Part shown: one piece after another, positions 1-44,018 of the stretch | Numbering within the stretch: position 1 is the stretch's first letter | Layout of the letters: the number at the start of each line of letters is the position of its first letter | Source of the DNA: Escherichia phage vB_EcoP_B | Direction: 5' to 3' (one strand) | Sequence record: NC_047806.1 | Length of the DNA: 44,018 nt | Position numbers and translations under genes: made by a program | Notes under the pieces: generated by a model | Seen by the model: only the letters and a program-made list of their open reading frames with translations | Told to the model about the DNA's origin: nothing | Databases searched by the model: none

Positions 1-1128
1 TAACGCATCTCGCTGGATTTCTACAGCAGTAACACGTTCGGCATCACGGCGTGTCATCGTCTCCATCATGAATACGACACCGATACGGCGAGTGTACACC
101 TCTAGAACCGCACTAATAGGTGTGAGGTCTGCATACTTACCTAACTGTACAATATGGATGTCTTCTTCTACACCAGTAACAACCTCACCAGTGCCAGAGT
201 TAACAAAGTGGTCAACATCAGTCTGAGCACCCGGACGAATCAAGTACTTAATATCTGCCATCAGTGCAGCACCACGGGCAACTGCTTCAGACAGGAATTG
301 GATAACGAATAAATCACCGGAGTAATCCTCTGCTAAAGGACGACCCCAATCCTCACCATAGCTTCGCTTCCAAGTTAGCGGGATAAATGGTAGCTTTTCT
401 GATTTGATTTTACTTACCTTACCAACAGGGATATCATCAGCAGATTGCTTGAGTTCCCAAAAACCCTCACCAAGATACTTAGCATGTGTGTACAGCTTAA
501 TGCTGTCATCTTCCTTGCATTTCTTACCTTTCAAGCCCACCTCTACCACAGCACGGGTAGCGGGGTCAAATGTACGCAAGGACTTTTCTTGCAGTAAGAT
601 AATGTCTAACAGGTCGCCATTGGTATCACGGTTAACTACGTAGTGATGCATTGGTATTGCACTGATTGCACCTTTGCTCGGCTTGTATAGCATACAGCTG
701 CCAGCAACAATAAGATGCTTGAATGCTTCTACTACAGCAGGCCGGAATTGACGTTGCTCTAACTCTTTCATTGCCCGTGTTTCCACTTGAGCAAAGATAG
801 TAGCTAGCTCTGTCTTCTTCAGGCCACGCTGATTAAGAATCTTCTCACCTTGTGCAGTTAGGTCTACACGGAAGAAGGAGCGCTGTGCAGGGAATAGCAC
901 TTGCGCTAGCTTGTTGGCTAGGTGGTTAGTTGCCTGAGCACCTACACCTTGCCATCCGTTCTGCGAAGTCTCGTTATCACCTTTGTCATTCATCAGATAG
1001 GGCAAGGTTAATTTGGAGTAATGCTTCGCCCTATCAAGGAAAGAGCTACGTTTAGTGGAGAACTTCTCCCATAGCTTAGGTATCTTAGACCGCTTACCTC
1101 CATACTCCAAATCTGTGCTCTGTTTCAT
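1..1128 (-). CDS. portal (head-tail connector) protein, N-terminal 376 codons; partial, continues at the window end
   Basis: ATG at 1126-1128 with AAGGTG SD; frame open to position 1 (absent from ORF track because no stop in window); translation MKQSTDLEYGGKRSKIPKLWEK...ERVTAVEIQRDAL resembles T7 gp8 (from memory). Confidence 0.75.
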   Translation of the reverse strand, partial: MKQSTDLEYGGKRSKIPKLWEKFSTKRSSFLDRAKHYSKLTLPYLMNDKGDNETSQNGWQGVGAQATNHLANKLAQVLFPAQRSFFRVDLTAQGEKILNQRGLKKTELATIFAQVETRAMKELEQRQFRPAVVEAFKHLIVAGSCMLYKPSKGAISAIPMHHYVVNRDTNGDLLDIILLQEKSLRTFDPATRAVVEVGLKGKKCKEDDSIKLYTHAKYLGEGFWELKQSADDIPVGKVSKIKSEKLPFIPLTWKRSYGEDWGRPLAEDYSGDLFVIQFLSEAVARGAALMADIKYLIRPGAQTDVDHFVNSGTGEVVTGVEEDIHIVQLGKYADLTPISAVLEVYTRRIGVVFMMETMTRRDAERVTAVEIQRDAL

Positions 1129-1129
1129 A

Positions 1130-1339
1130 TTACACCTTCAAGCTAGAAGCTACCGGACGGACAAGCCCGCGCTTACCTTTTGCAGATGCAGTCGCATCAT
1201 CACCACCTGCACCAATCTGTATATCTTCAGCTTCAGTCTCAGGCTTACGCTCAAGCTGCTGAGCAGGAACCTTGGCTTCAATACGCGGTGCATCTTGAGC
1301 AAGACCGACAGCCTTAAATGCTTTCTTTACAATACCCAT
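1130..1339 (-). CDS. small hypothetical protein (69 aa), possibly gp6.7-like virion protein
   Basis: ORF track; ATG with strong SD CTAAGGAG; sits immediately upstream of portal; composition resembles T7 gp6.7 (weak). Confidence 0.5.
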   Translation of the reverse strand: MGIVKKAFKAVGLAQDAPRIEAKVPAQQLERKPETEAEDIQIGAGGDDATASAKGKRGLVRPVASSLKV

Positions 1340-1348
1340 GTGATCTCC

Positions 1349-1810
1349 TTAGAACTTCAGGTTATACACAGTGCCAAACTGTTCAAAGCCAAGTCGCTTA
1401 TACATACGTCCGACACGTTCTTCATTAATACCAGAAGCGATAGACAGGCGAACCTCGGAACACCCACTATCGTTAGCCCATTGCTTCAAGGCTTTGATGA
1501 GGCGCATACCGAGCAGTGTCCCTCGCTTCTCTGGTACAATATAAAAGAGAATGTCAGATGCAACTCTTACAGGTGTCCAAGGGGCTAACTCGTGATAGCC
1601 AGCCCACAGAAAACCTACAATCTGCCCTTCATCTACAGCAACCCATAGGAATAAATCTTCTCTACTAAGAGATGCACAAAGGTTATGTGCGCTTTGTTCT
1701 GCATTCCATGAGGCTGAGTGGTGGGCTACAATCTTGACTTCTTCTTCCACATATTTATTCCCAAGGTTTATAATCTCAGGAATATCTAGGAATGAAGCTG
1801 GACGTATCAT
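1349..1810 (-). CDS. GNAT-family N-acetyltransferase (153 aa)
   Basis: ORF track; GNAT-like pattern (WVAVDEGQIVGF ... VPEKRGTLLGMRLIKAL ... YKRLGFE); ATG 1808-1810. Confidence 0.6.
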   Translation of the reverse strand: MIRPASFLDIPEIINLGNKYVEEEVKIVAHHSASWNAEQSAHNLCASLSREDLFLWVAVDEGQIVGFLWAGYHELAPWTPVRVASDILFYIVPEKRGTLLGMRLIKALKQWANDSGCSEVRLSIASGINEERVGRMYKRLGFEQFGTVYNLKF

Positions 1811-1989
1811 TGGACCACCAGTTGTGCTCTAACACAATCCATAATGTAACGCTTCACTTCATCTACGATTAATTCTTCGTGAGTCTTAGTCACCTTCGGA
1901 GAAGAAGGCTTGAGAATCATCTCAAGCATCTCCATACCCTCAAATGAAATCGTCGGTTTCTTCTTCGTCTGTACCATAGAGTTCTTCAA
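1807..1989 (-). CDS. hypothetical protein (about 56-60 aa)
   Basis: ORF track; listed start is TTG, first ATG at 1975-1977 with weak SD; stop overlaps GNAT start. Confidence 0.3.
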   Translation of the reverse strand: MKNSMVQTKKKPTISFEGMEMLEMILKPSSPKVTKTHEELIVDEVKRYIMDCVRAQLVVQ

Positions 1990-2155
1990 CCTTCTCTTGG
2001 ATAGCTTCTACAGAAAGACCAAGCTCTTCTGCATCAGCTAGTAAGGTATATGGCACTTCCATGCCACAGGATAAAGTTTCAAAGATAGCTTCTGCTACCT
2101 CAACTGCACGAGTTGCCTTCATGCTATCAAAAGAAATCTGGTTCATCTTTGTCAT
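1940..2155 (-). CDS. hypothetical acidic protein (71 aa)
   Basis: ORF track; ATG 2153-2155; acidic C-terminus EEETDDFI. Confidence 0.4.
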   Translation of the reverse strand: MTKMNQISFDSMKATRAVEVAEAIFETLSCGMEVPYTLLADAEELGLSVEAIQEKVEELYGTDEEETDDFI

Positions 2156-3074
2156 GTCTTAATTCTCCAGCTTTGGGCAGACGAATGTTGCCCTTGCTTG
2201 AATCCTGAAGACCTTTTACTTCAAAGATTTTACCAATGACATTCAATCGTCCACCGTGTTTAATATCGTGGAACATCTGTTCTGCATCTGCATGAGTCCA
2301 CCCTTTACCTAACATAGCTTTGATTGTCTTGCCTCCTTTCCATTTGAAAATGAGGTTAGCTACCTTACCTTTGTACTTACCTTTGCCTTCTTCAAAGCCA
2401 ATACAAGTAAGGTCATAAGTTACCTTACGGACTTCTTTAGTCTGACGATAACCTTTGTGGCCTGCTTCATAATCACAGTCCAGTTTAAACACAGCACCCT
2501 CTCGGCCTGCGTCTATTTGCTCTTGCGCAAACGCTTCAACTTCTCGCTCATTATGGCAAGGAGTAATAGGAAGGATAGCGTTGTACCCGCTAAGATGAGC
2601 GCCGATGCGACGATGTAAAGCATCGTAACGTTTGAGATAAGAAACATCAGTGAATCCATCATGGAATGCCTTAATAGTTAACATATCGAAGAAGTCAATA
2701 TACAGGTTGTCTTTAATCTGCTGGCCTATGAAATCAAGTGGCTCTGTGCGATTAGGGTTAACTACTCCAGAAAGTGCTTCAAGGTAGACATCAACAGCCA
2801 TAGATTGCAACTCACCGAGATAAATGCCAGTAGGGAAAGCTGAATAAGATTCTTCCAAGGTTTCCGTGTTAGCCAGTTTCTTTCCAGTGCGTCCAAAGAC
2901 ACCAACGACACCATCGTTGCGAACAACCACAGCACTAAATATCCCATCTCGTTTTACCTGTGCATAACATGGAAAAGTTAATTTCTTCTCAGGTACTTCA
3001 CCGCGATGTTTCACCAGCATGAATGGGTGATTGCGGTGGTCTTCTGGAAGACCTAGGAATTGGAAGATATTCAT
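2127..3074 (-). CDS. ATP-dependent DNA ligase (315 aa)
   Basis: ORF track; nucleotidyltransferase motif I KRDG; strong SD GAAGGAGGTG; size/content like T7-group ligase. Confidence 0.75.
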   Translation of the reverse strand: MNIFQFLGLPEDHRNHPFMLVKHRGEVPEKKLTFPCYAQVKRDGIFSAVVVRNDGVVGVFGRTGKKLANTETLEESYSAFPTGIYLGELQSMAVDVYLEALSGVVNPNRTEPLDFIGQQIKDNLYIDFFDMLTIKAFHDGFTDVSYLKRYDALHRRIGAHLSGYNAILPITPCHNEREVEAFAQEQIDAGREGAVFKLDCDYEAGHKGYRQTKEVRKVTYDLTCIGFEEGKGKYKGKVANLIFKWKGGKTIKAMLGKGWTHADAEQMFHDIKHGGRLNVIGKIFEVKGLQDSSKGNIRLPKAGELRHDKDEPDFF

Positions 3075-3244
3075 TTCACCTCCTTCATCACACCTTTAAC
3101 TATTGCCTCTTTAAAGTATGCTAAGTCAGAACCATAGGCACTTAGGAACCACATTGCACCTTCATCATTGGAGGTCAATACAAAACCAAGAGGGCTTACT
3201 CTATATAAGTTACCGAAGTACCCTCTATATAGTTTACCTTCCAT
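3071..3244 (-). CDS. hypothetical protein (57 aa from ATG; track shows TTG-extended 63 aa)
   Basis: ORF track 3071..3262; first two starts lack SD, ATG at 3242-3244 has GAGGA SD. Confidence 0.4.
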   Translation of the reverse strand: MEGKLYRGYFGNLYRVSPLGFVLTSNDEGAMWFLSAYGSDLAYFKEAIVKGVMKEVK

Positions 3245-3245
3245 A

Positions 3246-3716
3246 TTAAATATCCTCATCAATACATTCGTGACGATGCTTCTGGAATAGCTCTTTGTAG
3301 TAGTCTGCTTTCTTCAGATCTTCTTCCGTGTTGAATTTCTTCCCTGCACGCAGACGATACTTCAAAGCATTACCCATGCAATATCCAGCAAATTGCTTCT
3401 CGGTCATACTACGAGCAATGATAGTGATTGCCTCTACCCCATCGAAGAACTCGTAGTGCTTAGGCTTAGTAACCATATTGTTGTCCAACGTGCTAGGATC
3501 TTCACCTTGCAATGAGTCAACAACCTTGAAGTAAGGTGCATACCATTCGCGCTTCTCAACACCTTCTAACATGATAGAGTTATAATTAGGTTCTGCACGG
3601 GATACTTTGAATACCCCATCTGGTTTCTTGTCTAGGCTTTCACACAGTTTATTCCAGATGGCATCTCGGTAAGCTGCACGGCGTACGACGTATTCGCCAA
3701 TATAAATCTTTGACAT
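3246..3716 (-). CDS. hypothetical protein (156 aa), possibly DUF3310-like
   Basis: ORF track 3246..3731 trimmed to ATG 3714-3716 with GGAGGA SD; KPKHY...GNALKYRLRAGKK pattern (family assignment from memory, weak). Confidence 0.5.
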   Translation of the reverse strand: MSKIYIGEYVVRRAAYRDAIWNKLCESLDKKPDGVFKVSRAEPNYNSIMLEGVEKREWYAPYFKVVDSLQGEDPSTLDNNMVTKPKHYEFFDGVEAITIIARSMTEKQFAGYCMGNALKYRLRAGKKFNTEEDLKKADYYKELFQKHRHECIDEDI

Positions 3717-3769
3717 AATTAATTCCTCCATTCACTATACAATCAAGGGCAAGCTAATACCTACCCTTT

Positions 3770-3790
3770 GTTCTATAGTGTCAACTAAAT
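3770..3790 (-). promoter_or_regulatory. phage RNAP promoter (SP6-type)
   Basis: minus-strand ATTTAGTTGACACTATAGAAC; upstream of 3246..3716. Confidence 0.65.
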
Positions 3791-4792
3791 CTTACCAATC
3801 CAGCGATTGTCATTATTGGTCTGCATCGGGACAATGTGCGGCACACCCTCCAGAATAACCACACAACCTAATGCTGGCTTGTATTTGGACTCACGACCAT
3901 AGGCAAATGCACGAGATGACTCATCAATCAAACAGCCTCCCTGCACAGCCCAATACTGTTCATGGGTGTTACGTGCATACTCCACCGACATCTTCCCATG
4001 CAAGTGACCACACACTAAGTTCATGCGCTCATGTGCTGCATCTGCTAGGACAGCGCCAGCAGGTTGATGCTTGAACGCCACCTGCTCACCATTAGGTAGC
4101 TCAAGTACATGCGTATGCTGCCAGTCCCACTGGTCGCCACCTCCCTGCGGGAAGAAGACTTCACGGTATGTGCGCAGGTATTGCACAGGGATGCCATGAG
4201 CACTGGCCTTACGGAAATGTAAGGAGCCATGATTAGAGTGGCAGATGCGCATTACAGGGAACATCTTATGTAATTTACGCATGAAGATACGAGCCTTCTC
4301 TAACTCCATACCAGCCGAATCCAGATTAGGATCTGACGTATGGAATGAAAGTGCGTGCTTGTCCGCCTCATCACCAAGATGAACTACAGTGTCTGGACGG
4401 TAACGTGCTGCCACCGCTGCCAGAAACTCTAATGTATCTGGATGCTCATAAGGTGCATGGGTGTCAGGTATTACCAGTACACTTCGATGAGGCGAGTCAG
4501 GCAATGGTACAATAGCCAAATCCTCGTAGCGGTCAGGAGTCCTGAGCTTACGTTCTTCTTTGATAGCACGGTTCGCAATAGCCAAGGTTTCATACGCCTC
4601 GCCATTCTTCTTCCGCTTTTCAAATTGTTTGGCCCAATACTTTGCAAGCTGCCTTGTAACTGTAGTCCCGTGTGTGTTATCTGAGAGAATAGACGCCATC
4701 AGGCGATAGTTGATAGTGCCATCATCCCGCTTTGCACTTTCAACTGCTTCTTCTACCTCCTTATTAGTAAACAAGTTTCTAATCTTACCCAT
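3785..4792 (-). CDS. calcineurin-like metallophosphoesterase (about 335 aa)
   Basis: ORF track 3785..4804 (TTG start) trimmed to first ATG; motifs IPDTH, HLGDEADKH, CHSNHG, CGHLHG in canonical order. Confidence 0.7.
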   Translation of the reverse strand: MGKIRNLFTNKEVEEAVESAKRDDGTINYRLMASILSDNTHGTTVTRQLAKYWAKQFEKRKKNGEAYETLAIANRAIKEERKLRTPDRYEDLAIVPLPDSPHRSVLVIPDTHAPYEHPDTLEFLAAVAARYRPDTVVHLGDEADKHALSFHTSDPNLDSAGMELEKARIFMRKLHKMFPVMRICHSNHGSLHFRKASAHGIPVQYLRTYREVFFPQGGGDQWDWQHTHVLELPNGEQVAFKHQPAGAVLADAAHERMNLVCGHLHGKMSVEYARNTHEQYWAVQGGCLIDESSRAFAYGRESKYKPALGCVVILEGVPHIVPMQTNNDNRWIGKI

Positions 4793-4846
4793 TATTCTTT
4801 CCAAACCCTCCCGCTTACAATATCACTAATGGTAGCAGGTGAGACA

Positions 4847-5221
4847 TTATAGCTTAGCTAGTCGTAACCTCTCACCTTTCTTATTAGCAACATATGTTGC
4901 CCTGATAGCACGTACAACATCCCAAGTTAGTTTAGCACGATTATTATTTTCTCCTGCAAAGCTAGCACGTCTGCCTCGATCTATCATATCTTGTATGTTG
5001 TCCTGCTGTGTACCAGATATTAAGTGTGCAGGGTTTATACACCTTGCATTATCACAAGTGTGTCTAATCACTACATCCTTTATATCCTCTATAGAAAGGC
5101 CGTGGTGCTCTGCATAGACCACGCGATGAAGTAATTGTAACCTCTTACTAGGTTTATGCCACGACCTGTAGTAACCTAATTGATTTAAGCATTTATAATG
5201 CCCGTGGTCTATACAGTCCAT
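4847..5221 (-). CDS. HNH endonuclease (124 aa), possible homing endonuclease
   Basis: ORF track 4847..5353 trimmed to ATG 5219-5221 with AAAGGAG SD one nt after upstream stop; HNH core HHGLSIEDIKDVVIRHTCDNARCINPAHL. Confidence 0.65.
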   Translation of the reverse strand: MDCIDHGHYKCLNQLGYYRSWHKPSKRLQLLHRVVYAEHHGLSIEDIKDVVIRHTCDNARCINPAHLISGTQQDNIQDMIDRGRRASFAGENNNRAKLTWDVVRAIRATYVANKKGERLRLAKL

Positions 5222-5222
5222 A

Positions 5223-5624
5223 TCATACTCCTTTCTTTCTTGCATAAGCAAGGCGTGCCTTACGGTTCTTAGCCTCGCGCTTCTCTGCCTCCGTTTGATG
5301 TTTGTGATATAACTTATCTGTCTGAGGCGTACTATGTAACTTCCAGTATTCATACAGTCGTTCTAACCATTGAAGCTGGAAGTAACGGTTATTACCTGCC
5401 TTGCCATAACCAGAGATAACACCCTTAATCTTCCCTTCCGCACCATTGCAGCCTCGGCATACAACAGCGCGGCAGAATCCTGTCTCATGGTCATGGTCAA
5501 GTACACGGTTTACAGGTGTGACAGCTTTGAGACTGCCGCCACACAGAGGGCATTTCCAGCCTTGCTTATCCAGCAATTCCTTCTTATAAGCTGCCACCTC
5601 CGATGCTTTTAATTTGCTAACCAT
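5223..5624 (-). CDS. endonuclease VII-like Holliday-junction resolvase (133 aa)
   Basis: ORF track; CPLCGG ... DHDHETGFCRAVVCRGCNGAEG resembles T4 endo VII zinc/HNH region. Confidence 0.65.
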   Translation of the reverse strand: MVSKLKASEVAAYKKELLDKQGWKCPLCGGSLKAVTPVNRVLDHDHETGFCRAVVCRGCNGAEGKIKGVISGYGKAGNNRYFQLQWLERLYEYWKLHSTPQTDKLYHKHQTEAEKREAKNRKARLAYARKKGV

Positions 5625-6637
5625 TCCGCATCATCTCCCCACAAGATTGGGTTCTTATCGGCTCGCCATATATCACCTTTGAATCTAGCCATGTGAGCTA
5701 GGCGACCACATTCAAGCATCAGGTCAAAGGCTTTGCCGATACGATAACCACCTCGGTAATTCTTAATCTTAACTTGTCCATGCCCGAACTTAGCCTTGTA
5801 AGCACCCAGCACTGCCATGTACAACTCTTTCTCTGTCTTACAATCTTTGAGAAGATCATAGGCATATTTAGCACCACGACCTGGTATGCCAGCATAGTTA
5901 TCAATATCATCACCGATAATCATCTGTGCATAGTGGAACATGAGGCCAGCACCTTTTAGATCTTTGACTTGCCCATTAGCCTTACGGCGTAGCTCAAGCC
6001 AGCCCATAGGCTCTACCCACTTCTTCTCTTGACCCGGCTGTAGATGCCAACCGGGAACAATCATCAAATCCTTATCCAAGGAAACGATGCAAGTATCAGA
6101 GAATGATTTATGCTCTGGACTACCGATAGGGAACTCGTTACCTGTATCTTGCTGGAAGCGGCGGTGGCTGTCCCATTGTGCGATACTCATGAGGTCGTCT
6201 GCTTCCTCTCCATCTGCCAAGATTGCACCGTGAACCTCTAAGAGATGCTCTCGCAATTCATAGAAGAATGGAGGCTTCTCGGTCTTACGTTGACCTTTAT
6301 AAGGCTTGGTGAATGCTAGGCGGACACGGAAGTTAGCTTCTGATTTCGTCATGAATAACTTAGCTGCATCACATTCTGCTGCATACACCCAAGAGTTAAG
6401 CAAGGAGTTCACACGGTCACACGCTTGCTTACACTCAGGCGTATCTTTGATTGATGGGACTTGTCCTGACTTAACACGAGTTGTGGCTCGTACATAAGTC
6501 ATGTCGCTGATTGTATACGCGACGATGTAAGGCAACATATCGGCATCTATTAAAGCGATTCGATTACCTTCAGTCGGCCACAGGATGAGATTATTGTCTT
6601 CCGATACTGTAGCTCCGAAGTCGAAGTTTGGTCGCAT
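5609..6637 (-). CDS. 5'-3' exonuclease (gp6-like), about 342 aa
   Basis: ORF track 5609..6646 (GTG start) trimmed to ATG with AAGGAG SD; LIDADMLPY and DKDL/GIPG blocks like T7 gene 6 exonuclease. Confidence 0.75.
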   Translation of the reverse strand: MRPNFDFGATVSEDNNLILWPTEGNRIALIDADMLPYIVAYTISDMTYVRATTRVKSGQVPSIKDTPECKQACDRVNSLLNSWVYAAECDAAKLFMTKSEANFRVRLAFTKPYKGQRKTEKPPFFYELREHLLEVHGAILADGEEADDLMSIAQWDSHRRFQQDTGNEFPIGSPEHKSFSDTCIVSLDKDLMIVPGWHLQPGQEKKWVEPMGWLELRRKANGQVKDLKGAGLMFHYAQMIIGDDIDNYAGIPGRGAKYAYDLLKDCKTEKELYMAVLGAYKAKFGHGQVKIKNYRGGYRIGKAFDLMLECGRLAHMARFKGDIWRADKNPILWGDDAEWLAN

Positions 6638-6822
6638 GTAGGCCACTCCTTCAAGAAGGAGGACACCGCATCATGGAGGTTCTGTCTTAACCAATAGTCA
6701 TCCCATTGTCTCACCTCCACTAGCTTCTCACCAGTTTTGTAATCATAGGCAACCCCAATATACTGTCTGGTGATTGCATTGTAGCTAATGTCCAGTTCAA
6801 TTCGAGATTCAATAGTCGGCAT
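6550..6822 (-). CDS. hypothetical protein (90 aa)
   Basis: ORF track; ATG 6820-6822 with GGAG SD; 3' end overlaps exonuclease start by about 90 nt. Confidence 0.35.
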   Translation of the reverse strand: MPTIESRIELDISYNAITRQYIGVAYDYKTGEKLVEVRQWDDYWLRQNLHDAVSSFLKEWPTCDQTSTSELQYRKTIISSCGRLKVIESL

Positions 6823-6939
6823 AATTCATTCTCCAATAACTATTACGCAAAAGACCCTGCCTACACTAAGGCAGACAGGGCATTAGATGAGGTGAGCGTG
6901 ATAGTCAACTAGGACTAACAGAGGCTACACCTGCTATTA

Positions 6940-7311
6940 TCAAAACTCTTCCTCTTCGCTAACCGGAGCTTCCGGTGCAGACACTTCTACTGCCGGAGCT
7001 TCAGCTTCTTCAGCAGCTTTGACTTCTTTCACTGGTTTACCAGCAGCAATCCAATCCAGATATTCAGCTACGATGTTAGCCTTACCGATCTGGGCTTTGT
7101 CAGCCTGCTCAGGGAAGCAAGCACGAGCGAACTCCAGACCAGCAGCGAAGTTACCCATGCTGTCAATCTTAGCCTGAGCTTCTTCACGGGTATCGTAAGC
7201 CTTAGTACCAGCTACCAGTTGATCAGCTTCATCGACGATAATGAAAGACTCAACGGATACCAGAGCAGCACCTTTAACAACACGGTTTACGATAGTTTCA
7301 ATCTTGAACAT
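6940..7311 (-). CDS. hypothetical protein with acidic C-terminal tail ending in Phe (123 aa)
   Basis: ORF track; AAGGAG SD; C-terminus ...PEAPVSEEEEF; directly downstream of phage promoter at 7364-7384. Confidence 0.55.
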   Translation of the reverse strand: MFKIETIVNRVVKGAALVSVESFIIVDEADQLVAGTKAYDTREEAQAKIDSMGNFAAGLEFARACFPEQADKAQIGKANIVAEYLDWIAAGKPVKEVKAAEEAEAPAVEVSAPEAPVSEEEEF

Positions 7312-7363
7312 ATTAAATTCTCCTTTTGTTGGTTATGGCATTATCGCCGATTAAAATTCTTCT

Positions 7364-7384
7364 CTTCTATAGTGTCCAGTAAAT
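7364..7384 (-). promoter_or_regulatory. phage RNAP promoter
   Basis: ATTTACTGGACACTATAGAAG. Confidence 0.7.
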
Positions 7385-7399
7385 ACCGGACACCGATTT

Positions 7400-7415
7400 G
7401 TCTCACACGTGAGAC
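7400..7415 (-). other. GTCTCAC..GTGAGAC palindromic hairpin element
   Basis: gtctcacacgtgagac; between gene end 7417 and promoter 7364-7384. Confidence 0.5.
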
Positions 7416-7416
7416 T

Positions 7417-7635
7417 TTATAAAACTGTGTTCACCTGAGCAATGTCATGCGCCGGAAGCGATACGCCGTGGCGTTTCCCCGTAGCTGGGTCGCTGTAGTT
7501 CACCACGTGCTGTCCGTCGCGCCAGATGTAGTGCAGGTCGGCATATGTGTCCCCTTCAGAGAAGGAGTGAAAAGTGTTGCCGCCAAGAGTTGTAATTCCT
7601 TTCTTGCAGTGCAGGGTTACGATTTGTACTTTCAT
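7417..7635 (-). CDS. hypothetical protein (72 aa)
   Basis: ORF track; ATG with TTAAGGAG SD. Confidence 0.5.
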   Translation of the reverse strand: MKVQIVTLHCKKGITTLGGNTFHSFSEGDTYADLHYIWRDGQHVVNYSDPATGKRHGVSLPAHDIAQVNTVL

Positions 7636-7644
7636 CCTTTCTCC

Positions 7645-8451
7645 TTAATATTCCGCGTCCTCATCCATCTCCGGTGCAGGAGTATCTTCTGCTTCAGGTA
7701 CTTCCTGTGGAACAGACTCACCAGTATCCAGAGATTTACGATTAGCTGGGGTAGCATCTTCCTCGTCTTTCTTCTTAGCCTTCTTCCATTCAGGGTCTTC
7801 TTCACGAGCAGCTTTGATAATAGCTTCTACGTGAGAGCCAGCAACAGACAGGTTCTTACCACGAGGTGTCTCGTTCAGGAAGTATTGACGTACCAAGTTA
7901 GCTGGGATGTCATCAAGGATTTCTTTGGTCAGCTTGTCGAAGGTGATATGACCTGTCATAGACAGACCTTCCTCTTCTACCTGAGCCAGTACAAGCTTCT
8001 TCAACTTATCAGGCATACCGCCAAAGCCTTTCCAGTTAACATACTTGAAAGTACCATCATCATTCTTGTCGCCAGAGCCAACCATAGTTGCAGTCAGACA
8101 TTCACCGATAAAATCATCGAAGCCACCCAGCAACTCTTTAGGGTCAACTGCATTCAGGAACTTAGTCAGTGTTGCCTTATCACCAGACTTCAGAGGCACA
8201 GCCATCCATTGTTCCATGCGAGAATCATCTTCATTCTTATCGTCGTCACCCATCAGGATAATCTTAACAAGAACAAAGTTTGCTGGCTTCTTAACTTCAG
8301 TGGTATTACCTTTCTTAAAGATATCTTGGAAGGAACCAACATGAATGATGCCAGAGATTACTGCTTCATGATCACCAACTTCAGGGTTCTTAAATACTTT
8401 ACCTTCAGCTTTAGTAACCTGAGCACCAAAATCAAAATCACCACGTGCCAT
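7645..8451 (-). CDS. single-stranded DNA-binding protein (gp2.5-like), 268 aa
   Basis: ORF track; long acidic C-terminal tail ending ...EMDEDAEY (acidic tail with terminal aromatic, as in T7 gp2.5); promoter at 8510-8530 upstream. Confidence 0.65.
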   Translation of the reverse strand: MARGDFDFGAQVTKAEGKVFKNPEVGDHEAVISGIIHVGSFQDIFKKGNTTEVKKPANFVLVKIILMGDDDKNEDDSRMEQWMAVPLKSGDKATLTKFLNAVDPKELLGGFDDFIGECLTATMVGSGDKNDDGTFKYVNWKGFGGMPDKLKKLVLAQVEEEGLSMTGHITFDKLTKEILDDIPANLVRQYFLNETPRGKNLSVAGSHVEAIIKAAREEDPEWKKAKKKDEEDATPANRKSLDTGESVPQEVPEAEDTPAPEMDEDAEY

Positions 8452-8509
8452 TTATTTAGTCTCCTATTGTTACACTACACAATCATAGGCAGAACTAAGC
8501 CGACCTATT

Positions 8510-8530
8510 GTTCTATAGTGTCCAGTAATT
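8510..8530 (-). promoter_or_regulatory. phage RNAP promoter (upstream of SSB)
   Basis: AATTACTGGACACTATAGAAC. Confidence 0.65.
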
Positions 8531-8828
8531 ACTTATGAACTACCTTAATACGTGCAATAGTATCGAGAGGGTAGACATAACTAACACATTCACCATCTTC
8601 AACCTCTTGTACATTTACACTAGCCATAGTGTCACAAAGTGAAAGGCTCAATTGATGACAAGTTTCACCTTGAGTAAACTCTGGACCACGATAGGCATCT
8701 GCTTGTTCCACAGTAGTGATTGCTGTATCGTCTTCTTTAGCCAGACGAGTGTGACCTGCAACTTTACGCTGCTCTAGATCACGAAAGATGATACCTACAT
8801 GTTTAGCTTGAATCACTTCTTCCATCAT
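8529..8828 (-). CDS. hypothetical protein (99 aa)
   Basis: ORF track; AAGGAG SD. Confidence 0.45.
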   Translation of the reverse strand: MMEEVIQAKHVGIIFRDLEQRKVAGHTRLAKEDDTAITTVEQADAYRGPEFTQGETCHQLSLSLCDTMASVNVQEVEDGECVSYVYPLDTIARIKVVHK

Positions 8829-8834
8829 AACTCC

Positions 8835-9212
8835 TTATTTAGTCAAGTTGTCCAGTTCTATTTCCAGCATAACAATCTCTTTCTTCAGGCTGTCAGATGC
8901 AGCTTGATTTACAAGAGCAATTGATGCCTTGTTCTCTTCAAATTCAGCTTTCAGGCTGTCACGCTCTTGCTGGTGACGTGCCAGCATATCTTCTACCTCT
9001 TTGACTTGACGTGCATTTAGTTCATCACGAGATGCATAGTAGCGGTTATGACAGTCAATCATTTGAGAACTACGATGTTCTTCAACTTTAACTTGCTCTG
9101 CCTGTACTGCTTCGATGCGAGCCTCAATAGCTTTGATAGCCTTGGACTTGAACTTATTAGCAAGACCACGAAAGTATTGAGCCACGAATACCAGAGTAGT
9201 TACCATAGACAT
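8835..9212 (-). CDS. hypothetical protein with N-terminal hydrophobic segment and coiled-coil-like remainder (125 aa)
   Basis: ORF track; ATAGGAG SD; promoter at 9278-9299 upstream. Confidence 0.5.
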   Translation of the reverse strand: MSMVTTLVFVAQYFRGLANKFKSKAIKAIEARIEAVQAEQVKVEEHRSSQMIDCHNRYYASRDELNARQVKEVEDMLARHQQERDSLKAEFEENKASIALVNQAASDSLKKEIVMLEIELDNLTK

Positions 9213-9277
9213 ATTTATATCTCCTATATTTATTTAATTACCTATACTACCTTATAAACCTAGATTACCTAGGCTTT

Positions 9278-9299
9278 CCTTCTATAGTGTCCAGTAAAT
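9278..9299 (-). promoter_or_regulatory. phage RNAP promoter
   Basis: ATTTACTGGACACTATAGAAGG. Confidence 0.7.
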
Positions 9300-9581
9300 C
9301 ATGTTAGACTAAATAAGTAGGAATAAGTTATTCATAAAGGCCACTCGTAAGTGACCTTGAGTATAACTCAGTCGTAGTTACCATCACAATCTGGGTCAAT
9401 GCCAGAGAAAGCCCAGAATACTACCATAAATAATATGACTCCAAGAATAATAAAAGATGCCTGCATCAATCGTAACCCTCCTCTTCATCAGGTATATCTA
9501 ATCGCATACTTCCATAGCAAGCAAGCATAAGGAATATAAGAAAGAAGGTGGAGAATAGGCAAACAATATCAAACCTGTCCA

Positions 9582-12128
9582 TCAGTGTGTTTCCTTCCAA
9601 CTTGCACCAATCTTATACTCACCTGCCATCGGACAACGCATCTTCAGGTACTGACCTGCCCAAGTCATTGCATCGGCAATGATATGCCCTGCACGGTGAT
9701 AACGACGCTGGCAATGAAGTACACCAGCATCAGCATCAACACTAACGAGATTTGCAGCAGACCACATACGTCCTTCAGAATCCACATGAACACGTTTCTC
9801 CTCTGCATCGAACACTGCTTTCACAGCAGCCTTCTCTGTTTCGAACCCTTCTAAGGTGAAAGGCAAGTCGTAGTTGAGATACAAGACCTCATCTTCAGGG
9901 ACTTCCATCTGGATTTCATCGTGCACGTTAGCTATACCGCAAGGGTTTCCCATGCTATCTAAGGCCACACCTTCCTTGCGCATCACTGCAAACGCTCTGA
10001 CCAATGCGTATTTCATACACAGAGAACCAGTCATCTGGAGTAGTACGTTAAGCATAGTGTGCTCTTTAAGTTCACCACCAGACATACGGATGCGACCCCA
10101 ATGACCATCAGGTGCTTGTAGGTAGCCAAACTTGTTACCTTGTGCGATAACATTCTCACGAAGACGTGCAAGAGATGGTAGTTCAACCTCAAATCTTGCC
10201 ACAACTTCCTCCATTTCTTCCTCAGTAACACCACATACTGCTGCAAGGTTAGCTATACCAGACCCATATAGGAAGGCATATATAAATGTCTTCGCCATGT
10301 CACGCTTAGGAAGACCAGCCTTCATTTGATTATGGGTGTGAATGTCACCATGCAGTACAATATCTTGATATTCAGGGTCATTCATGAAGTGAGACAGTAC
10401 ACGTAGTTCAAGACCAGCACCATCACAACCAAGGATTAGCTTACCTTTACCGGCTATGAATAAATCACGTAAAGGATACAAACCACGGGCAGGAATATTA
10501 ACCACGTTACGATGACGCATACGGAACGTAGAAGTTCCAATACTAATAGCAATAGCTGGCACACGCCATTCTCCGTCATCCTTGTCTGACGTAGGCCAGC
10601 ATCCGTACCTTTCGTAGTATTGCTGCGCATTGATTCCTAACTCCTTGTTAAATGCTACAGGTACAAGGCCGCGACACTTTCGTATACCAGCTTGCGAAGG
10701 CCACACCCCCTTCTGGTCGAAGGCTTCAACGTCACCACGGTTGAGGATCTGACCACGACGGGATACGAGTATGTACCATGCAGCGATACCCAAGCACCAA
10801 TCAGGGACTGTTTTACCTTCACGTGCGGCTCTCTCTTGCCATAAAGTAAGGGACTTTTCATTTATCTTCCCACTCCAAGGCTTGGGTAATACGCCATGCT
10901 CATCGAGATGCGCTTGCTCGGTATCGTTAAATTCAACACCTTTCCATCCATAATCATAGAGCACTTGCTTAACTGTATCCCTGTTACCCAAGGGAATCTC
11001 TTCGAAAGTAACAGGCGAGTAAGCGCCAATCCACTTGATGCTTGGCGTGTCATTACGGTTTCCTCTAAGGTGAGGAAAGTCTTTCTTGACGCTAGCCGAC
11101 CAATCACCAGACTTAGTAGTGACACTCCATACTGTCTTGCGATCTCCTCGTCTCTCTGCGTGAAGAAAGTGAGAGGGGTCAAGGACAGTAGGTATATTGT
11201 TGCTAGCTCCATACTCATTTGCGCGTTGGCATACTTCATTCTTTTCTTCCGGTTTAAAAGGTTTAGACTTGATACGCATAGGCATGTGCGGACGGAACGC
11301 TGCGACTGTCTCATCAATCTTAGCGTCCAATTCCTCGCATCGTGCTAATGCTTTATCTATATCCAGACGGAATCCACGCTCGGCCTGACGGCTCATCTCC
11401 AGCGCCACAATGGACTCCATGTGGAAGGCTGTCTCAATACCTAGGCCAGTGCGTTTATTCACGCCACGGCGTTTGTGCTCCGTCCATTCTCCGTTAAATA
11501 GCCAGAGGAATAGGTCACGGCCTATCGCCACGTCCTCGCGTACACGATGTACCATGTGGTCAGTTAGTTTAGACCAATCCTCGTTCTCCGGCTTATAACG
11601 GCCTATACGAATGCCGTGCGCCTCAATTGAGTGAGGGGCTACGTTACCCATGCCTTTGGCGTATGCTTGCGGAGGGAGGCGTCTATCGGGGTTTAACAGG
11701 CGACTCATGACCAGCGTATCCATGACGCGTACCGGACACAGGTCAGCGCGGAGTCTGCCCTTGCCGCGTCTCTCGGTATAGTTAAAGCCTTTCCAGATAT
11801 CAGGGAATGCTTTCTCAAATAGAAGGCCGTCGTACCCTAGGAAGTTCTGTGAGACGATGGCTTCGCAGTGCTTAAGGAAGTTAACACCGTCAACCAATGT
11901 TCCATCTTGATGGCCTTCCCATTCTTTTAGGCGTTCTCTTGCTTCAGGGTCACGCATCTCGTATGGGTCAAAGAAGAGGAACTCCTCTGTAGTAAGCAAA
12001 TCCATGCAGCAAATGATGTGCACATCTTCGCGGTGGCCATATCGGATAGCATCCAGCAGGCCTTTAGCCTCAGAATCCATCACTAAGATGCGGCCTTCTG
12101 CTTCCTTCTTCCAATCAATTGATTTCAT
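9582..12128 (-). CDS. DNA polymerase (family A, T7 gp5-like), 848 aa
   Basis: ORF track 9582..12161 trimmed to ATG 12126-12128 with GGAG SD; motifs GCDGAGLELRVLSHF, KTFIYAFLYGSG, VHDEIQMEV match T7 DNA polymerase motifs A/B/C. Confidence 0.85.
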   Translation of the reverse strand: MKSIDWKKEAEGRILVMDSEAKGLLDAIRYGHREDVHIICCMDLLTTEEFLFFDPYEMRDPEARERLKEWEGHQDGTLVDGVNFLKHCEAIVSQNFLGYDGLLFEKAFPDIWKGFNYTERRGKGRLRADLCPVRVMDTLVMSRLLNPDRRLPPQAYAKGMGNVAPHSIEAHGIRIGRYKPENEDWSKLTDHMVHRVREDVAIGRDLFLWLFNGEWTEHKRRGVNKRTGLGIETAFHMESIVALEMSRQAERGFRLDIDKALARCEELDAKIDETVAAFRPHMPMRIKSKPFKPEEKNEVCQRANEYGASNNIPTVLDPSHFLHAERRGDRKTVWSVTTKSGDWSASVKKDFPHLRGNRNDTPSIKWIGAYSPVTFEEIPLGNRDTVKQVLYDYGWKGVEFNDTEQAHLDEHGVLPKPWSGKINEKSLTLWQERAAREGKTVPDWCLGIAAWYILVSRRGQILNRGDVEAFDQKGVWPSQAGIRKCRGLVPVAFNKELGINAQQYYERYGCWPTSDKDDGEWRVPAIAISIGTSTFRMRHRNVVNIPARGLYPLRDLFIAGKGKLILGCDGAGLELRVLSHFMNDPEYQDIVLHGDIHTHNQMKAGLPKRDMAKTFIYAFLYGSGIANLAAVCGVTEEEMEEVVARFEVELPSLARLRENVIAQGNKFGYLQAPDGHWGRIRMSGGELKEHTMLNVLLQMTGSLCMKYALVRAFAVMRKEGVALDSMGNPCGIANVHDEIQMEVPEDEVLYLNYDLPFTLEGFETEKAAVKAVFDAEEKRVHVDSEGRMWSAANLVSVDADAGVLHCQRRYHRAGHIIADAMTWAGQYLKMRCPMAGEYKIGASWKETH

Positions 12129-12334
12129 AGATTGCTCCAAAGTATTTAACCCTATAACCAAGTCCTAATAAAGAATTAGGTGTTAGATGAGGATAGTTAT
12201 ATGCTAATTCATTGTGGTACTTATCAAACAAAGCAGCCTCTTTCTTAGACCTGCAATGCCCACACTTACCATCAATACGACTGCGATAACCTTTACCGCA
12301 AGAGCAAACCTTACTGACTTTAATAGCTTTCATA
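12115..12334 (-). CDS. small zinc-ribbon-like protein (about 72 aa)
   Basis: ORF track 12115..12360; better SD before internal ATG 12332-12334; CSCGKGY...CGHC cysteine pairs. Confidence 0.4.
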
Positions 12335-12456
12335 CATTGCCTCTGTTTCGTAGTAGTCATCTGAACGTTCAGGTTTTGAGTTCATTGAATCTTGGAAATC
12401 CCAATCAGAATCATAATCACGTGGCATAATGCACCTCCAATCAATATGATGAAAGG

Positions 12457-12474
12457 CTGTCTCACGTGTGAGAC
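12457..12474 (-). other. GTCTCAC..GTGAGAC palindromic hairpin element
   Basis: tgtctcacgtgtgagaca; intergenic. Confidence 0.5.
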
Positions 12475-12504
12475 AACCCTTTACTTATCGACTGCGTGTT
12501 ACAG

Positions 12505-12693
12505 TTAATTTCTGGCCCATGTATTTGCCTTGGTGTGGCTCCAAGTTGCCTCTTTGATAACTTGCTCGCGCGTCAGGCTATTCTTCTTTGCTTCAGCCAT
12601 AGTTAACTGTGCAAACAGGAAGGCTTGGTTAGTAATTTGTGCTTGCAGGTCTTCGTGACCATCAAACATCTTAAGACTGTGTTTATTTTGCAT
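12505..12693 (-). CDS. hypothetical protein (62 aa)
   Basis: ORF track; ATG start, weak SD. Confidence 0.35.
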   Translation of the reverse strand: MQNKHSLKMFDGHEDLQAQITNQAFLFAQLTMAEAKKNSLTREQVIKEATWSHTKANTWARN

Positions 12694-12901
12694 GTTTCAC
12701 CATAAAGCTGCCGATTACATTAAACTCCTCACGGAACTCTTTTTCAGTCCAATGACCGAAAAGTTCCATCTGAAAACTTGCACTAAGACTGGCACCTATT
12801 AATGCAAACCCCTTTGAAGTACCATATGTCTTGACACCATCTGGTGCTACAACTGCATAGCATTTATGAGGTCCACGCATATAAATTAATACCTTAGTCA
12901 T
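12683..12901 (-). CDS. hypothetical protein (72 aa)
   Basis: ORF track; strong SD CTAAGGAG. Confidence 0.5.
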   Translation of the reverse strand: MTKVLIYMRGPHKCYAVVAPDGVKTYGTSKGFALIGASLSASFQMELFGHWTEKEFREEFNVIGSFMVKHAK

Positions 12902-12911
12902 GATTAACTCC

Positions 12912-13595
12912 TTAGATATTCACGTAGGTTTCTTCAGTAACGATAGGTAGGTACAGTAATTCTTCACCATTTAAGATGTGAAGACCCTTCAACCCTTGCT
13001 TACGAATAATACCTTCTATAGTGTCGGCGAAATGATTATTAGCTACACGCCGTGGTGTGCCATGCTCTGTGATTGCATGGTCAACATCCAAGATTCGCAC
13101 AGGCACATTTGGGTGCATCATAGCTTCACCAATTTTCACCATAGCTTGCCCTGTGGATTTACCCAATGCACGAGTATTGAACTGTGTAACACCTAATGCA
13201 GTGCCACATTGCTTAATCATTTCACTTTGAGTCTTACCAGTGATTACATTGCGACGCTCTTTCTTGAGTGTGGTTTTCTTTTCTGCCATGTACTCTGCTA
13301 GTGTTTGAGGACCAGCACCATAATAAAGAGGAGCTAGGAAATTCTTAAGCATCTGGCGAGCACATTTATCGCAAACCTCATCATGTATGCACTTACATTG
13401 ATTGTTTATCTCTACAATCTTTTCAAGATATTTATGTGCTGTTTTCTTGTGGTAAGAAGCCTTAATACCATCCTCATATTCTACATGATACATGTTCTCA
13501 CTTATACGATCCACTACACCACGGCAACGATAACGACGTGAGGCTTCATTGATGTTACGAACATAATCACCTGCATTCAATACTAATTTATACAT
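12912..13595 (-). CDS. hypothetical protein (227 aa) with Cys cluster
   Basis: ORF track 12912..13670 trimmed to ATG 13593-13595 with GGAG SD (the track's N-terminal extension covers an intergenic hairpin); CKCIHDEVCDKC cluster. Confidence 0.5.
   Translation of the reverse strand: MYKLVLNAGDYVRNINEASRRYRCRGVVDRISENMYHVEYEDGIKASYHKKTAHKYLEKIVEINNQCKCIHDEVCDKCARQMLKNFLAPLYYGAGPQTLAEYMAEKKTTLKKERRNVITGKTQSEMIKQCGTALGVTQFNTRALGKSTGQAMVKIGEAMMHPNVPVRILDVDHAITEHGTPRRVANNHFADTIEGIIRKQGLKGLHILNGEELLYLPIVTEETYVNI
13013..13033 (-). promoter_or_regulatory. phage RNAP promoter-like sequence inside coding region (divergent -17..-8)
   Basis: ATTTCGCCGACACTATAGAAG. Confidence 0.4.
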
Positions 13596-13635
13596 AATCA
13601 ATCTCCAGTTATTTAATATATACTTAATAAGAGCC

Positions 13636-13653
13636 TGTCTCACATATGAGACA
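13636..13653 (-). other. GTCTCAC..GTGAGAC palindromic hairpin element
   Basis: tgtctcacatatgagaca; between helicase stop and next gene. Confidence 0.5.
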
Positions 13654-13673
13654 AGCCCCGATAAATACACTAA

Positions 13674-15662
13674 TCAGAACTCACTTTCTTCATCGAAGTT
13701 AGTCTCTTCTATAGTGTCTGGTAAATCAGGTACTTCTTGTTGCCTTGCTTCACCTGTATCAAATGACTTAGTACGAGCTTGTGGTTCCATTAAACGTCCG
13801 GTTTGAATGTCACCCTTGAGCATGACCTTGGTTCCAGTGTAGATACCTTGGTCGCGGTCTTTGACACATGAGATGTACGTGGTAGTCCTTTCATCAAGCG
13901 TTTCAGCTCTTGTATTACGCTCAATCCCCAAGGCGTAAGATGCCCAGAATCCGATAGCGCCTGAGCCTCGGAAGTCAGAAAGGATAACTTCGCCACCTTC
14001 TTCGTGTTGGGTACGGTTTGCCGGAGGACGTGTAAGGTGAGAGACAAGGAAAATCGTAACCGCATGTCGATCTTTGATAGTACCAATTCGTTTGACGCAT
14101 TCATCAAGTGCACCAACCTTCCCACCAAAAGCACGCTCATCTAATTTAATCCCCGTTAAGTTATCAATGATGATATTAGAAATGCCCATAGCCTCAAACT
14201 CTAGGCAAGTTTGCTCTACCTTCTCCATAGAATAGTCACCCTCTAGGTCAGCTACAAACAGCTTCCCTGTATCAGCTACATAATCAATGGCGGCATTAGC
14301 CTCTTCCTCAGTATAGTCGAACACCTCACGGTATCCGTCTTCTTTCGGGTCATTGGTTGGCGGTAACTCAATGCGCTTATCAATCCACTTACCGATAAAA
14401 GCACGGGACACCTTGACCATCGGGTCTTCTGTAGAAATGATGCCTACAGATTCACCATGTTCTTCAATAAGATGTTTAACCACTTCGCGGAGGAACTCAG
14501 TCTTACCTACACCAGAGCCTGCACCTACAATGATAAGCTGGTTCTTACGAATACCTAGCGTTACCTTGTTCAGCTTAGGCCAAGGCCATGATAGCCCTTG
14601 CTCTGGACGTGCAGCCTTGAGCTTATCCCTTTGAGATGCGATAGATTTAATATGGCTACCAAAGACTTCATCAGATGACTTGGCATTAAACCAAGCATCA
14701 ACAAACTCTTTAGCCTTGCCAGCCATCAATGCCTTGTTAGCATCTTTGCAACCAGAAGGGTATTCAAGGATATAGGATTTGCCAGGAAACAGGCGAGCCG
14801 CTTGCTGATTCTGCTTCTGCCCTACCTCATCTCCATCAAAACCCCATATAATCTTCTTAAATTGGGCGATGTGTTCACGGTTCTGTACTATCTCTTCAAG
14901 GCAAGACTCACCTTTATTGACAGACCATACATGGTAAGGCTGGCCTTCCCACTTAGTACCCTTGGCAGAATCAAGGAGCATTTGCTGTGCTGCTAGTGCA
15001 TCCAGTTCGCCGCCGACAATGAGCAAGTGATCCTTTCGTCTTCCCTTGTCTAACACGTGAGACAAAGTATTCATCCCGAAAAGATCTTGCATACCAAAGA
15101 GTTTACCTAAATGACCAAACTTAAAGTCTTTAGGTAATGTGCGACACTTAGCGCCTACTAGTTCACCTTTCTCGAAGCGTGGATAGTAATGCCGTGAGAC
15201 TCTACCCTCTTCATCGTGTCCGACACGTACATCATACAATGCGCAAATGTCGCCGCGAATGTGTCGGGAAACAAGATTCTTACGCTTAAGCGTGAGGAAC
15301 CATTCAACATCAAGTTTCCACTCTGCTTCTTGGTCTGCCCTTTCTTGCTCATTCATGACCTCCCATCGGTCTTTCATACGCATGCCACCAAGTGCGATGG
15401 CGCGTAACTTAGGGTCGCTTATCTTCCCTTCCTTCTCCATCTCTTTGAATTGAGAAGGTGTATATTTGATATTGCCAGTAATAGGCAACTCGGTGATCTC
15501 GATGCCACCATCTGGCTTATGATAGTAAGGCTTGCCGTTATCGTGGAAATGACCACGGTTACAATAGCCAGCACCATCATCAAATATCATGAGATGATTG
15601 CCGGATTTATCGTGTCCATTCTTCTGGCAGGCAGGGCACGGGATGTTATTAATAATAGCCAT
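13674..15662 (-). CDS. bifunctional DNA primase/helicase (gp4-like), 662 aa
   Basis: ORF track; N-terminal zinc ribbon CPACQ...CNRGH, Walker A GAGSGVGKT, acidic C-terminus ending ...FDEESEF; AAGGTG SD. Confidence 0.85.
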   Translation of the reverse strand: MAIINNIPCPACQKNGHDKSGNHLMIFDDGAGYCNRGHFHDNGKPYYHKPDGGIEITELPITGNIKYTPSQFKEMEKEGKISDPKLRAIALGGMRMKDRWEVMNEQERADQEAEWKLDVEWFLTLKRKNLVSRHIRGDICALYDVRVGHDEEGRVSRHYYPRFEKGELVGAKCRTLPKDFKFGHLGKLFGMQDLFGMNTLSHVLDKGRRKDHLLIVGGELDALAAQQMLLDSAKGTKWEGQPYHVWSVNKGESCLEEIVQNREHIAQFKKIIWGFDGDEVGQKQNQQAARLFPGKSYILEYPSGCKDANKALMAGKAKEFVDAWFNAKSSDEVFGSHIKSIASQRDKLKAARPEQGLSWPWPKLNKVTLGIRKNQLIIVGAGSGVGKTEFLREVVKHLIEEHGESVGIISTEDPMVKVSRAFIGKWIDKRIELPPTNDPKEDGYREVFDYTEEEANAAIDYVADTGKLFVADLEGDYSMEKVEQTCLEFEAMGISNIIIDNLTGIKLDERAFGGKVGALDECVKRIGTIKDRHAVTIFLVSHLTRPPANRTQHEEGGEVILSDFRGSGAIGFWASYALGIERNTRAETLDERTTTYISCVKDRDQGIYTGTKVMLKGDIQTGRLMEPQARTKSFDTGEARQQEVPDLPDTIEETNFDEESEF
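13706..13726 (-). promoter_or_regulatory. phage RNAP promoter inside 3' end of helicase gene
   Basis: ATTTACCAGACACTATAGAAG. Confidence 0.6.
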
Positions 15663-15880
15663 TAGTTCACCTTAATAGTTCTGGGTTGGTAAGAGTCAGC
15701 TTTTCTACGCTTAGAGATAAACTTCTTTGCATCCCTTTCGGTGCAGAAGATAGCCTCTGTATCAGTATAGCCAATAGGCATCATACACGTGACCCATATT
15801 AAGCCTAATACTTTACGTTGCACTATGTAGCACTCTTGCCCGTGACTATTTAAACAGGTCTTGATTCTGTATTTAGCCAT
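15662..15880 (-). CDS. hypothetical protein (72 aa)
   Basis: ORF track; ATG 15878-15880; stop overlaps helicase start (TAATG). Confidence 0.45.
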   Translation of the reverse strand: MAKYRIKTCLNSHGQECYIVQRKVLGLIWVTCMMPIGYTDTEAIFCTERDAKKFISKRRKADSYQPRTIKVN

Positions 15881-15883
15881 AAC

Positions 15884-16012
15884 TTAGAACCCCCACGCAG
15901 CGCGTTTAGATGCACGGTCACGGACAGGTTTATTCAGCTTCTTGCCTTTCTTCTGCCCTTCTTCCATGTCAAAACGGTTAGCTTTACGGGTCATCTTCTC
16001 AAAGTTACGCAT
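15884..16012 (-). CDS. gp1.1-like small basic protein (42 aa); not in ORF track (<60 aa)
   Basis: ATG 16010-16012 with GGAG SD just downstream of promoter 16038-16060; translation MRNFEKMTRKANRFDMEEGQKKGKKLNKPVRDRASKRAAWGF resembles T7 gp1.1 (MRNFEKMT..., from memory). Confidence 0.5.
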   Translation of the reverse strand: MRNFEKMTRKANRFDMEEGQKKGKKLNKPVRDRASKRAAWGF

Positions 16013-16037
16013 GGTTAAATCTCCAAAGTGAGTTAAT

Positions 16038-16060
16038 CTTATCTATACTGTCCGGTAAAT
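16038..16060 (-). promoter_or_regulatory. phage RNAP promoter variant (upstream of gp1.1-like ORF)
   Basis: ATTTACCGGACAGTATAGATAAG (C-to-G change in core). Confidence 0.5.
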
Positions 16061-16065
16061 ACGAA

Positions 16066-16081
16066 GTCTCACATGTGAGAC
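16066..16081 (-). other. GTCTCAC..GTGAGAC palindromic hairpin element
   Basis: perfect 16-bp palindrome gtctcacatgtgagac, 5 nt upstream of promoter 16038-16060. Confidence 0.55.
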
Positions 16082-16084
16082 AAC

Positions 16085-16223
16085 CTAGGTCTGCCCTTCC
16101 TCTAAGTGGTAATAAGAGGAAGGAAGAAGGTAATAGGTATTCCTAGATAACCTATATAACCTTTAATACCTATTACTTCCTTTATATCCTTTATCTTCCC
16201 TTTCTTTCCCGTCTCCGACGGCT
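16085..16223. other. AT-rich repeat-containing spacer between tandem phage promoters; candidate primary replication origin
   Basis: non-coding, AT-rich, repeated AGGAAG/TATTACC/AGGTTAT motifs; flanked by promoters 16224-16244 and 16038-16060 (T7 origin sits in the analogous place). Confidence 0.35.
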
Positions 16224-16244
16224 ATCCTATAGTGTCCGGTAAAT
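16224..16244 (-). promoter_or_regulatory. phage RNAP promoter (first after RNAP gene)
   Basis: ATTTACCGGACACTATAGGAT. Confidence 0.6.
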
Positions 16245-16247
16245 AAA

Positions 16248-16263
16248 GTCTCACATGTGAGAC
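16248..16263 (-). other. GTCTCAC..GTGAGAC palindromic hairpin element
   Basis: perfect 16-bp palindrome, 3 nt upstream of promoter 16224-16244. Confidence 0.55.
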
Positions 16264-16298
16264 ACGTTTTATGTTAATGAAATGTTACAGGTAGTAGG

Positions 16299-16327
16299 TA
16301 AAAGAAAGCCACTCCCGAAGGAATGGC
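16299..16327 (-). terminator. intrinsic terminator after RNAP gene (early terminator candidate)
   Basis: RNA GCCAUUCC-UUCG-GGAGUGGC (8-bp stem, UUCG loop) followed by CUUUCUUUU. Confidence 0.55.
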
Positions 16328-16336
16328 CTATTAATA

Positions 16337-18964
16337 TTATGCGAAACAATAGTCTGAAACTAAGATTTCGTTAAGGTCAAACTCCCCTTGCTCTGGTACT
16401 TGGATTCCGGTGTCTACTAACCAACGCTCTTCGTGCACATCTAGCAGGTTTTGCAGGGCATTATGGTTTTGATACATCTTAACCATTTCTTCCCTTAAGC
16501 TATCCCGCAGGTCTGCGGTACGTCCTGCATGAGTACCGAAAGAATCATGGATGACTGCAATGGATGTAATACCTTTATCCACTAGGTCACATACAGTCAG
16601 AATCAGGTGGCTAGCATCGTGACCATGGACGAAGTTAGGAGCAGCCGCACCCATCATTGCCGTTTCATCAACTACATCTGTTTCAATCTGGAGACTCATC
16701 TTGATTTCACCCATCAAGCAAGTGGATACGCGGAGCATATCTGTAGCCATTATCTTTTGTTGCAAGATGAAGCCAGTTGGTAAGGGATATTCTAAGCCTT
16801 CGTTTCTTTTAGCTGCGAAACGTGCAAGCTGACGAATCATTTTCATTGCCACTATAGGAGCTTTAACCACTTCCGAGATAGAAGGCCAGATTAAAGCTGT
16901 CATATAGTTATAAGCTGCGCTAGGTGTCAGGCTGTCTTTACGGTCATTATCAAAAGGGTGTACAGGATTGGCGGTACGCCCTTCCGCAATAGCCCGTTGG
17001 GCCTCTTTTTCTTCTAAATCAACGATATAATCAATCACTGACTCACGGCAGGTTAGACGTGTGCTGCCATAAGGTAGTGTCATTACGGGCTTTTTGGTCA
17101 GGCCGCGAGTGATTCCTATCATATCCCACGCACTAGCCATACTACGCAGTTCCGCACCTGTTAAAGTCACGCTGCCAGAAGTGAAGGTTTCCGCATCCTC
17201 TGCATTCATGTATGCATAATTCTTCTGAATTACTACCTGCGCAACGGCACCATAAATATCTTGAGGAGAGTCAGAGGGCTTAAGGTTTACTGCTTTCGCA
17301 CCTACTGCATCGCGTAGCATAGCACTGTAGTGCTGGATACCAGAACAACTACCATCTTGATGGACTGGGAGGTGCGTCATGAATTGGTCTTGCGTGCCTT
17401 CATCCAGTGCATCCAGATAACGCGCATATTCAAAGCACCATGCAAGGAAGCCGTAAGGGGAGTCGGCATTTACCCATTGAGTGAAGGTCAGCGGATCCGC
17501 TGCAATGTCGCGGCACATGTCTTGAAATTCACCATCCAGCACGTTAGCGGTGCGCACGTCAAAAGTTTTCTTATCCCAACCCCAGTTATTAGCCCCGTTC
17601 ACCAAAAACCACTTAAGCGCCTCAGCGCTATCAAGACGCTGCCCTTCGGTAAAACGGAGCAATGCCTTGCCTAAGTCGTTTGATTGCGGAGAGAGCGTGC
17701 TAGATTGCGCGTAGACGCGGCTGCGGCTGTCCAGAGCATACACGAAGTATATTGCGTCAAATTGGCTGTATTTACGGGCCTGCCCTACCATGCGGACGGT
17801 CGCCGCCGATTTGCTGCCGCGCTTAGTCTCAGCGGTATACAGCTTGGTGCATTCACCTTTCCAGTTGATGAAGGCTTGCCATTGTTCCGGTGTTAACATT
17901 TCTTTCAGTTCACGTCCTCGCAGGTGCTGGAACTCTAACGGCACCGGATTAGCTGGCTTGTTCTCACGGTCGATGAGTGGTTTAAAGGAAGGTACACCAT
18001 AGCCGAGGTCTAGACGTATAACGTCCTCCACAACCTGTAAAACCTCTTTATTAACCTGCCACTTAGTTGCCTGCAAAGCGTTAACAGCCTTATAAACGGC
18101 TGGCATTTGCTTTTTGGTCAGCTTGCGGACGTGCTCACGATTGCCTTTTACCAGACGAATACGGCTTGCTACTTTCTCAGTATGAAACCCACCGTTAAAA
18201 GGTGATACCCAAGGGCGGGGAGGTATAACGCAAGGTGCATAGGCAGGGCTGAGCTGCGCTACATGTTCCTTAAATGCAGTTATCCACTCTCCAACATGTT
18301 CACTGGTCTGTAAATAGTAAACACCATGCTTTCCGCCGTTAGTGCGCAAGGTACGAAGGAAGACAGGTTGACCATTGAAGAATACACTATTCTCCAATAT
18401 TTCGAGCAAGGTCATACCGATTTGCAGCAAGGTGTCTTTAGGCCATGCCTCCCAACGGGAGAAATCCGCGTCACGGTCAGCAACAGATTTCTCAGCTACT
18501 ACCGCTACGTTGTGCGCATGACGATAAGATTTAGTCTTGCTAGCCTTAAGCGACTTCTTCACTTTCTCAAAGTACTTAGCTGCGTGACCTTCCAGCTTGC
18601 TAAAACGTACTTGGTCTTCGATGCGGTCCGCTACATTCATAGCGATGGCTTGTAAGGTAACGTCTGTATTCAGCATGTCCATAACGATTTTCATGGTGAT
18701 ATATGCTGCTACTTCGTTTTCTACGCAGTTAATGAAAGCTAATGCACGCGGTGCGCGGCCTCTTTTACCTTCGTACTCTTCCTTATAAGCCTGAATACCT
18801 TCCGCCATAGGTGCGATTAGTTCGGACAATAAGCGGCGATTCCATGCCGTGTCTGATTCATTACCGGATGCAATCTGGCGTTGTTGGTCCGCTTCAAAGC
18901 GACGGATACCGCCGTTAAACATTTCTTCTTCAAGTTGAAGTTGAATAGCGTGTAGGTCTTGCAT
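16337..18964 (-). CDS. single-subunit DNA-directed RNA polymerase (T7/SP6-like), 875 aa
   Basis: ORF track; [18 protein letters not shown] and C-terminal ...DYCFA match T7 RNAP catalytic and foot motifs; length close to SP6-group RNAP; AGGAG SD. Confidence 0.9.
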
Positions 18965-19027
18965 CTTGTTTACTCCTAGTGAAAGAAACCTTAATAGGTG
19001 ACACCTAAGAAGATGCCACCGATAAGG

Positions 19028-19912
19028 TTACTTAGTCAACTCTTCTACTGCCTCAGAGATTAAGGGCCATGCTTCATGGCCTTCACCGTAGCCTAGCTTA
19101 ACCAGTTCGCGGCGTGCCTTGTTAACTGCTGTTTTCTTCGTTGCCTCCTCAGCGCTTAAACCTAAGCGAGCATAGAAGCAGGAAGATTTGAATTGCGGCA
19201 GCATAGGCGCGGCTGCCTTCTTGCTTTCGCGTGCGCTACTTAAGGAGGCGATGCGGTCATTGGCTGCCTGTAATTGCTCAGTCAGTGCTTTAATTTGTGC
19301 CAGCAGACCAGCAATAGCGGCATTCTCAGTATTAGCCGTGTTATCCAGCGGCGCGGCCTTCGGTGCCTCCGGCTTGCTTTCCTCTCCCCATGGTGCTGAT
19401 TCGTCGGCCTCCTGCTCGCTCGCGGGTGGCACTACCTGCGGCGCTTGCATTTCCTGTGATTCTGCGGCCTCAGTCGCGTTCTCCTGCGGTTTTACTGTCT
19501 CAGCCTTAGATTGTACCGTTTCGGCCTTTATCTCTTTCTTAGGCTCAATCAAGGCGTTTACGGAGTTAGTGTCCAGCTTGCCATCTGCGGCGAGTTCTGC
19601 GGCCTTCTCCATGATTATATTTTCATCAGCGAAAGGAACAAGCGCCAGCATTACACGCATAGCCACACCTTTAAAGCGTTCGTCTCCTTTAAAGACACGG
19701 GCTACACTCATCAGCTTGTAGCATTGTGCCTTCTTGATGCCGAACTCTGATTCTACATAAGCTAAAAAGTCTTTTTGACCTTCGAAATCACCGCGTAATT
19801 CATTCAGACAAGCGCCAACTTTGATGTAAGAAGTGCCGATATTGTCTAAGTGCTGCTTGATTTCAGCGGTTGCAGCTTCACGAACAGACAGGAGGATGTT
19901 TTCAGTAGTCAT
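19028..19912 (-). CDS. early protein of unknown function (about 294 aa) with acidic low-complexity linker
   Basis: ORF track 19028..19921 (GTG start) trimmed to ATG with AAGGTG SD. Confidence 0.55.
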   Translation of the reverse strand: MTTENILLSVREAATAEIKQHLDNIGTSYIKVGACLNELRGDFEGQKDFLAYVESEFGIKKAQCYKLMSVARVFKGDERFKGVAMRVMLALVPFADENIIMEKAAELAADGKLDTNSVNALIEPKKEIKAETVQSKAETVKPQENATEAAESQEMQAPQVVPPASEQEADESAPWGEESKPEAPKAAPLDNTANTENAAIAGLLAQIKALTEQLQAANDRIASLSSARESKKAAAPMLPQFKSSCFYARLGLSAEEATKKTAVNKARRELVKLGYGEGHEAWPLISEAVEELTK

Positions 19913-19976
19913 AATAGTCACCTTATATAGTGGTAAGTAAATATCACATAGCCCACACAGGCAGGCTATAGGCTAG

Positions 19977-20204
19977 TTACTTGATGTAATGCCACGTCTC
20001 TATAAATGCATCCTTACTTAATACGCACTCCATGCCTCCCGGTGTAACATATTCTACTAAGCCACCTCTCACACGAAGGTAATTACCGCCTTCCTTTCTT
20101 AGTTTGCGTTTAGCTTTATCGAATAAAAACTCACGGTAAAGGTGATAGGAGCACCAGCTTAAGCCAATAAGAGCAAATGCCATAATGATGCTATCTAAAT
20201 CCAT
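19977..20204 (-). CDS. early small membrane protein (75 aa)
   Basis: ORF track; N-terminal hydrophobic helix IIMAFALIGLSW; AGGAG SD. Confidence 0.5.
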   Translation of the reverse strand: MDLDSIIMAFALIGLSWCSYHLYREFLFDKAKRKLRKEGGNYLRVRGGLVEYVTPGGMECVLSKDAFIETWHYIK

Positions 20205-20269
20205 AGTCTTAACTCCTAGTAAGTGAAAGTTTAATCAGGCGCTACCGTAGCAACGCCTTGTTAAGCCTT

Positions 20270-20290
20270 CTCTTATAGTGTCAGCTAAAT
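20270..20290 (-). promoter_or_regulatory. phage RNAP promoter-like sequence in early region
   Basis: ATTTAGCTGACACTATAAGAG (SP6-like TGACAC, TATAAG instead of TATAGAAG). Confidence 0.4.
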
Positions 20291-20398
20291 AGTTTGTATG
20301 TAGTACCTAGCACTTCCTCACGAATCTGCGCAAATCGTAAGGAACATTTCAGGGTTACACCGTCTGAGAAGATGAAGTTATATTGCCTTTCCATCTTA

Positions 20399-20728
20399 TT
20401 ATTCCTCTTCTCCGCCTTCATACCAAACTACATCGCTGTCATTTGGTACATCATTATAAAGAGCTTCATAGATGCGAGCTTGTAGAATCTTGGTTACATC
20501 CTTCGTATCAGGAATCAAACCAGCATCTTCAAAATCAACATCAATGCCATCAGCAGCCATCACAGTAAAAATCTCACTGTAATAAACTGGCACCATGCTA
20601 TCTACAACCTCATGCAGTGCATCAGAGTAATCATCATCTTCACGAATCTCATCGTACTTGATGCGCTCGTTGAATGCTTCAACAGTTGCAGCCAGAAGGT
20701 TGTAGTAAGCGTTAGCGTTGCGTTCCAT
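20399..20728 (-). CDS. ocr: Ocr-like antirestriction DNA-mimic protein (gp0.3-like), 109 aa
   Basis: ORF track; block ERIKYDEIREDDDYSDALHEVVDSMVPVYYSEIFTVMAADGIDVDFEDAGLIPDTKDVTKILQARIYEAL closely parallels T7 Ocr as remembered; highly acidic. Confidence 0.7.
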   Translation of the reverse strand: MERNANAYYNLLAATVEAFNERIKYDEIREDDDYSDALHEVVDSMVPVYYSEIFTVMAADGIDVDFEDAGLIPDTKDVTKILQARIYEALYNDVPNDSDVVWYEGGEEE

Positions 20729-20818
20729 GATTTAATCCTCATTAGTTAGGTTACATTATAGGACACTCAAAGAATACCCTAGGTTTAACCTATCCAGACT
20801 AAGAAGCGACTACCCATA

Positions 20819-20864
20819 TTGTTAAAGAGCGTGGCTTGTGCCTTGATAGGCTGGCTAGTGCCAG
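20819..20864 (-). promoter_or_regulatory. early-mRNA processing-site candidate (hairpin + GCTCTTTAACAAT)
   Basis: exact 13-mer shared by three early intergenic sites, each next to an inverted repeat. Confidence 0.4.
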
Positions 20865-20872
20865 CAACTATT

Positions 20873-21037
20873 TTATAAGATACTATTCACAAGTTTATCT
20901 ATTTTAGCATTAATTGCAACCACTTTACTATAAAGTTTATCGTGTTTGCTCTTATCTGTGTTAGCTTGCCAAGCGGCATAAGCAACAGCAAGTTTCTCTT
21001 GCAATGCATCATAGCGTTTACGTTGTGCGTTAGTCAT
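20873..21037 (-). CDS. early small protein (54 aa); not in ORF track
   Basis: ATG 21035-21037 with AAGGTG SD; translation MTNAQRKRYDALQEKLAVAYAAWQ... Confidence 0.4.
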   Translation of the reverse strand: MTNAQRKRYDALQEKLAVAYAAWQANTDKSKHDKLYSKVVAINAKIDKLVNSIL

Positions 21038-21082
21038 GATAGTTCACCTTTGTTAGTAAGCCTATCAAGACACAAACCAGAT

Positions 21083-21119
21083 TGTTAAAGAGCGGGATGT
21101 TTAAAGACGTCGCCGTCTT
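21083..21119 (-). promoter_or_regulatory. early-mRNA processing-site candidate (hairpin + GCTCTTTAACAAT)
   Basis: palindrome AAGACGTCGCCGTCTT adjacent to the 13-mer. Confidence 0.4.
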
Positions 21120-21126
21120 GATGCTT

Positions 21127-21155
21127 AATGTAGCCTTGTATGCCGTGGTTGTCAA
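21127..21155 (-). promoter_or_regulatory. candidate host sigma70 early promoter
   Basis: minus strand TTGACA - 17 nt - TACATT, same architecture as 21822-21850. Confidence 0.45.
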
Positions 21156-21163
21156 TAGTTAAT

Positions 21164-21388
21164 TTAGAGATTTGTCGTGATTACTTCATCGTAATCATAA
21201 TCTTCACTGCCTAGATACTCAGTAATGACTTGGTTGTCATACTCAGATACTAAGGTAACTCGGTGATATTCAGTGTCGTAATCTATCAAATAGTGATACA
21301 CATCAACACCTACGCCAGCTTGCATCATATCATCATGGAAGCGGATAGCTTCACTAGCTGATTCGAAGAAAACCTCATGCTGATACAT
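21164..21388 (-). CDS. early very acidic small protein (74 aa)
   Basis: ORF track; 17 Asp/Glu vs 2 Arg/Lys; strong SD AAGGAGG. Confidence 0.5.
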   Translation of the reverse strand: MYQHEVFFESASEAIRFHDDMMQAGVGVDVYHYLIDYDTEYHRVTLVSEYDNQVITEYLGSEDYDYDEVITTNL

Positions 21389-21530
21389 CCTCTTTAACCT
21401 CCTTTAATGTAGAACGTGCATATCTGTTAGCATCGCCGTAAGCGTTAGGCGTGTATTGCGAGGTTTCATGGCCAGCAAACCACGCATCGACTAAGAGTTG
21501 CTTTAGTTGGTCTTCAGTCAACTGAATCAT
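21375..21530 (-). CDS. early small protein (51 aa); not in ORF track
   Basis: ATG 21528-21530 with AAGGAG SD; overlaps both neighbours. Confidence 0.35.
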   Translation of the reverse strand: MIQLTEDQLKQLLVDAWFAGHETSQYTPNAYGDANRYARSTLKEVKEDVSA

Positions 21531-21699
21531 TACTTAACTCCTTCATCAAGTCACGTTTCTTGTTAACTGTATCGGTCCAACTTTCGTTCAGGAAGCGGTG
21601 ATACAGTGCCAACTCGTCATCTGTAAGTAATTCGTTGTTACGAATCATGTAGCATAACAGAGTGAAGAGAACGGACAGTTCACGGTTATTTAATGTCAT
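21514..21699 (-). CDS. first early protein (about 61 aa)
   Basis: ORF track 21514..21741 trimmed to ATG 21697-21699 with GAGGTG SD. Confidence 0.45.
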   Translation of the reverse strand: MTLNNRELSVLFTLLCYMIRNNELLTDDELALYHRFLNESWTDTVNKKRDLMKELSNDSVD

Positions 21700-21758
21700 A
21701 GTTAACACCTCATTCAATAAGTAATTAACCACGGCATACATAGGTTACACTAAGCAAA

Positions 21759-21808
21759 TTGTTAAAGAGCAAGGCAACATAAGTCACCTACCGTTTGGCT
21801 ATGTTGCC
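21759..21808 (-). promoter_or_regulatory. early-mRNA processing-site candidate (hairpin + GCTCTTTAACAAT)
   Basis: inverted repeat GGCAACAT/ATGTTGCC adjacent to the 13-mer. Confidence 0.4.
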
Positions 21809-21821
21809 TCCCGATGGCTGT

Positions 21822-21850
21822 AATGTACTACTAGCTTTTGCCTGTGTCAA
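21822..21850 (-). promoter_or_regulatory. candidate host sigma70 early promoter
   Basis: minus strand TTGACA - 17 nt - TACATT, upstream of first early gene. Confidence 0.5.
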
Positions 21851-21915
21851 CACTAAGTTTCACTAAGATAGACTATTTATGTGATACATGTCACAACTAC
21901 TAAGACAAACCTAGG

Positions 21916-22085
21916 TTGTCTAACGTGTGAGACTAAGGAAAAAAAAAAAAAAAAAAAAGCAATAGATACAGAGCTAGGATAGGCTAGATTGGCTAGGTAT
22001 TCCAAACGTGAAGGGGAGAAAAAGGAAAAAAAAAAAAAAAAAAAAGCAATAGATACAGAGCTAGGATAGGCTAGATTGGCTAGGT
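21916..22085. repeat. tandem direct repeat (two about 87-bp units) each containing an A20 tract; probable genome-terminus / terminal-repeat junction
   Basis: 62-bp exact repeat GG-A20-GCAATAGATACAGAGCTAGGATAGGCTAGATTGGCTAGGT at 21937-21998 and 22024-22085; lies between last late gene and first early gene. Confidence 0.7.
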
Positions 22086-22185
22086 TTCTGGTGTTCCTCC
22101 TACTGCATCTTATCACTATTACCTACTCTCAGCGGTCTACCGACCGCGACCTAATTGCATCTTATAGCTTTAGCTATGCAATCAC

Positions 22186-22320
22186 TAAGGTCTGGCACTA
22201 AGACTAACTAAGGTACACTACTAAGTTGATACTAAGCTAAGCACTAAGGCTTTAACTAAGGCAACCCACTAAGGCTAACCTAAGCCATCCATCAAGGAAT
22301 AACCTAAGGTACACGTGAGC
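22186..22320. repeat. dense array of CTAAG-containing short repeats (11 copies in 135 bp)
   Basis: cactaagg, cactaaga, aactaagg, ... ; further copies scattered 21845-23060. Confidence 0.7.
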
Positions 22321-22847
22321 GAGTGAACGGAGCGCAAGCGGAGTGAGGAGCAGTGAGTGAAGCGTAGCGAAACGAACAGATAGCCCACACCCTCATGCCC
22401 TGTCAAACGCTCAGGAATGGCCCTAAAACGGCCTGTGTAAGCCCTAAGCGGTTGCACTAAGGCAATCACCTTGTCCAATACTAAGGCGCGCCCTAGCGCT
22501 TCCTAGGTGTTCTCCTTGTGCAGCCACTAAGAGCAGACCTCGGCAAGCTCTAGGCCACCCGTCGAGCTTCCTGCGGCAGCAGGTTGAAGACGGACCAGCC
22601 CAGCCCAATTCCCAAGCCAACCGCAGCGCGGCCCCATATGGGGGAAATCCGGCGAGGGCGAGGGCGAGAGAGCTGACACACGCCTATATCAAAATTTTGA
22701 CTTTGGTTACTTTGTGACCACCTTTGGTCTGCCCTTTTGGTTACACTAAGATTATTCCTGCTAAGTACAGGTACACCAGCAGTGGGCCATAGATACATGC
22801 TGTGCATAAGAGGGCTAACAGTAGGTCTTTCATGTTACCTCATTTGA

Positions 22848-23003
22848 TTACACTAAGTCGAATCCATTGGGTTGCTTCAGGTAAGCCTGTACAGTTCCAC
22901 CAAGAACCTTCTGGCTAGCCAGTGCAGACTCTTCAGTGTCATGTATCTTCCTGAGTACCTTACGTTTGAATGGGCCGACTCCATAAGTATGAATCCAAAT
23001 CAT
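22848..23003 (-). CDS. small ORF (51 aa) downstream of tailspike; tentative
   Basis: ATG 23001-23003 with strong SD AAAGGAGG; stop lies in a TTACACTAAG repeat. Confidence 0.3.
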   Translation of the reverse strand: MIWIHTYGVGPFKRKVLRKIHDTEESALASQKVLGGTVQAYLKQPNGFDLV

Positions 23004-23196
23004 CAAACCTCCTTTGGGTTGCACTAAGGGCCAACCTAAGCCAGCCCTTGTGCAGACTAAGTGTTACTGCTTCGCAGACGATGCAGAGGCCTTACTCAAT
23101 ACTCTACGTTGAACATCCTTGGCAATGGCATATGCCTGCTTAGGGTCACGTCCTGATTGAATAAGCTCTTCTGTGTTCTGGAGTACAGCAGCTTGC

Positions 23197-25632
23197 TTAA
23201 CTGGTTTTATTAGTGGCATACATCTCCTCTAACTTGTCTAAACGATAACGAGTATAAGCAGCCTCCAAGATTAAGATTTCACTATATCTAACACCAAACT
23301 GACCTTCTTCGAAGGAGACAATGCCGAAGTCGATTGCATCTAACCCTTCGGATGCAAAAGCAGCTACAATGTCTTGTGCCAATACACCAAAGTGAGTGTG
23401 ATGCACACCACTAGACATCTCTCCAATCAACTTGTACTGCTTGAAGGCAACCTTGCCCCATGCCTTTAGTACACCCTCATCAATACCTTGTGATCCATAC
23501 TTATGAGTGGCATCAGACGTAATAATAGGGTCACTTGTAAGATGGATAGTAGTGAATCTATTACGAGGGCCGCCAGCAGGATACACGTTATCATTGTATG
23601 GCATGATAGCCCCGCTTTGGAACAAGTGCTCATTGGCATTATATACTGCGCGTCTAGAAGTACTAGAACCTGCTCCATGTAAGGTAATTTGCGCACCGGT
23701 ATCTGCTGCTGTACCCTCTCCACCAGAGATGATGACACGTTGGGCAGTTGGGTTATCCGTTGGTATAGTCTTACCAATGAACCCATATTCACCTTCCATC
23801 AGCATCTCTGAGCGAATATTAGCACTTGTACTTGCCTTCAGGGTAAGGTGTTCGACAGTCATATCTGCGGCAACTACCTCTCCTGATAAGTGAAGTGGAG
23901 CAGGAATAGTACGAATACCATCAGTACCCATGAAGGTAGGTATAGCCTGACCCGGAGTTGCACCATATGTAAACTTACGAGATACACGATTGTCATTTGC
24001 AATCTGCATCTTATAGCAGTATATATCAGTGGGGTGTCCATGACCTTTAAATGGGTCTTTATCTTTGTTGTCACCATAAGTCATTGGGTTGAAATGGTTT
24101 TCTCCACCAAAGATATAGTAAATGTAGCTGTCTTTAACTACTACCGAACCTACACCTACACTAGAGTTCACAATGTCACCCTGATAGATTTGGTCTGTGA
24201 TGTTAACCCATTCAATGTCATCTGCATTCCACTTGTTTACATTCAATCGTGCATAGAAGGTACGAGGATAAGATGCCTTGTAACGATCATCGGGTGCACC
24301 TGCTTCCCATTCATTTTCTGCACGTTCTGAACCAAACATAATAAGGTCATCTCCTACTTTAGCAAAAGGTAAGGTAGTATGATGAACATTATGTGGAAAT
24401 CTTAGTGACTCCCAAGTTTGACCTATATCTCTACTACGATGCAGAGAGCTTCCTAGTCGATCGCCACGAGTACCACGAGTGATAAGGTACAATACACCGT
24501 CATAGTACTTGATGCATGGCTCTGCCGCATCTGGTTCATACTCAGATGGTATCTGACGACGAACATAATTAGATGGGCTATTGAAAGCATCAGGGAAGTA
24601 GAAAAGCCCAACTTCTCGTGGAGCTACATCACCTTGATGATAGCCCATAACAAAGCCATTGTTATCAATAGTAGCAAAGCTATGCACCTCTGTGACACGA
24701 GTGATTAGACCAAGATCTGTCTTACGCCAAGGAGATTTATGGAAAGAAGTACCCATGTGCCAACTCTTTCCAGCGTTATTCAAATCTGAAGTCTGCTGGT
24801 TAGGTGTAAGAACCGTGAAGTTGTCCTTATCTATTACTGTTGCAACCTTCATATCACCAGATACACCTGTTACCGCAGAGTTAGAGAAGTTAACAAAATC
24901 ACCAACGAAGAGTCCGTGATCAGGTACATGGATTGTTGCATATCTCTGATTTGCAGCCTTAGTGATACCACCAGTAAGATGCAGACTACGAGACATAGGG
25001 CGATCCCACAATGCACAATTGGTTAGTGCGTTCTTGGCTAAAGTACGTGTTTCAATCATGGCAAACAGACGGTTGCGACATACACCCATACTCATACAAT
25101 GATAGTTCACTGTAGGGTAATCTGGATGCAGATCAGTTAACCACTCTGGAGTAGACCATGTTTGACCATCGTCACCAGACTTAACCCATGATACATGCAG
25201 ACGACTAACACCATGACGGTCGCTACCCATGTAAGGTGCATATATCACGTTCTCATATACAAACGCTTTGTCTTGAGGCCAAGCATTGTAATAAGGGTTA
25301 TCCGTGATTTTATAGAGTTCACCATTGATAAAACCTTTACTCACATAGTAAAGAGGTTGACCTGCTAAACGTTCCCATACGAAGCGGGTGTTATAGAATC
25401 GCTCCATATCAGGTAAAGATGATACTTTGTAAGTAGCACCAGCACCGTCAATTCTCTTACCTGAAGCCATCGCTGCATTTACTGCATCTTGGTCGTTTGT
25501 CTTACCATCACCTTTGGCTCCAAAATCTTTAAGCGATACAACCTCGGTGAGCTTGTCATCCAAGTTACGCCAGATTGCACCTGCTATTTTACTCTTGAAT
25601 TTAACTAATGAAGAACCTAGTCTTTGAATCAT
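23197..25632 (-). CDS. tailspike with endosialidase (endo-N-acetylneuraminidase) catalytic domain, 811 aa
   Basis: ORF track; two sialidase Asp-boxes SGDDGQTW and SRDIGQTW; C-terminal chaperone-like segment; AAAGGAGG SD; last structural gene before genome end as in K1E/K1-5-type phages (from memory). Confidence 0.8.
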   Translation of the reverse strand: MIQRLGSSLVKFKSKIAGAIWRNLDDKLTEVVSLKDFGAKGDGKTNDQDAVNAAMASGKRIDGAGATYKVSSLPDMERFYNTRFVWERLAGQPLYYVSKGFINGELYKITDNPYYNAWPQDKAFVYENVIYAPYMGSDRHGVSRLHVSWVKSGDDGQTWSTPEWLTDLHPDYPTVNYHCMSMGVCRNRLFAMIETRTLAKNALTNCALWDRPMSRSLHLTGGITKAANQRYATIHVPDHGLFVGDFVNFSNSAVTGVSGDMKVATVIDKDNFTVLTPNQQTSDLNNAGKSWHMGTSFHKSPWRKTDLGLITRVTEVHSFATIDNNGFVMGYHQGDVAPREVGLFYFPDAFNSPSNYVRRQIPSEYEPDAAEPCIKYYDGVLYLITRGTRGDRLGSSLHRSRDIGQTWESLRFPHNVHHTTLPFAKVGDDLIMFGSERAENEWEAGAPDDRYKASYPRTFYARLNVNKWNADDIEWVNITDQIYQGDIVNSSVGVGSVVVKDSYIYYIFGGENHFNPMTYGDNKDKDPFKGHGHPTDIYCYKMQIANDNRVSRKFTYGATPGQAIPTFMGTDGIRTIPAPLHLSGEVVAADMTVEHLTLKASTSANIRSEMLMEGEYGFIGKTIPTDNPTAQRVIISGGEGTAADTGAQITLHGAGSSTSRRAVYNANEHLFQSGAIMPYNDNVYPAGGPRNRFTTIHLTSDPIITSDATHKYGSQGIDEGVLKAWGKVAFKQYKLIGEMSSGVHHTHFGVLAQDIVAAFASEGLDAIDFGIVSFEEGQFGVRYSEILILEAAYTRYRLDKLEEMYATNKTS

Positions 25633-25699
25633 GTAACCTCCTTTTCTGAAAGGCTACCATCATGATAACCTTTAAGAAAAGTTGCGCGAAAAGCAGTGC

Positions 25700-26035
25700 T
25701 TACGCACTGACAATGTGTTTACCTAGAATGTAAACATCTACATCTATGTCTATTTCAACTTGTGCTGTATGGAATACATGTACTTCTAATCTAGTATCTG
25801 ACACTTTAGTAATCCAAGCTGTACAAAGTGTAGGTGTACTTAATGATACAAGTGATGCCCACGAAGAATCTAAATCTCCTGTTGCAGGTACTTCTATCTC
25901 AATTTTAGTATCTTCACTTGGAACTACACCTTCAAATGTAACACGCCTTTTAGATAGTAAATTATCCAATAATGTAGCTAGTACAGTATCTCTATGTAGT
26001 AAGCCAGTTGTCTTGGGTTTAGTTAACTTAGCCAT
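25700..26035 (-). CDS. short ORF upstream of tailspike (111 aa); possible remnant or adaptor of a second tail protein
   Basis: ORF track 25700..26095 trimmed to ATG 26033-26035 with AGGAG SD; phage promoter 26117-26137 directly upstream. Confidence 0.5.
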   Translation of the reverse strand: MAKLTKPKTTGLLHRDTVLATLLDNLLSKRRVTFEGVVPSEDTKIEIEVPATGDLDSSWASLVSLSTPTLCTAWITKVSDTRLEVHVFHTAQVEIDIDVDVYILGKHIVSA

Positions 26036-26116
26036 ATACTCTCCTATTACTTCCCAACCCTCCCTATGAAGATTGGCTAGTAATAGGCCGCTCAAAAGAA
26101 CGGCACTATCTTATCT

Positions 26117-26137
26117 CTTCTATAGTGTCCAGTAAAT
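26117..26137 (-). promoter_or_regulatory. phage RNAP promoter (upstream of tailspike operon)
   Basis: ATTTACTGGACACTATAGAAG. Confidence 0.7.
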
Positions 26138-26166
26138 CGTAAGACACTGATACATAAAACTATGTA

Positions 26167-26364
26167 TTAATTATACCCGCGTTCTAGCGAGAGAATGTAC
26201 ATACCTAATTTTGTAGCGTCAGGCTTACTGAAGCAGACTTTATCGTCCACCTCGTAGACTGCCGTAAGCGTCGGCTTCAGAGGCTTCACCTTTGGATTCT
26301 CTGGTAACGCCGTCTGACACCCTGAAGTGATCAGCGAACCAATCAGCAGGATTGTCGCTAGCAT
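26167..26364 (-). CDS. outer-membrane lipoprotein, o-spanin (Rz1-like), 65 aa
   Basis: ORF track 26167..26427 trimmed to ATG 26362-26364 with GTGAGG SD; signal peptide plus lipobox LITSGC, Pro-rich mature part. Confidence 0.55.
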   Translation of the reverse strand: MLATILLIGSLITSGCQTALPENPKVKPLKPTLTAVYEVDDKVCFSKPDATKLGMYILSLERGYN

Positions 26365-26711
26365 GATTCGCCTCACTTTGTGCCTCCTTCTCTTCCTTCT
26401 TCTTCTTAGCGGCAAGCAGCAGGCCAATAAGACCTGCTACCACCTCTAGCACCTTATTCACAGGTGATTACTTGGCATACCACGTCAGTGACGGAACCTT
26501 CAGTACCTTCACCTAGGTCTACGCCAAGACCTACAGAAACAAGAGCAATCACCAGTGCAACCAGTGCACCTACCACTTTCTTAGACTTAAACAGCTTTTT
26601 CATTACATCTCCCTTTCCATTGAGCTAATAAGTCCGAGTAGTTCTTCCAGTCATCATAGTTGCCACCCTCGGCAGCTTGAGCAACCATGCGCTCGCACCA
26701 TTCAATACATC

Positions 26712-27056
26712 TTACCATCGTGCACATCCCTCTCTTACATCAATGTGGGTGAAATTAGGATAAGACCCAATGCCATATTTATTGGGGTAGCGTGCTGTTA
26801 GATAGGACCATACACGGTAAGGTGTAATACCTTGTACCTTAATGTCAGCAGCCTTACCAGTAAGATGCATGGAGTTCTTAGCACCTCCCACATTAGCATT
26901 GTGCTTAGCACAGCGGTGTCCAGAAGTAATAACTACAGGAGCACCAAAGTGCTCACGTACATCTGTGACTACCTGTAGTAACTCAGCATCTACTGTGGAT
27001 GTACCGCACCCACAACGGCAAGCGAACTCACGGCGCTTGAAGTGTTTGTTAAGCAT
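26712..27056 (-). CDS. endolysin, peptidase M15-type (115 aa)
   Basis: ORF track 26712..27125 trimmed to ATG 27054-27056 with GAGG SD; zinc-peptidase signature SMHLTGKAADI (SxHxxGxAxD) and downstream FTHID. Confidence 0.7.
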   Translation of the reverse strand: MLNKHFKRREFACRCGCGTSTVDAELLQVVTDVREHFGAPVVITSGHRCAKHNANVGGAKNSMHLTGKAADIKVQGITPYRVWSYLTARYPNKYGIGSYPNFTHIDVREGCARW

Positions 27057-27076
27057 TATTGACCTCGTCTTTACAA

Positions 27077-27364
27077 TTAAGCCGCAGGTGTTACAGGGTC
27101 CGACTCCATAGTAGTTGCATCCCACTTGTCGGTGGGTTCACTCCCACGTGCAATAGCGATGTACAAGGATTGGTCTGTTTTCTCTACAGCAACCATGGCA
27201 CCTTTCTGTTTACCAGAGAGGTGTTTAATGTTGATAGGATGATCTTTCTTCTTAAGGTCTGCTTCAGCAACAATAGGCAAAGGGATTGCCGTTGCAGTGG
27301 TTTGTACAGTTTTTACTCGAAAAGCCTGACCAGTAACAGTACCTGCGGTTCCATATTTAGACAT
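27077..27364 (-). CDS. small protein, paralog B (95 aa)
   Basis: ORF track; strong SD AAGAGGAG; shares SGKQKGAMV...IAIA...TPA with neighbour. Confidence 0.5.
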   Translation of the reverse strand: MSKYGTAGTVTGQAFRVKTVQTTATAIPLPIVAEADLKKKDHPINIKHLSGKQKGAMVAVEKTDQSLYIAIARGSEPTDKWDATTMESDPVTPAA

Positions 27365-27376
27365 GTAACTCTCCTC

Positions 27377-27655
27377 TTAAGCTGGGGTAATAGTAGTGAC
27401 CGCTTTATTAGCTGTCAACCAATTGGAATCTTCTTTGCCATCAACTGCGATAGCAATAACCAGGTTATCATGTGTATCAAGACACACCATGGCCCCTTTC
27501 TGCTTACCTGATTTGGTGGCATCATTAATAACATCACCTTTCTTCTCAACAGTGTCCTCGTAAACTACAGGAAGCATCAGGGCTTCACTAACAGGTTGTA
27601 TCTGCTTACGAGCAGACTTACCTGTAAGGGGTTGTGTACTATAACTATTAGACAT
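27377..27655 (-). CDS. small protein, paralog A (about 92 aa)
   Basis: ORF track 27377..27715 trimmed to ATG 27653-27655 with AGGAGAG SD. Confidence 0.5.
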   Translation of the reverse strand: MSNSYSTQPLTGKSARKQIQPVSEALMLPVVYEDTVEKKGDVINDATKSGKQKGAMVCLDTHDNLVIAIAVDGKEDSNWLTANKAVTTITPA

Positions 27656-27788
27656 TCTCTCTCCTATTATGTAAGTATAGTAAGGAAGTAAGGAATAGGG
27701 TGTACAGGAGTACACCCATACTAAGGAATACCTATATAACCTAGGTTAACCTATATTATCCTTGTTATTCTCTTATTATCTGGGCCTT

Positions 27789-27810
27789 CCTTCTATAGTG
27801 TCCGGTAATT
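27789..27810 (-). promoter_or_regulatory. phage RNAP promoter (overlaps terminase stop)
   Basis: AATTACCGGACACTATAGAAGG. Confidence 0.65.
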
Positions 27811-29707
27811 AATAAGTCCTTGAAATCCTTGCAGAAAGTGTATTTCTGCTTGCCGATTTACTCCTGTAATTCTGACCGTATACTCTTTGCTGCATAGCCA
27901 CGGAAGTGTTGGTTACTCTTCGCTCAGTGCCATAATCTCCATAGAGCATTGCCCTACGGAGGTGAGGTGTGTTCATAGCATGGATGTAATCGCGCATCTC
28001 CTGCGCTCTGAGGCGATTAATCCGTGTAACCTCGTCATAGTCTATCTGAGAAGTTAATTGCCGTATAGCGCCATACAGAGCGTCTAAGCGGTCATCGTGT
28101 CGTAGGCTGTTCTTCTCAATCGTGATGTTCGACATTTGATTGAAAAGGCTGTATGACATGCGTAGTTCAAGCGGATAGTGCTGTACCGACTCAAAATCAG
28201 ACTTGACCATCTCTGCGTTGAAGATGAGCCTGTGGGCCGCCATTAGTGGCTCTAGTGTTTCAATGATACGCAACTCTTTCTGTCCGGTGGCGTAATCTTC
28301 CTCCAGAGTCACAGGCCACTCTCGTTCAAAGTATGGCTTTATAACGGCCTCAAACGCGCCATGACCAAAGTTCTTTTCAATGAATACCTCTTTAACACCT
28401 GCCTGCTTTGCGGCCTGCACAATGCGATTCAGGGACGATTCGCGGTATCCTCCCGGAACACCAAAGCACTGATACACATAAATGAATGTGCCGTGCAGGA
28501 AGACGATAGACACACCCGTTTCATCCCCGTTCTTACCGCCACCTGCGGGGTCAATATACATAATCTTTCGGGTAACAGCACCCCACTCATAAGGTCGGGC
28601 CACAGGGCGATACATAAAGTCTGTAGGCTTATTGCCATACTTCGGTGCATCGCCAATGATGTTAATAGAGTCGTTGCTCCATGTAGGCATCACAGGGACT
28701 TCCTCTGTACCGAATGAAGTGAAGATGAGGTTGTTCAGGCGTAGTGGATAGCGGTCAGCATCCATCATGCGAGTGTTAAGCATAAACTGAAGCTGGAACT
28801 TAGCCGCACCCTGCGAGATTTCCTTCTCGATCAGCACATCATCATCATACATTTCAGGTGCACAAGGTGCACCACTATTGCCATCCAAGCCATACCCTGA
28901 GCGAAGTGCTGGGTTGTCCTTCATATCCTGCACAATCATAGGTGCAAGGAAGTCACCATAGCATTGCTCCTGCTCCACTGAGGGATAACGTGCAGTCCAG
29001 ATACGAACAGAGTAACCACGAGCAGGTAGGTTATTGTAGATAGAGTTTACGTTCTGAGGAGTACCAAGGTAGATAATATCACCAAACTGGTTAATAGATT
29101 CAAACTCCTTGGTCAGTTCCTCAAGCAAGGCACGTCCTGCCGCTGTACGAGCATTCTGCATTGACTCAACGTCATCTGCTAGGATGATATCTGCACGCGC
29201 ACCCTGCATACCTGCTTCGATTGAGTAACAAGACACAGAAGGCGACTTGTCACTGCCACGTAGGGTGTAATGAATCTCAAATGCCTTAACTGAGGCACGG
29301 TCCCCTGCGTAGATGTCCGGTAGCATAAACTCAAGAAAGTCTAGGCCACGGAAGATTTTAACTACCCAACCTGCGATTTCCTCTGCTCGCTTGGCGTTTT
29401 GGGATACTACCATGATACGCTTATGGGGTTCATGGATGATACGGAAAACAGTATAGATTGCTGATAGTGTAGTTTTAGCGATACCACGGGGCGCTTCGAT
29501 GAGGCGATATTTATGTCCATAGAATAGAAACTTTAAAATATCGGCCTGCATACGAATCAGATGAGGGTTGCCTGCAATCAAGTTATGGATAACTGTATCT
29601 GCAAAGAGAAGCAAACCTTCCGCCGTATACTGAAAAGTCTGCTGTAACTCCTGTAGCATCTCCCATCTGGCAAGAGCCTCCGCTTGTGATTCTCTTGCCT
29701 TAGCCAT
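27809..29707 (-). CDS. terminase large subunit (gp19-like), about 632 aa
   Basis: ORF track 27809..29710 (TTG) trimmed to ATG with CTAAGGAGG SD; Walker A-like PRGIAKTT; size and position. Confidence 0.8.
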   Translation of the reverse strand: MAKARESQAEALARWEMLQELQQTFQYTAEGLLLFADTVIHNLIAGNPHLIRMQADILKFLFYGHKYRLIEAPRGIAKTTLSAIYTVFRIIHEPHKRIMVVSQNAKRAEEIAGWVVKIFRGLDFLEFMLPDIYAGDRASVKAFEIHYTLRGSDKSPSVSCYSIEAGMQGARADIILADDVESMQNARTAAGRALLEELTKEFESINQFGDIIYLGTPQNVNSIYNNLPARGYSVRIWTARYPSVEQEQCYGDFLAPMIVQDMKDNPALRSGYGLDGNSGAPCAPEMYDDDVLIEKEISQGAAKFQLQFMLNTRMMDADRYPLRLNNLIFTSFGTEEVPVMPTWSNDSINIIGDAPKYGNKPTDFMYRPVARPYEWGAVTRKIMYIDPAGGGKNGDETGVSIVFLHGTFIYVYQCFGVPGGYRESSLNRIVQAAKQAGVKEVFIEKNFGHGAFEAVIKPYFEREWPVTLEEDYATGQKELRIIETLEPLMAAHRLIFNAEMVKSDFESVQHYPLELRMSYSLFNQMSNITIEKNSLRHDDRLDALYGAIRQLTSQIDYDEVTRINRLRAQEMRDYIHAMNTPHLRRAMLYGDYGTERRVTNTSVAMQQRVYGQNYRSKSASRNTLSARISRTY

Positions 29708-30006
29708 CAATCCTCCTTAGTGAATTGGATGATCTTGCCACTTGATGCCTCTCGGATAGCCTTGAGGCGCTTAGATAGCTTGGACTCCTCCTGCTGTGCA
29801 GCGGGTGTAGCGGTAATACCATTATCAAGAACCCACTTACACATAGCTCCAATGTCTTTACCAGAGACTAAATGCAGTGCTGCATCTGGGTCTTCTTCTA
29901 TAGTGTCCAGTATTGCCTGTGCTTTCTTATTAAAGATTTTGGTAATAGCACCATGTAGAATGCCAACCTCGTCTTCCGTAGCTGCATGTTTATTGTGTAC
30001 GCTCAT
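29707..30006 (-). CDS. terminase small subunit (gp18-like), about 99 aa
   Basis: ORF track 29707..30051 trimmed to ATG 30004-30006 with GGAGGAGG SD; position between holin and large terminase. Confidence 0.55.
   Translation of the reverse strand: MSVHNKHAATEDEVGILHGAITKIFNKKAQAILDTIEEDPDAALHLVSGKDIGAMCKWVLDNGITATPAAQQEESKLSKRLKAIREASSGKIIQFTKED
29895..29915 (-). promoter_or_regulatory. phage RNAP promoter-like sequence inside small terminase gene
   Basis: CAATACTGGACACTATAGAAG (5' end diverged). Confidence 0.45.
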
Positions 30007-30184
30007 GGCTCCTCCTCCATAGTTTAATCTTGGTATAAAACCAGTCTCCAATTTGCAACACGGTATAAATGAATGTTGCTATTAACACCCAATTATCCCA
30101 ACTGATACCGAGGAAGTACCCACCTGATACTAATGCAGGTGGCGCCAGCTTCACACCACTATCTACCAGTTCGGAGTTAATCAT
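29990..30184 (-). CDS. holin (T7 gp17.5-like class II), 64 aa
   Basis: ORF track; strong SD AAGGAGGTG; hydrophobic core IATFIYTVLQIG parallels T7 holin ...AIAYTVVQIG... (from memory). Confidence 0.6.
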   Translation of the reverse strand: MINSELVDSGVKLAPPALVSGGYFLGISWDNWVLIATFIYTVLQIGDWFYTKIKLWRRSHERTQ

Positions 30185-30193
30185 TGCACCTCC

Positions 30194-31156
30194 TTACACT
30201 AGTTGTAACTTCATACTTACGACACACTCAGGCAATGGCTCACTGAAAGTGATAGTAGAGCCTACGATTTCATAAGTATTATTAGGTTGATACAGTCCAT
30301 CCAAATATACATCAAGACGTTGGAAAGCCGTTACAATGTCGATAGATTGTGTACCTTCACTCACTGCTTGTGTAAAGAGGATAGTATCCGCACTTGTAGG
30401 TGGGGTTAAGCGACTACCGATAAGCACATAAACTTCATCTCCAGCCTGTAATGGCTCGGACAGGGTTATAACATCATACCCCACTGATACTGCACCTGCT
30501 AGCTCATGCTGGAATACACCGTTTATAAACACCATAGCATCATCAAATGAGTAAGGTGGTCGAATGATTTGCTCTCCACCGGAGGCGACCATATACCAAG
30601 GAATAGTGCGATGAGATACACCAGACACCATTCCTCTCTTAATACCAGCAATCTCTATATCTTGTGCAGAGTTCCAATCAGTATGCTTCTTGTCGATAGC
30701 ATCTAGCTGTGATTTATTTACTGCATCTTTTGGATTCTCACCATCAGCTAGGTCAGTAATCTTATTGCCGCCCCAGCTTACATTCTGCTTAATGAAGTAC
30801 CCTTCTGGATAAAACCCATCAAGTAACTCCTGTGTAATCTCCAGTATATGAATGAAAGAACCATTTAAAGACTTCATATCCAAGGTAACACCACGGTCAA
30901 ACTCAGCGTATGGATATTCTTTTTGTACTTCCCTTCGAATACGGAACTTCAAACCTGCAACGGGTGCTACATCAAAAGTGATTTGATGCGTACCAGTTAA
31001 TTGCCAGCCAGATGTAATCTCAATCCAAGTGTTACCTTGAAGAGATTCCACTATCACATCTGAGGCACGAAGATAGCCTTTATCCCTGCCAGCAAAGCTA
31101 AAGGGATAGGTTACTTGCGTACCGTTGGCTATATGTTCTGTGAAAGTATAACTCAT
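30194..31156 (-). CDS. tail-fibre-like adaptor protein, about 320 aa
   Basis: ORF track 30194..31159 (TTG) trimmed to ATG with GGAGGA SD; N-terminus resembles tail-attachment domain of T7 gp17; no receptor-binding-sized C-terminus. Confidence 0.6.
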   Translation of the reverse strand: MSYTFTEHIANGTQVTYPFSFAGRDKGYLRASDVIVESLQGNTWIEITSGWQLTGTHQITFDVAPVAGLKFRIRREVQKEYPYAEFDRGVTLDMKSLNGSFIHILEITQELLDGFYPEGYFIKQNVSWGGNKITDLADGENPKDAVNKSQLDAIDKKHTDWNSAQDIEIAGIKRGMVSGVSHRTIPWYMVASGGEQIIRPPYSFDDAMVFINGVFQHELAGAVSVGYDVITLSEPLQAGDEVYVLIGSRLTPPTSADTILFTQAVSEGTQSIDIVTAFQRLDVYLDGLYQPNNTYEIVGSTITFSEPLPECVVSMKLQLV

Positions 31157-34100
31157 CAATCCTCCAGTTCATCTAAGCCATAACGCAATGCGTTCTGGAT
31201 TCCTATTACATTAGTTAGAGGCACTAAGCGTAAAGCCCTACGTGCCACATCTACACCTTCTGTATCACCCTCTGCATATTTAGTTATAGAATCTGCTAAA
31301 CGATATGCATCTTGACCAACACCTACTAGTGGTATTTGGTCTATCAAACCCTTAGTCTGAAAGCCAGCCTCATAACGGGATTGTACTAACTCAGAAGGTA
31401 GAACACCTAGGCCACCCAAGAAATCTCCACCTAGACTAAATACAGCAGTTGTACTCATCATACCCATTGCACCAAAGGCCAACCCTTTAGGCGATAACTT
31501 CTCTTCCAAATATTCATCTTGGTCTTCTCGCCCAATAGAGTTCACATAGGCTTTTGCCGCATACACTATTGAACCCAAAGCAAACCCGTAAGCTGTCTTC
31601 TTAGCAAGACCAATTTTATCGTGGCGAATCCCTCGACCAAATTGCTTCTCACCAGATACAAGAGAGAATGACTTAAGCTGTGCAAATGTCTTACCTAGTG
31701 CTTTGTTCATCCAGATACCTTCATCACCAATGAAGTTACGTTGGATAATTAGACCTGACTTACGACGAATAGCATTAGCTAAAGTTTCACCCATGGCATA
31801 AGGCATTGTATCAAAGCCAAGCAAGCCAGAACCTTTAGAGTTAGCATCATAGTGCTTCTGTAGGTTAGTCATGAACTCCTGAGTAAGACCAAGTTCCTCC
31901 AGTTTCTTCTGAGGAATAATCTTCTTGCCTTCAAGGTGGTCAATGAAAGACAAAGCTATTTGCCTATTGGTCATTCGCTCCAGAGAACCCTGTGCCATGC
32001 GGAAGAGTGATAGGTTGGTTTGAGCACGACGTATTGAGTTCATGGATTGGTCAAAGTGAGCCATCATCCCTCTTACTGTGGTTACATCACCAAACTCATC
32101 TGGACGTGCACCCTTGGTTGTTAGCCAGTTATCCTCACCAATGTAACCTACCATCCTCTCTACTTCTGCCAAGTTCTTATCTCGGAAGAAGCCATCACCG
32201 CTCCGCAAAGCCTTAGATGTAAAGCGGAATTGCTTACCTAAAGCTATAGTGGTTGCAGCAATACCAAACTCACCCATGAAGTTAGCAAGTTCACCTAGCT
32301 GTGCGAAGCCCATCTGACCTAAGCGAAGTACACCTGTAATGTCACGACCACGACGCAGCATTTTAGTAGATAAAGCCTGTGGGTCTGCATCGATAGATTT
32401 ACCCATAATTAAGCGAAGCCCTTCTCGCATCTGACGGATTTCTTCATCAATAGCCAGACCCGCTGCTTCATCTTTCTCTTTCAATTTAAGTCGCTTCTTT
32501 AACTCTTCAATCTTCTCTTGTGCCTTCTTGTAATCAGGCTCTGATTGACGAATCTTAGCAGACTCCGCTTCAAATTGTGCGTGTGCTTTTGTATCTTTAG
32601 CTGCATTTCGTGCATTTCGCTCTACAAGGTCAATTGCATTAAGTGCAGCCTGATAGGTAGAGAAACCTTGACGAGCCAAGGCAGCACCACCTGCCGCTTC
32701 CTTCATGTAGTTATCTGTTAACTCTTCCACGTTAGTATTCATAAAGTCACGCATACGAATGCCATTGTACTCTTGAGTAACATCTAAGCCTAAACTCATC
32801 TTAGCTCGGTTAGAGATATTATCTCTGGTTTCTTTATTATCAAGAGCTTCTACCATCTTTTCAATTTCTTCATCACTGAAGCCTGCCTTGCGCATTATTG
32901 CTTCATACTCTGCTTTAGTCTGACCAGACATAGCCTTTTCGAAACTCATACGTCCTGTCAGAGTGGCATCCACAACACGGTTTACTTGTGCACGTGCAAT
33001 CTCATCAGCCACTTCCTTTGGAACCTTACGAGAACCATTCTGGTATGCACGAGAGAATAGCTCAATGATGTCCTCCTTATCGTGCATACTAAATTGACGA
33101 CGAGCCTTCATACTGTCAAAAATATCAGGCATGTACTTATCATCTGCTTTAACCTTTTCAAACCCAGCTTCACCAGAGCGCTTCCGTAAAGCTAAGGCTT
33201 CTCGATACATAGCTTGCTGCCCCCCTGCTGCCATACGGATAGACTTAGGCGTAGACTCATCCATACCGATGCGTACAGCTTCCCATACCTTCTCATTATA
33301 TTGCTGCACATAGTGAGAGTTAGTATGACCTGCAACCGGATTGATATTATTCTCTTTGAGCCATAAATCGAACCCATCATTGAAACGGTTCATATCAGCA
33401 GATTTCAGACGATTCAAGTTAGTATTCTGCATGAGACTAGCCGATGCCTTCTGTGCACCTAAGCCTTGCGGGGACTCAAACAGGCGAGCACCAAGACCAC
33501 GTACACTTGCATCCTGAGAGGAGTGCACGACAGTACCAAGGGCAGACATAGTTCCGGCCCAGCGGCGAGGTGTCATATCAATTGCATTACCTTCCCGCTG
33601 TAGGGTTTTCAGCAAATCTTCACCTTTGCTAGAGATATCGAATGCACCCTCAGTGAGTACCTCTTCACCCTTAACACGCATCGCACCGATACTGTCATCA
33701 GCAACAGCACGCACATAGCGGTCCCCTGCGTCTGCACTGCGCACAATGCTTGCCGCTCTGTCATCCCCTTGCTCACTGAGCTTAGTGGCCCTACCACGCG
33801 CTACAGCGCCGATAACGCCACCCATCGCCATGCCCGAGCCTAGTGCCACCATAATGTCATCTAAATCACGAGTCATGTCACCTTGGACCAATACGGACTC
33901 AATAGCGGCATTACTCACGCCAGCGGCGATAGCACCACGCACAGCACGGCCTACAAGCCCAACTTTAGCTGCACCACCGGTTGGAATAGAGGCAACCCAG
34001 CCAACAGGGTCGAGCACAGCAGCACCAATCGTTGCCACAGAGCCAACCCAGCCAGCCTGCGCAATACGTTTATTACGCTCAAGGTCTTCATCAGCATTCT

Positions 34101-34464
34101 GAATACGGAAGTTCAATTCATCCTCAGAACGAACACCCTCAATGATTGTCTGCATCATATCCGTGCCGTATTTGAAGCGAAGAGCTTCACGTTGCTCCGG
34201 TTGGATTTCAAAGTCAGGTTGAGGTGTGAAATCAGCAGTGGCACGGTCATACCATCGCTTACCTCCAAATGCCAACCATTCATTCTGGAAGGCAGCACCT
34301 ACAGCACCTAAGATGTCCGCATCAGCTTTGGCTTCAAGAACTTGCTCTTGTAACTCATTACGCTGGCGTATCGTAGGAGCCGATACCGGAGCCGCCTCAA
34401 TAGAAAACGGCTCAGGAGTAGACTGGACATATCCAGCCCAATTAGTCTTAATATCTTGTTCCAT
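31156..34464 (-). CDS. internal virion (ejection) protein, large (1102 aa)
   Basis: ORF track; GGAGGA SD; size and position after two other internal proteins as for T7 gp16. Confidence 0.7.
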   Translation of the reverse strand: MEQDIKTNWAGYVQSTPEPFSIEAAPVSAPTIRQRNELQEQVLEAKADADILGAVGAAFQNEWLAFGGKRWYDRATADFTPQPDFEIQPEQREALRFKYGTDMMQTIIEGVRSEDELNFRIQNADEDLERNKRIAQAGWVGSVATIGAAVLDPVGWVASIPTGGAAKVGLVGRAVRGAIAAGVSNAAIESVLVQGDMTRDLDDIMVALGSGMAMGGVIGAVARGRATKLSEQGDDRAASIVRSADAGDRYVRAVADDSIGAMRVKGEEVLTEGAFDISSKGEDLLKTLQREGNAIDMTPRRWAGTMSALGTVVHSSQDASVRGLGARLFESPQGLGAQKASASLMQNTNLNRLKSADMNRFNDGFDLWLKENNINPVAGHTNSHYVQQYNEKVWEAVRIGMDESTPKSIRMAAGGQQAMYREALALRKRSGEAGFEKVKADDKYMPDIFDSMKARRQFSMHDKEDIIELFSRAYQNGSRKVPKEVADEIARAQVNRVVDATLTGRMSFEKAMSGQTKAEYEAIMRKAGFSDEEIEKMVEALDNKETRDNISNRAKMSLGLDVTQEYNGIRMRDFMNTNVEELTDNYMKEAAGGAALARQGFSTYQAALNAIDLVERNARNAAKDTKAHAQFEAESAKIRQSEPDYKKAQEKIEELKKRLKLKEKDEAAGLAIDEEIRQMREGLRLIMGKSIDADPQALSTKMLRRGRDITGVLRLGQMGFAQLGELANFMGEFGIAATTIALGKQFRFTSKALRSGDGFFRDKNLAEVERMVGYIGEDNWLTTKGARPDEFGDVTTVRGMMAHFDQSMNSIRRAQTNLSLFRMAQGSLERMTNRQIALSFIDHLEGKKIIPQKKLEELGLTQEFMTNLQKHYDANSKGSGLLGFDTMPYAMGETLANAIRRKSGLIIQRNFIGDEGIWMNKALGKTFAQLKSFSLVSGEKQFGRGIRHDKIGLAKKTAYGFALGSIVYAAKAYVNSIGREDQDEYLEEKLSPKGLAFGAMGMMSTTAVFSLGGDFLGGLGVLPSELVQSRYEAGFQTKGLIDQIPLVGVGQDAYRLADSITKYAEGDTEGVDVARRALRLVPLTNVIGIQNALRYGLDELED

Positions 34465-34494
34465 AGTTCCTCCATAGTGCCTATCATAAAGACC

Positions 34495-34512
34495 TGTCTC
34501 ACATGTGAGACA
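34495..34512 (-). other. GTCTCAC..GTGAGAC palindromic hairpin element
   Basis: perfect 18-bp palindrome tgtctcacatgtgagaca between internal virion protein genes. Confidence 0.55.
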
Positions 34513-34528
34513 AGCCTTGAGTTAGGTA

Positions 34529-37477
34529 CTACAATTTAACTTTACCTACCTTAGAATCTTTAGCTAACTTGGTAGGTGCAGCATCATAAACCTGATACCA
34601 ACCATCCGCGCCAATACGTTTATGAGTCCATGCCGAGACAGAACCTGCTGGCATAGGGCCACCAAATCTAACCCACATGGAGCCATCTTCACGAGTCTCC
34701 ACTTCGGTAATCTTAGGCACACCACCAGCAGATGCCATATTGTAAGCCTCAGCACGTCGCTTCAGTAAGCCAGAAACACGTTTACCTTCACTAGATGCAG
34801 TACCCAGCATTTCGATAAAGCCTTCCGTAAGTTTACCAGCTTTGAATGCAGCAAGAGCACGCGGTGAGTTCTGGATTCCACCTTTACCTAAATTGTAGGT
34901 TAAATCCATCAAGCCACGTTGCTGTGCAGGATGCATCTGGTCAAACGGAATCTTCCAGTCACGAGTAGGAGGCACATGCTTCTTAGCATCTTGCTCCATA
35001 AGAGCGCGAGCCTTACTCTCTGTAAGCTGAGACATAGACCCTCGATAGGGAACTAGTTCATCGCCAATCTTAATATACCCGTTTCGCTTCTCTTCTTCCG
35101 TTAAGAAATGACCGTAACCGATAGACTCACCGTGAGCGTCTTTATATGGAGTAAAGGTTCCAGTTGCCTTATTAAAGCCAACTTTATCTTTATTCTCATC
35201 CATAGCTAGCTTGTCATAGAATTGTTGCATATTACCTCGATAGTTAATCTCGAAGTTAGAAGGCAGATTCTCACCAGAAGCAAAAGCAGAAGACATGAGG
35301 AAGTTAGCTAGTCCAAATTTACCAATATCTTTGGCAGTTGGCTTAGCTGGCATTGGTTCTTGTGCACCGATACCTGTACGATAGGGATGAACATACTCGC
35401 CTTTGTCTCGTTCTTCTACTTTCTTCTGATAGGCAGAATCCAGTAGTGAAGTGGTATCCAAAGAAGTTACAGGGATTACTCCAGAAAGAGGGCGACCTGC
35501 TGCACCAGCACGAATCACAAAAGTTCCTTTCTGTTCATTGTAATCAATGTACACATCATCCTTAGTTTCCCACTCTTGAAGCTCCTTCTTCAATTCTGGC
35601 ATCTGTGTTTCTACATACCTACCAAGCGCCAGAGGGACATCGGTAGGGTTTACACCTTTCCCAACTGACATAAGCATATCAGATGCAGAAGTGTAATCAC
35701 CTTTAATGAAATAGCCACCTGAAGTCTTTGCATCCTCTGATTGAGTGTAGCGTTTATTGCCCCAAGTAATTAAAGCCTTCTTGATAGAATCCATGTTACG
35801 CATACCGCTAGACCACAGCATATTGGCCTTAGCTCGTAACTCTTCTTCCGCAATAGCTTTACCTAAGTCTGACACTTCGGTTTTACCATCAAACCAGCCA
35901 GCACCAGATACCTCATCCAGTGCATCTCCAATAGCTGAGTTGAACTTCTTGTTTTCCTTCTCAGTACGAGAGAATTTATGCTGTGCTTCACGCGCAAACC
36001 TTGCAGCCTGCAAAGGTGTCTCTCCCATTTGTAGTGCAGTATTGTAGTTATCCATGTAGCCATTCACCGTGTCACCAAAGACACCTCGGCTCTCTTCTGG
36101 CAACTGTTCCCACAACTGACGAATAGTCATCAACTCCTGTGGTTCGCCCTTGGCAAAGTGCTCAGGAGATAGCATAGATTCCATGGCTTTGATACGAGAC
36201 TCAAAGGTATCATCCACTAAGCCTTTGGAGTTCATGAATTGCAGGCGCTGCACTTCCACTGCACCACGAATAGCTTCAGCCTCTTGACTGTAAGGGTCCA
36301 AGCCACGTTGTTTGATTTGCTGGTCTGCATAAAGTTGGCTATCCTGTTTGATAACATCAATGTAAGCCTTCTTCTCTTTATCAGTCTTACCTTGGAAGCC
36401 AGTCAGGCGGTCGGAGTAAAGCTCACGTCGCATATCCTGCATTGCACCTAGCTCTGCATTCTGCTTAGCCCGTTGGCGCATCAGTGCCTCTAGCTCTGGA
36501 TTAGAGAAGACAGAGTTACCTGTCAGATTATTAATGTGCTGTGCTCGTTCCAATAATTCTTTATCAGTTAAATCGCCTGCAAGGTATGATTCTTTAACTT
36601 CGAAAGACATACGAGTTACATCAGCTACATTATTCCTAGCCCAAACTGCATTACCACTAGTGATGGCTGTGATAAGCTGTGGATTCTTAGCATAAACAGA
36701 AACGCCCTTATCGTCCTTCACATACTTCAGGGCTTCAGCCATGCTAACATCCCCACCTTGTGCAAGTGAAATTGCCCGCTGGACTAACTTCTTGTACATC
36801 TGTTCAGGTAGTAATCCTTGAGTCAGACCTTCGCGGATTCGTTCCTGTAAAGCATAGCCAGAGGCCTCAGGGTCAATATTAGAATCCCAAGTAGAAGCCA
36901 CTCGCCCGTCAAAGGTATCCTCACGGTCTGCTTGTTCACGGTCAAGTTTATGCTTGGTTCGTGTAGCCCAAATCTGAGGCTGCTGTTCTTGGAAGACATT
37001 AGTGACCATACGCATAGTATCTTTGTCACCTTGCAACTCAGGGTATTGCTGGAACAGCTTATTCTGCATCTCATTACGAGAGTCAACCATAAGTTGTGTC
37101 CACTCGTCATCCGTCCCTTGGAAACGAGTAGCCATGTTTTTCATTCGTGCTGCTTCATCATTAGCTAGCAGTTGAGCTTTGACAAGCATGTTAGCACGAG
37201 CGCCACCACGAGTTGCATCCTCAGAAGGCATTAATCCGTTATATGCCCGTTCCATTTGAACAACCTTATCTTCCTCAATCTTCTGATTAAGGATACCAGT
37301 GGTAACATCAGCCACGCTGCTTGCTGCACGAATAAGGTCTTCGATAAACCCACTACCGGAGGTAGAAGCCACGCCAGCCTCCACACCTCCCACTTGTTGA
37401 GGTGCAAAGGTCATGACATTAGGAGAAGTGGCCTGCACTTGTGGCAGACCTTGTACTGCTTGTCGCTCAATTGCCAT
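34529..37477 (-). CDS. internal virion protein with C-terminal lysozyme-like domain (982 aa)
   Basis: ORF track; ATG overlaps upstream stop (TAATG); residues around YKDAHGESIGYGH...DLTYNLG resemble T4-lysozyme-type fold. Confidence 0.7.
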   Translation of the reverse strand: MAIERQAVQGLPQVQATSPNVMTFAPQQVGGVEAGVASTSGSGFIEDLIRAASSVADVTTGILNQKIEEDKVVQMERAYNGLMPSEDATRGGARANMLVKAQLLANDEAARMKNMATRFQGTDDEWTQLMVDSRNEMQNKLFQQYPELQGDKDTMRMVTNVFQEQQPQIWATRTKHKLDREQADREDTFDGRVASTWDSNIDPEASGYALQERIREGLTQGLLPEQMYKKLVQRAISLAQGGDVSMAEALKYVKDDKGVSVYAKNPQLITAITSGNAVWARNNVADVTRMSFEVKESYLAGDLTDKELLERAQHINNLTGNSVFSNPELEALMRQRAKQNAELGAMQDMRRELYSDRLTGFQGKTDKEKKAYIDVIKQDSQLYADQQIKQRGLDPYSQEAEAIRGAVEVQRLQFMNSKGLVDDTFESRIKAMESMLSPEHFAKGEPQELMTIRQLWEQLPEESRGVFGDTVNGYMDNYNTALQMGETPLQAARFAREAQHKFSRTEKENKKFNSAIGDALDEVSGAGWFDGKTEVSDLGKAIAEEELRAKANMLWSSGMRNMDSIKKALITWGNKRYTQSEDAKTSGGYFIKGDYTSASDMLMSVGKGVNPTDVPLALGRYVETQMPELKKELQEWETKDDVYIDYNEQKGTFVIRAGAAGRPLSGVIPVTSLDTTSLLDSAYQKKVEERDKGEYVHPYRTGIGAQEPMPAKPTAKDIGKFGLANFLMSSAFASGENLPSNFEINYRGNMQQFYDKLAMDENKDKVGFNKATGTFTPYKDAHGESIGYGHFLTEEEKRNGYIKIGDELVPYRGSMSQLTESKARALMEQDAKKHVPPTRDWKIPFDQMHPAQQRGLMDLTYNLGKGGIQNSPRALAAFKAGKLTEGFIEMLGTASSEGKRVSGLLKRRAEAYNMASAGGVPKITEVETREDGSMWVRFGGPMPAGSVSAWTHKRIGADGWYQVYDAAPTKLAKDSKVGKVKL

Positions 37478-38199
37478 TAAATACCTCTTGTTCCAGATGA
37501 ATATGTGCGAGAATCAGTTAAGGCTTTACCCAATGCCTTGCCAGACTTACTACCAGTTACATAGGCAGATGCCAGACTTGGAATACCTTTAACCAAGGTA
37601 TTCATAGCAGAAGGCTTCTTAAACTCACGCATCTGCATCTGACCACCACGTTGGATAGACTTAAGCTGGTTGGTGAAATTAATCTTCTGATTCTCATAGT
37701 TATCAATGATAGTACTCTGGTTTCTGCCGCCATCTGCTGCTAAGTCATTAAGCATAGAGGACACAGAATTACCACCAGTACCAGTAGCCCCAGCAAGTAA
37801 TGCAACCTGTGCTCGCTGCTGTAGCAGTGAAGCCTGATTACTGATTGCATCTGCATGATATTGTTTAGCAGCAGAACGTTCTGCGTCTGCCACTGTCTTG
37901 TACGCCTCTTGTGTAGCAATAAGCTGCTGCCGCCATTGCTCTTCTTGTGCTTTCTTCATCGCCTTGGCTTCATCACTTCCACCAAAGAGATCACCAATCA
38001 AGCCTAACCCTTGAAGGCCAGCACCAAGAAGGCCAGCATTAGAGAAACCAGCAGTGGAGCCACTTAGGAATCCACCTAGTGAACCTAGCAAACCTCCGCC
38101 ACCTGCGGCAGCACCTCCAGCAGCGGCTGCTGCACCGCTGCCTGCAAACATACTACCAATAGAAGACATACCAGACATAACGGCTGAACCTATAGCCAT
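37477..38199 (-). CDS. internal virion protein, Gly/Ala-rich (about 240 aa)
   Basis: ORF track 37477..38238 trimmed to ATG 38197-38199 with AGGAGG SD overlapping tail-tube B stop. Confidence 0.6.
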   Translation of the reverse strand: MAIGSAVMSGMSSIGSMFAGSGAAAAAGGAAAGGGGLLGSLGGFLSGSTAGFSNAGLLGAGLQGLGLIGDLFGGSDEAKAMKKAQEEQWRQQLIATQEAYKTVADAERSAAKQYHADAISNQASLLQQRAQVALLAGATGTGGNSVSSMLNDLAADGGRNQSTIIDNYENQKINFTNQLKSIQRGGQMQMREFKKPSAMNTLVKGIPSLASAYVTGSKSGKALGKALTDSRTYSSGTRGI

Positions 38200-40601
38200 T
38201 AGACCCTCCTTTTGGTTGGATTGTAGCTCCCTTCCCACTCAATATCGCGGAGCTGGAATGTGTGAGGTGATTCTACAATAATACGATAAACAGCATCCGT
38301 ACTCTTAGCTCTCAGTGGGAATCTGAAGACACCTTCTCTTGGTTCAACATAACCTACTGTATTGTTGAGAGCACCACCTATACGGTTTGACGCTAGCACC
38401 CTGCGTACTTTACCACTCTTCACATTCTTAACCTCCACGGAGAAATCAGGATACATATCAAGATTAAGGTGAACCAACCCCACAACAGGTACATCAATAT
38501 AGGATACACGGTCTTGCCTATCTCTGATAACTACAGGTGTTGGTTCAAACTCTTGAGGGTAAATCTGACCAACAATAACCTTCGCTTTTACGTGGCTATC
38601 ATCATGCATATCAAAGGTTGTAGACAAGGTGTTATCACCGGGATTATATTTGAATAGGAAAGAACCACCAATATATGAATCCCACCCGTCTATTAAGATG
38701 CAATCCAAAAGCTCTGGGTTAGTAGGAGTCCAAGGAAGCGGTTCAGACACCCATTCATCTTCTGCTTTAAAATGCTTGAAGACTAACTCTGCTTGCCTAT
38801 CCATCCTAATGCGGTCATTCAAACCATAGGTTAATGCATCACCCATGTCCATCTTCTCCAGATATACGCCATCCCCTCGCTCAAGGAGTAGGTAAAGTAA
38901 TTCACCAGAATAAAATAGACCTCGCACCTTTGTACCTACAGGCCACTTCCATACATGCCATGCTGATTGTACACGGTCTGTTCCTTGCCATAACCAATCA
39001 TAGCAGTAGATTATGTTACGGTACTTATCGGTAGTGACAAGTAACCTGTTGACATTGGTGCTTGCTGCCATGTTGGTAATGTTACCTTCGATGAGTTTAT
39101 TCACATGACTTGTGATTGCTTGTGCCTTCTTAGTGTCACTATAAGAGTCTGTATAGAACTCTCGTACACCAGAGTAATAACCATCATTAGTGGCAAACAT
39201 TACCGATTCACCAGTTACTACTGGCTTCACTTTATTGTTCACTTCAAATGTTGTAACAGGCTTAAGCAATGCATTTGACTTCTCTAAAGGCTTATCGCCT
39301 GGCAGTATGAATTGTGACTTATCAGAGAACAATACGGTAGCTCCATCTAAGGTCACTGCATGTTTTAGCTGGTAAACTTCACTCGCATCTGAGAAAATAT
39401 CAAATGGGTCAGTTGCCAATGCAGAGATAACCGTATAACGAAAGAAATCGAAGAAATATGATGTACGAGAAGCAATAACCGCTTCACCTGCTGTAAAGCA
39501 TAGGCGGTTCTGCACCATGAACATTCCACCTATTGTCTGGGGTACTTCCTCATCAATAAAAGAGGGCATAGGGTTAGTCAAGTCATCCCCTACTTTACGG
39601 TCTTCCCAATCCCCTTGTCTTATCTTGAATTGAGCTATGCCGTCAATGATACCTGTACGTTCAATAATGTAAGGCATTGTGCCTTTATCAAACCCAAGTA
39701 ATACATCAGCAGCTATTGTTTCTTTCCAAGACACAAGGTTTCCCTCTTTAGGCTCAGCTTGCAGCCAGTAACGAGACTCAGGTTTGCTGCCAGTAGGCCA
39801 CACTTGTACTTTATAACCAGCAGGCGCACGAGAAGGGAGTAGGTCAGTAGAGCTAACTTTATTCTTGATAGCCACTAAGTCCTTACCTTTTGCACCATCG
39901 GTAGTTGTTACTGTGAAACTTTTACCATCGCGTCTCTCTATAAATATGCTCGTACCATCTCTTTGTATTTCATAGTCATTCACACCACTCCATTGCTGCA
40001 ACTTGGAGTACAATTCAGAAGTGATACGTTCCGTTCGTATTTGTTCAACATGTTCTGCACTTCCCCCATCTGGTGTTTTAAAACTAGCAGCTGTAGTTCC
40101 ATTAATTATGATAGAATAAGATGTACCGTATTGACCATATGCACAAAACACAATGGCTTTATCTCCAACTTTAGGTGACTTCCTATTACTAACTTTAACC
40201 ACTTTCCTACGGTTAAGCATAAAAGTAACATCAGCTATAGTCATGAATTGCACATCTTCCCTAGGGTTAACAACTTCAGAAAGGTAGGTCATAGGTGCAT
40301 CTTGAGAGGTGACATTGCACTTGCGTCCATGCTTATCAAATATCTCTGGCACTTGCCCCTTCTTTAAGGTGAAGAAATACTCTTCATCCCCCTCACCCCT
40401 GCGATAATGGTGCGTTGCCATATTATCTGTACCTTCATCCAAGAGCTTAGCAATGTGAGTTGTACCCATGCGGGATTGAGTCCCATTCACTACATCAGGG
40501 ACCATGTTCACCATAGTCGTACATTGGCCATCAAGACGTACCGCTGGTGGTTGCTGGCTAATCCCTTGGATTTGCCTCCCTAATGAACCTTGTACTTCCA
40601 T
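38199..40601 (-). CDS. tail tubular protein B (gp12-like), about 800 aa
   Basis: ORF track 38199..40631 (TTG) trimmed to ATG with GGGAGGA SD; size like T7 gp12 (794 aa); position. Confidence 0.7.
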   Translation of the reverse strand: MEVQGSLGRQIQGISQQPPAVRLDGQCTTMVNMVPDVVNGTQSRMGTTHIAKLLDEGTDNMATHHYRRGEGDEEYFFTLKKGQVPEIFDKHGRKCNVTSQDAPMTYLSEVVNPREDVQFMTIADVTFMLNRRKVVKVSNRKSPKVGDKAIVFCAYGQYGTSYSIIINGTTAASFKTPDGGSAEHVEQIRTERITSELYSKLQQWSGVNDYEIQRDGTSIFIERRDGKSFTVTTTDGAKGKDLVAIKNKVSSTDLLPSRAPAGYKVQVWPTGSKPESRYWLQAEPKEGNLVSWKETIAADVLLGFDKGTMPYIIERTGIIDGIAQFKIRQGDWEDRKVGDDLTNPMPSFIDEEVPQTIGGMFMVQNRLCFTAGEAVIASRTSYFFDFFRYTVISALATDPFDIFSDASEVYQLKHAVTLDGATVLFSDKSQFILPGDKPLEKSNALLKPVTTFEVNNKVKPVVTGESVMFATNDGYYSGVREFYTDSYSDTKKAQAITSHVNKLIEGNITNMAASTNVNRLLVTTDKYRNIIYCYDWLWQGTDRVQSAWHVWKWPVGTKVRGLFYSGELLYLLLERGDGVYLEKMDMGDALTYGLNDRIRMDRQAELVFKHFKAEDEWVSEPLPWTPTNPELLDCILIDGWDSYIGGSFLFKYNPGDNTLSTTFDMHDDSHVKAKVIVGQIYPQEFEPTPVVIRDRQDRVSYIDVPVVGLVHLNLDMYPDFSVEVKNVKSGKVRRVLASNRIGGALNNTVGYVEPREGVFRFPLRAKSTDAVYRIIVESPHTFQLRDIEWEGSYNPTKRRV

Positions 40602-41338
40602 TAACGATCCTCCCACGGACGAAGTGCCCAACTGTCATATGGTGAATGAGAGTAAGCAGGTACATTCTGAGAACCACCTGCCATAATACCGAACTGACGC
40701 TGCGTAGGATTATGCACAAGCATATTCAATCGCTTTTGTGACATTTGTTCTGATTGCACATCCATTAGAAGCTGAGTGGCAATCTGCTGTGCAGTGGCTA
40801 GCTTAGTCTGATCTGCATCCTTAGACACAATAAACTCTACAGCAGCTTGATAGGCAATAGCCTGCATTACACTAGTAGGTAGATGCTCATATGGAAGTAA
40901 GGTAAGTAAGGTAAGACGAATCATACCATTAGCATTCACATGCTTACGCATATCAAAGGTATGACTCCATGTAGAGTAGAGCTTACCTGCTCGCATAGTC
41001 ATGGGTACTTTCTTCTCACCCAAAGCATAACACTGCAATACTGCTAGGCAGTTGTTAGGTAGATTGACTTCACCATTGGTATCAGGTGCAATCTGCCAGT
41101 TTGGTTCACGATTGAACCACCAGCCACCTCCTTTGTTGTACTGGAATCGCTGGGATACGATGTCGATCATCTTGCTTGCATCTTCTGCGTCCAAGTCACC
41201 TGAGTCGAGAGAATCCACACCCTCACGACCAATAGCTCGCATACACAAGTTTACCGCTTCCAGCTTACTATCAATAATCTGGAAGGCCACATCTTCCATC
41301 ATATGACCTACTTTACTGGTTTGTCTAATTACAGGCAT
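40601..41338 (-). CDS. tail tubular protein A (gp11-like), about 245 aa
   Basis: ORF track 40601..41389 trimmed to ATG 41336-41338 with AGGAGGG SD; the track's extra 17 codons are the terminator hairpin/T-run; GGGWWFN resembles T7 gp11 GWTFN. Confidence 0.65.
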   Translation of the reverse strand: MPVIRQTSKVGHMMEDVAFQIIDSKLEAVNLCMRAIGREGVDSLDSGDLDAEDASKMIDIVSQRFQYNKGGGWWFNREPNWQIAPDTNGEVNLPNNCLAVLQCYALGEKKVPMTMRAGKLYSTWSHTFDMRKHVNANGMIRLTLLTLLPYEHLPTSVMQAIAYQAAVEFIVSKDADQTKLATAQQIATQLLMDVQSEQMSQKRLNMLVHNPTQRQFGIMAGGSQNVPAYSHSPYDSWALRPWEDR

Positions 41339-41349
41339 GAACCCTCCTA

Positions 41350-41386
41350 ACAAAAAAAGAACCCTACCTACGCAAGGTAGATAGGG
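41350..41386 (-). terminator. intrinsic terminator after capsid gene (T-phi analog)
   Basis: 10-bp stem CCCUAUCUAC/GUAGGUAGGG with 5-nt loop followed by UUCUUUUUUUG; overlaps leader/SD of tail tube A. Confidence 0.6.
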
Positions 41387-41394
41387 CATAGGTA

Positions 41395-42600
41395 TTACTC
41401 AGCAGGTTTCATTGCAGTCGGCTTAATGTCATTAGCCATCACTGCACGAACAGCAGCAACCAAATCTTCAGCAGGCAAGCTAGCAGCGGCAGCAGCACCT
41501 GCCGGGGCAGCATTCTTGACGTATACAGCTTTACGCTGTGCACGGTTCAGAACCTGAGTGTGCTGTGCTCCACCAGTACCCTCAGCCTCCCCAGTAGATG
41601 TGCTACGCTTAGTTGTCACAACAGACACTGCTTCCCATCGATCAGGGATTGCACCTTCAGACATGAAAGTATCAATGTAGTAGGTCTTCTCTTTCTTCTC
41701 ATAGAAGATATCACCGGTTACATCAATAGAACGACCCACAAGCAGAGCGTCAGATGTGAACAGTACAGCGATAGCACCATTCATCTCTGCGGTCGGGTCA
41801 TAACGATAACCGTTGTCTTCATTGGACAGCAGGTGATGTTTCTGACCCTGAGAGAATTTAGGGAAGCGGTTAGACGGGATAACAGGACAGTTGTAAGAAG
41901 ACAGAACAAAACCATGAATGGTTGCACCGGACTGGCTGATGGTGTAGCTCTTGTCAACGATACGGTCTGCATCACGCAGTACGTTGAAGTAGCGCCACGG
42001 CATCAGGATAGCTACATCAGAGATGTCTACTTCCTGCTCAAGCTGCTGCTCCAGAGCAAACTCTACAGCCGCCATTACATACTGCGGGTTAACCAGTGCT
42101 TCGCTTTCATTGACCTCCACGTTGACAGAGAAGCCATGACCTTTCACACGAGGGTTAGTACGCTTAGCCTGAGTGTTAGCAATACCACCCAGCAGCATCT
42201 GCTGAATCAGCATTTCATCTTCCATCTTCTTAAGCTGCTTAGCTTGGTTGGTAGCCAGCTTAGGTTTCAGGCTGTCAATATCACCCTGTACATCATGCAG
42301 GTGTGCAACGGTGTTACGAGCAATAACAGTGGCATCAATTACCAGCTGGTTTTTATCGGCCTGAGTAGAGGTTGCAGCCGGAGACTGACCCGGTGCCAGA
42401 ACCTGCAACTCTGTTTCACCCAAGTATTTGTTGCTTACCGTGTTAGTACCAGTAACAGTCTGAACATCGAAGTAGGACATGATGTTCTCACCTTTCAGGT
42501 ACTGCTCATTTACCTTACCATTGAATTTCTCAATGAGCAGGCTGTCTACCTCACCGGAAGCGGAGACTGCAACGTTGGTCAGAGTGTTCGGTGTAGACAT
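41395..42600 (-). CDS. major capsid protein (401 aa)
   Basis: ORF track; strongest SD in window AAGGAGG; promoter 42651-42671 upstream; terminator immediately downstream; size typical of SP6-group capsid. Confidence 0.8.
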   Translation of the reverse strand: MSTPNTLTNVAVSASGEVDSLLIEKFNGKVNEQYLKGENIMSYFDVQTVTGTNTVSNKYLGETELQVLAPGQSPAATSTQADKNQLVIDATVIARNTVAHLHDVQGDIDSLKPKLATNQAKQLKKMEDEMLIQQMLLGGIANTQAKRTNPRVKGHGFSVNVEVNESEALVNPQYVMAAVEFALEQQLEQEVDISDVAILMPWRYFNVLRDADRIVDKSYTISQSGATIHGFVLSSYNCPVIPSNRFPKFSQGQKHHLLSNEDNGYRYDPTAEMNGAIAVLFTSDALLVGRSIDVTGDIFYEKKEKTYYIDTFMSEGAIPDRWEAVSVVTTKRSTSTGEAEGTGGAQHTQVLNRAQRKAVYVKNAAPAGAAAAASLPAEDLVAAVRAVMANDIKPTAMKPAE

Positions 42601-42650
42601 TAATAAACCTCCTTATAAATCAAATTGATAATTTAGGGAGACATTTCTCC

Positions 42651-42671
42651 CTTCTATAGTGTCCAGTAAAT
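42651..42671 (-). promoter_or_regulatory. phage RNAP promoter (capsid promoter)
   Basis: ATTTACTGGACACTATAGAAG between scaffold and capsid genes. Confidence 0.75.
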
Positions 42672-42676
42672 ACTGA

Positions 42677-43597
42677 TTAAAGTCCGCGAGCCATACCAGC
42701 GCGGCGGCGAGCATCCAGTCTAGCCTGATACTCAGCAGCAGCTTTCTTGTCTGTGCCGAAGCGAGAGCTAAGGGTCATCATCTCACGCAGGTACTGCTCA
42801 CGCGAGAGTGGGCCGTTGTCTTCTGATGCGGCAGCAGGTGCAGATGGTTCAATCAGGCTTGGCTTGTCATCACCTTGTGCAGCCTTACGGCGGCTCTCCA
42901 GTTCACGCACAGCGTATTGCTGAAGGTACTGGTTGCCAGACCCCATCACCGCATTGAATGCCATTAGTTCGTCATCAGACAGCGCTTCAAGTGCCCACGC
43001 CTCAAGACGGGACCACCCTTCTTCACCACCAATTTCCTTAGAAACATCAGAGAAGCGTTGGGTATTAGCTGCTTCCAACTCTTTAGCTGCGTTGGCTTCT
43101 TTTAGGAAGAAGGCTTCATTTTGAGCCTTAAGGCCTGACAGGTAAGCATCTACCGCAAACTTGCCAAAAGCATCATACAGTTTCTGCTTGGTTGCATCAG
43201 ACAGCTCAAACTTGCCATCTTTGGCATAGAGTTCCTTGGCAACCTGCTTAGCATCAATACCTTTCTCTTTAAGGCTATCAGTAACATCCTGTGGTATATC
43301 TACTGTTACTTCATAGTCTCCGAAGAAGTATTGCACTTCCTCAGTGTCGGTCGTGGTATCATCTGGCTTAGATTCACCATTCTCTCCGTCATTGTCTCTC
43401 GCTTCTGAAGGTTGTCCAGAAGTTTCTCCTCTGGTGTCTTCAGCAGATTGTGTACTAGCATTGTCATCTTGTACATTAGTTCTAGTATCAGCATGAACAT
43501 CATTAGTAGTAGCATCAGTTGATACCTCCTTGGTTTCTACCGGATTGTCTTCAGCAATAGGATGAGTGGTTGACGGTTCAGTAAATGAGAAAGACAT
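42677..43597 (-). CDS. scaffolding protein (gp9-like), 306 aa
   Basis: ORF track; acidic helical protein between portal and capsid; AAGGAGG SD. Confidence 0.65.
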   Translation of the reverse strand: MSFSFTEPSTTHPIAEDNPVETKEVSTDATTNDVHADTRTNVQDDNASTQSAEDTRGETSGQPSEARDNDGENGESKPDDTTTDTEEVQYFFGDYEVTVDIPQDVTDSLKEKGIDAKQVAKELYAKDGKFELSDATKQKLYDAFGKFAVDAYLSGLKAQNEAFFLKEANAAKELEAANTQRFSDVSKEIGGEEGWSRLEAWALEALSDDELMAFNAVMGSGNQYLQQYAVRELESRRKAAQGDDKPSLIEPSAPAAASEDNGPLSREQYLREMMTLSSRFGTDKKAAAEYQARLDARRRAGMARGL

Positions 43598-44018
43598 TAC
43601 GCCTCCTTAAGTTCTTGTTGAATTACACCCGGAATGGCCTTAGCCACACCCTCTTCAAGCATCTGTGCTTGCTGTGCTTGCATCTGCGCTTCCTGTTCTT
43701 GCTCCATCTCTTCAGTCGATTTAAGGAATGGCAGTTCAGCAGAGATTTGACCACGTACCCAATCCATGTAATCAGGCCACTTCACAGCAGCTAGGACAGG
43801 CTCAGGCCATTGCAAAGGCAGTGACATGTACTGAGCGAAGTTTGCCAGCTTATCCAGTTCAGCCATGCGCCCTAATGCTTCAATGCCTGTGATAATCACA
43901 GGGTCAACTAGGTCACTAGTGAATGAATCACCTGCCTCCAGCAGACCCCACATCGCTACTGGCGATTGCATAGTAGTAGCAAAGAGGGAATATACACCGC
44001 CCATGTTCTGCTCAATCT
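43597..44018 (-). CDS. portal protein, C-terminal about 140 codons; partial, 5' part is at the window start
   Basis: ORF track 43597..44004; frame open to window end; GGVYS...TGIEALGRMAELDKL resembles T7 gp8 C-terminal region. Confidence 0.75.
   Translation of the reverse strand, partial: IEQNMGGVYSLFATTMQSPVAMWGLLEAGDSFTSDLVDPVIITGIEALGRMAELDKLANFAQYMSLPLQWPEPVLAAVKWPDYMDWVRGQISAELPFLKSTEEMEQEQEAQMQAQQAQMLEEGVAKAIPGVIQQELKEA

Follow-up and report, generated by a model that had tools for sequence, protein, structure and literature searches.

The closest described relatives of the locus analysed here are the phages K1E, K1-5 and SP6, and a more distant one is T7. In the annotation of Escherichia phage K1E (Vectrevirus, Molineuxvirinae, SP6 group), gene 8 (CAJ29408.1) has the RNA polymerase gene 7 on one side and gene 8.5 with the primase/helicase gene 9 on the other. 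The same ORF is annotated as gene 8 in K1-5 (YP_654106.1) and in SP6 (AAR90001.1), and the RefSeq entry SP6p09 (NP_853569.2) carries the note "other names: gp1.1". For the SP6-like phage UAB_Phi78, the 41-aa ORF12 has been given as similar to T7 gene 1.1 (2016, PMC4837284). Gene 8 and its relationship to T7 gene 1.1 are, hence, already known and annotated. In T7 the order is gene 1, phi1.1A, phi1.1B, gene 1.1, followed by gp1.2 and ligase. The T7 early terminator TE is located downstream of gene 1.3, and therefore genes 1.1-1.3 are read by both polymerases, that of the host and that of the phage (PMC5592923).

The window, by which we mean the whole stretch of 44,018 nucleotides from Escherichia phage vB_EcoP_B (NC_047806.1), carries a gene of this kind. 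A sequence-only reading of this DNA had assigned a 42-aa gp1.1-like gene to positions 15884-16012. We observed that the interval is exact, but that the ORF is on the minus strand (Table 1); the translation of the plus strand is an unrelated peptide, and the plus-strand reading was dropped. The homology to gp1.1 also held. A 1-kb stretch around the gene is 98% identical in DNA to K1E, and the phage is of the K1E/SP6 type (Molineuxvirinae) and not of the T7 type (Studiervirinae). We concluded with high confidence that this ORF is gene 8 of a K1E-like phage, an ortholog of T7 gene 1.1 and a genuine protein-coding gene. As gene 8 belongs to a known family and is already annotated, the observation, though correct, is an ordinary one.

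Table 1. Features at and around gene 8 in the window (coordinates in the direction of transcription)
Feature	Coordinates	Strand	Remarks
Single-subunit RNA polymerase gene, 875 aa	18964..16337	minus	5' neighbour of gene 8; 32% identical to T7 RNAP
Intrinsic-terminator-like hairpin and T-run	16329..16306	minus	GC-rich 10-bp stem, then TCTTTTACCT; directly 3' of the RNAP stop
Phage promoter A, ATTTACCGGACACTATAG	16244..16227	minus	exact match to the consensus
Long hairpin, inverted repeat with 18-nt arms	16182..16124	minus	arms 89% complementary; between promoters A and B
Phage promoter B, ATTTACCGGACAGTATAG	16060..16043	minus	one mismatch to the window consensus
Shine-Dalgarno of gene 8, GGAG	16024..16021	minus	8 nt 5' of the ATG
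Gene 8, 42 aa, MRNFEKMTRKANRFDMEEGQKKGKKLNKPVRDRASKRAAWGF	16012..15884	minus	ATG...TAA
Downstream Shine-Dalgarno, in gene 8 codons 40-41	15895..15890	minus	TGGGGG here, TGGGAG in nearly all relatives
Gene 8.5, 72 aa	15880..15662	minus	K1E gp8.5; phrog_24605, E 9e-41
Primase/helicase gene	15662..13674	minus	25% identical to T7 gp4A

The protein scored 58.7 bits (E 7.6e-16) on the Pfam family PF08200 (Phage_1_1, Bacteriophage 1.1 protein), whose cutoff is 21, with residues 1-40 aligned on profile positions 1-39 of 40, and it matched phrog_2490 with an E-value of 3.3e-17. In a tblastn search it hit T7 6007-6129, the annotated gene 1.1, at 53.7% identity over 41 aa; blastp against T7 gp1.1 gave 55% over 38 aa (pairwise E 1.8e-12), and the reciprocal search from T7 gp1.1 returned K1E-like phages. 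BLAST comparison with T7-group genomes thus bore out the gp1.1 similarity that the sequence-only reading had proposed, and the likeness of the start is accurate: the first eight residues, MRNFEKMT, are identical in proteins sharing 54-55% overall. The T7 protein (NP_041961.1) also shares the length of 42 aa and the K-(L/R)-N-K, RDR, KR and W motifs.

We then compared the protein with its family. The columns M1, K6, K25, K28, R31, K36 and R37 are invariant in an alignment of 20 sequences from both subfamilies, and all of these except M1, that is six of the seven, are Lys or Arg. Nearly invariant are R2, N3, E5, T8, G23, N27 and W40. The window protein has every one of these residues, carries the N-terminal M-R-N-F-E-K and the C-terminal K-x-N-K-x-x-R-x-R-x-x-K-R-x-(x)-W motifs, and has the size (about 40-46 aa) and the strongly basic character of the family.

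Short basic sequences are known to yield spurious low-complexity matches, and the tblastn E-value to T7 was only 6e-4 in the full phage database; the likeness to gp1.1 might therefore be a coincidence of a short Lys/Arg-rich sequence in a chance ORF. We consider this reading refuted and its probability negligible. Against it stand the Pfam score, the agreement with T7 gene 1.1 in the N-terminal octapeptide, in length and in genomic position, and the selection signature described below (pN/pS 0.10). It is also contradicted by an HMM search of 1.84 billion representative proteins, which retrieved 13 clusters, all of proteins of 38-62 aa with the same motifs; no longer or cellular relatives of gene 8 were found among these representatives.

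An ORF of 42 aa is by itself unremarkable, as 125 ORFs of 20 aa or longer fall within or across the stretch 11000-19000, and therefore the case for the gene is made by homology, selection and context together. We measured selection among 11 distinct K1E-like alleles. The summed pairwise pN/pS was 0.097 in the gene's own frame, while the shifted frames gave 1.67 and 1.88, and the variable columns were distributed 1/4/12 over the three codon positions, so that third positions accounted for 12 of the 17 (chi-square p 0.003). The gene 8 protein is under purifying selection. Within the codons of the identical MRNFEKMT octapeptide, synonymous differences from the window are seen in T7 and in two further loci, L009 and L013, and therefore the constraint acts on the protein and not on a DNA or RNA element; a nucleotide-level element as the cause of the octapeptide identity was ruled out on the same observation.

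As the ORF lister begins at the first ATG, GTG or TTG after a stop, there is no in-frame start further 5' of the gene 8 ATG. The hexamer TGGAGA around the gene 8 Shine-Dalgarno is kept in 12 of 12 SP6-like sequences of the leader alignment, and the GGAG itself is present in every SP6-like locus examined. The earlier suspicion that short conserved genes are hidden by a 60-aa cutoff is justified by this real and conserved 42-aa gene, and the general point about missed short genes extends to public databases, where several records have either no feature or a mislabelled one over the gene 8 ORF.

Among the closest relatives, K1E gp8 is identical to the window protein at 41 of 42 residues and the K1-5 gene 8 protein at 95%. 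Both phages have the gene in the same place relative to the RNAP gene and behind the same promoters. Downstream, K1E has gene 8.5 and the primase/helicase gene, as does the window, whereas K1-5 is without gene 8.5. The SP6 gene 8 protein is 72-73% identical; its gene has the same position, immediately ahead of the primase/helicase gene, and shares the two-promoter leader and the terminator, and SP6, unlike the window, lacks gene 8.5. The RefSeq model of the SP6 gene (NC_004831 6271-6468) is 65 aa long, with a start placed 69 nt further 5' that would fall into the promoter B region. This start precedes the conserved Shine-Dalgarno and ATG, and the conserved start is that of the 42-aa protein. 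At residue 41 the window has Gly (GGG) where K1E and most relatives have Glu (GAG), a difference that turns the downstream Shine-Dalgarno from GGGAG in the relatives into GGGGG.

Next, we analysed the region between the RNAP gene and gene 8. The place that the sequence-only reading had called equivalent to that of T7 gene 1.1 is indeed so: gene 8 comes as the first ORF behind the RNAP gene, with two phage promoters ahead of it. The support of that reading for the map orientation was likewise sound, since the genes run on the minus strand. The reference to the first phage promoters needs a qualification. Two promoters do precede gene 8, but a weaker promoter-like site, ATTTAGCTGACACTATAA, is found farther upstream at 20290..20273 (minus), about 1.3 kb ahead of the RNAP gene; it has 3 mismatches and an A at the expected +1, and may be a weak phage promoter. 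Matches to the promoter consensus in the window numbered 12, all on the minus strand, against 0.01 expected, and promoters A and B are both conserved in the 12-sequence SP6-like leader alignment. Promoter B would yield a leader of about 31 nt before gene 8.

The hairpin and T-run behind the RNAP gene are probably the end of early transcription by the host RNAP. Across SP6-like lineages, 4 of the 9 stem pairs keep their pairing through two-sided changes, as expected for a real terminator. No sigma-70-like promoter was found in 15600-16500, and this, together with the terminator upstream, suggests that, barring read-through, gene 8 may be transcribed by the phage RNAP only. As the terminator precedes gene 8, the latter is probably a purely middle gene. 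In T7, on the contrary, gene 1.1 is located upstream of TE, and therefore the timing of the two genes would not be identical. Unlike in T7, no counterpart of gp1.2 was found here.

The segment between the two promoters contains a small hairpin, CCGTCGGAGACGG, a purine-rich stretch and the long hairpin. The last is present in both the MFE and the centroid folds, and the consensus fold of the SP6-like leader alignment did not keep it across lineages. By analogy, it is possibly an RNA-processing site: the T7 RNase III site R1.1 sits between the two promoters of that phage, in a place matching this hairpin. An Rfam search of 15500-16600 gave only two sub-threshold matches to miRNA families, located on the hairpin, which we attribute to chance. 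Over 16336-16013 (minus) the layout of terminator, promoter A, small hairpin, purine-rich stretch, long hairpin, palindrome and promoter B is conserved in SP6-like phages, and the layout from RNAP to gene 8 parallels the phi1.1A / R1.1 / phi1.1B region of T7, which is the T7 primary origin. We also considered the inter-promoter region as a T7-like AT-rich origin. Its GC content of 0.39 against 0.45 (13th percentile) makes it only mildly AT-rich, and origin function there is therefore speculative.

At the other end of gene 8, the next ATG follows the stop after 3 nt (TAAGTTATG), and all SP6-like loci share one and the same junction, TAAGTTATGG. In the relatives TGGGAG stands a few bases 5' of the TAA with a variable last codon between, giving TGGGAG...TAAGTTATG, while the window reads TGGGGGTTCTAAGTTATG; the 3' end of T7 gene 1.1 before gene 1.2, TGGGAGGGTCAGTAAGATG, has the same arrangement. 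What comes after the junction varies. It is gene 8.5 in the window and in K1E, and the primase/helicase gene directly in most loci, K1-5 and SP6 among them. The loci L005, L010 and L011 have unrelated small genes (MEIWMPV... or MELWRSI...) between gene 8 and the primase/helicase gene, and the slot is empty in most other loci of the L002-L016 set. From these comparisons the slot, at 15662-15883 in the window, looks like a hot spot of gene swapping at a fixed ribosome-binding junction. Because the junction is identical whatever gene comes next, translation of gene 8 is likely to be coupled to that of the downstream gene, and the conservation of the C-terminal Trp-Glu may be due in part to its double use as a Shine-Dalgarno.

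The gene 8 protein has a mass of 5.0 kDa, a pI of 11.1 and a net charge of +9, with 14 Lys plus Arg against 5 Asp plus Glu, and a GRAVY of -1.6; T7 gp1.1, of 42 aa, has a pI of 11.57 and a net charge of +10. With a pI of 11 and this hydrophilicity, the product is not a membrane peptide. AlphaFold2, run with an 18-sequence alignment, gave a weak model (pLDDT 63.5, pTM 0.23) with short helices at 4-17 and 33-41. Therefore, we drew no structure-based inference from it; such a model would fit a peptide that folds on its partner. A sequence profile search of the PDB at E-values up to 10 found no related solved structure, and NCBIfam and PADLOC gave no match to gene 8.

Lambda N is an arginine-rich-motif RNA-binding peptide (ARM ...RRRERRAEKQAQW). 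Gene 8 resembles it only in being a short, basic, helix-prone peptide with a Trp near the basic stretch (...RDRASKRAAW), and Pfam, HMM and PDB profile searches detected no significant similarity to arginine-rich-motif peptides.

A word-indexed protein search with gene 8 returned only 20 close relatives of SP6 type, and a GTDB scan with SP6-type patterns, covering 185,579 genomes of bacteria and archaea, found no relative. By tblastn over 50,697 phage records, 297 carry the gene 8 family, T7 included. Nearly all of these are phages of Enterobacterales, with a few of Aeromonas and Stenotrophomonas; the family belongs to virulent phages, chiefly of Enterobacterales. In some GenBank records gene 8/1.1 is labelled 'dGTPase inhibitor', which is the neighbouring gp1.2, or 'RNA polymerase', and in many T7 and Proteus phage records gene 1.1 is unannotated ('none').

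We ran tblastn against T7 (3100-39937) for all 154 minus-strand ORFs of the window that are 30 aa or longer, and gene 8, at 53.7%, had the highest identity of all. The gp1.7-like nucleotide kinase followed with 49%, and then the large terminase (35%), the DNA polymerase (34%), the RNA polymerase (32%) and the primase/helicase (25.5%). With 22 of 41 residues identical against a background of about 33%, the binomial p is 0.005, and it is unlikely that the excess identity of gene 8 is sampling noise. A peptide of 42 residues that is more conserved across two subfamilies than the polymerases, primase and terminase is of wider interest. The high identity across subfamilies could also be due to horizontal transfer, with co-infecting phages exchanging a tiny gene. 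The second-best conserved ORF, at 3731-3246 (minus), encodes 161 aa, of which 112 aa match T7 8412-8747 (gene 1.7) at 49% identity. Unlike in T7, this kinase gene is far from the gene 1.1 homolog.

In the literature that we reached on gp1.1, gene 1.1 and PF08200 there was no functional study, the product being described as a small protein of unknown function. In the old T7 nomenclature, '1.1' most likely denoted the 1.1 mRNA, from which gp1.2 is made as well. An early shut-off result is therefore not assignable to the gene 1.1 peptide: host protein synthesis ceased when Ocr was expressed together with '1.1' (McAllister and Barrett 1977, as related in a 2020 paper, PMC7064336).

Gene 8 is probably expressed through the phage RNA polymerase, as the earliest of the middle (class II) products. 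As to its action, we tentatively propose that the peptide binds a polyanionic host component and aids host take-over, a reading drawn from sequence that we hold at clearly less than even chance. Its invariant Lys and Arg residues, with the conserved aromatics F4 and W40, would bind a conserved polyanionic component of the host, namely RNA, the ribosome or DNA, and this binding would help to take over the enterobacterial cell early in middle expression. A host-directed function is suggested by the basic residues that never vary, by the hydrophilic character and by the confinement of the family to phages of closely related hosts. As gene 8 is far better conserved than the phage replication and transcription proteins, a polyanionic host target would be the most likely, and service to the phage's own, much more divergent replication proteins is less likely. 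The more specific proposal, in which gp1.1/gp8 would owe its unmatched conservation between T7-like and SP6-like phages to its attachment to an invariant machine of enterobacteria (for example the ribosome or some other complex that contains RNA) and would act as a general take-over factor, is rather doubtful; if true, the role of T7 gene 1.1, long unassigned, could be tested with either phage.

The peptide could alternatively be a replication accessory that binds origin DNA or an acidic C-terminal tail, either on the primase/helicase or on some other replication protein, and that is made in step with the replication proteins through translational coupling. The surroundings of the gene argue for such a role: gene 8 sits among DNA-metabolism genes, and in most SP6-like phages the primase/helicase gene begins 3 nt after it, with its Shine-Dalgarno inside gene 8. 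The primase/helicase of the window ends in an acidic tail (...TNFDEESEF). In T7, gene 1.1 is followed by gp1.2, the dGTPase inhibitor, and by ligase; the region is the primary replication origin in T7-like phages, the record of Yersinia phage R has 'ori; primary origin of replication' over its gp1.1 match, and the two-promoter architecture is conserved. The PhageMaP study (PMC11482910) also puts T7 genes 1.1-1.8 into high-essentiality clades, although polar effects are possible. We nevertheless consider the replication role unlikely, though it is the main rival of host binding. The peptide is about 54% identical between T7 and the window, whereas the candidate phage partners are at 25-34%, and a partner-specific interface would be expected to diverge alongside its partner. 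The coupling partner is moreover not constant, being gene 8.5 here, small genes in L005, L010 and L011 and gp1.2 in T7. Being only mildly AT-rich, the inter-promoter region is at best a putative origin, and Saito and Richardson in 1981 reportedly found T7 1.1 mutants to be viable and without a replication phenotype.

That gene 8 is a counter-defence or host-range factor, acting against an enterobacterial immunity or exclusion system and dispensable on laboratory strains, appears improbable. The idea draws on the confinement of the family to phages of narrow host range, on the lack of any recorded gene 1.1 phenotype in the literature reached, and on the small early and middle proteins of T7, which are often such factors (Ocr, gp4.5 and gp1.2 in PMC11482910). 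However, genes of this sort are usually variable and patchy, whereas gene 8 ranks with the most conserved genes and keeps its synteny in two subfamilies. Searches gave no PADLOC-related or other informative match, and the passages of PMC11482910 considered here name other T7 genes, not 1.1, as counters or triggers. More remote still is the reading of gene 8 as only a leader ORF that hands its ribosomes on to the start of the following gene or coincides with a DNA or RNA element, its peptide being functionless. The 3-nt spacing of stop and next ATG, the downstream Shine-Dalgarno inside gene 8 and the conservation of the junction whichever gene follows are what such an ORF would show, but the amino acids are conserved over the whole length (pN/pS 0.10) and the motif pattern spans two subfamilies despite synonymous nucleotide differences. 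A mere leader would not retain MRNFEKMT and K..NK..R.R..KR..W, and this reading is disfavoured as very improbable. Among these accounts, the binding of a polyanionic host component is the one that we put forward.

A 16-bp palindrome, GTCTCACATGTGAGAC, is present in the window in 8 copies with up to 3 mismatches, against 0.2 expected (7400-7415, 12459-12474, 13637-13652, 15048-15063, 16066-16081, 16248-16263, 21918-21933 and 34496-34511). Seven of the eight are outside long ORFs or at their very edge, and three are 3-15 nt upstream of a phage promoter. In several copies the flanks extend the stem by G-U pairs only on the minus-strand RNA, and a T-rich tail follows. Judged from these features, the palindrome may be an RNA hairpin for 3'-end formation, stability or pausing, or a binding site for a protein dimer. 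It is conserved in K1E-like loci and absent from T7 3100-17000, and at promoter B the SP6-type lineage has the symmetrically changed GTCCAACATGTTGGAC. We also considered binding of the gene 8 peptide to this hairpin as its conserved function, and rejected it, the motif being absent from the gene-bearing T7 and SP6-type loci; a hairpin missing from that T7 stretch cannot be the conserved target of the family.

In the early region, one palindrome copy is directly preceded by a run of 20 consecutive T at 21958-21939 (minus; A on the plus strand), which would be prone to slippage or sequencing error. Relative to K1E, the window is apparently a circularly permuted whole genome, in which the K1E left end corresponds to about position 23067 as judged from the RNAP-gene offset. 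The ORF 43597-44004 matches the T7 portal gene, and late genes flank the ends of the window.

Follow-up and report, generated by a model that had tools for sequence, protein, structure and literature searches.

A conserved transcribed spacer between tandem phage promoters as a candidate replication origin in a K1E-like phage

The locus considered here lies in Escherichia phage vB_EcoP_B (NC_047806.1), of which the window, i.e. the whole stretch of DNA that was analysed, comprises 44,018 nucleotides. The window can be assigned to the K1E-like members of Vectrevirus (Molineuxvirinae, Autographiviridae; the SP6/K1-5/K1E group), and nt 6668–7218 of Escherichia phage K1E show 99.6% identity to the locus region. 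It represents a K1E-type genome in reverse-complemented and circularly permuted form, with every gene as well as the promoter and spacer elements on the minus strand. Read 5´ to 3´ on that strand, the locus begins with the gene for the single-subunit phage RNA polymerase (RNAP; 16337–18964, 875 aa), identified from the open reading frames and the annotation of K1E, where it is gene 7. Directly after its stop codon, a terminator scan returned a GC-rich hairpin of ten pairs followed by a T run (16306–16329; tail TCTTTTACCT). A counterpart of this terminator-like hairpin was found in all relatives compared, a terminator is annotated at the hairpin 3´ of the RNAP gene in phages KAW1A4500 and Premi, and the early transcription unit probably ends at this element. 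Next comes a conserved block, ACCTACTACCTGTAACATTTCATTAACA (16266–16300), that is near-identical in Vectrevirus, SP6, Salmonella and Klebsiella relatives, and then, in order, a first copy of a palindrome, promoter P1, a mini-hairpin (H1), a series of AGG(W) units, inverted units, the short palindrome ACCTAGGT, a second copy of the first palindrome, promoter P2, a leader of 31 nt and gene 8. No sigma-70 promoters were found in 15800–16500.

Gene 8 (15884–16012) encodes a basic protein of 42 aa and is followed by gene 8.5 and the primase/helicase gene. Its product falls in Pfam family PF08200 (Phage_1_1), scoring 58.7 bits where the cut-off is 21 (E = 7.6e-16), and aligns with T7 gp1.1 at an identity of 55%. 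Because gene 8 belongs to the T7 gene 1.1 family, the succession of RNAP gene, promoters and gene 1.1 homologue is the same as at the primary replication origin of T7.

The promoters were identified by a promoter family search and a PWM. P1 (ATTTACCGGACACTATAGGATAG; 16222–16244, +1 at 16227) contains the family match TTTACCGGACACTATAG at 16243–16227 with no mismatches, and P2, a non-consensus variant (ACAGTATAGATAAG; 16038–16060, +1 at 16043), contains TTTACCGGACAGTATAG at 16059–16043 with one mismatch. Both are members of a minus-strand family of 13 sites, for which the chance expectation is 0.15, and the claim of the initial annotation that two phage promoters bracket the spacer is thereby borne out. 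In a leave-one-out PWM, P1 scored 29.4 bits and P2 21.2 bits, the second lowest value of the 13, and P2 deviates from the local consensus in several relatives too. The distance between P1 and P2 is 184 bp here and 129–194 nt across relatives, and the promoter sequences at the locus co-vary with each relative's own promoter type. On this evidence P1 and P2 are phage-RNAP promoters of the sort that a T7-type origin calls for. The tandem promoters are reportedly discussed by Scholl et al. in J Mol Biol in 2004.

A GTCTCAC palindrome had been described in front of each promoter, and exact copies of the 16-bp GTCTCACATGTGAGAC do occur at 16248–16263 (copy 1, –36 to –21 relative to the P1 start) and at 16066–16081 (copy 2, –38 to –23 relative to the P2 start), i.e. 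4 bp and 6 bp upstream of the respective promoter matches. Just upstream of copy 2 lies ACCTAGGT (16083–16090), and a CCTAGG core is seen before P2 in most relatives. Copy 2 shows zero diversity among 11 Vectrevirus genomes, and other genera carry GTCCAAC-NN-GTTGGAC at the position of copy 1. The palindrome is not specific to the candidate origin site, as it belongs to a dispersed family with eight copies in the window (0.21 expected); SP6 has nine. Five of these 8–9 copies are located between the RNAP and DNA polymerase genes.

The spacer proper (16085–16223) holds no open reading frame of at least 30 aa on either strand and is non-coding, as had been proposed. It had also been called AT-rich, a description that suits its core and not the segment as a whole: the 139 bp have 39.6% GC compared with 45.0% for the window, which is the 13th percentile of 140-bp windows, and the 60-bp core at 16138–16197, downstream of P1, has 25% GC, which ranks it fourth from the bottom in the genome and among the lowest 0.2% of windows. 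The internal short repeats and hairpin mentioned in the initial annotation were recovered as an 18-nt inverted repeat with 89% complementarity (I2; 16124–16141 and 16165–16182), a 9-nt inverted repeat with 100% complementarity (I4; 16095–16103 and 16115–16123), a direct-repeat family with three copies of 15 nt, and period-9 arrays at 16142–16194 (TRF). The forward array consists of seven AGG(W) units spaced by 9–10 nt (16142–16203) and overlaps the longest C-free run of the genome's sense strand (64 nt, 16210–16147). It is followed by CCT-containing inverted units within a G-free run of 39 nt (16103–16141), and the hairpins had been seen because these inverted copies of the AGGW unit pair with the forward array. 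Repeat I4 forms a further hairpin, H3 (CCTTCCTCT / AGAGGAAGG; 16095–16123), with 9 bp and an 11-nt loop, which is also part of the RNA fold; relatives carry a hairpin of different sequence at this position.

For comparison, the locus was extracted from phage SP6, from phages of Salmonella, Klebsiella and Proteus, and from contigs in IMG/VR whose RNAP C-termini have 73–98% identity to that of the window. All sampled SP6-like phages share one plan, consisting of terminator, palindrome, P1, H1, AGGW array, inverted units and P2. The module is found in Vectrevirus, Zindervirus, Klebsiella phages, Proteus phages (Acadevirus) and IMG/VR relatives despite the change in promoter sequence, and it is retained even where an HNH endonuclease gene has displaced gene 8 or precedes it. 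A pattern scan of IMG/VR returned 120 stretches, 20 of which had the array and a second promoter, all of them SP6-like; the full combination of promoter, H1, array and second promoter was confined to SP6-like contigs. A recurrent match to GAACAAGCCATCGAAGATGG in the same scan proved to be coding sequence. Among 7–11 Vectrevirus genomes, diversity in the intergenic region between the RNAP gene and gene 8 is 0.046–0.049, compared with 0.19–0.29 at third codon positions of the flanking genes, revealing purifying selection on this region. The low diversity is real, but it does not single out the site, as two further intergenic regions are equally conserved (0.047–0.053). The low-diversity block moreover runs on through gene 8, where third-position diversity is 0.045–0.072 against medians of 0.20–0.26 in 42-codon windows of neighbouring genes. 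Overall, intergenic DNA in SP6-like phages evolves about five times more slowly than synonymous sites.

The first element transcribed from P1 is H1 (CCGTC-GGA-GACGG; 16209–16221), which occupies +7 to +19 of the transcript. It is fully paired (100%) in 14 distinct sequences, and its centre pair takes all four Watson-Crick forms (GC in eight, AU in four, CG and UA in one each), giving a covariation score that was reached by none of 500 shuffles. Outside the centre pair, H1 is essentially invariant, and its G-N-A triloop is conserved on the sense strand only. From this pattern H1 is clearly to be read as a selected stem-loop. A second exact match to H1 in the window (23303–23315) lies inside coding sequence and is attributed to chance. 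Since 5´-proximal hairpins also open other phage-promoter leaders in this genome, a role in RNA stability would be the simplest reading of H1.

These features raise the possibility that the locus is an element of gene expression only. The promoters would then start middle transcription, the spacer would be the 5´ leader of the P1 mRNA, and replication would start elsewhere or without a preferred site. We consider this quite possible, if somewhat short of an even chance, and we give about the same credence to the RNA-level roles that it would entail, in which the hairpins and the Shine-Dalgarno-like AGGW units would take part, namely protection of the 5´ end by H1, processing of the long imperfect hairpin in the manner of RNase III at R1.1 of T7, and ribosome standby or effects on translation. 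The textbook-like compensatory covariation of H1, its strand-specific loop and the 5´-proximal hairpins of other leaders all fit such a function, and so does the equal conservation of other intergenic leaders. AGGW arrays moreover occur directly upstream of the ribosome binding site of K1E gene 15 and in the leader that follows the terminase gene, both of which are clearly mRNA leaders. The position of the array in the spacer is odd for a translation enhancer, since over 100 nt and the second promoter separate it from the start of gene 8. Finally, a function in expression is compatible with an origin, given that the same region of T7 does both.

The folding of the spacer bears on this possibility from both sides. 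It folds better than mononucleotide shuffles in 10 of 10 lineages (z –2.9 to –7.3), and the sense strand is the more stable one in seven of the ten. With dinucleotide-preserving shuffles, the fold of the K1E-type spacer has a z of only –1.46, which is not significant. That fold comprises an interrupted helix of 17–18 bp (16124–16182) next to the 9-bp hairpin, and the spacers of two other lineages, L029 and L034, form nested helices of 12 and 9 bp. Helix topology of the array part varies between lineages. RNAalifold, applied to 10 Zindervirus and Klebsiella-type sequences, retained H1 and the palindrome as the only shared structure and found no shared pairs in the part made up of array and inverted units. 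A search of Rfam 15 gave no family match, the best scores being those of miRNA-precursor models at 14–22 bits, below their gathering thresholds of 64–85. What is conserved in the array part is the repeat unit in two orientations and not one particular fold, a pattern that speaks against both a non-coding RNA with a defined structure and an RNase III site of the classical kind. In T7, the DNA that separates phi1.1A from phi1.1B, known as the R1.1 RNase III site, forms a hairpin with two stems, which speaks for an expression role of the corresponding segment here. RNase III sites of the T7 'R' type are characterized by an irregular double-stranded stem in the RNA that spans some 20 bp or more. 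By itself, H1 does not reach the length required of an RNase III substrate, and the alignments point to no compensatorily maintained helix of that type in the array part. A role of the array at the level of DNA, through easy melting, phased bending or protein binding, may also be considered.

Protein binding would be central if the locus were an iteron-type element, in which a sequence-specific factor of the phage or the host recognizes the flanking palindromes, the phased AGGW units in their two orientations, or both. Such a factor could load the neighbouring primase/helicase as a dedicated initiator, unlike the situation in T7, or it could switch the middle promoters. We regard the binding of such a factor as unlikely, and its action as initiator or switch as equally so. 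The regularity of the array is what suggests it: units are spaced by 9 or 10 nt in 31 of 40 intervals in nine lineages, with 3–9 forward units followed by 2–6 inverted ones in each lineage, and the first units (AAAGTAATAGGTA) are identical between genera. The palindrome, for its part, has changed in concert at all orthologous copies between the SP6 type (GTCTAAC..GTTGGAC) and the K1E type (GTCTCAC..GTGAGAC), including the copy within the primase/helicase gene, where the change costs an Asn-to-His substitution; the clustering of five copies between the RNAP and DNA polymerase genes points in the same direction. However, the units are short and degenerate compared with classical iterons of 17–22 bp, and Pfam and PHROGs revealed no initiator or DNA-binding domain in eight early and middle proteins of unknown function. 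An iteron-type origin is defined by at least three direct repeats with a cognate initiator nearby, a combination that was not found at this locus. The palindrome has a spacer of 2 nt in most genera and of 3 nt in Proteus phages, six of the nine SP6 copies have a T·G mismatch that is always U·G on the sense strand, and three K1E copies lengthen their stems by G·U pairs. On account of the spacer length and of these U·G and G·U patterns, the palindrome fits a hairpin better than a double-stranded site for a dimeric protein.

A related view is that origins of the SP6/K1E type are not purely T7-like, and that AGGW units, H1 and palindromes make up a sequence-specific module that is read by a putative trans-acting factor. 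This factor would co-evolve with the palindrome, as suggested by the concerted change of all 8–9 orthologous copies between genera, and, as an initiator or a switch, it would link the onset of middle transcription with the loading of the adjacent primase/helicase. We judge this improbable as well.

A further reading is that P1 makes a discrete, trans-acting non-coding RNA of about 170 nt that ends at the hairpin of palindrome 2 and its U-rich tail. Such a transcript would have a conserved 5´ hairpin, and both palindromes with their T-rich tails score as terminator-like, with four such sites in 700 bp compared with 0.4 expected. On the other hand, the hairpin of the palindrome has only six pairs, what looks like a tail belongs to the next promoter, as its AT-rich upstream portion, and Rfam offers no match. 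In the Proteus-type, L029, L031 and L034 lineages palindrome 2 is absent and the rest of the module is kept; since several lineages are thus without palindrome 2 and its U-rich tail, a discrete small RNA is very improbable.

We infer a candidate origin at this locus from position and composition. Composition was calibrated on T7, where a control scan for the lowest GC in windows of 60–100 bp returned the segments downstream of phiOL, phi1.1B, phi6.5 and phiOR. The criterion of AT-richness works in T7, since these are its known origins. In the genome studied here, the same scan showed the leaders after the promoters at 13709 (20% GC) and 9282 (21.7%) to be more AT-rich than the P1 spacer (25%), with the leader after the promoter at 27793 (26.7%) just behind it. 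In all, three or four other promoter leaders equal or exceed the P1 spacer in AT-richness. AGGW arrays almost identical to the one in the spacer are found behind two of these promoters, at 9282 (ahead of K1E gene 15) and at 27793, and SP6 has arrays at the three orthologous places (6135, 12559 and 37790). The SP6 promoter at 37790 is located directly after the gene for the large terminase subunit, which is the position of phiOR in T7, and the leader at 27793 has the same architecture. If the T7 model applies, the leaders with shared arrays could act as back-up origins; alternatively, the sharing could mean that the array is a leader element of an ordinary kind. The hallmarks put forward for an origin, namely palindrome, repeats and AT-richness, are consequently not specific to this site, and the locus is, in our assessment, a reasonable origin candidate and not the sole one in the genome.

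Other signals of replication were less informative. With all genes on one strand, cumulative GC skew changes monotonically along both the window and the SP6 genome and carries no signal of an origin. R-loop propensity, i.e. the stability of the RNA:DNA hybrid relative to the duplex, calculated with nearest-neighbour values, ranked the P1 leader second in the genome; the score placed the proven T7 origin only at the 36th–67th percentile and missed the SP6 leader, and because of these failures we do not count it as evidence. Origins of the T7 type carry a primase recognition site on the displaced strand, which in T7 is 5´-GTC-3´. For SP6-type primases the site is 5´-GCA-3´ (PMC2034472). A single sense-strand GCA is present in the spacers of the K1E type (+134), SP6 (+116) and L034 (+120), and there is none on the sense strand of the Klebsiella, GRNsp03, L027 (IMG/VR), Proteus, L029 and L031 spacers, such that the primase site appears not to be conserved in the spacer. 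The literature searched yielded no origin mapping or replication data for SP6-like phages; a passage in PMC4837284 cites Dobbins et al. (2004) for a suggested SP6 origin at the DNA polymerase gene.

The position of the locus is more telling. In T7, phi1.1A/phi1.1B are the primary origins from which replication sets out, no origin can do without a T7 promoter, and phiOR and phi6.5 act as secondary origins (PMC8373140). In the T7 annotation, the RNAP gene ends at 5822 and is followed by phi1.1A at 5848, phi1.1B at 5923 and gene 1.1 at 6007. As gene order and the family of gene 8 agree, the locus is the positional homologue of the T7 primary origin, and the segment is best described as the transcribed spacer of a control region at the boundary of early and middle genes that corresponds to phi1.1A–R1.1–phi1.1B–gene 1.1. 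With the RNAP gene on one side and the gene 1.1 homologue on the other, it has the position expected of a T7-type origin. The analogy to T7 drawn in the initial annotation stands as far as the order of RNAP gene, tandem promoters and PF08200 gene is concerned; the layout differs in that the AT-rich segment follows both promoters in T7. Membership of gene 8 in the gene 1.1 family makes the analogy stronger than the grounds originally cited, and this positional homology is the strongest support for an origin, since gene order, gene 8 family and map position all match the T7 locus.

The interpretation that we tentatively prefer, at only slightly less than an even chance, is that the spacer is bifunctional, serving as a leader and as the first promoter-dependent origin, with the other array-bearing leaders as secondary origins. 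The terminator-like hairpin behind the RNAP gene is most likely where early transcription by the host RNAP stops, and from the two tandem promoters the phage RNAP then resumes transcription towards gene 8 and the primase/helicase gene. The first element of the P1 transcript is the strictly conserved GNA-triloop mini-hairpin, followed by about seven AGGW units and then by their inverted copies. As in T7, transcription by the phage RNAP from P1 (and P2) into the AT-rich, readily melted segment could provide a primer or strand opening for the phage DNA polymerase, and the primase/helicase encoded next to it could load on the displaced strand. The site would be the first and main promoter-dependent origin, and three other leaders may act as back-up origins comparable to the secondary origins of T7, namely those at 9282 and 27793, which combine promoter and array, and the AT-rich one that follows the 13709 promoter. 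The same spacer sequence would double as an mRNA leader.

If the locus is an origin, transcription-primed initiation as in T7 and its genomic place would have been kept across two anciently diverged subfamilies, and the locus would offer a defined target to genome engineering and to the construction of orthogonal replicons that run on SP6-type polymerases. Phages of the SP6/K1E type are the source of SP6 RNA polymerase and are employed therapeutically against K1 E. coli, Salmonella and Klebsiella. Regardless of an origin role, the analysis defines a conserved set of non-coding signals, consisting of H1, the AGGW arrays in three leaders and a dispersed palindrome that co-evolves.

Several known systems can be compared with the locus. 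Iteron origins such as lambda ori and the oriV of theta plasmids have in common with it phased direct repeats followed by inverted copies, with AT-rich DNA and replication genes nearby; the core origins of SV40 and polyoma, with their arrays of inverted pentanucleotides, are likewise comparable. The units described here differ from iterons in being about 9–10 bp long and degenerate, in having no initiator gene identified with them, and in that the same array is also present in ordinary mRNA leaders. With R1.1 of T7, the locus shares a hairpin-forming segment that is located between tandem promoters, at the start of the phi1.1A or P1 transcript. The two leaders also resemble each other loosely in having ACAAAC and then a stem-loop with UUCG-AAGAG, which serves as a lead only. 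In contrast to R1.1, several helices can form here, their topology is lineage-dependent, and there is no consensus beyond the 5 bp of H1. The secondary origins of T7 (phiOL, phi6.5 and phiOR) have possible counterparts in the promoter-plus-AT-rich leaders after 13709, 9282 and 27793. Like phiOR, the last of these and the corresponding leader of SP6 at 37790 follow directly on the gene for the large terminase subunit. A difference is that these other leaders are about as AT-rich as the P1 spacer or more so, and for this reason AT-richness provides no ranking of primary versus secondary origins.

The closest comparison is with the T7 primary origin, taken as phi1.1A, phi1.1B and the downstream AT-rich segment (T7 nt 5848–6007). 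Its activity as an origin is proven, whereas the origin proposed here is a candidate. The two T7 promoters are 75 bp apart and the AT-rich segment comes after both, whereas the promoters here are 184 bp apart with the AT-rich array in between. The early terminator TE of T7 lies after gene 1.3, and the terminator-like hairpin here lies directly after the RNAP gene. T7 is also without the H1 motif and without a counterpart of the dispersed palindrome. Against these differences stand the likenesses. Both loci have weak promoters of the middle class, and in both a phage promoter is followed by AT-rich DNA that contains short phased repeats, those in the origin-linked leaders of T7 being of the CTTAAG type. 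Their map positions are similar, at about 6.9 kb in the 45.3-kb genome of K1E and at 5.85–5.92 kb in the 39.9-kb genome of T7, i.e. about 15% from the left end in both, and in both the RNAP gene is followed by two tandem phage-RNAP promoters and a gene of the gene 1.1 family.

The window contains a dispersed palindrome, found at 7400-7415, 12459-12474, 13637-13652, 15048-15063, 16066-16081, 16248-16263, 21918-21933 and 34496-34511. Copies in SP6 (L036) are at 493, 6093, 6264, 7071, 8547, 9383, 14255, 17752 and 30569, and the locations are orthologous between genomes. The palindrome reads GTCTCAC-NN-GTGAGAC in the K1E type and GTCTAAC-NN-GTTGGAC in the SP6 type, a switch of one base pair in the arms that is concerted across every copy. 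It extends to the copy within the primase/helicase gene, where Ser-Asn-Val-Leu-Asp in SP6 is replaced by Ser-His-Val-Leu-Asp in the window. Six of the nine SP6 copies have a T.G mismatch, always oriented to give U.G on the sense strand, and G.U pairs lengthen the stems of three K1E copies. The centre of the palindrome is 3 nt in Proteus phages. Five of the 8-9 copies are located in the interval from the RNAP gene to the DNA polymerase gene. Taken together, these features point to a sequence-specific hairpin that would be read by a putative factor. A candidate for this role is K1E gp6, a 297-aa early protein encoded just upstream of the RNAP gene (19028-19921, minus strand). It belongs to phrog_4571, has no match in Pfam and carries no function assignment. 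The protein is conserved in SP6, where its counterpart, gp7 (2435-3319), is encoded by a gene of equal length that is likewise upstream of the RNAP gene.

Elements of the spacer between the tandem phage-RNAP promoters P1 and P2 recur elsewhere. The AGGW array, a series of short repeat units in this P1 spacer, is also found in two further phage-promoter leaders on the minus strand (9209-9282 and 27654-27793), with a period of approximately 10 nt in both; the SP6 counterparts are at 12559-12630 and 37790-37920. The longer leader, starting at 27793, has the complete grammar of the P1 spacer, in which a purine-rich start is followed by the array, a hairpin and a pyrimidine-rich CCTATTCCTTACTTCCTT tract. 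The hairpin has the loop TCC and a stem that co-varies between K1E (GGGTGTAC/GTACACCC) and SP6 (GGGAGGTA/TACCTCCC). Approximately 1 kb from the left genome end, two long T-rich, A-free runs of 40 and 28 nt, containing T runs of around 20, are found at 21935-22049 (minus strand), each preceded by the direct repeat cctagccaatctagcctatcctagctctgtatctattgc. The second run is followed by a degenerate palindrome copy and AACCTAGGTT, downstream of which are what look like early host-type promoters.

Intergenic DNA in Vectrevirus is generally about fivefold less diverse than third codon positions of adjacent genes (0.046-0.053 vs 0.19-0.29), as seen at 12428-12504, 13596-13673 and 16013-16336. This may reflect dense regulatory signals or, alternatively, recombination linkers that are conserved where modules meet. 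The gene content beside the P1/P2 locus is variable, with gene 8.5 and HNH endonuclease genes present in some genomes and absent from others. Gene 8 (15884-16012), the gene 1.1 homologue downstream of P2, has a third-position diversity of 0.045-0.072 compared to medians of 0.20-0.26 in neighbouring genes, a level reached by no more than 1% of 42-codon windows. Its third positions are thus about as conserved as non-coding DNA, such that the low-diversity block extends from the stop codon of the RNAP gene to the end of gene 8. This pattern suggests that a constraint at the nucleic acid level overlaps the coding function of gene 8.

Several of these features have possible parallels in T7 (L037). 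Comparison of the phi1.1A transcript start (5848-5885) with the P1 leaders of four SP6-group relatives (L007, L029, L031 and L034) reveals a common ACAAAC start followed by a stem-loop with UUCG-AAGA (GAGGGACAAACUCAAGGUCAUUCGCAAGAGUGG in T7, GAACAAACCCUUCGGAGAAGG in the SP6 group). This very short match may be a remnant of shared ancestry between H1, the 5-bp mini-hairpin that starts the P1 transcript, and the upper stem of the T7 RNase III site R1.1. The SP6 promoter at 37790, immediately after the terminase large-subunit gene, matches phiOR in position. Finally, the T7 origin-associated leaders phiOL, phi1.1B and phi6.5 (405-473, 5923-6007 and 18545-18632) have in common phased motifs of the CTTAAG/CTTTAAG type, spaced by approximately 10-12 bp and including a TTAACTTTAAG element that is found in the gene 10 leader too. 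These motifs are a possible counterpart of the AGGW/CCTAGG arrays in SP6-like phages.

Follow-up and report, generated by a model that had tools for sequence, protein, structure and literature searches.

A conserved hairpin directly after the RNA polymerase gene of a K1E/SP6-type phage is probably the intrinsic terminator of the early operon

In a megablast search with positions 15600-17200 of the window (the whole 44,018-nt stretch of DNA analysed here), Escherichia phage K1E was 99.2% identical, and 90 related records were returned, mostly of Escherichia and Salmonella SP6-like phages. K1E is classified as Autographiviridae, Molineuxvirinae, Vectrevirus, and is SP6-like. All large open reading frames (ORFs) and all 12 phage-promoter matches, against 0.01 matches expected, lie on the minus strand of the window, the coding strand. 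Compared with the phage genome, the window is circularly permuted and reverse-complemented, so that the physical end of the genome, together with its terminal repeat, falls inside it. At ~22380, the right-end endosialidase tail-spike region adjoins the left-end early region, which places the genome-end junction there.

The gene of the phage single-subunit RNA polymerase (RNAP) stops with a TAA codon at 16339-16337 (minus strand), about 6 kb from the left end of the genome, and is the last gene of the early region. Gene 8 (16012-15884, minus strand) follows after a spacer of 324 nt. At the post-RNAP locus, the GenBank records of K1E, K1-5, and SP6 annotate coding genes only and no regulatory features. 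The features of the locus and those compared with it are collected in the table.

Table. Features of the post-RNAP locus and related elements (window coordinates, except for the SP6 copies)
Feature	Coordinates	Strand	Basis or remark
Best sigma-70-like match, TTGACA-17-TACATT (10/12)	21822..21850	minus	pattern match
Second sigma-70-like match, same score (10/12)	21155-21127	minus	pattern match
Promoter-like site ATTTAGCTGACACTATAA (also written TGACACTATAAGAG, ATTTAGCTGACACTATAAGAG)	20273..20290	minus	promoter scan, conservation
Phage single-subunit RNA polymerase gene (K1E gene 7), 875 aa	16337..18964	minus	ORF list, K1E annotation, C-terminal translation
Terminator hairpin	16306..16329	minus	folding, covariation in 15 relatives
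U-tract UUUCUUUU	16300..16307	minus	sequence; T-rich tail in every Molineuxvirinae relative examined
Spacer ACCTACTACCTGTAACATTTCATTAACATAAAACGT (also written ACCTACTACCTGTAACATTTCATTAACA)	16264..16299	minus	between terminator and first palindrome
16-nt palindrome GTCTCACATGTGAGAC, then UUUAUUUA	16248..16263	minus	weak second hairpin, -6.9 kcal/mol
First consensus phage promoter ATTTACCGGACACTATAG	16227..16244	minus	G at 16227 predicted as +1 (SP6 promoter analogy)
Second phage promoter ATTTACCGGACAGTATAG	16043..16060	minus	second palindrome copy (16081-16066) before it, gene 8 after it
Copies of the dispersed palindrome	34511-34496, 21933-21918, 16263-16248, 16081-16066, 15063-15048, 13652-13637, 12474-12459, 7415-7400	minus	
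SP6 palindrome copies (locus L129)	493, 6093, 6264, 7071, 8547, 9383, 14255, 17752, 30569		
Homologue of SP6 t5, GCCCUAUCUACC-UUGCG-UAGGUAGGGU + UCUUUUUUU	41387-41361	minus	after major-capsid ORF

A hairpin starts 7-9 nt past the RNAP stop codon, in the non-coding spacer. Past the stop, the minus strand reads UAUUAAU, AGGCCAUUCC-UUCG-GGAGUGGCUU, and UCUUUUACCU in succession. The 5' arm (16329-16320) and the 3' arm (16315-16306) enclose a UUCG loop (16319-16316) closed by a C-G pair, that is, a cUUCGg tetraloop. In the 8-bp core, 16327-16320 pair with 16315-16308 through five G-C, two A-U, and one U.G pair, and the core can be extended to 10 bp through a G.U and an A-U pair, in which the first two U's of the following tract can take part. 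This tract has U at seven of its eight positions, with one C interrupting. An earlier note on this DNA had described an 8-bp GC-rich stem with a UUCG tetraloop and a U-rich tract, 10-40 nt after the stop codon. The stem length is exact for the core, which begins 9 nt past the stop and agrees with the distance given, and the loop and tract are both present, the span 16299-16327 corresponding to the core hairpin plus its tail; the wording "GC-rich" was mildly overstated, with five G-C pairs among 8-10.

The folding energy calculated with RNAfold, which the earlier note had proposed as a check, was -15.5 kcal/mol, and none of 200 shuffles was as stable (z = -4.3, 37-nt context); in a 56-nt context the z-score was -3.3. 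When 146 nt were folded, the hairpin stayed isolated and its stem showed no extension. A consensus scan of 10-22 kb returned it as the top terminator-like site (10 pairs, five of them G-C, and a loop of 4). Moreover, the coding strand of the whole 44 kb was scanned for hairpins of -14 kcal/mol or better with a U-run, defined as a single hairpin followed by at least six U's in 8, and three sites were found against a mean of 0.17 expected from 30 dinucleotide shuffles, five of which had any such site. All three are intergenic: one follows gene 6 (19027-18989), one the RNAP gene, and one the major-capsid ORF. Intrinsic terminators were taken as a G+C-containing stem of ~5-14 bp with a loop of 3-8 nt and a U-rich tract of ~7-9 nt directly 3' of it; the hairpin has such a stem, loop, and tract, occupies a non-coding location at the end of a transcription unit, and is under selection for pairing, not for sequence, as described below. 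A permissive Rfam scan of 15800-16500 returned no family matching it. A bidirectional terminator was ruled out, because on the plus strand the stem is followed by AUUAAUAUUAUG, which is not rich in U, and because none of the large ORFs or phage promoters lies on that strand.

The conservation of the hairpin was examined at loci with relatives of the RNAP C-terminus, gathered from IMG/VR and GenBank phages. Every Molineuxvirinae relative examined has a hairpin and a T-rich tail 4-22 nt past the RNAP stop, and in all of them the U-rich tail is one-sided, directly 3' of the stem. The K1-5-type stem is AGGCCAUUCC/GGAGUGGCCU, and the SP6 hairpin, AGGUCAGCC-UUCG-GGCUGGCCU-UUUCUUUU, aligns with the window hairpin with compensatory changes. 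Other relatives have wholly different stems (GGGAGGC-UCCG-GCCUCCC, GGGCGGCC/GGUCGCCC, and AAGCCCUGGC/GUCGGGGCUU), and AAGGGCAGAC/GUCUGCCUUU is a further variant among them. In the window and K1E, one C is missing at 16308-16306 (GGAGUGGCUUU) compared with K1-5 and most relatives (GGAGUGGCCUUU), so that GGCC becomes GGC and the basal G-C pair is turned into G.U; the stem is thereby slightly weakened (-15.5 vs. -18.2 kcal/mol with the C present, a loss of ~2.7).

Beyond the subfamily, most relatives down to ~40% C-terminal identity have a hairpin and U-run 4-25 nt past the RNAP stop. SP6-like phages with ~40-47% C-terminal identity, such as the Colwellvirinae Pseudomonas phage Nerthus and those of the Vibrio phiA318 type, mostly carry a strong but unrelated hairpin followed by a U-run. 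Five loci with 42-44% identity (L055, L063, L066, L068, and L080) have no hairpin with a U-run at this place or only a weak distal one, and in three other loci the hairpin and U-run lie 30-70 nt downstream. Nearly all loci below ~40% identity, the T7-like ones included, have no hairpin with a U-run within 110 nt.

Pairing in the stem was then quantified across 15 distinct relatives. Standard pairs were present in 93.9% of the cells, as against 68.4% in shuffles, and seven of the ten pairs had changed on both sides. The covariation score was 0.635, compared with 0.176 in shuffles. None of 500 shuffles reached the observed pairing or covariation score, and 26 of 500 reached the count of double-change pairs. 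When the 3' partner was slid by 1-3 columns, pairing fell to 27-63%. In addition, the G.U pairs in the stem work in sense-strand RNA only. The alignment was anchored on the loop with the hairpin known beforehand, which favours the structure, although the effect is large regardless; by MAFFT, one gap column occurs in the loop-anchored alignment, in three sequences, and affects only cells outside their shorter stems. The structure of the hairpin, and not its sequence, is conserved.

The hairpin was compared with T7 TE, an annotated E. coli transcription terminator at 7588 in NC_001604. T7 TE reads GGCUCACC-UUCG-GGUGGGCC-UUUCUGCGUUU, and the core arms of the window hairpin read GCCAUUCC-UUCG-GGAGUGGC-UUUCUUUU. 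Both have the same 8-bp stem length, the cUUCGg loop, and a tail starting with UUUCU, and each is found past the phage RNAP gene, close to where the early region ends, on the one strand that is transcribed. This near-identical design is the strongest argument that the hairpin works in the manner of TE, and the likeness may reflect either common descent or convergence. The placement, however, differs. TE follows gene 1.3, the ligase gene (6475-7554 in the T7 record), as the earlier note had stated, and lies ~1.8 kb past the RNAP gene, whereas the window hairpin directly abuts the RNAP stop. The TE-like positioning suggested in that note holds in that the hairpin is downstream of the RNAP gene at the early/middle boundary, and its immediate adjacency to that gene differs from T7. 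Furthermore, TE is downstream of phi1.1A, phi1.1B, and phi1.3 and of the primary origin, phi1.1A and phi1.1B lying directly after gene 1 in the T7 record, whereas the window hairpin comes before the first consensus promoters and an origin-like module.

Terminators of SP6-like phages have been predicted at the same place. One was predicted after the RNAP gene in UAB_Phi78 (PMC4837284), and that article, with reference to Dobbins et al. 2004, states that the UAB_Phi78 terminators have counterparts at identical positions in SP6. In Vibrio phage phiA318, the post-RNAP terminator is called TE (PMC4099482), and its hairpin is the one found here in locus L054. The predicted terminators of SP6, UAB_Phi78, and phiA318 share with the window hairpin both the location directly after the RNAP gene and the proposed role, and the window hairpin is the ortholog of the post-RNAP terminators predicted in SP6-like phages. 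A post-RNAP terminator is already known in kind and position and is an ordinary element. Searching the literature on SP6-like phages (K1E, K1-5, and SP6) yielded neither mapped 3' ends nor in vitro termination measurements at the post-RNAP site, and no experimental test of the terminators predicted in SP6, UAB_Phi78, and phiA318 was found. The class I terminators T7 Tphi and SP6 t5 likewise consist of a hairpin and a U-run, but these are late-region elements that follow the capsid gene and were shown to stop the phage enzyme, whereas the window hairpin is at the early/middle boundary. The window has its own t5 homologue after the major-capsid ORF, with a hairpin identical to that of SP6 t5 and a slightly different U-tail.

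On this evidence, the hairpin is best explained, with a probability of about 0.8, as a Rho-independent (intrinsic) terminator that closes the early operon of a K1E/SP6-type phage and ends early transcription by the host polymerase. The proposal in the earlier note of an intrinsic terminator after the RNAP gene is supported, as the anatomy, the position, the covarying structure, and the T7 TE-like design all agree. We infer, further, that the host polymerase is its main target and that termination is efficient. Host RNA polymerase would initiate at sigma-70 promoters near the left genome end and transcribe the early genes, the phage RNAP gene last. The two sigma-70-like matches in the table are candidate host early promoters feeding the terminator, found by pattern in a scan in which the number of such matches was not above shuffle expectation. 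Once past the stop codon, the polymerase would transcribe the hairpin and then the UUUCUUUU tract, and the weak rU:dA hybrid would make it pause. The fast-folding cUUCGg-capped hairpin would then form in the RNA exit channel, and the transcript would be released a few nt into the U-tract. Remaining at the 3' end of the mRNA, the hairpin may also protect it from 3' exonucleases. The host polymerase would be excluded from a downstream module that begins about 80 nt on, with two phage promoters flanking a long purine-rich hairpin, and from the replication genes after it, and both would be transcribed by the phage enzyme. That the terminator stands before this module, and not after it, would keep the host polymerase out of the module.

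The 324-nt spacer forms a conserved module, in which the terminator is followed, in order, by a 36-nt spacer, a palindrome, a promoter, a small hairpin, a purine- then pyrimidine-rich imperfect inverted repeat, a second palindrome, and a second promoter, with gene 8 coming next. The spacer is nearly invariant in K1E-, K1-5-, and SP6-type phages, where it is more conserved than the terminator stem, and is absent in Pectobacterium-type and more distant relatives. The first palindrome ends 3 nt upstream of the first consensus phage promoter, which lies 60-80 nt downstream of the terminator and is predicted to mark the start of phage-polymerase (middle) transcription. A small hairpin, CCGUC-GGA-GACGG (16221-16209, minus strand), is located 6 nt past the predicted +1 of this promoter, where it would give the transcript a conserved stem-loop at its 5' end. 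SP6 and K1-5 have the identical hairpin; Pectobacterium-type phages have CCAUC-GAA-GAUGG in its place, and another clade has CCUUC-GGA-GAAGG. Between 16244 and 16043, the two promoters flank an imperfect inverted repeat with arms at 16124-16141 and 16165-16182 and short repeats of the TAGG/AGGTA type. In SP6, Pectobacterium, Vibrio, and Pseudomonas relatives, the terminator is followed by the same arrangement, with short repeats of other sequence. The permissive Rfam scan of 15800-16500 gave only sub-threshold miRNA-like matches, to the long inverted repeat at 16104-16206. In T7, the region after gene 1 has two promoters followed by an AT-rich stretch, which is the primary replication origin. 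In layout, the module at 16244-16043 resembles the T7 primary origin (phi1.1A/phi1.1B and the AT-rich region), to which it may correspond.

The palindromes of this module belong to a dispersed set. The 16-nt palindrome GTCTCA-N4-TGAGAC occurs in eight copies in the window against 0.21 expected, and these are syntenic with eight of the nine SP6 copies. The SP6 copies read GTC(C/T)AA-N4-TTGGAC, so both arms have changed in concert. Nerthus and phiA318-type phages have variants with the same apex. In seven of the nine SP6 copies there is a U.G wobble, which can pair in sense RNA only. Three copies in the window lie 3-16 nt upstream of phage promoters, and three others, starting at 34511, 13652, and 12474, precede genes and have stems lengthened to 13 bp by flanks whose compensating changes are specific to each copy; these 13-bp stems have energies of -18 to -20 kcal/mol as sense RNA vs. 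-10 to -13 as antisense. The palindromes appear to constitute a hairpin family of the sense-strand RNA, sharing a conserved apex, and its members could serve as processing sites, as pause or terminator signals for the phage polymerase, or as protein-binding sites. A literature search for the palindrome sequences found no papers.

Another hairpin stands on the other side of the RNAP gene. It lies at 19027-18989 (minus strand), between the gene 6 stop (19028) and the RNAP start (18964), and is the most stable terminator-like structure on the coding strand, with an energy of -18.6 kcal/mol (-22.2 in a 58-nt context, z = -5.5), and is followed by UUUCUUUCA. It has two tiers, an upper stem of 10 bp being separated from a lower one by an internal loop. 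SP6-like relatives keep this structure with different sequences, with compensatory changes in 9 of 17 pairs; the SP6-type counterpart has no U-rich tail and is overlapped by a promoter-like motif, TTGACT-17-TAAGAT. T7 has an RNase III site before its gene 1, and the 19027-18989 hairpin appears to resemble such a T7-type site more than a terminator.

The presence of two conserved hairpins bracketing the RNAP gene raises the question of whether the hairpin after the gene is itself an RNase III (or other) processing or stabilising site instead of a terminator, as the T7 RNAP gene is bracketed by RNase III sites. T7 R1.1 is likewise a hairpin just after gene 1; it is, however, a long irregular helix that is cleaved by RNase III and carries no U-run, whereas the window hairpin combines a short perfect stem with an obligatory U-run. 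RNase III substrates have a helix of ~20 bp, often with an internal loop, but the post-RNAP hairpin has just 8-10 uninterrupted bp, which did not lengthen when 146 nt were folded, and it matches no Rfam family. Moreover, every Molineuxvirinae relative examined has kept the U-rich tail, which is needed by termination and not by RNase III. With a helix this short and a U-run this conserved, an RNase III site was rejected as very improbable. Even less credible is a DNA-level element of the origin-like module (a cruciform or a protein site) or a chance hairpin. The hairpin does adjoin a module laid out like the T7 primary origin, with two phage promoters and an AT/purine-rich inverted repeat, and is preceded by an A-rich stretch. 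Nonetheless, the stem sequence is free to vary while pairing is kept, including through G.U pairs that form in sense RNA only, and a U-run occurs on one side only, in every case the 3' side of the stem. A chance origin is ruled out by the shuffled controls and by the conservation of the hairpin in different subfamilies. Together with the covariation, these observations led us to reject both forms of this explanation.

Both the host and the phage polymerase may meet the hairpin. The promoter-like site listed in the table overlaps the 3' end of gene 4, stop codon included. It stands ahead of genes 5-7, ~1.3 kb before the RNAP start. SP6 has the core, TGACACTATAAGA(G), at the corresponding place, and 17 of 20 related loci contain a conserved match. 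Such a conserved site suggests that the phage polymerase probably also reaches the hairpin. Phage polymerases are able to terminate at hairpin-plus-U sites: SP6 RNAP stops 85% at SP6 t5 in vitro, and T7 RNAP stops 12-63% at bacterial or lambdoid terminators in vitro (PMC11347151). The t5 of that study was considered as the post-RNAP terminator and set aside, because it is the post-capsid one. Together with a possible upstream phage promoter, such termination makes a dual role plausible, and the t5 homologue in the window is similar in shape to the post-RNAP hairpin. The hairpin might thus be a dual or even mainly phage-polymerase (class I) terminator that bounds a self-contained polymerase operon, with the stop of the host enzyme secondary, a reading that we regard as tentative and distinctly less probable than an early terminator for the host enzyme. 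Against it, the upstream site departs from the window consensus at -12 and -10, where it is more SP6-type, and has an A where +1 aligns, and K1E, unlike phiA318, was described as having no phage promoter just upstream of the RNAP gene (PMC4099482). T7 has phi1.1A, phi1.1B, and phi1.3 upstream of TE and its class II genes downstream of it, and Dunn and Studier are reported to have found in 1983 that T7 RNAP largely reads through TE. Moreover, a strong block to both polymerases would be harmful if genome entry is driven by transcription, as in T7.

By a related but rather unlikely arrangement, the hairpin would act as a polymerase-selective gate, stopping the host polymerase and passing, or only partly stopping, a phage polymerase that had initiated at the conserved and unusual promoter-like site where gene 4 ends. 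All consensus phage promoters of SP6-like phages lie beyond the terminator, and under this arrangement the upstream site would be what lets the phage enzyme take over transcription across it. The upstream promoter would then perhaps also serve transcription-driven genome entry, and the terminator would shield the origin-like module from host transcription.

The value of the early terminator proposed here is mainly one of annotation, as it marks the early/middle boundary of an SP6-type genome and can be added as a regulatory feature to K1E-like records. As a compact and conserved terminator, it is also a possible part for synthetic biology. The conserved-apex hairpin family and the two-tier pre-RNAP hairpin, observed alongside, probably merit the attention of specialists more than the terminator does. 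For the phages themselves, the comparison with TE, in which a near-identical design occurs at a different placement, indicates that the T7 and SP6 groups have the same parts wired differently.

Follow-up and report, generated by a model that had tools for sequence, protein, structure and literature searches.

The window analysed here is the 44,018-nucleotide DNA of Escherichia phage vB_EcoP_B (NC_047806.1). Its early region holds gp1, gp1.5, gp2, gp2.8, gp3 (Ocr), gp4, gp5 and gp6 upstream of the RNA polymerase gene, interspersed with promoter-like sites, hairpins and a repeated motif (Table 1). The region is 96% identical to the DNA of phage K1E across 97% of its length and matches it gene for gene, and window position 22669 aligns with K1E nucleotide 1. 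The comparison with the early genes of K1E and SP6 proposed in an earlier sequence-only reading of the region returned the same genes in the same order, the window genes pairing one-to-one with K1E (NC_007637) genes 1, 1.5, 2, 2.8, 3 (Ocr), 4, 5 and 6 and corresponding to SP6 genes 3-7; protein identities are 89-100% to K1E and 53-76% to SP6. However, K1E gene 2.5 is absent from the window, and the leader carries one 87-nt repeat unit more than that of K1E. The early block of K1E/SP6-type coliphages is well conserved, and its genes other than Ocr were previously catalogued as "hypothetical". Phages of the K1E, K1-5 and SP6 type are used against K1-capsulated E. coli and Salmonella, and we know of no function for their early genes besides Ocr.

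Table 1. Features of the early region of the window, from high to low coordinates.
Feature	Position	Strand	Remarks
P1, sigma-70-like early promoter	21822..21850	-	TTGACA-17-TACATT, upstream of gp1; 10/12 consensus match only
GCTCTTTAACAAT motif, copy a	21758..21770	-	RNase III-site-like; between P1 and gp1
gp1, 61 aa	21514..21699	-	first early gene, core; K1E gene 1; phrog_9275
gp1.5, 51 aa	21375..21530	-	rare accessory insert between gp1 and gp2; phrog_20928, E 4e-33
gp2, 74 aa	21164..21388	-	net charge -15; core family (SP6 gp4); predicted ferredoxin-like fold
P2, sigma-70-like promoter	21127..21155	-	directly after gp2; 10/12 match
GCTCTTTAACAAT motif, copy b	21081..21093	-	with copy c flanks the gp2.8 cassette
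gp2.8, 54 aa	20873..21037	-	basic; accessory cassette in slot A; phrog_16783
GCTCTTTAACAAT motif, copy c	20818..20830	-	upstream of Ocr
gp3, Ocr DNA-mimic anti-restriction protein, 109 aa	20399..20728	-	annotated ocr-like in K1E
gp4, 37 aa	20281..20394	-	core; K1E gene 4; starts 5 nt after the Ocr stop codon
Phage-RNA-polymerase promoter-like site TATTTAGCTGACACTATAAGAGAAG	20267..20292	-	overlaps gp4 stop codon
Stable hairpin	20225..20270	-	5' end of putative phage-polymerase transcript
gp5, 75 aa	19977..20204	-	N-terminal hydrophobic helix, then basic stretch; accessory cassette in slot B
Hairpin closing the slot-B cassette	19947..19970	-	terminator-like match
Degenerate second promoter-like sequence ATTTACTTACCACTATATAAGG	19921..19942	-	before gp6
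gp6, 294 aa	19028..19912	-	
Single-subunit RNA polymerase (K1E gene 7)	16337..18964	-	ORF 875 aa; annotated in K1E; directly downstream of gp6

Genes and signals of the early region

All ORFs named in the sequence-only reading, among them the three of 51-61 aa (gp2.8, gp1.5 and gp1), lie on the minus strand, have the sizes and compositions it gave and carry ribosome-binding sites; one gene, gp4, had been overlooked. Every ORF matches a PHROG family (E 1e-29 to 1e-131), and pN/pS against relatives lies between 0.07 and 0.29, the values for gp1.5 and gp2.8 coming from only 5 and 7 differences. These matches and values indicate that the ORFs are more than chance, and the early ORFs evolve under purifying selection. 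Searches of Pfam, NCBIfam, PHROGs, PADLOC and the PDB yielded no housekeeping function for any non-Ocr ORF, an assignment that would have told against the earlier view of these genes as takeover or anti-defence candidates.

The Ocr-like call was correct. Judged by its profile match, the window protein is a secure member of PF08684: it scores 108.9 bits where the cut-off is 25 (E 2e-31) and spans positions 5-97 of the 101 in the profile. It also matches PDB 1s7z/2y7c at E 7e-28. It contains 28 D/E and 7 K/R residues (pI 4.05) and is 53% identical over 93 residues to T7 Ocr (gp0.3, PF08684, PDB 1S7Z), which is likewise acidic, early and preceded by a sigma-70 promoter and by the same 13-nt motif in its leader; the family is all-helical. 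Unlike T7 Ocr, which has 117 aa, the 109-aa window protein is not encoded by the first gene, gp1 and gp2 being expressed before it. Like its T7 relative, it would mimic DNA, as a dimer shaped like bent DNA, and in this way inhibit BREX and type I restriction.

The first gene, gp1, has a GAGGTG ribosome-binding site and is 64-96% identical across the related genomes (pN/pS 0.20). The small gp4 (74-100% identity) is among the best-conserved genes of the block, and phrog_11746 covers residues 10-46 of its longer ORF. Both gp4 and T7 gp0.4, an FtsZ inhibitor, follow Ocr, an analogy of position only; hhalign gave 9% for the single sequence, and with a gp0.4 family profile built from 13 sequences the value was 4.6%. 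No homology was found, and the candidate was rejected.

The 74-aa protein gp2 indeed has exactly 17 acidic (D/E) and 2 basic (K/R) residues (pI 4.05), but as an acidic DNA mimic it is an uncertain candidate. The net charge of the family ranges from -1 to -15, the extreme acidity being specific to the Vectrevirus subtype, and the prediction gives a generic ferredoxin-like fold (beta-alpha-beta-beta-alpha-beta) that resembles no known DNA mimic. A CutA/PII-like identity, which would call for a sequence relationship and a trimer with ligand loops, was rejected: at 10-16% identity no sequence relationship is detectable and the resemblance is one of fold only, the CutA/PII-like ferredoxin-fold proteins having ~100-112 aa against 74 in gp2.

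Among the signals, a site matching P2 occurs at the same position in 22/22 related genomes; sigma-70-like sites are not enriched over shuffles across the region. The window contains the motif GCTCTTTAACAAT three times as an exact match, with 0.11 copies expected. The same 13-mer stands at T7 positions 813-825, between promoter A3 and gene 0.3, and together with a conserved TG two bases downstream it is invariant in 4/4 aligned sequences including the T7 gene 0.3 leader. We take it to resemble the T7 R0.3 site, and its one 13-mer in common with T7 suggests a candidate RNase III-site-like motif; the sites fold no better than shuffles (z -0.2 to -1.9). For the phage polymerase, ATTTACTGGACACTATAGAAG has 12 good copies in the window, and GACACTATAAGA occurs at the position before gp5/gp6 in 21/22 genomes, its specificity bases differing between K1E-type and SP6-type phages. 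This promoter may be weak, since it carries A instead of G just after TATA. Where the putative transcript would begin, its 5' hairpin (-21.6 kcal/mol, z -4.3; 0/200 shuffles fold as well) is conserved, also in genomes whose slot B is empty.

Core genes and exchangeable cassettes

A presence matrix and clustering over 22 related genomes divide the genes sharply. While gp1, gp2, Ocr, gp4 and gp6 occur in 22/22, the only accessory genes are gp1.5 (2/22, K1E and the window), gp2.8 (4/22) and gp5 (5/22). The latter three behave as exchangeable accessory cassettes, the pattern expected of host-range or anti-defence genes.

Slot A lies between gp2/P2 and Ocr, bounded by copies of GCTCTTTAACAAT, and here it holds gp2.8 (10 K/R against 5 D/E, pI 9.8); gp1.5 is an insert apart from it, between gp1 and gp2. 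Most genomes without the slot-A cassette have a single GCTCTTTAACAAT copy after P2, two cassette-bearing genomes also have one, and three genomes have none.

Slot B is the interval between gp4 and gp6, occupied here by gp5. Its edges are conserved in the alignment. In relatives it is either empty (an 85-nt slot in three genomes) or taken by other small proteins, five in all, that have a hydrophobic helix. The gp5 gene is found in 5/22 genomes and in 30 phage records, all Vectrevirus-type (29 Escherichia phage/Vectrevirus and one Klebsiella phage), and it is only 88-91% identical to any database copy. The N-terminal membrane helix proposed for gp5 stood in part: there is a hydrophobic segment (residues 6-22) that sets the protein apart from the soluble early ORFs, but with a summed apparent insertion free energy of +1.7 kcal/mol, against at least +6.9 kcal/mol for the latter, its strength is only marginal. 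The closing hairpin (51-nt stretch 19935-19985, -15.9 kcal/mol, z -2.5) is present only where there is a cassette; similarly, ATTTACTTACCACTATATAAGG is found in cassette-bearing K1E-type genomes, is missing where the slot is empty and is not recognisable in SP6-type genomes.

We read the region as the class I (early) operon of a K1E-type Vectrevirus (Autographiviridae, Molineuxvirinae), comprising a backbone, cassette slots and the protein roles proposed below, and as a whole we consider this explanation probable. The operon would be read on the minus strand from the left end of the genome at ~22669, in the backbone order P1, gp1, gp2, P2, Ocr, gp4, phage promoter with 5' hairpin, gp6 and RNA polymerase, and the backbone would be broken by the exchangeable slots.

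Alternatively, all the small ORFs and gp6 could be fast-evolving accessory genes for anti-defence or host takeover, each directed at one host defence in the manner of Ocr. They lie on the first DNA to enter the cell, are co-transcribed with Ocr and have no housekeeping assignment; gp1.5, gp2.8 and gp5 are patchily distributed in slots with alternative occupants, and the N-terminal half of gp2 drops to 66-97% identity in phages whose gp6 is at least 90% identical. For these cassettes the suggestion of the sequence-only reading, which had named every non-Ocr protein that it listed as a candidate, is supported. An accessory role is not supported for gp1, gp2, gp4 and gp6, which are in all 22 genomes, gp6 being kept even across subfamilies and host genera. 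Further, pN/pS values of 0.10-0.20 give no sign of an arms race, no non-Ocr protein has sequence likeness to solved anti-defence proteins, and modelled gp6 and gp2 have no fold likeness to them. Taken over all the genes, this alternative is doubtful.

Domain architecture and distribution of gp6

In the class I operon as we read it, gp6 is the largest uncharacterised early gene, and its product is predicted to combine a KorB/ParB-type domain with an HPD-less J-like domain. Translation starts at the ATG at 19912 behind an AAGGTG ribosome-binding site, of which the GTG at 19921 is a part. The predicted architecture runs from a helix-turn-helix domain of the KorB/ParB-like kind (residues ~10-122) through an acidic disordered linker and a coiled coil (193-232) to the J-like domain (236-294). 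The acidic linker noted earlier is borne out at residues 126-190 (15 D/E against 6 K/R, pI 4.3), and its AlphaFold2 pLDDT is ~50 or lower, with block means of 46-51 over 131-190 and three segments below 50.

Sub-threshold matches link the N-terminus to DUF3102 and the C-terminus to DnaJ. For the N-terminal domain, a fold match to operator-binding domains of the ParB/KorB helix-turn-helix type was found, and the most conserved stretch of the protein, FGIKKAQxYKLM, is the putative helix-turn-helix. DUF3102 (PF11300) matches 25/76 relatives at E <0.01 (best 1.5e-7) and not the window protein; ten relatives scanned one by one scored just under the 24.4-bit cut-off. In contrast to KorB, ParB and SopB, gp6 lacks the ParB N-terminal CTPase and dimerisation domains, the CTP-binding (ParB/Srx) domain having a Pfam match in 0/76 relatives. 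It has no significant sequence similarity to KorB, its helix-turn-helix domain is joined to a coiled coil and a J-like domain, and the plasmid collection yielded nothing similar to it. With a pI of 5.2 the N-terminal domain is mildly acidic, which would be unusual for a non-specific DNA binder, and no DNA target was identified for it.

For the C-terminal domain, J-domains came top in the PDB profile search, hhalign gave 95.6% in a comparison with negative controls, and the helix II/helix III hairpin fold and profile-level similarity point to the J-domain (PF00226). At the PF00226 gathering score of 27.8 bits the window protein has no match, and the best relative reaches 18.4 bits. HPD is absent in 76/76 aligned relatives, which carry GYGEG-HEA or IYTAxxxPEA instead, so the domain is classed as J-like and not as a functional J-domain. 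It differs from PF00226 and from HPD-less J-like domains such as Tim16/Pam16 by GYGEG or IYTAxx in place of HPD, the lack of helix IV and its location at the C-terminus behind a DNA-binding domain.

The gp6 family comprises 130 representatives at 50% identity and occurs in 212 phage records, which measure 43.5-48 kb among the 40 listed. In SP6, Klebsiella Kp7, Vibrio VEN, Pseudomonas Nerthus and Marinomonas CPG1g the gene lies beside the RNA polymerase gene or one gene away, a location kept from Escherichia to Vibrio, Pseudomonas and Marinomonas phages. The N-terminal 300 residues of the polymerase are 85-100% identical in relatives. The conserved position of gp6 points to a core function among the early genes, and less to a counter-defence against particular hosts.

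Possible roles of the early proteins

The gp0.7-type kinase that the sequence-only reading did not see is absent: tblastn with T7 gp0.7 gave nothing below E = 1 (best E 1.4, outside the early region), Pfam gave no kinase match, and no homologue of T7 gp2 was found in the window. As there is no homologue of T7 gp0.7 or gp2, some early protein of unassigned role must take over the host. For gp6, the predicted domains suggest a coiled-coil oligomer that would bind DNA through its KorB/ParB-type helix-turn-helix, with the J-like domain docking proteins and not activating Hsp70 ATPase. It would be co-expressed with the RNA polymerase from the conserved phage promoter and would most likely serve as a core early regulator or DNA organiser, in shutting off host or early transcription or in handling the entering genome. 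The small, acidic gp2 with its ferredoxin-like fold would bind a host protein, and gp5 and its slot-mates would be accessory factors anchored in the membrane, with a part in superinfection exclusion or in countering envelope-associated defences.

A more specific proposal makes gp6 the SP6-group counterpart of the shut-off part of T7 gp0.7, a DNA-binding early protein that would repress the transcription of host and early phage genes by the E. coli RNA polymerase. The protein sits in the place of gp0.7 (kinase plus shut-off domain) in a window without gp0.7 and gp2 homologues, and it has a helix-turn-helix domain like that of KorB, a global repressor. The gp0.7-type protein JSS1_004 has a C-terminal shut-off domain that binds DNA (PMC12345140). 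However, the analogy with T7 gp0.7, gp0.4, gp0.5 and gp0.6 is positional only; tblastn finds no homology, and gp6 has no sequence or fold similarity to gp0.7. Further, a gp6-like gene and a 'protein kinase' are annotated side by side in Vibrio phage phiA318, so that the two may coexist (PMC4099482). The surroundings of P1 and P2 yielded no operator-like palindrome. We regard the proposal as unlikely. To an equal degree, it is unlikely that gp6 represents a family of early proteins, so far undescribed and widely conserved in Molineuxvirinae and Colwellvirinae, that joins a KorB-like DNA-binding domain to a J-domain without HPD and takes over the host by a new route in phages without gp0.7 and gp2; if it does, gp6 might, for example, tether or sequester DnaK/DnaJ or another partner on DNA and so silence host transcription.

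Still less probable is a hijacking or blocking of host Hsp70, in which the J-like domain would dock DnaK or a host J-protein, as Tim16 docks on Tim14, and the helix-turn-helix would localise the complex on DNA. The HPD needed for Hsp70 ATPase stimulation is missing, which makes a link to DnaK speculative, and the J-like domain stops after helix III. That gp1.5, gp2.8 and gp4 are chance ORFs in leader or spacer RNA is hardly credible: they are short (37-54 aa), and the substitutions in the first two are too few to judge selection, but each belongs to a PHROG family at E 1e-29 or better, has a ribosome-binding site and is annotated in K1E, and gp4, present in all 22 genomes, has a pN/pS of 0.12 over 340 differences.

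Returning to the class I operon reading, its domain assignment for gp6 makes DNA binding, the partners of the J-like domain and the deletion phenotype concrete targets. The current understanding of phage biology would change only if the mechanism of gp6 proves new. The core set of gp1, gp2, gp4 and gp6 is where essential takeover functions may be sought and the exchangeable set of gp1.5, gp2.8 and gp5 where host-range determinants may be sought, slot B being a tidy natural library for envelope-directed phage factors.

The early region and its gene set

The 44-kb window is the complete genome of a K1E-type podovirus (Vectrevirus, Molineuxvirinae), presented in circularly permuted form and as the minus strand. 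Positions 18900-22300 match Escherichia phage K1E at 96% identity over 97% of their length, and K1E nucleotide 1 (TCTCGCCCTCGCCCTCGCC...) aligns to about position 22669. Judged from this alignment, the genome is linear and the window holds it in circularly permuted order. The right-end genes (22848-23219) and an 811-aa ORF (23197-25632), which we take to be an endosialidase-type tailspike, thus directly abut the left end, and the region studied is the class I early region, which runs from the first gene up to the one ahead of the RNA polymerase. These genes were known before, being annotated in K1E as hypothetical proteins. Full-text literature searches returned no work on the function of K1E gp1-gp6 or of SP6 gp3-gp7; the sole mention found was in a genome paper, which labels gp6 'of unidentified function' (PMC4099482).

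The ORFs listed in the sequence-only reading are all present, with the lengths and compositions it gave. The early ORFs are real genes: all match PHROG families of unknown function (E 1e-29 or better), all are preceded by Shine-Dalgarno sequences, and pN/pS against relatives is 0.07-0.29. Support is thinnest for gp1.5 and gp2.8, where it rests on few substitutions. The insertion free energy summed over the hydrophobic segment of gp5 is +1.7 kcal/mol, versus at least +6.9 kcal/mol for the soluble early ORFs.

Early genes of the window (K1E numbering)
Gene	Position	Strand	Length (aa)	Features
gp6	19028-19912	minus	294	linker at 126-190 with 15 acidic and 6 basic residues, pLDDT about 50 or lower
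gp5	19977-20204	minus	75	hydrophobic segment, residues 6-22
gp4	20281-20394	minus	37	overlooked in the sequence-only reading
gp3 (Ocr-like)	20399-20728	minus	109	28 D/E, 7 K/R
gp2.8	20873-21037	minus	54	
gp2	21164-21388	minus	74	17 D/E, 2 K/R
gp1.5	21375-21530	minus	51	
gp1	21514-21699	minus	61	

Several other features accompany these genes. The leader of gp5 with its ribosome-binding region (20202-20235) is similar to that of the RNA polymerase gene (18962-18995; 74% over 34 nt). A 177-aa antisense ORF, Ala/Ser-rich and of low complexity, lies inside the gp6 linker region (19188-19721, plus strand) and probably reflects the acidic-linker composition rather than a gene. The non-coding leader holds an 87-nt tandem duplication (21929-21998 and 22016-22085; 70-nt matching core, 97% identical) across which K1E aligns as though it had a single unit. 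Each unit contains a homopolymer of 20 nt, A20 when read on the plus strand and T20 on the gene strand. The hexamer CTTAGT is strongly clustered at 21700-23050 (minus strand), with 20 of its 35 window copies in kilobases 21-23. The cluster spans the genome left end to gp1 and the surroundings of the right end, and is reminiscent of the short repeat arrays beside the T7 terminal repeats.

Core genes, exchangeable cassettes and putative regulatory sites

The comparison covered 22 genomes, from K1E-type to SP6-type, namely 19 related viral contigs fetched via gp6, K1E, mutPK1A2 and the window. The small early proteins had been proposed as a group to be host-takeover or anti-defence candidates, and this is partly supported: gp1.5, gp2.8 and gp5 behave as exchangeable accessory cassettes (present in 2, 4 and 5 of the 22 genomes). 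However, gp1, gp2, gp4 and gp6 belong to the core of the SP6/K1E group, their families being found, like Ocr and the RNA polymerase, in 22/22. K1E gene 2.5 (70 aa), whose C-terminal end is helix-turn-helix-like (VSKATGYRWLKAL), occurs in four genomes of the set and is missing from the window at its expected site, 21038-21163.

The cassettes sit in two slots. Slot B, between gp4 and gp6, has conserved edges and is empty in some genomes (85 nt). Its occupants are gp5, a 51-63-aa family that includes SP6 gp6, a 61-aa signal-peptide-like protein, a 41-aa protein with a C-terminal hydrophobic helix, a 65-aa protein and a 63-aa protein unique to SP6; five of these six families, gp5 included, were scored, and all five have a hydrophobic helix. 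Slot A lies between gp2 and Ocr, and its cassettes are flanked by copies of GCTCTTTAACAAT, which has three exact copies in the window against 0.11 expected. Most genomes without a slot-A cassette keep a single copy after the promoter-like site that follows gp2. A single copy is also present in L007 and L010, which do have a cassette, and L015, L016 and L021 have no copy. This 13-mer also occurs in T7 between promoter A3 and gene 0.3, the stretch to which RNase III site R0.3 maps. Since the predicted folds of the RNase III-like sites were no better than shuffles and lent no thermodynamic support, it is by analogy with T7 that we infer that GCTCTTTAACAAT may be an RNase III site.

Two sigma-70-like sites (TTGACA-17-TACATT) were found, one before gp1 and one after gp2, the latter conserved in all 22 genomes. 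Further, the gp4 stop codon is overlapped by a phage-polymerase promoter-like sequence, TATTTAGCTGACACTATAAGAG, whose consensus ATTTACTGGACACTATAGAAG has 12 good copies elsewhere in the window. Its core GACACTATAAGA is at the same position in 21/22 genomes, its upstream specificity bases switch according to whether the polymerase is K1E-type or SP6-type, and a very stable hairpin follows it (-21.6 kcal/mol, z -4.3). The conserved site and the hairpin suggest that the phage's own polymerase probably contributes to transcription of gp6, the polymerase gene and, in genomes that have it, gp5. The only Rfam result was a sub-threshold miRNA-like match that merely marks the hairpin (20210-20281), and a search for operator-like palindromes for a KorB-like protein gave none that was convincing.

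Ocr, gp2 and the T7 counterparts

The Ocr-like protein is a genuine Ocr, as had been called from the sequence: it matches PF08684 at 108.9 bits and T7 Ocr structures at E 7e-28, and is 53% identical to T7 gp0.3. Pfam, NCBIfam and PADLOC gave no assignment for any other ORF, and in direct searches neither gp6 nor the gp2 family matched PDB sequences, so that these searches placed none of the remaining ORFs among known housekeeping functions. The reported lack of a gp0.7-type kinase was likewise upheld, as tblastn with T7 proteins over the whole window detected no homologue of gp0.7, gp0.4, gp0.5, gp0.6, gp1.2, gp4.5 or the RNA polymerase inhibitor gp2. It did reveal homologues of T7 gp1.1 (15890-16012, 54% identity), which lies shortly after the polymerase gene, and of the gp1.7 nucleotide kinase (3264-3587, 49% identity).

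The window's gp1, gp2 and gp4 have no similarity to T7 gp0.5 and gp0.6. One candidate, gp4 as a divergent T7 gp0.4, was rejected: the hhalign probability of 9% with a single sequence dropped to 4.6% once a family profile of gp0.4 was used, leaving a positional analogy alone, in that both come after Ocr. The likeness of gp6 to the T7 gp0.7-type proteins, in which a kinase is joined to a DNA-binding shut-off domain (PMC12345140), is also one of position only.

A profile query for the gp2 family returned 92 clusters, all of 49-74 aa and including SP6 gp4; their contigs are phages of ~42-46 kb wherever near-complete, many others being short fragments. AlphaFold2 gives gp2 a confident beta-alpha-beta-beta-alpha-beta model (pLDDT 94, pTM 0.81). 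The 74-aa Vectrevirus subtype has a net charge of -9 to -15 versus -1 to -9 elsewhere, so extreme acidity is no family trait. Within this subtype the C-terminal EYLGSEDYDYDEVITT is invariant and the N-terminal half variable. A role for gp2 as a DNA mimic is neither supported nor excluded.

A conserved gene beside the polymerase

By tblastn, gp6 is found in 212 phage records; among the 40 matches listed, genome sizes are 43.5-48 kb, and hosts among the matches listed include Escherichia, Salmonella, Klebsiella, Proteus, Erwinia, Pectobacterium, Vibrio, Pseudomonas, Shewanella and Marinomonas. Salmonella phage SP6 gp7 is 65% identical to it. An exhaustive HMMER search gave 130 representatives at 50% identity; almost all share one full-length architecture, and many are N-terminally extended. 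The gene adjoins that of the RNA polymerase or stands one small gene away.

The AlphaFold2 model (76 relatives, pLDDT 82) has a helical domain (10-122) and a second, small one (239-293), separated by the disordered acidic linker and a helix of 40 residues (193-232). DUF3102 was matched in the N-domain of 25/76 relatives and DnaJ in 5/76, C-terminally in the one whose match was located; the sequence evidence agrees with the predicted domains. J-domains top the PDB list for the family profile, and hhalign aligned the C-domain family to a J-domain profile, assembled by hand from ten J-domain sequences, at 95.6% (E 1e-8), with the controls (reversed profile, gp6 N-domain, gp2 family) all below 1%. 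The hallmark of a functional J-domain is the HPD tripeptide. As HPD is absent in 76/76 relatives, the C-terminal domain is, on sequence grounds, best described as J-like rather than as a functional J-domain. Conservation across the family peaks at FGIKKAQxYKLM, a putative helix-turn-helix. A search for N-domain relatives on plasmids gave no significant match. In many distant relatives the N-terminus is longer by 70-150 residues (e.g. P0156, residues 67-102), and in one the extension weakly matches the prokaryotic HU-like domain PF18175 (E 0.015).

In the mechanism proposed, gp6 would be a coiled-coil oligomer that binds DNA and would dock a partner via its degenerate J-domain. That it represents a new kind of host-takeover factor seems unlikely. 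What is newly described here is the two-slot cassette architecture, the domain reading of gp6, the predicted gp2 fold and the conserved, putative phage promoter that precedes gp6 and the polymerase gene. Because gp6 is conserved and linked to the polymerase gene, our reading is that it has a core early role rather than one in host-specific counter-defence.

Follow-up and report, generated by a model that had tools for sequence, protein, structure and literature searches.

Escherichia phage vB_EcoP_B carries the same 13-nucleotide string in three intergenic gaps of its early region, which raises the question of what kind of signal this string is. The window (the whole 44,018-bp stretch analysed, NC_047806.1) belongs to an SP6-like podophage close to K1E (about 95%), and its early genes lie on the minus strand. 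Across the whole window, ATTGTTAAAGAGC occurs exactly three times, always on the plus strand, and the count stays at three when one mismatch is tolerated, compared with a mean of 0.11 in 100 dinucleotide-preserving shuffles, none of which reached three. A previous sequence-only reading had noticed three exact copies, each beside an inverted repeat, and both observations are borne out, the repeats being the coding-strand hairpins A, B and C of the table; its coordinates were 1-2 nt off and spanned 12 rather than 13 nt, and the degenerate fourth copy that it placed near 20257-20267 gives no match even at three mismatches, leaving its observations partly confirmed. It had interpreted the copies as candidate RNase III processing sites of the early mRNA, on the ground that the same string occurs at the T7 R0.3 site.

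The 13-mer and the boxA of ribosomal RNA operons

In rRNA operons and lambdoid phages, antitermination by boxA and Nus factors is textbook knowledge, and T7 is known to have one boxA. On the coding (minus) strand, all three copies in the window read GCTCTTTAACAAT, which is the same as the E. coli rrnH leader boxA (nt 429-441) at 13 of 13 positions, and copy A together with its flanks (TGCTCTTTAACAATTT) agrees with this leader over 16 of 16 nucleotides; the rrnH spacer boxA differs from the 13-mer by one base. All three copies satisfy both the functional gamma-proteobacterial consensus GYTCTTTAANA (PMC5725501) and the rrn form GCUCUUUAACAA, and NusB-NusE binds rrn-type boxA with an affinity of about 5-8 nM, far tighter than lambda nut boxA (PMC2800207). 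The whole T7 genome contains the 13-mer once (nt 813-825), 63 nt past the A3 start, and the 18 nucleotides of GCTCTTTAACAATCTGGT at copy B are the same as T7 813-830. A passage of PMC3709561 that cites Savalia 2010 calls this T7 copy a "boxA anti-termination element" and states that Gp2 becomes dispensable when it is mutated. Considering the rrn match and the T7 antitermination phenotype, the 13-mer is read here as boxA rather than as an RNase III site; as judged by its sequence, it is a host rrn-type boxA antitermination signal and not an RNase III recognition element.

All three copies lie on the coding strand, no more than 1 kb 3′ of the two best sigma-70 promoter matches, P_A and P_B, which are host-RNAP promoters by consensus; copy C belongs to the same transcription unit. 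Copies A and B are found 33-51 nt past the -10 elements of these promoters, with the predicted P_A start about 45 nt 5′ of boxA A, and in SP6 a promoter homologous to P_A precedes the first boxA. Hairpin A ends 1 nt 5′ of boxA A, a place corresponding to that of boxB in rrn leaders. In local MFE folds boxA is mostly unpaired, though weak alternative pairings exist. No boxA copy was found in the regions served by the ten phage promoters, which fits the report that T7-type RNA polymerase does not use Nus factors.

The order of promoter, hairpin and boxA is that of the E. coli rrn operons, and further boxA copies occur inside the operon in both; the rrn boxC (UCUGUGUGGG) has no clear counterpart in the phage, where only a UGUGU in the 5′ strand of helix Y (see below) resembles it. 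At lambda nutL and nutR, host RNAP is modified on early transcripts through recruitment of NusB-NusE to boxA RNA, and a similar event is proposed here. However, lambda boxA is of the weaker CGCUCUUA type and stands 5′ of the N-binding boxB, whereas boxA in the window is of the high-affinity rrn type and has its hairpin on the 5′ side; the nut arrangement of boxA followed by a 3′ boxB hairpin is therefore not seen at any copy.

Table 1. Features of the early region of the window (positions on the plus strand; all features lie on the minus strand)
Feature	Position	Strand	Basis or remark
Host sigma-70 promoter P_A, TTGACA-17 nt-TACATT	21822..21850	-	Region's best promoter-like score, 10/12
Hairpin A, between P_A and boxA A	21771..21810	-	MFE fold
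boxA A, GCTCTTTAACAAT	21758..21770	-	Exact match
Helix X, 5′ strand	21727..21756	-	RNAduplex and covariation
Host sigma-70 promoter P_B, TTGACA-17 nt-TACATT	21127..21155	-	Consensus match; kept in nearly all relatives
Helix X, 3′ strand	21122..21150	-	RNAduplex and covariation
Hairpin B, AGACG-GCGA-CGUCU, between P_B and boxA B	21105..21118	-	Sequence; conserved in relatives
boxA B	21081..21093	-	Exact match
Helix Y, 5′ strand, from 2 nt past boxA B	21059..21079	-	RNAduplex and covariation
Hairpin C, GCUGGC-ACUA-GCCAGC	20850..20865	-	Sequence and fold
Helix Y, 3′ strand	20832..20852	-	RNAduplex and covariation; ends 1 nt before boxA C
boxA C	20818..20830	-	Exact match; 90 nt 5′ of ocr-like gene (20728-20399)
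SP6-type phage-RNAP promoter (20289-20271), then conserved stem-loop (20267-20228)	20228..20289	-	Promoter motif and RNAalifold

Consensus boxA was detected in 22 of 22 relatives that include the early region (1-3 copies each), out to a Vibrio phage. This set comprises K1E, K1-5, SP6, 15 of 16 IMG/VR contigs (the sixteenth contains no early region and was left out of the count), the Klebsiella phages KPN7 and Z1, Vibrio R24D, and T3. The copies in relatives lie on the coding strand, 5′ of the RNAP gene, with one consensus match on the opposite strand (contig L014, position 2189). Over 52 distinct contexts from the 22 phages or contigs, including the Vibrio phage with 42% RNAP identity, the boxA core is invariant and the upstream flanks fall into several unrelated sequence families. 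A promoter-like match (TTGAC[AT]-N16-18-TAnnnT) lies within 100 nt upstream in 24 of the 52 contexts, against a background of 0.017 sites per 100 nt. In addition, a scan of viral contigs for GCTCTTTAACAATNTG yielded at least 120 loci; among the matches listed, many are T7-like contigs of 38-41 kb in which the match lies some 0.5-0.9 kb inside one end, and rrn sequence is probably present in others. A literature search that did not extend to the SP6 and K1-5 genome papers found neither a link between boxA and genome descriptions of SP6, K1-5, K1E or T7-like phages nor an earlier description of the rrn-like layout of several boxA copies and helices. The SP6 and K1-5 genome papers may already list these boxA copies.

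Long-range helices next to boxA

Two long-range helices were identified by RNAduplex, each with a 5′ strand that begins 2 nt past a boxA. Helix X (30 positions, dG -44.5 kcal/mol; shuffles -16.4 +/- 2.9, z -9.8) joins a strand that stops some 15 nt short of the first early gene's Shine-Dalgarno sequence with one about 600 nt away, and three small ORFs (21699-21164) lie within. Helix Y (21 bp, dG -44.9 kcal/mol; shuffles -18.8 +/- 3.2, z -8.1) has arms about 210 nt apart, which enclose a 54-aa ORF (21037-20873). Except for these two helices, pairwise RNAduplex on whole intergenic regions produced over-extended, uninformative duplexes. From the 3′ strand to the next boxA there is 1 nt for helix Y and 28 nt for helix X, and the helices thus bracket early cassettes of one to three small genes with about 170-540 nt of coding sequence each. 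In this arrangement, each boxA would remain single-stranded, with a hairpin or helix on one side and the following helix on the other. P_B overlaps with the 3′ strand of helix X in its spacer and -10, and predicted P_B transcripts start just past this strand.

Covariation was examined in relatives. For helix X, 99% of cells are paired, with 2 compensated pairs among 17 sequences, and for helix Y 98.4% are paired, with 4 compensated pairs (14 cells) among 10 sequences, although most relatives are closely related and the covariation thus rests on few independent events; slid controls show 24-46% of cells paired, and 25-46% in the case of helix Y. Part of the conservation of the 3′ strand of helix X is due to promoter function alone, as P_B lies at the same place. 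Within the helices, G.U outnumbers A.C by 48 vs 6, and of 27 cases, 24 have the more stable duplex on the sense strand, suggesting that selection acts on the sense RNA rather than on DNA. A 24-bp helix (dG -46.8, next best -21.6) is present at the same position in the Vibrio phage, and contig L016 and KPN7 have a third, diverged family of helix arms. For the arm-like sequence past boxA C (20817-20740), a scan downstream to 16050 revealed no partner above background. The 5′ strand of helix X was also considered as an antisense promoter and rejected, as it has no -35 and the -10 is not retained in relatives.

Hairpin C shares its last 3 nt with the 3′ strand of helix Y. Its loop lengths differ among relatives and its 5′ halves are out of register in the alignment (A2), and it was hence given no formal pair counts. 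In K1E, the arms of this hairpin are swapped (GCCAGC...GCUGGC).

The geometry of these helices is similar to that of E. coli rRNA operons. The 16S leader-trailer helix of rrnH begins at nt 442, immediately past boxA 429-441 (0 nt), and the 23S helix starts at nt 2454, directly past the spacer boxA 2441-2453 (0 nt). These leader-trailer helices, of 25-40 bp and 27 bp, are processed by RNase III, and boxA has been modelled to anchor the 5′ strand of the helix near the RNA exit channel (PMC10250234). As in the window, the 5′ strand directly follows boxA, functional units are enclosed and a new boxA comes after the 3′ strand; however, the rrn helices enclose rRNAs whereas those of the phage enclose short translated mRNA cassettes, and in the phage one helix strand, the 3′ strand of X, also serves as a promoter. 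Substrates of RNase III require roughly two helical turns. The lengths of helices X and Y reach this requirement, and it is plausible, by analogy, that both are RNase III substrates. Because each boxA abuts a long-range duplex of 21-30 bp, part of the idea of RNase III processing in the early region is retained, through a different structure.

Proposed role in early transcription

The explanation we favor, to which we assign a probability of roughly three in four, is that rrn-type boxA antitermination operates in the early region together with boxA-coupled long-range helices that bracket the early cassettes. By analogy with the rRNA operons, we infer that boxA (GCUCUUUAACAAU on the coding strand) in nascent early RNA made by host RNAP binds the NusB-NusE(S10) heterodimer, around which an antitermination complex of the ribosomal type (NusA, NusG, SuhB, S4) would assemble on the polymerase. 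This would make the polymerase processive and Rho-resistant over the roughly 5.5-kb early region that ends at the phage RNA-polymerase gene, and, from what is known of the rrn and lambda N complexes, it may also run faster. P_A and P_B would each be served by a boxA of their own, 30-50 nt downstream and with a hairpin in between. Helices X and Y would form co-transcriptionally, helped by the boxA tether, and their cleavage by RNase III would release cassette mRNAs with base-paired ends, while the polymerase would reload Nus factors at the next boxA. On the other hand, early mRNAs are translated and hence already protected from Rho, which makes the need for antitermination not obvious.

If this explanation holds, it would account for host transcription that stays processive as far as the phage RNAP gene, possibly together with transcription-driven genome entry over the same stretch; it would also predict long-range RNase III sites in mRNAs as a new class and offer a simple model for testing boxA-tethered RNA looping in long-range helix formation, which is hard to do in essential rRNA operons. 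Seen here is a lytic phage group with the exact host rrn boxA in two to four copies, tied to a helix geometry like that of 16S and 23S rRNA. A further-reaching proposal, which we regard as possible but somewhat doubtful, is that the SP6-like early operon is a structural mimic of an rRNA operon in tethering, cassette looping, RNase III excision, reloading and boxA joints between cassettes. The Nus-loaded RNAP would tether the 5′ strand at the RNA exit channel, loop out the cassette and deliver the strand to its 3′ partner, and the boxA repeats would also serve as joints for swapping early gene cassettes. In that case, these phages would have co-opted the rrnTAC 'RNA-looping chaperone' mechanism to handle mRNA cassettes and would provide a small, non-essential and genetically tractable system for the rrnTAC looping model.

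The same signal might also act in the opposite direction. In the suhB 5′ UTR, boxA acts negatively, with repression when it is no more than about 50 nt from the start codon, and such boxA elements have been predicted upstream of many genes (PMC5725501). The window likewise has consensus boxA copies in mRNA leaders near start codons, at 44 nt (B), 59 nt (A) and 90 nt (C), so that copies A and B are within or just beyond the range of suhB-type repression, and Nus factors bound there could occlude the ribosome-binding site, promote Rho termination and throttle the early cassettes. We consider this unlikely: the copies head an operon whose distal gene, that of the phage RNAP, is essential, so that polarity would defeat its own purpose; the T7 copy acts as an antiterminator according to the passage cited above; and a promoter followed by hairpin, boxA and long-range helix matches the arrangement in rrn rather than that in suhB. 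In this multi-copy, promoter-proximal, rrn-like context, a positive effect is expected instead.

Cassette exchange alone might also be invoked, with the repeats as DNA-level linkers for recombination between phages and no RNA function of their own. Between P_B and ocr, K1E has two cassettes, the window one and contigs L008, L013 and L021 none, and the junctions lie exactly at boxA. Yet a linker would need neither identity to the host rrn boxA nor strand-specificity nor a place after sigma-70 promoters, and the excess of G.U over A.C together with the sense-strand stability favors selection on RNA. This reading is distinctly unlikely, and recombination at these sites is more readily taken for a consequence than for the function of the repeats.

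Comparison with T7 and T3

The antitermination reading also has to be weighed against a T7-type RNase III site, in which the 13-mer and the adjoining hairpin would form a local irregular hairpin cut in its internal loop. The copies do lie between genes of an early polycistronic transcript, with hairpins beside them, an intercistronic place that they share with the T7 R sites (R0.3-R18.5), and T7 and T3 both have the 13-mer just upstream of R0.3. Thus, the earlier placing of the string at T7 R0.3 was right as to its presence and not as to its exact position: in T7 it stands outside the predicted R0.3 hairpin, 19 nt upstream, and the first 8 kb of T3 contain one copy (781-793), located 28 nt before the R0.3 stem-loop annotated at 822-875. 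The 13-mer is not common to R sites, considering that T7 has a single copy for its ten R sites and that the annotated T3 stem-loops R0.3, R0.5, R1, R1.1 and R1.3 lack it. Local folds at the three copies in the window are modestly non-random at best (z -1.7, -2.1 and -2.0) and leave the 13-mer largely unpaired, and no stable local hairpin of some 40-60 nt, with the 13-mer in its internal loop, was seen. With the equality to rrn boxA and the antitermination phenotype reported in the cited passage for the T7 copy, it is very unlikely that these are T7-type RNase III sites. The interpretation in the sequence-only reading is therefore partly supported: the sites do belong to an early host-RNAP transcript, but the 13-mer is boxA and its local folds are weak, and a likely mislabelling of boxA sites as RNase III sites is corrected.

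T7 and T3, which belong to the same family (Autographiviridae), have the same 13-mer in the same early-leader position under host RNAP, downstream of promoters A1-A3 in T7, where the antitermination phenotype was reported. They differ from the SP6-like phages in having a single copy followed 19-28 nt later by the local RNase III hairpin R0.3, whereas the SP6-like phages have 2-4 copies that each abut a long-range helix; the T7 R sites are local hairpins, and the candidate RNase III substrates beside boxA in the window are long-range helices. No clear long-range partner was found after the T7 and T3 boxA (best dG -29.7 and -22.8, respectively, close to the second-best windows), suggesting that helix coupling is not universal among boxA-bearing phages. 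A role as a decoy in host shut-off, in which abundant multi-boxA early RNAs titrate NusB-NusE from the seven host rrn operons, could draw on the tight binding of rrn-type boxA at about 5-8 nM (PMC2800207), the several copies per transcript and the strong promoters, but it is purely speculative, compatible with the main explanation and silent on the precise helix coupling and the single T7/T3 copy, and is highly improbable as an alternative.

The supposed fourth copy at 20257-20267 can be ruled out as a boxA, since this position is the 5′ half of a stem-loop 3′ of an SP6-type promoter and its annotation is corrected to a phage-promoter stem-loop. The SP6-type promoter motif occurs in 10 copies, all on the minus strand, compared with 0.02 expected. 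A search of 19900-22400 against Rfam in E-value mode gave no relevant family, the sole match being a chance miRNA-like one at a long hairpin (20210-20281). The stem-loop itself has 15 pairs in RNAalifold, 5 of them with compensatory changes, and a local fold z of -5.0, and its place behind a phage promoter recalls T7, where phage promoters tend to be followed by an R site.

The 13-mer and its identity

The plus-strand sequence ATTGTTAAAGAGC has three exact matches in the 44-kb window, and the same three are returned when one mismatch is permitted; 100 dinucleotide-preserving shuffles gave a mean of 0.11 matches and never three. The sequence-only reading had the copies right, with coordinates 1-2 nt off. 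The window belongs to an SP6-like podophage (genus Vectrevirus) with ~95% identity to Escherichia phage K1E over the 2.4 kb surrounding these sites, and its genome is presented in reverse-complemented, permuted form. Since the early genes lie on the minus strand, the biologically relevant motif is the coding-strand GCTCTTTAACAAT, which is absent from the remainder of the 44 kb and from the opposite strand.

Judged by its sequence, GCTCTTTAACAAT is the boxA of the Escherichia coli rrn leader. It is found exactly in rrnH (429-441) within the context cTGCTCTTTAACAATTTatc, so that boxA A and the rrnH leader have 16 consecutive nucleotides in common, and differs by one base from the 16S-23S spacer boxA. 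All three copies conform to GYTCTTTAANA, which PMC5725501 derived as a consensus for boxA that functions in gamma-proteobacteria. NusB-NusE binds rrn-type boxA with an affinity of ~5-8 nM, far above that for lambda nut boxA (PMC2800207), and rrn-type boxA is necessary and sufficient for recruitment of the rrn antitermination complex (PMC10250234). Nus factors are reportedly not used by phage-type RNA polymerases (PMC5725501). Ten SP6-type promoters, all on the minus strand (3771, 7365, 9280, 13014, 13707, 16225, 20271, 26118, 27791 and 42652), serve the rest of the genome, where boxA is absent.

Features of the early region and its surroundings
Feature	Coordinates	Strand	Details
P_A, predicted host promoter	21850-21822	minus	sigma-70 match TTGACA-17-TACATT
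Hairpin between P_A and boxA A	21810-21771	minus	
boxA A	21758-21770	minus	
Helix X, 5' strand	21756-21727		begins 2 nt past boxA A
Helix X, 3' strand	21150-21122		
Helix X, whole			30 positions; the window phage has a single A.C mismatch and a single bulge; dG -44.5 kcal/mol (shuffled control -16.4 +/- 2.9, z -9.8); contains three small ORFs
P_B, predicted host promoter	21155-21127	minus	sigma-70 match TTGACA-17-TACATT
Hairpin between P_B and boxA B	21118-21105	minus	
boxA B	21081-21093	minus	
Helix Y, 5' strand	21079-21059		begins 2 nt past boxA B
Helix Y, 3' strand	20852-20832		stops 1 nt short of boxA C
Helix Y, whole			21 bp; dG -44.9 kcal/mol (z -8.1 vs shuffled control); contains 54-aa ORF 21037-20873
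boxA C	20818-20830	minus	
SP6-type phage promoter	20289-20271	minus	TTTAGCTGACACTATAAGA; within early region, with gp5, gp6 and RNA polymerase gene downstream
Conserved stem-loop after that promoter	20267-20228	minus	15 pairs, 5 compensated
875-aa phage RNA polymerase	18964-16337	minus	early genes and ocr-like gene on same strand
GC-rich hairpin and U run	16306-16329	minus	directly past RNA polymerase stop codon

Both boxA as an element and the copy in T7 are already known. The whole T7 genome holds a single exact 13-mer (nt 813-825), 63 nt past the A3 start, with 100 nt separating it from the downstream ATG of gene 0.3; folding of T7 800-925 gave an R0.3-type hairpin at ~844-911, which places boxA 19 nt upstream of it. 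Likewise, T3 boxA (781-793) stands apart from the annotated R0.3 stem-loop (822-875), and the motif is absent from the annotated T3 R0.5, R1, R1.1 and R1.3. Placing the string at T7 R0.3 was therefore sound as to neighbourhood and wrong as to function. Both the T7/T3 comparison and the weak local folds at the 13-mer sites contradict the proposal that the 13-mer, with its neighbouring hairpin, is a T7-type RNase III site of the local kind. Gp2 is dispensable when T7 boxA is mutated, as Savalia et al. 2010 are cited in PMC3709561.

A degenerate fourth copy had also been proposed at 20257-20267, where the motif search recovered nothing even at three mismatches. The sequence concerned, TTAACAAGG, sits within the 5' half of the stem-loop behind the phage promoter and is not a boxA; this stem-loop (local fold z -5.0) is a hairpin with which a phage transcript begins, or possibly an R site following a phage promoter in the T7 style.

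Promoter linkage and conservation

The best two sigma-70 matches within 16000-22600 are P_A and P_B, whose -10 hexamers lie 51 and 33 nt upstream of the starts of boxA A and boxA B, respectively. The order at both sites is that of rrn operons (promoter, boxB-like hairpin, boxA), with a promoter-boxA distance comparable to that of rrnH P2. A strict TTGAC[AT]-N16-18-TAnnnT occurs within 100 nt upstream in 24 of 52 distinct boxA contexts, against a background of 0.017 per 100 nt.

Three consensus copies each are present in K1E and K1-5, K1E having a fourth before ocr with one extra T (GCTCTTTTAACAAT). In SP6 there are two, along with a third that deviates at a single base. Two or three copies were found in 15 of the 16 recovered IMG/VR relatives, the 16th (L022) being a sequence without the early region. 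Among the other phages, boxA occurs twice in Klebsiella phage KPN7 (RNA polymerase 69% identical), once in Klebsiella phage Z1 (46%), three times in Vibrio phage R24D (42%) and once in T3. Apart from one opposite-strand consensus match in L014, all copies in relatives are on the coding strand, upstream of the RNA polymerase gene. The upstream flanks fall into at least five unrelated sequence families, while the 13-mer stays invariant.

Cassettes of small early genes between P_B and the ocr-like gene (window 20729-21163; K1E 1593-2345) are gained or lost as units: K1E has two, the window phage one and some relatives none. Their junctions coincide exactly with boxA copies in comparisons of the window with K1E, L008, L013 and L021.

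Long-range helices adjoining boxA

A repeat search revealed that the sequences flanking boxA are mutual inverted repeats across hundreds of nucleotides, which would pair as helices X and Y. These pairings recur in nearly every relative (z -5 to -11), the exception among those scored being the first pair of L020 (z -0.2). When pairs were counted in alignments joining the 5' and 3' segments, 99.0% of cells were paired in helix X (17 distinct sequences), with two pairs changed on both sides, including U-A to A-U in four sequences, although its 3' strand doubles as P_B, a caveat on its conservation. In helix Y (10 sequences), 98.4% were paired, with four compensated pairs (14 cells). In both alignments the sequences are closely related, so independent covariation events are few. 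Sliding the partner by 1-3 columns as a control reduced pairing to 24-46%. In L016 and KPN7, a third, diverged arm family pairs over ~25 bp. Non-Watson-Crick cells comprised 48 G.U vs 6 A.C, and the sense duplex was stabler than the antisense in 24 of 27 cases, which argues for selection on sense RNA rather than DNA.

A 24-bp helix stands at the corresponding position in Vibrio phage R24D (dG -46.8, against -21.6 for the next best). The same architecture appears at 1180-1560 in this distant phage of a different host genus, with TTGACA promoters, boxA at 1227, 1516 and 1893, and the helix (1241-1265 paired to 1470-1495), in which 3' strand and promoter again overlap. A CUUGAUAGGCU/AGCCUAUCAAG core is common to this helix and helix Y of the E. 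coli phages.

Parallel with rrn operons and proposed mechanism

The early transcripts made by host RNA polymerase carry a conserved, promoter-linked boxA identical to that of rrn, adjoined by two covarying helices. The 16S leader-trailer duplex predicted for rrnH starts at nt 442, the next base past boxA (429-441), and the predicted 23S duplex at 2454, the next base past the spacer boxA (2441-2453). The rRNA leader-trailer helices measure 25-40 bp (16S, backed by covariation) and 27 bp (23S, processed by RNase III), and in one model boxA, held on the polymerase by NusB, retains the 5' strand close to the RNA exit channel up to the point at which the trailer comes out (PMC10250234). The phage order of boxA, 5' strand, cassette, 3' strand and next boxA is the E. 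coli rrn geometry, the phage units being small mRNA cassettes. A literature search found no account of long-range helices coupled to boxA and no mention of boxA in SP6-like phages, an earlier mention in the original genome papers being possible.

By this parallel, NusB-NusE would bind phage boxA and an rrn-type antitermination complex would assemble, making the polymerase processive, Rho-resistant and perhaps faster up to the phage RNA polymerase gene. Transcription would end just past that gene at the intrinsic-terminator-like hairpin, likely an early terminator for host RNA polymerase by analogy with T7 TE. The helices would form co-transcriptionally and be cut by RNase III into cassette mRNAs with paired ends, with reloading at the next boxA. 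The T7 genome is pulled into the cell by host transcription, and a faster, more processive polymerase could, speculatively, also hasten genome entry.

Titration of Nus factors by boxA is possible alongside this antitermination. If boxA were purely a DNA-level recombination linker, the exact cassette junctions would be explained, but the identity to host boxA, the strand bias and the G.U asymmetry would be left unaccounted for. Negative regulation of the suhB type is conceivable but unlikely: the distal gene being essential sits badly with it, as does the T7 boxA phenotype.

Several other elements were observed in the window. Upstream of P_A are two 70-nt direct repeats (21929-21998 and 22016-22085; 97% identical, 87 nt apart), each with a 20-nt A run on the plus strand (T run on the coding strand), which may reflect real biology or an assembly/homopolymer artefact. 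A dense array of short ACTAAG (coding-strand CTTAGT) repeats occupies 21850-22290, near the presumed left genome end. Between gp5 and gp6, a 10-bp hairpin flagged as terminator-like, UAUAGCCUGCC-UGUG-UGGGCUAUG (19947-19970, minus), had no significant local fold (z -1.45). Downstream of the RNA polymerase gene, the perfect 16-bp palindrome GTCTCACATGTGAGAC, perhaps an operator or hairpin, occurs twice (16248-16263 and 16066-16081); the phage promoter 16243-16225 follows the former copy at a distance of 5 nt.

Follow-up and report, generated by a model that had tools for sequence, protein, structure and literature searches.

Complexes of Nus factors with boxA were until recently thought to serve mainly ribosomal RNA (rrn) operons and lambdoid phages, and to our knowledge the idea that boxA tethering promotes the formation of long-range helices has been tested on rRNA only. 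In phage T7, early transcription by the host RNA polymerase (RNAP) drives genome entry, and the RNase III sites are local hairpins. For the rrn operons of Escherichia coli, a tether/looping model and a second set of boxA elements have been described (PMC10250234, PMC4807359), and work on E. coli suggests that the Nus factors act there more in RNA folding than in antitermination (PMC4807359). The single boxA of T7 (nt 813-824, between A3 and gene 0.3) is a genetically functional antiterminator, mutations in which alter early transcription by host RNAP (PMC3709561). Consensus boxA elements ahead of non-rRNA cargo, in the suhB 5' UTR and in CRISPR array leaders, also recruit Nus factors (PMC5725501; PMC7665894).

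The window, i.e., the whole stretch of DNA that we analyzed, is 44,018 nt long and corresponds to the complete, circularly permuted genome of vB_EcoP_B, a K1E/SP6-like podovirus whose coding strand is the minus strand. We find it reasonably probable that the left ~1.1 kb is transcribed by host RNAP and laid out as a miniature rRNA operon when promoters, boxA units, helices, RNase III, and reloading are taken jointly. The organizing principle of this region is a repeated unit of boxA and long-range helix rather than a pair of promoters.

Results

Two candidate promoters for host RNA polymerase

The early region contains two predicted sigma70 promoters, which are as follows.

21822-21850, minus strand: promoter 1, with -35 TTGACA at 21850-21845, a 17-nt spacer, -10 TACATT at 21827-21822, and a predicted start at the A in 21815
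21122-21155, minus strand: promoter 2, with -35 at 21155-21150, -10 at 21132-21127, and a predicted start at ~21120, overlapping the 3' (trailer) strand of helix A (21150-21122)

The initial annotation had reported identical TTGACA-17-TACATT sites at 21822-21850 and 21127-21155, one before the first early gene and one between early genes. Both are exact on the minus (coding) strand, and their placement is confirmed, the former preceding the first early ORF and the latter falling between the ORFs of 74 aa and 54 aa. In the whole genome, the exact motif TTGACA-17 nt-TACATT has two matches, against 0.01 expected, and none of 100 shuffles reaches two; when up to one mismatch is allowed, the search still returns just these two sites (0.44 expected). 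Each site combines near-consensus -35 and -10 hexamers at a spacing of 17 ± 1 nt and scores 10/12, a value that no other sense-strand site reaches in the whole early region from 22700 to 16301. No phage-RNAP promoter was found upstream of 20290 in the early stretch.

Both promoters also have comparative support, through conservation in relatives or homology to a mapped promoter. The A1 promoter of T7, which has been defined experimentally, can be aligned with promoter 1 at 14/15 identities across ACAGCCATCG(G/A)GAGG. The annotated +1 of A1 (T7 nt 498) maps onto 21815, the homology extends into the initial transcribed sequence, and a counterpart is present in SP6 and K1E, the latter of which has the same spaced promoter pair. 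Both promoter-like sites are real and probably functional.

Three copies of the rrn boxA

Each promoter had been noted to be followed by a hairpin and a 13-mer, and this holds after both (hairpins at 21808-21773 and 21119-21104, 13-mers at 21770-21758 and 21093-21081). What the initial annotation had left unnamed is an rrn-type element, consisting of a boxB-like hairpin and boxA, which is present in three copies and is not tied to promoters as such. Judged by its sequence, the 13-mer GCTCTTTAACAAT is the rrn boxA plus spacer, a Nus-factor antitermination signal. The hairpins and boxA copies are listed in transcriptional order.

21773-21808, minus strand: hairpin 1, in a boxB-like position between the promoter 1 start and boxA1, with a 9-bp stem GGCAACAUA/UAUGUUGCC; fold -13.8 kcal/mol, z -2.5
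21758-21770, minus strand: boxA1, GCTCTTTAACAAT; with its flanks, TGCTCTTTAACAATTT, 16/16 identical to the rrnG boxA-spacer
21104-21119, minus strand: hairpin 2, AAGACG-GCGA-CGUCUU (GCGA loop), between the promoter 2 start and boxA2; fold -7.0 kcal/mol, z -2.2
21081-21093, minus strand: boxA2, GCTCTTTAACAAT
20850-20865, minus strand: hairpin 3, GCUGGC-ACUA-GCCAGC, in a boxB-like position for boxA3 and abutting the 3' strand of helix B; fold -12.1 kcal/mol, z -3.4
20818-20830, minus strand: boxA3, GCTCTTTAACAAT, preceded by CAC as in rrn; positional counterpart of the single boxA of T7

The three exact copies, against 0.01 expected, are all on the sense strand and within 953 nt. The third (20830-20818), which had been overlooked, is preceded by a hairpin (20865-20850) and has no consensus promoter scoring ≥9/12 within 140 nt upstream. 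By eye, a weak TAGATA-18-TATAAA can be seen upstream of boxA3, inside the preceding ORF. All three copies are 13/13 identical to the boxA plus spacer of rrnG (sequence from PMC2724277, Table 1) and rrnH, and they match both the functional consensus GYTCTTTAANA (PMC5725501) and the extended form UGCUCUUUAACAAU. They lie on the transcribed strand, and boxA1 and boxA2 are placed 51 and 33 nt, respectively, after the -10 of their predicted promoters.

Conservation follows boxA and the position of the hairpin. In ~50 related loci, boxA is always on the sense strand and never antisense, and its conservation extends over T7-like, SP6-like, and other lineages, several downstream copies being degenerate (SP6 GATCTTTAACAAT; K1E with a 1-nt insertion). 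SP6 has a hairpin of different sequence in the place of hairpin 1, relatives have other small hairpins in the position of hairpin 2, and the stem of hairpin 3 is flipped or changed in K1E, PhiM1, and SP6. This bears on the reading implicit in the initial annotation, that the 13-mer is a phage-specific signal, such as a pause site or a site bound by a phage protein, with a merely coincidental identity to rrn boxA. While Nus binding in vB_EcoP_B is itself a prediction from sequence, we regard such a coincidence as extremely improbable in view of the 13/13 match of three copies, and 16/16 of copy 1, to rrnG/rrnH, the sense-strand-only conservation across lineages, and the genetic support for the T7 copy.

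The element is also distinct from a lambda nut site. As at lambda nutL and nutR, boxA on the nascent RNA would load host Nus factors onto RNAP, which is putative in vB_EcoP_B. However, lambda boxA is CGCTCTTA, without the extra U, and precedes the N-binding boxB hairpin, an arrangement that we did not find here. The phage boxA is the full rrn consensus and the hairpin stands before it, which is the rrn order and implies no N-like factor.

Neither the promoters nor any of the three boxA copies are annotated in the RefSeq records of K1E, K1-5, SP6, and T7 that were examined. An Rfam scan of 19800-22300 (E ≤ 10) gave chance-level miRNA/snoRNA matches only, and no boxA or leader family. Full-text literature on SP6-like phages, searched for boxA, RNase III, and early promoters, contained nothing relevant among the papers covered, and the original SP6, SP6/K1-5, K1E, and T7 gp2/boxA papers may already mention the promoters or boxA.

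Long-range helices start next to boxA1 and boxA2

The sequences directly after boxA1 and boxA2 pair with sequences that lie beyond small ORFs. The strands of these two helices and the cargo that they enclose are as follows.

21727-21756, minus strand: 5' (leader) strand of helix A, starting 2 nt past boxA1; in the MFE and centroid structures of the 1116-nt transcript
21164-21699, minus strand: helix A cargo, three small ORFs (PHROGs 9275, 20928, and 6403, no assigned function)
21699-21514, minus strand: helix A cargo ORF 1, ~61 aa from an SD-preceded ATG (mechanical ORF start 21741)
21530-21375, minus strand: helix A cargo ORF 2, 51 aa
21388-21164, minus strand: helix A cargo ORF 3, 74 aa
21122-21150, minus strand: 3' (trailer) strand of helix A, inside promoter 2
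21060-21079, minus strand: 5' strand of helix B, UGGUUUGUGUCUUGAUAGGC, starting 2 nt past boxA2
20873-21037, minus strand: helix B cargo, a single 54-aa ORF preceded by the SD AGGTG (PHROG 16783, no assigned function)
20832-20851, minus strand: 3' strand of helix B, GCCUAUCAAGGCACAAGCCA, ending 1 nt before boxA3

Helix A consists of ~29 bp and spans ~600 nt (duplex -43.8 kcal/mol, z -10.3), while helix B consists of 20 bp and spans ~230 nt (-38.7 kcal/mol, z -6.3) and is likewise in the MFE and centroid structures. Both thus provide at least ~20 bp of long-range pairing around cargo, with the 5' strand beside boxA, and both 3' strands end shortly before the next boxA. In a plus-strand repeat search, helix B ranks second in length among inverted repeats within 1.5 kb across the whole genome; helix A was missed by this search because of its 1-nt bulge.

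The pairing of both helices is backed by covariation. The units from relatives had been preselected for duplex stability (dG ≤ -33 kcal/mol), a choice that inflates the share of paired cells but not the compensatory changes. In these units, 96.7% of the cells are paired for helix A and 95.0% for helix B, with slid controls at 24-39% and 26-41%, respectively. Changes on both sides occur in 18/30 pairs of helix A and 9/20 pairs of helix B, and 0/500 shuffles match in either case. An IMG/VR scan with the extended boxA motif, which returned a noisy mix of unrelated contigs, was used solely to collect extra helix units. Watson-Crick covariation is also expected from an inverted repeat at the DNA level. 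Fixed alignments contain 47 G.U cells against 13 A.C cells, an excess that favors a sense-strand RNA. Duplex energy was dropped as a strand test and replaced by these counts, because the asymmetry is too weak (14/23 favor sense, by a mean of -2.4 kcal/mol), and the strand assignment consequently rests on the G.U excess and the direction of transcription.

The pattern recurs among relatives. Throughout the SP6-like loci, each boxA other than the final one can be assigned a partner (dG -35 to -53 kcal/mol, z -5 to -14.5), which ends ≤27 nt from the next boxA in 21 of 23 cases, and the same combination of boxA and helix is found in phages of Proteus, Lelliottia, Klebsiella, Salmonella, Pectobacterium, Edwardsiella, and Enterobacter. 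In PhiM1 and Entb_48, the helix is present but its 3' strand is not followed by a boxA. Because of these exceptions and of the degenerate downstream boxA copies, the rule that a boxA reloads after each helix is not absolute.

Analyzed with the same script, E. coli rrnH shows promoter P2, a hairpin, GCTCTTTAACAAT, and directly thereafter a helix of -57 kcal/mol whose partner starts 5 nt after 16S, with a second boxA before 23S. The order of elements in the phage (promoter, hairpin, boxA, adjoining 5' strand, cargo, 3' strand) is therefore that of the rrn leader; the two share the same boxA and spacer sequence, in both the next cargo bracketed by a helix has a new boxA ahead of it, and the helices are of similar length (20-29 bp in the phage, 25-40 bp in rrn), Nus binding and RNase III cleavage in the phage being predicted by analogy. 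There are also differences. The phage cargo consists of one to three SD-bearing protein ORFs (36-95 aa across cassettes) instead of rRNA, the enclosed span is 0.2-0.8 kb against 1.5-2.9 kb, and the next boxA comes 0-27 nt past the trailer, whereas rrn has tRNA genes in between. In addition, one phage trailer strand embeds a predicted sigma70 promoter, and the phage lacks the boxC sequence: UCUGUGUGGG, with ≤2 mismatches, is absent from 21756-21727 and 21079-21060, which have the GUGU core alone in common with it. In rrn, structure matters more than boxC sequence (PMC10250234). From their length and the analogy with T7 and with rrn (the rrnTAC system), where RNase III cuts the boxC/leader-trailer helix, helices A and B are probable RNase III sites.

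Promoter 2 is a strand of helix A

The proposal of at least two spaced host promoters in the initial annotation is reasonable in the light of comparison, but promoter 2 is not free-standing. The stretch running from the final base of its -35 as far as about +1 forms the 3' strand of the covarying 29-bp RNA helix A. It might accordingly be asked whether promoter 2 works at all, or whether its -10, and perhaps TTGACA, are by-products of the helix, with all early transcription coming from promoter 1. The -10 and spacer are indeed wholly inside helix A, a variant of the helix-A class (L036 unit 1) has the helix and no promoter match (6/12), and boxA3 functions positionally without a promoter. Nevertheless, we consider a nonfunctional promoter 2 quite unlikely. 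Of the -35 TTGACA, all bases but one lie outside the helix, yet the hexamers are kept in 16 of 17 diverse relatives at a spacing of 17-18 nt, with a covarying 5' strand. In the -10, the second base stays A and the sixth stays T (TACATT, TACACT, GATATT) while the partner strand changes to match, and TTGACA-17-TATGAT is likewise found inside the 3' strand of an unrelated class of helix (L152). Since the trailer strand of helix A encodes promoter 2, RNA started there would, in the favored reading in which promoter 2 is active, be without that strand and begin at about the point where processed read-through RNA from promoter 1 would begin.

The boxA-helix unit behaves as a cassette frame

Comparison of cargoes suggests that the unit formed by boxA, 5' strand, SD/ORF, hairpin, and 3' strand behaves as an exchangeable cassette frame in T7-like, SP6-like, and other Autographiviridae phages. 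Equivalents of the helix A cargo are annotated in K1E as gp1, gp1.5, and gp2. A near-identical helix B cassette is present in K1E and in a T7-like contig (L031), and the helix-B frame accommodates at least 13 unrelated families of cargo ORFs. Two T7-like contigs are separated by an indel that is bounded by boxA repeats and carries the helix-B cassette, and the order of the cassettes is reversed between SP6 and vB_EcoP_B.

These three observations on exchange (the unrelated ORF families, the boxA-bounded indel, the reversed order), together with the weak energy asymmetry between sense and antisense, would fit inverted repeats that are mainly DNA-level module boundaries or recombination joints for moving early-gene cassettes between phages, any RNA pairing being incidental. 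We hold this to be unlikely. Recombination joints need direct, not inverted, repeats, and boxA already is a direct repeat; the compensatory changes that maintain 95-97% pairing imply selection on the pairing itself; G.U cells outnumber A.C cells; and the geometry is the same as that of leader and trailer in rrnH. The two ideas are compatible, since the frame can serve as an RNA device and as a recombination handle at once.

The distance between boxA and cargo raises another question, namely whether the boxA copies are Nus-dependent repressors of the downstream ORFs, as in the 5' UTR of E. coli suhB, where translation is reduced and Rho termination promoted, instead of antiterminators. The cargo start codon follows boxA2 by ~43 nt, and class-B cargoes start mostly at +42 to +46, which fits the ≤50-nt window used for regulatory boxA of the suhB type (PMC5725501). 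Such repression is nonetheless highly improbable, since the homologous T7 boxA is genetically an antiterminator of early transcription by host RNAP (PMC3709561), a lytic phage gains little by repressing its first genes, and the association with long-range helices fits rrn and not suhB. The suhB and CRISPR boxA are single elements without an adjoining long-range helix or reiteration, and the outcome at suhB is repression.

The array ends as in T7

Past boxA3, two features follow.

20733-20812, minus strand: local irregular hairpin between boxA3 and ocr, with an upper 10-bp stem, an internal loop, and a lower stem; fold -22.9 kcal/mol, z -2.0
20399-20728, minus strand: ocr-like anti-restriction gene, 109 aa (PHROG 2568, E 3e-51), annotated as ocr in relatives; the first gene past the boxA array

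No long-range partner was found for the sequence after boxA3 (z -0.6). T7 826-924 and SP6 1548-1636 fold to the same shape as the local hairpin, which, as far as sequence and predicted fold can tell, is the counterpart of the T7 R0.3 region. The likeness to the T7 early region thus comprises host-RNAP early promoters, with promoter 1 homologous to A1, an identical boxA, and, after the last boxA, a local irregular hairpin ahead of ocr. In contrast, T7 clusters promoters A1, A2, and A3 ahead of one boxA, whereas vB_EcoP_B has two promoters 695 nt apart and three boxA, with two long-range helices around gene cassettes; in T7, no long-range partner was found (z about 0). Of the T7-type layout, with its promoter cluster, single boxA, and local hairpins, just the boxA3-hairpin-ocr stretch is matched.

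Discussion

The features described above suggest how early transcription of vB_EcoP_B might proceed. On the evidence of sequence, comparison, and covariation, transcription would start at promoter 1 (the T7 A1 homolog, ~21815) and promoter 2 (~21120), and each nascent RNA would soon carry a small hairpin and then an rrn-identical boxA. The ~20-30 nt directly past boxA1 and boxA2 are the 5' strands of long-range helices, the 3' strands of which lie past the enclosed small ORFs. By analogy with rrn and T7, NusB/NusE(S10) would bind boxA and, with NusA, NusG, and SuhB, turn RNAP into a fast, Rho-resistant complex tethered to boxA. With boxA held at the RNA exit channel, the 5' strand would therefore be poised to pair once the 3' strand emerges, in keeping with the model put forward for the leader-trailer helix of 16S. 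The duplexes so formed, of 20-29 bp, are probable RNase III substrates, and the early polycistron would be cut into discrete mRNAs. Since cutting would sever the tether to the upstream boxA, we propose that this is why a fresh boxA comes 0-27 nt after each 3' strand and why there are three copies. Between the last of these and ocr lies a local hairpin of the RNase III type, which is also the arrangement in T7. Given the suggested role of Nus factors in folding E. coli rrn RNA (PMC4807359), the activity used by the phage may be either folding or antitermination.

Extended to the family, our proposal is more tentative, and we offer it as a possibility somewhat short of an even chance: that SP6-like phages, and sporadically T7-like and other Autographiviridae phages, pack host-transcribed early genes in exchangeable cassettes mimicking rRNA operons, with boxA loading, tethered leader-trailer pairing, release by RNase III, a re-arming boxA, and one trailer that doubles as a sigma70 promoter. 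If true, the rrn machinery for antitermination and processing would here be put to a modular use on protein-coding genes that has not been described before. Should phages have carried over the whole rrn design to small genes, they would supply compact, non-essential, and easily mutated substrates, which could test the looping/chaperone model, Nus reloading after RNase III cleavage, and a promoter inside a structured RNA strand. For the phages themselves, the arrangement points to a way in which early transcription by host RNAP is made fast and Rho-proof in lytic podoviruses. It would also be a vehicle for the horizontal spread of host-takeover genes, and would explain the shuffling of early anti-host genes between T7-like and SP6-like lineages.

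The first early genes must be read by host RNA polymerase

The window is a complete, circularly permuted podovirus genome (44,018 bp) of the K1E/K1-5/SP6 type (Vectrevirus, Molineuxvirinae), with an early region about 95% identical to that of K1E. Its genes lie on the minus strand, with the left end of the genome near 22,100-22,700 and the early genes running leftwards from about 21,850. SP6-type phage promoters occur on the minus strand only, and besides the first site after the left end, nine further matches are scattered across the genome.

18964..16337, minus strand: phage RNA polymerase, 875 aa
20290-20273, minus strand: first SP6-type promoter-like site after the left end, ATTTAGCTGACACTATAA, with 2 mismatches to the SP6 consensus

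This promoter-like site lies just downstream of the anti-restriction gene ocr (20399..20728), within a stretch that host RNA polymerase (RNAP) would still be transcribing. Since no SP6-type phage promoter is found within 21850-20399, host RNAP must read that stretch.

The initial annotation had proposed two candidate host promoters of TTGACA-17 nt-TACATT architecture, each followed by a hairpin and a 13-mer. Both patterns are present exactly on the minus strand, promoter 1 at 21850-21822 and promoter 2 at 21155-21127, when 0.01 exact matches are expected in the window and none of 100 shuffles reaches two; across the entire early region, no other sense-strand site attains a score of 10/12. The hairpins (21808-21773 and 21119-21104) and the ensuing 13-mer, GCTCTTTAACAAT, are also there, but a third exact 13-mer (20830-20818), which has a hairpin (20865-20850) and no consensus promoter before it, had been overlooked.

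Promoter 1, which is common to SP6 and K1E, is identified by alignment as a homologue of T7 A1: the two can be aligned from the -35 to beyond the start site, with 14/15 identities across ACAGCCATCG(G/A)GAGG, and the annotated T7 +1 (nt 498) maps to window position 21815. Promoter 2 is kept in 16 of 17 diverse units (a unit being a boxA, its adjoining helix and the enclosed ORFs, or cargo), as TTGACA (TTGACT in SP6), a 17-18 nt spacer and a TAnnnT-type -10. It would provide a second entry point for host RNAP, with transcripts beginning roughly where processed read-through RNA would; that promoter 2 is non-functional is less well supported.

The 13-mer is a reiterated boxA

The three exact copies of GCTCTTTAACAAT in the window, against 0.01 expected, are non-random (boxA1, 21770-21758; boxA2, 21093-21081; boxA3, 20830-20818; minus strand). 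Its sequence is that of E. coli rrn boxA followed by the opening bases of the rrn spacer. The identical 13-mer is present in E. coli K-12, in the leader of rrnH; boxA1 matches rrnG at 16/16 bases, and boxA3, like rrn boxA, has CAC before it. The rrnG oligonucleotide with which NusA binding was studied reads CAC-UGCUCUUUAACAAUUUA (PMC2724277), and the functional gamma-proteobacterial consensus is GYTCTTTAANA (PMC5725501). T7 has one identical boxA (nt 813-824), which follows promoter A3, precedes gene 0.3 and is regarded as an antitermination element because its mutations alter the consequences of early host-RNAP transcription (PMC3709561). We therefore favor a model in which Nus factors would load at each boxA, making RNAP elongation faster and Rho-resistant, over two less well supported readings, that boxA acts by suhB-like repression or that the 13-mer is a Nus-independent motif.

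The motif keeps to the sense strand in all of about 50 related loci. T7-like contigs carry a single copy, and SP6-like genomes carry two to four if degenerate SP6 and K1E copies are counted. These degenerate copies, both in the position before ocr, are a fourth K1E boxA with a 1-nt insertion, GCTCTTTTAACAAT (L001 2237-2250), and a third SP6 boxA, GATCTTTAACAAT (L004 about 1535-1547), behind SP6 promoter 2; they could be sequencing errors or tolerated variants. The RefSeq records of K1E, K1-5, SP6 and T7 hold no boxA annotation.

Long-range helices bracket the cargo ORFs

Our main new finding is the long-range helices that follow boxA1 and boxA2. Both are in the MFE and the centroid structure of the 1116-nt RNA from promoter 1 to ocr.

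21756-21727 with 21150-21122, minus strand: helix A, about 29 bp, beginning 2 nt past boxA1, with three small ORFs inside
21079-21060 with 20851-20832, minus strand: helix B, 20 contiguous bp, beginning 2 nt past boxA2 and ending 1 nt before boxA3

Helix B encloses one 54-aa ORF. Promoter 2 itself forms the 3' (trailer) strand of helix A, which takes in the last -35 base, the spacer and the -10 and extends to about +1; RNA started at promoter 2 would therefore be without that strand.

We searched the 1.5 kb after each boxA for partners of the adjoining 34 nt, with 20 shuffles as control. In SP6-like loci, every boxA but the last has a partner (dG -35 to -53 kcal/mol, z -5 to -14.5), which ends at most 27 nt from the next boxA in 21/23 cases; no comparable partner is found for the last boxA before ocr or for the single T7-like boxA (z mostly -2 to +2). 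We see this arrangement again in Proteus PM116, Lelliottia phD2B, Salmonella BP12B, Pectobacterium PhiM1, two Klebsiella phages, an Edwardsiella phage and an Enterobacter phage. A boxA directly followed by the 5' strand of a long-range helix of another sequence class is seen in IMG/VR contigs unrelated to SP6, one of 99 kb (L059:3208, L141:4531, L152:6108 and 5804, L110:4094, L143:3364), and L152 has TTGACA-17-TATGAT embedded in a helix 3' strand.

Between boxA3 and ocr, the predicted fold is local.

20812-20733, minus strand: local irregular hairpin

The counterpart regions of SP6 and T7 adopt the same folded shape, and that of T7 contains the R0.3 RNase III site.

Covariation supports the pairing, probably in RNA

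Complementarity is maintained across 17 distinct sequences for each helix, with 96.7% of cells paired in helix A (alignment A1) and 95.0% in helix B (alignment A2), percentages inflated by pre-selection of units at dG <= -33 kcal/mol, which does not inflate compensatory changes. Both-sided changes affect 18/30 and 9/20 pairs, respectively. The observed values were reached in 0/500 shuffles for either helix, and only 24-39% of cells paired when the partner was slid by 1-3 columns in helix A (26-41% with a slid partner in helix B), which establishes the covariation. G.U cells number 47 vs 13 for A.C, an excess that favors sense-strand RNA because A.C is the wobble expected if the antisense strand folded; whole-duplex energies of the two strands differ weakly. 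The helices as DNA-level recombination joints are less well supported than helices formed in RNA. The leader strand of helix A carries complementary changes for each of the -10 variants TACATT, TACACT and GATATT, and the helix sequence therefore appears to satisfy promoter and pairing constraints together.

The helix-B frame is conserved and its cargo varies

The helix-B frame is conserved and its cargo is not: at least 13 unrelated families of small ORFs are found inside 21 units, most of which have their start codon at +42 to +46 from boxA. The cargo ORFs of the window belong to PHROGs of unknown function. In the T7-like IMG/VR contig L031 (40.9 kb), a near-identical copy of the window's 54-aa helix-B cassette sits as an insertion between two boxA copies (L031:620-1000), and its close relative L012 has a single boxA, no cassette and the same downstream sequence (L012:2802-2920), which is evidence for transfer between T7-like and SP6-like lineages. 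In SP6, the two helix types are in reverse order relative to the window.

Other repeats in the window

Upstream of promoter 1, at a distance of 75-240 nt, a 70-nt sequence is directly repeated with 87-nt spacing (21929-21998 and 22016-22085, plus strand), each copy holding an A20 run (21939-21958 and 22026-22045, plus strand), that is, T20 on the early-sense strand. Relatives have a single repeat copy with only T4 there (AAPEc6: ...tctattgcTTTTccttagtctc), and the first 2-3.5 kb of K1E, K1-5 and SP6 contain no homopolymer run of 10 or more. Repeat and runs could reflect a real expansion and duplication, or else an artefact of assembly or sequencing. Of the heptamer CTTAGTG, the minus strand has 19 copies and the plus strand 5. 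Twelve of the 19 are clustered in 1.3 kb around the genome ends (21754-23028), immediately before promoter 1 and where the helix A leader (5') strand begins, an arrangement that recalls the arrays of short repeats close to the ends of the T7 genome. A perfect 16-nt palindrome, GTCTCACATGTGAGAC, is repeated downstream of the RNAP gene (16066-16081 and 16248-16263), and related variants at 12458, 13636 and 15045 lie in the DNA-metabolism region; these could be terminators, an operator or a nuclease site.

Phage units share the anatomy of rrn operons

Examined with the same script, E. coli rrnH displays promoter P2, a hairpin, GCTCTTTAACAAT and then directly a strand that pairs, at -57 kcal/mol, with sequence beginning 5 nt past the 16S 3' end, and 23S is preceded by another boxA, GCTCTTTAAAAATctgg. 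In rrn operons, one boxB-boxA-boxC set follows P2 and another is upstream of 23S, the leader-trailer helices are 25-40 bp and covariation-supported, and the first cuts are made by RNase III (PMC10250234; PMC4807359). At the level of sequence and predicted pairing, the phage units reproduce rrn anatomy around protein-coding cargo. They differ in that boxC sequence was looked for and is absent, the cargo consists of ORFs, the spans are short, one trailer strand holds a promoter, and the trailer is almost immediately followed by the next boxA.

We propose that a tether would assist helix closure, that RNase III would cleave the helices, and that Nus factors would reload at the next boxA once cleavage severs the tether. 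Host early promoters and a boxA were already known for T7. In the papers searched, we found no reiterated boxA, boxA-adjacent long-range helices bracketing ORF cassettes, promoter in a trailer strand, or cassette mobility; the promoters or boxA may have been noted before, in the papers that first described the genomes of SP6, K1-5 and K1E. The boxA-plus-helix design may be widespread beyond Autographiviridae.
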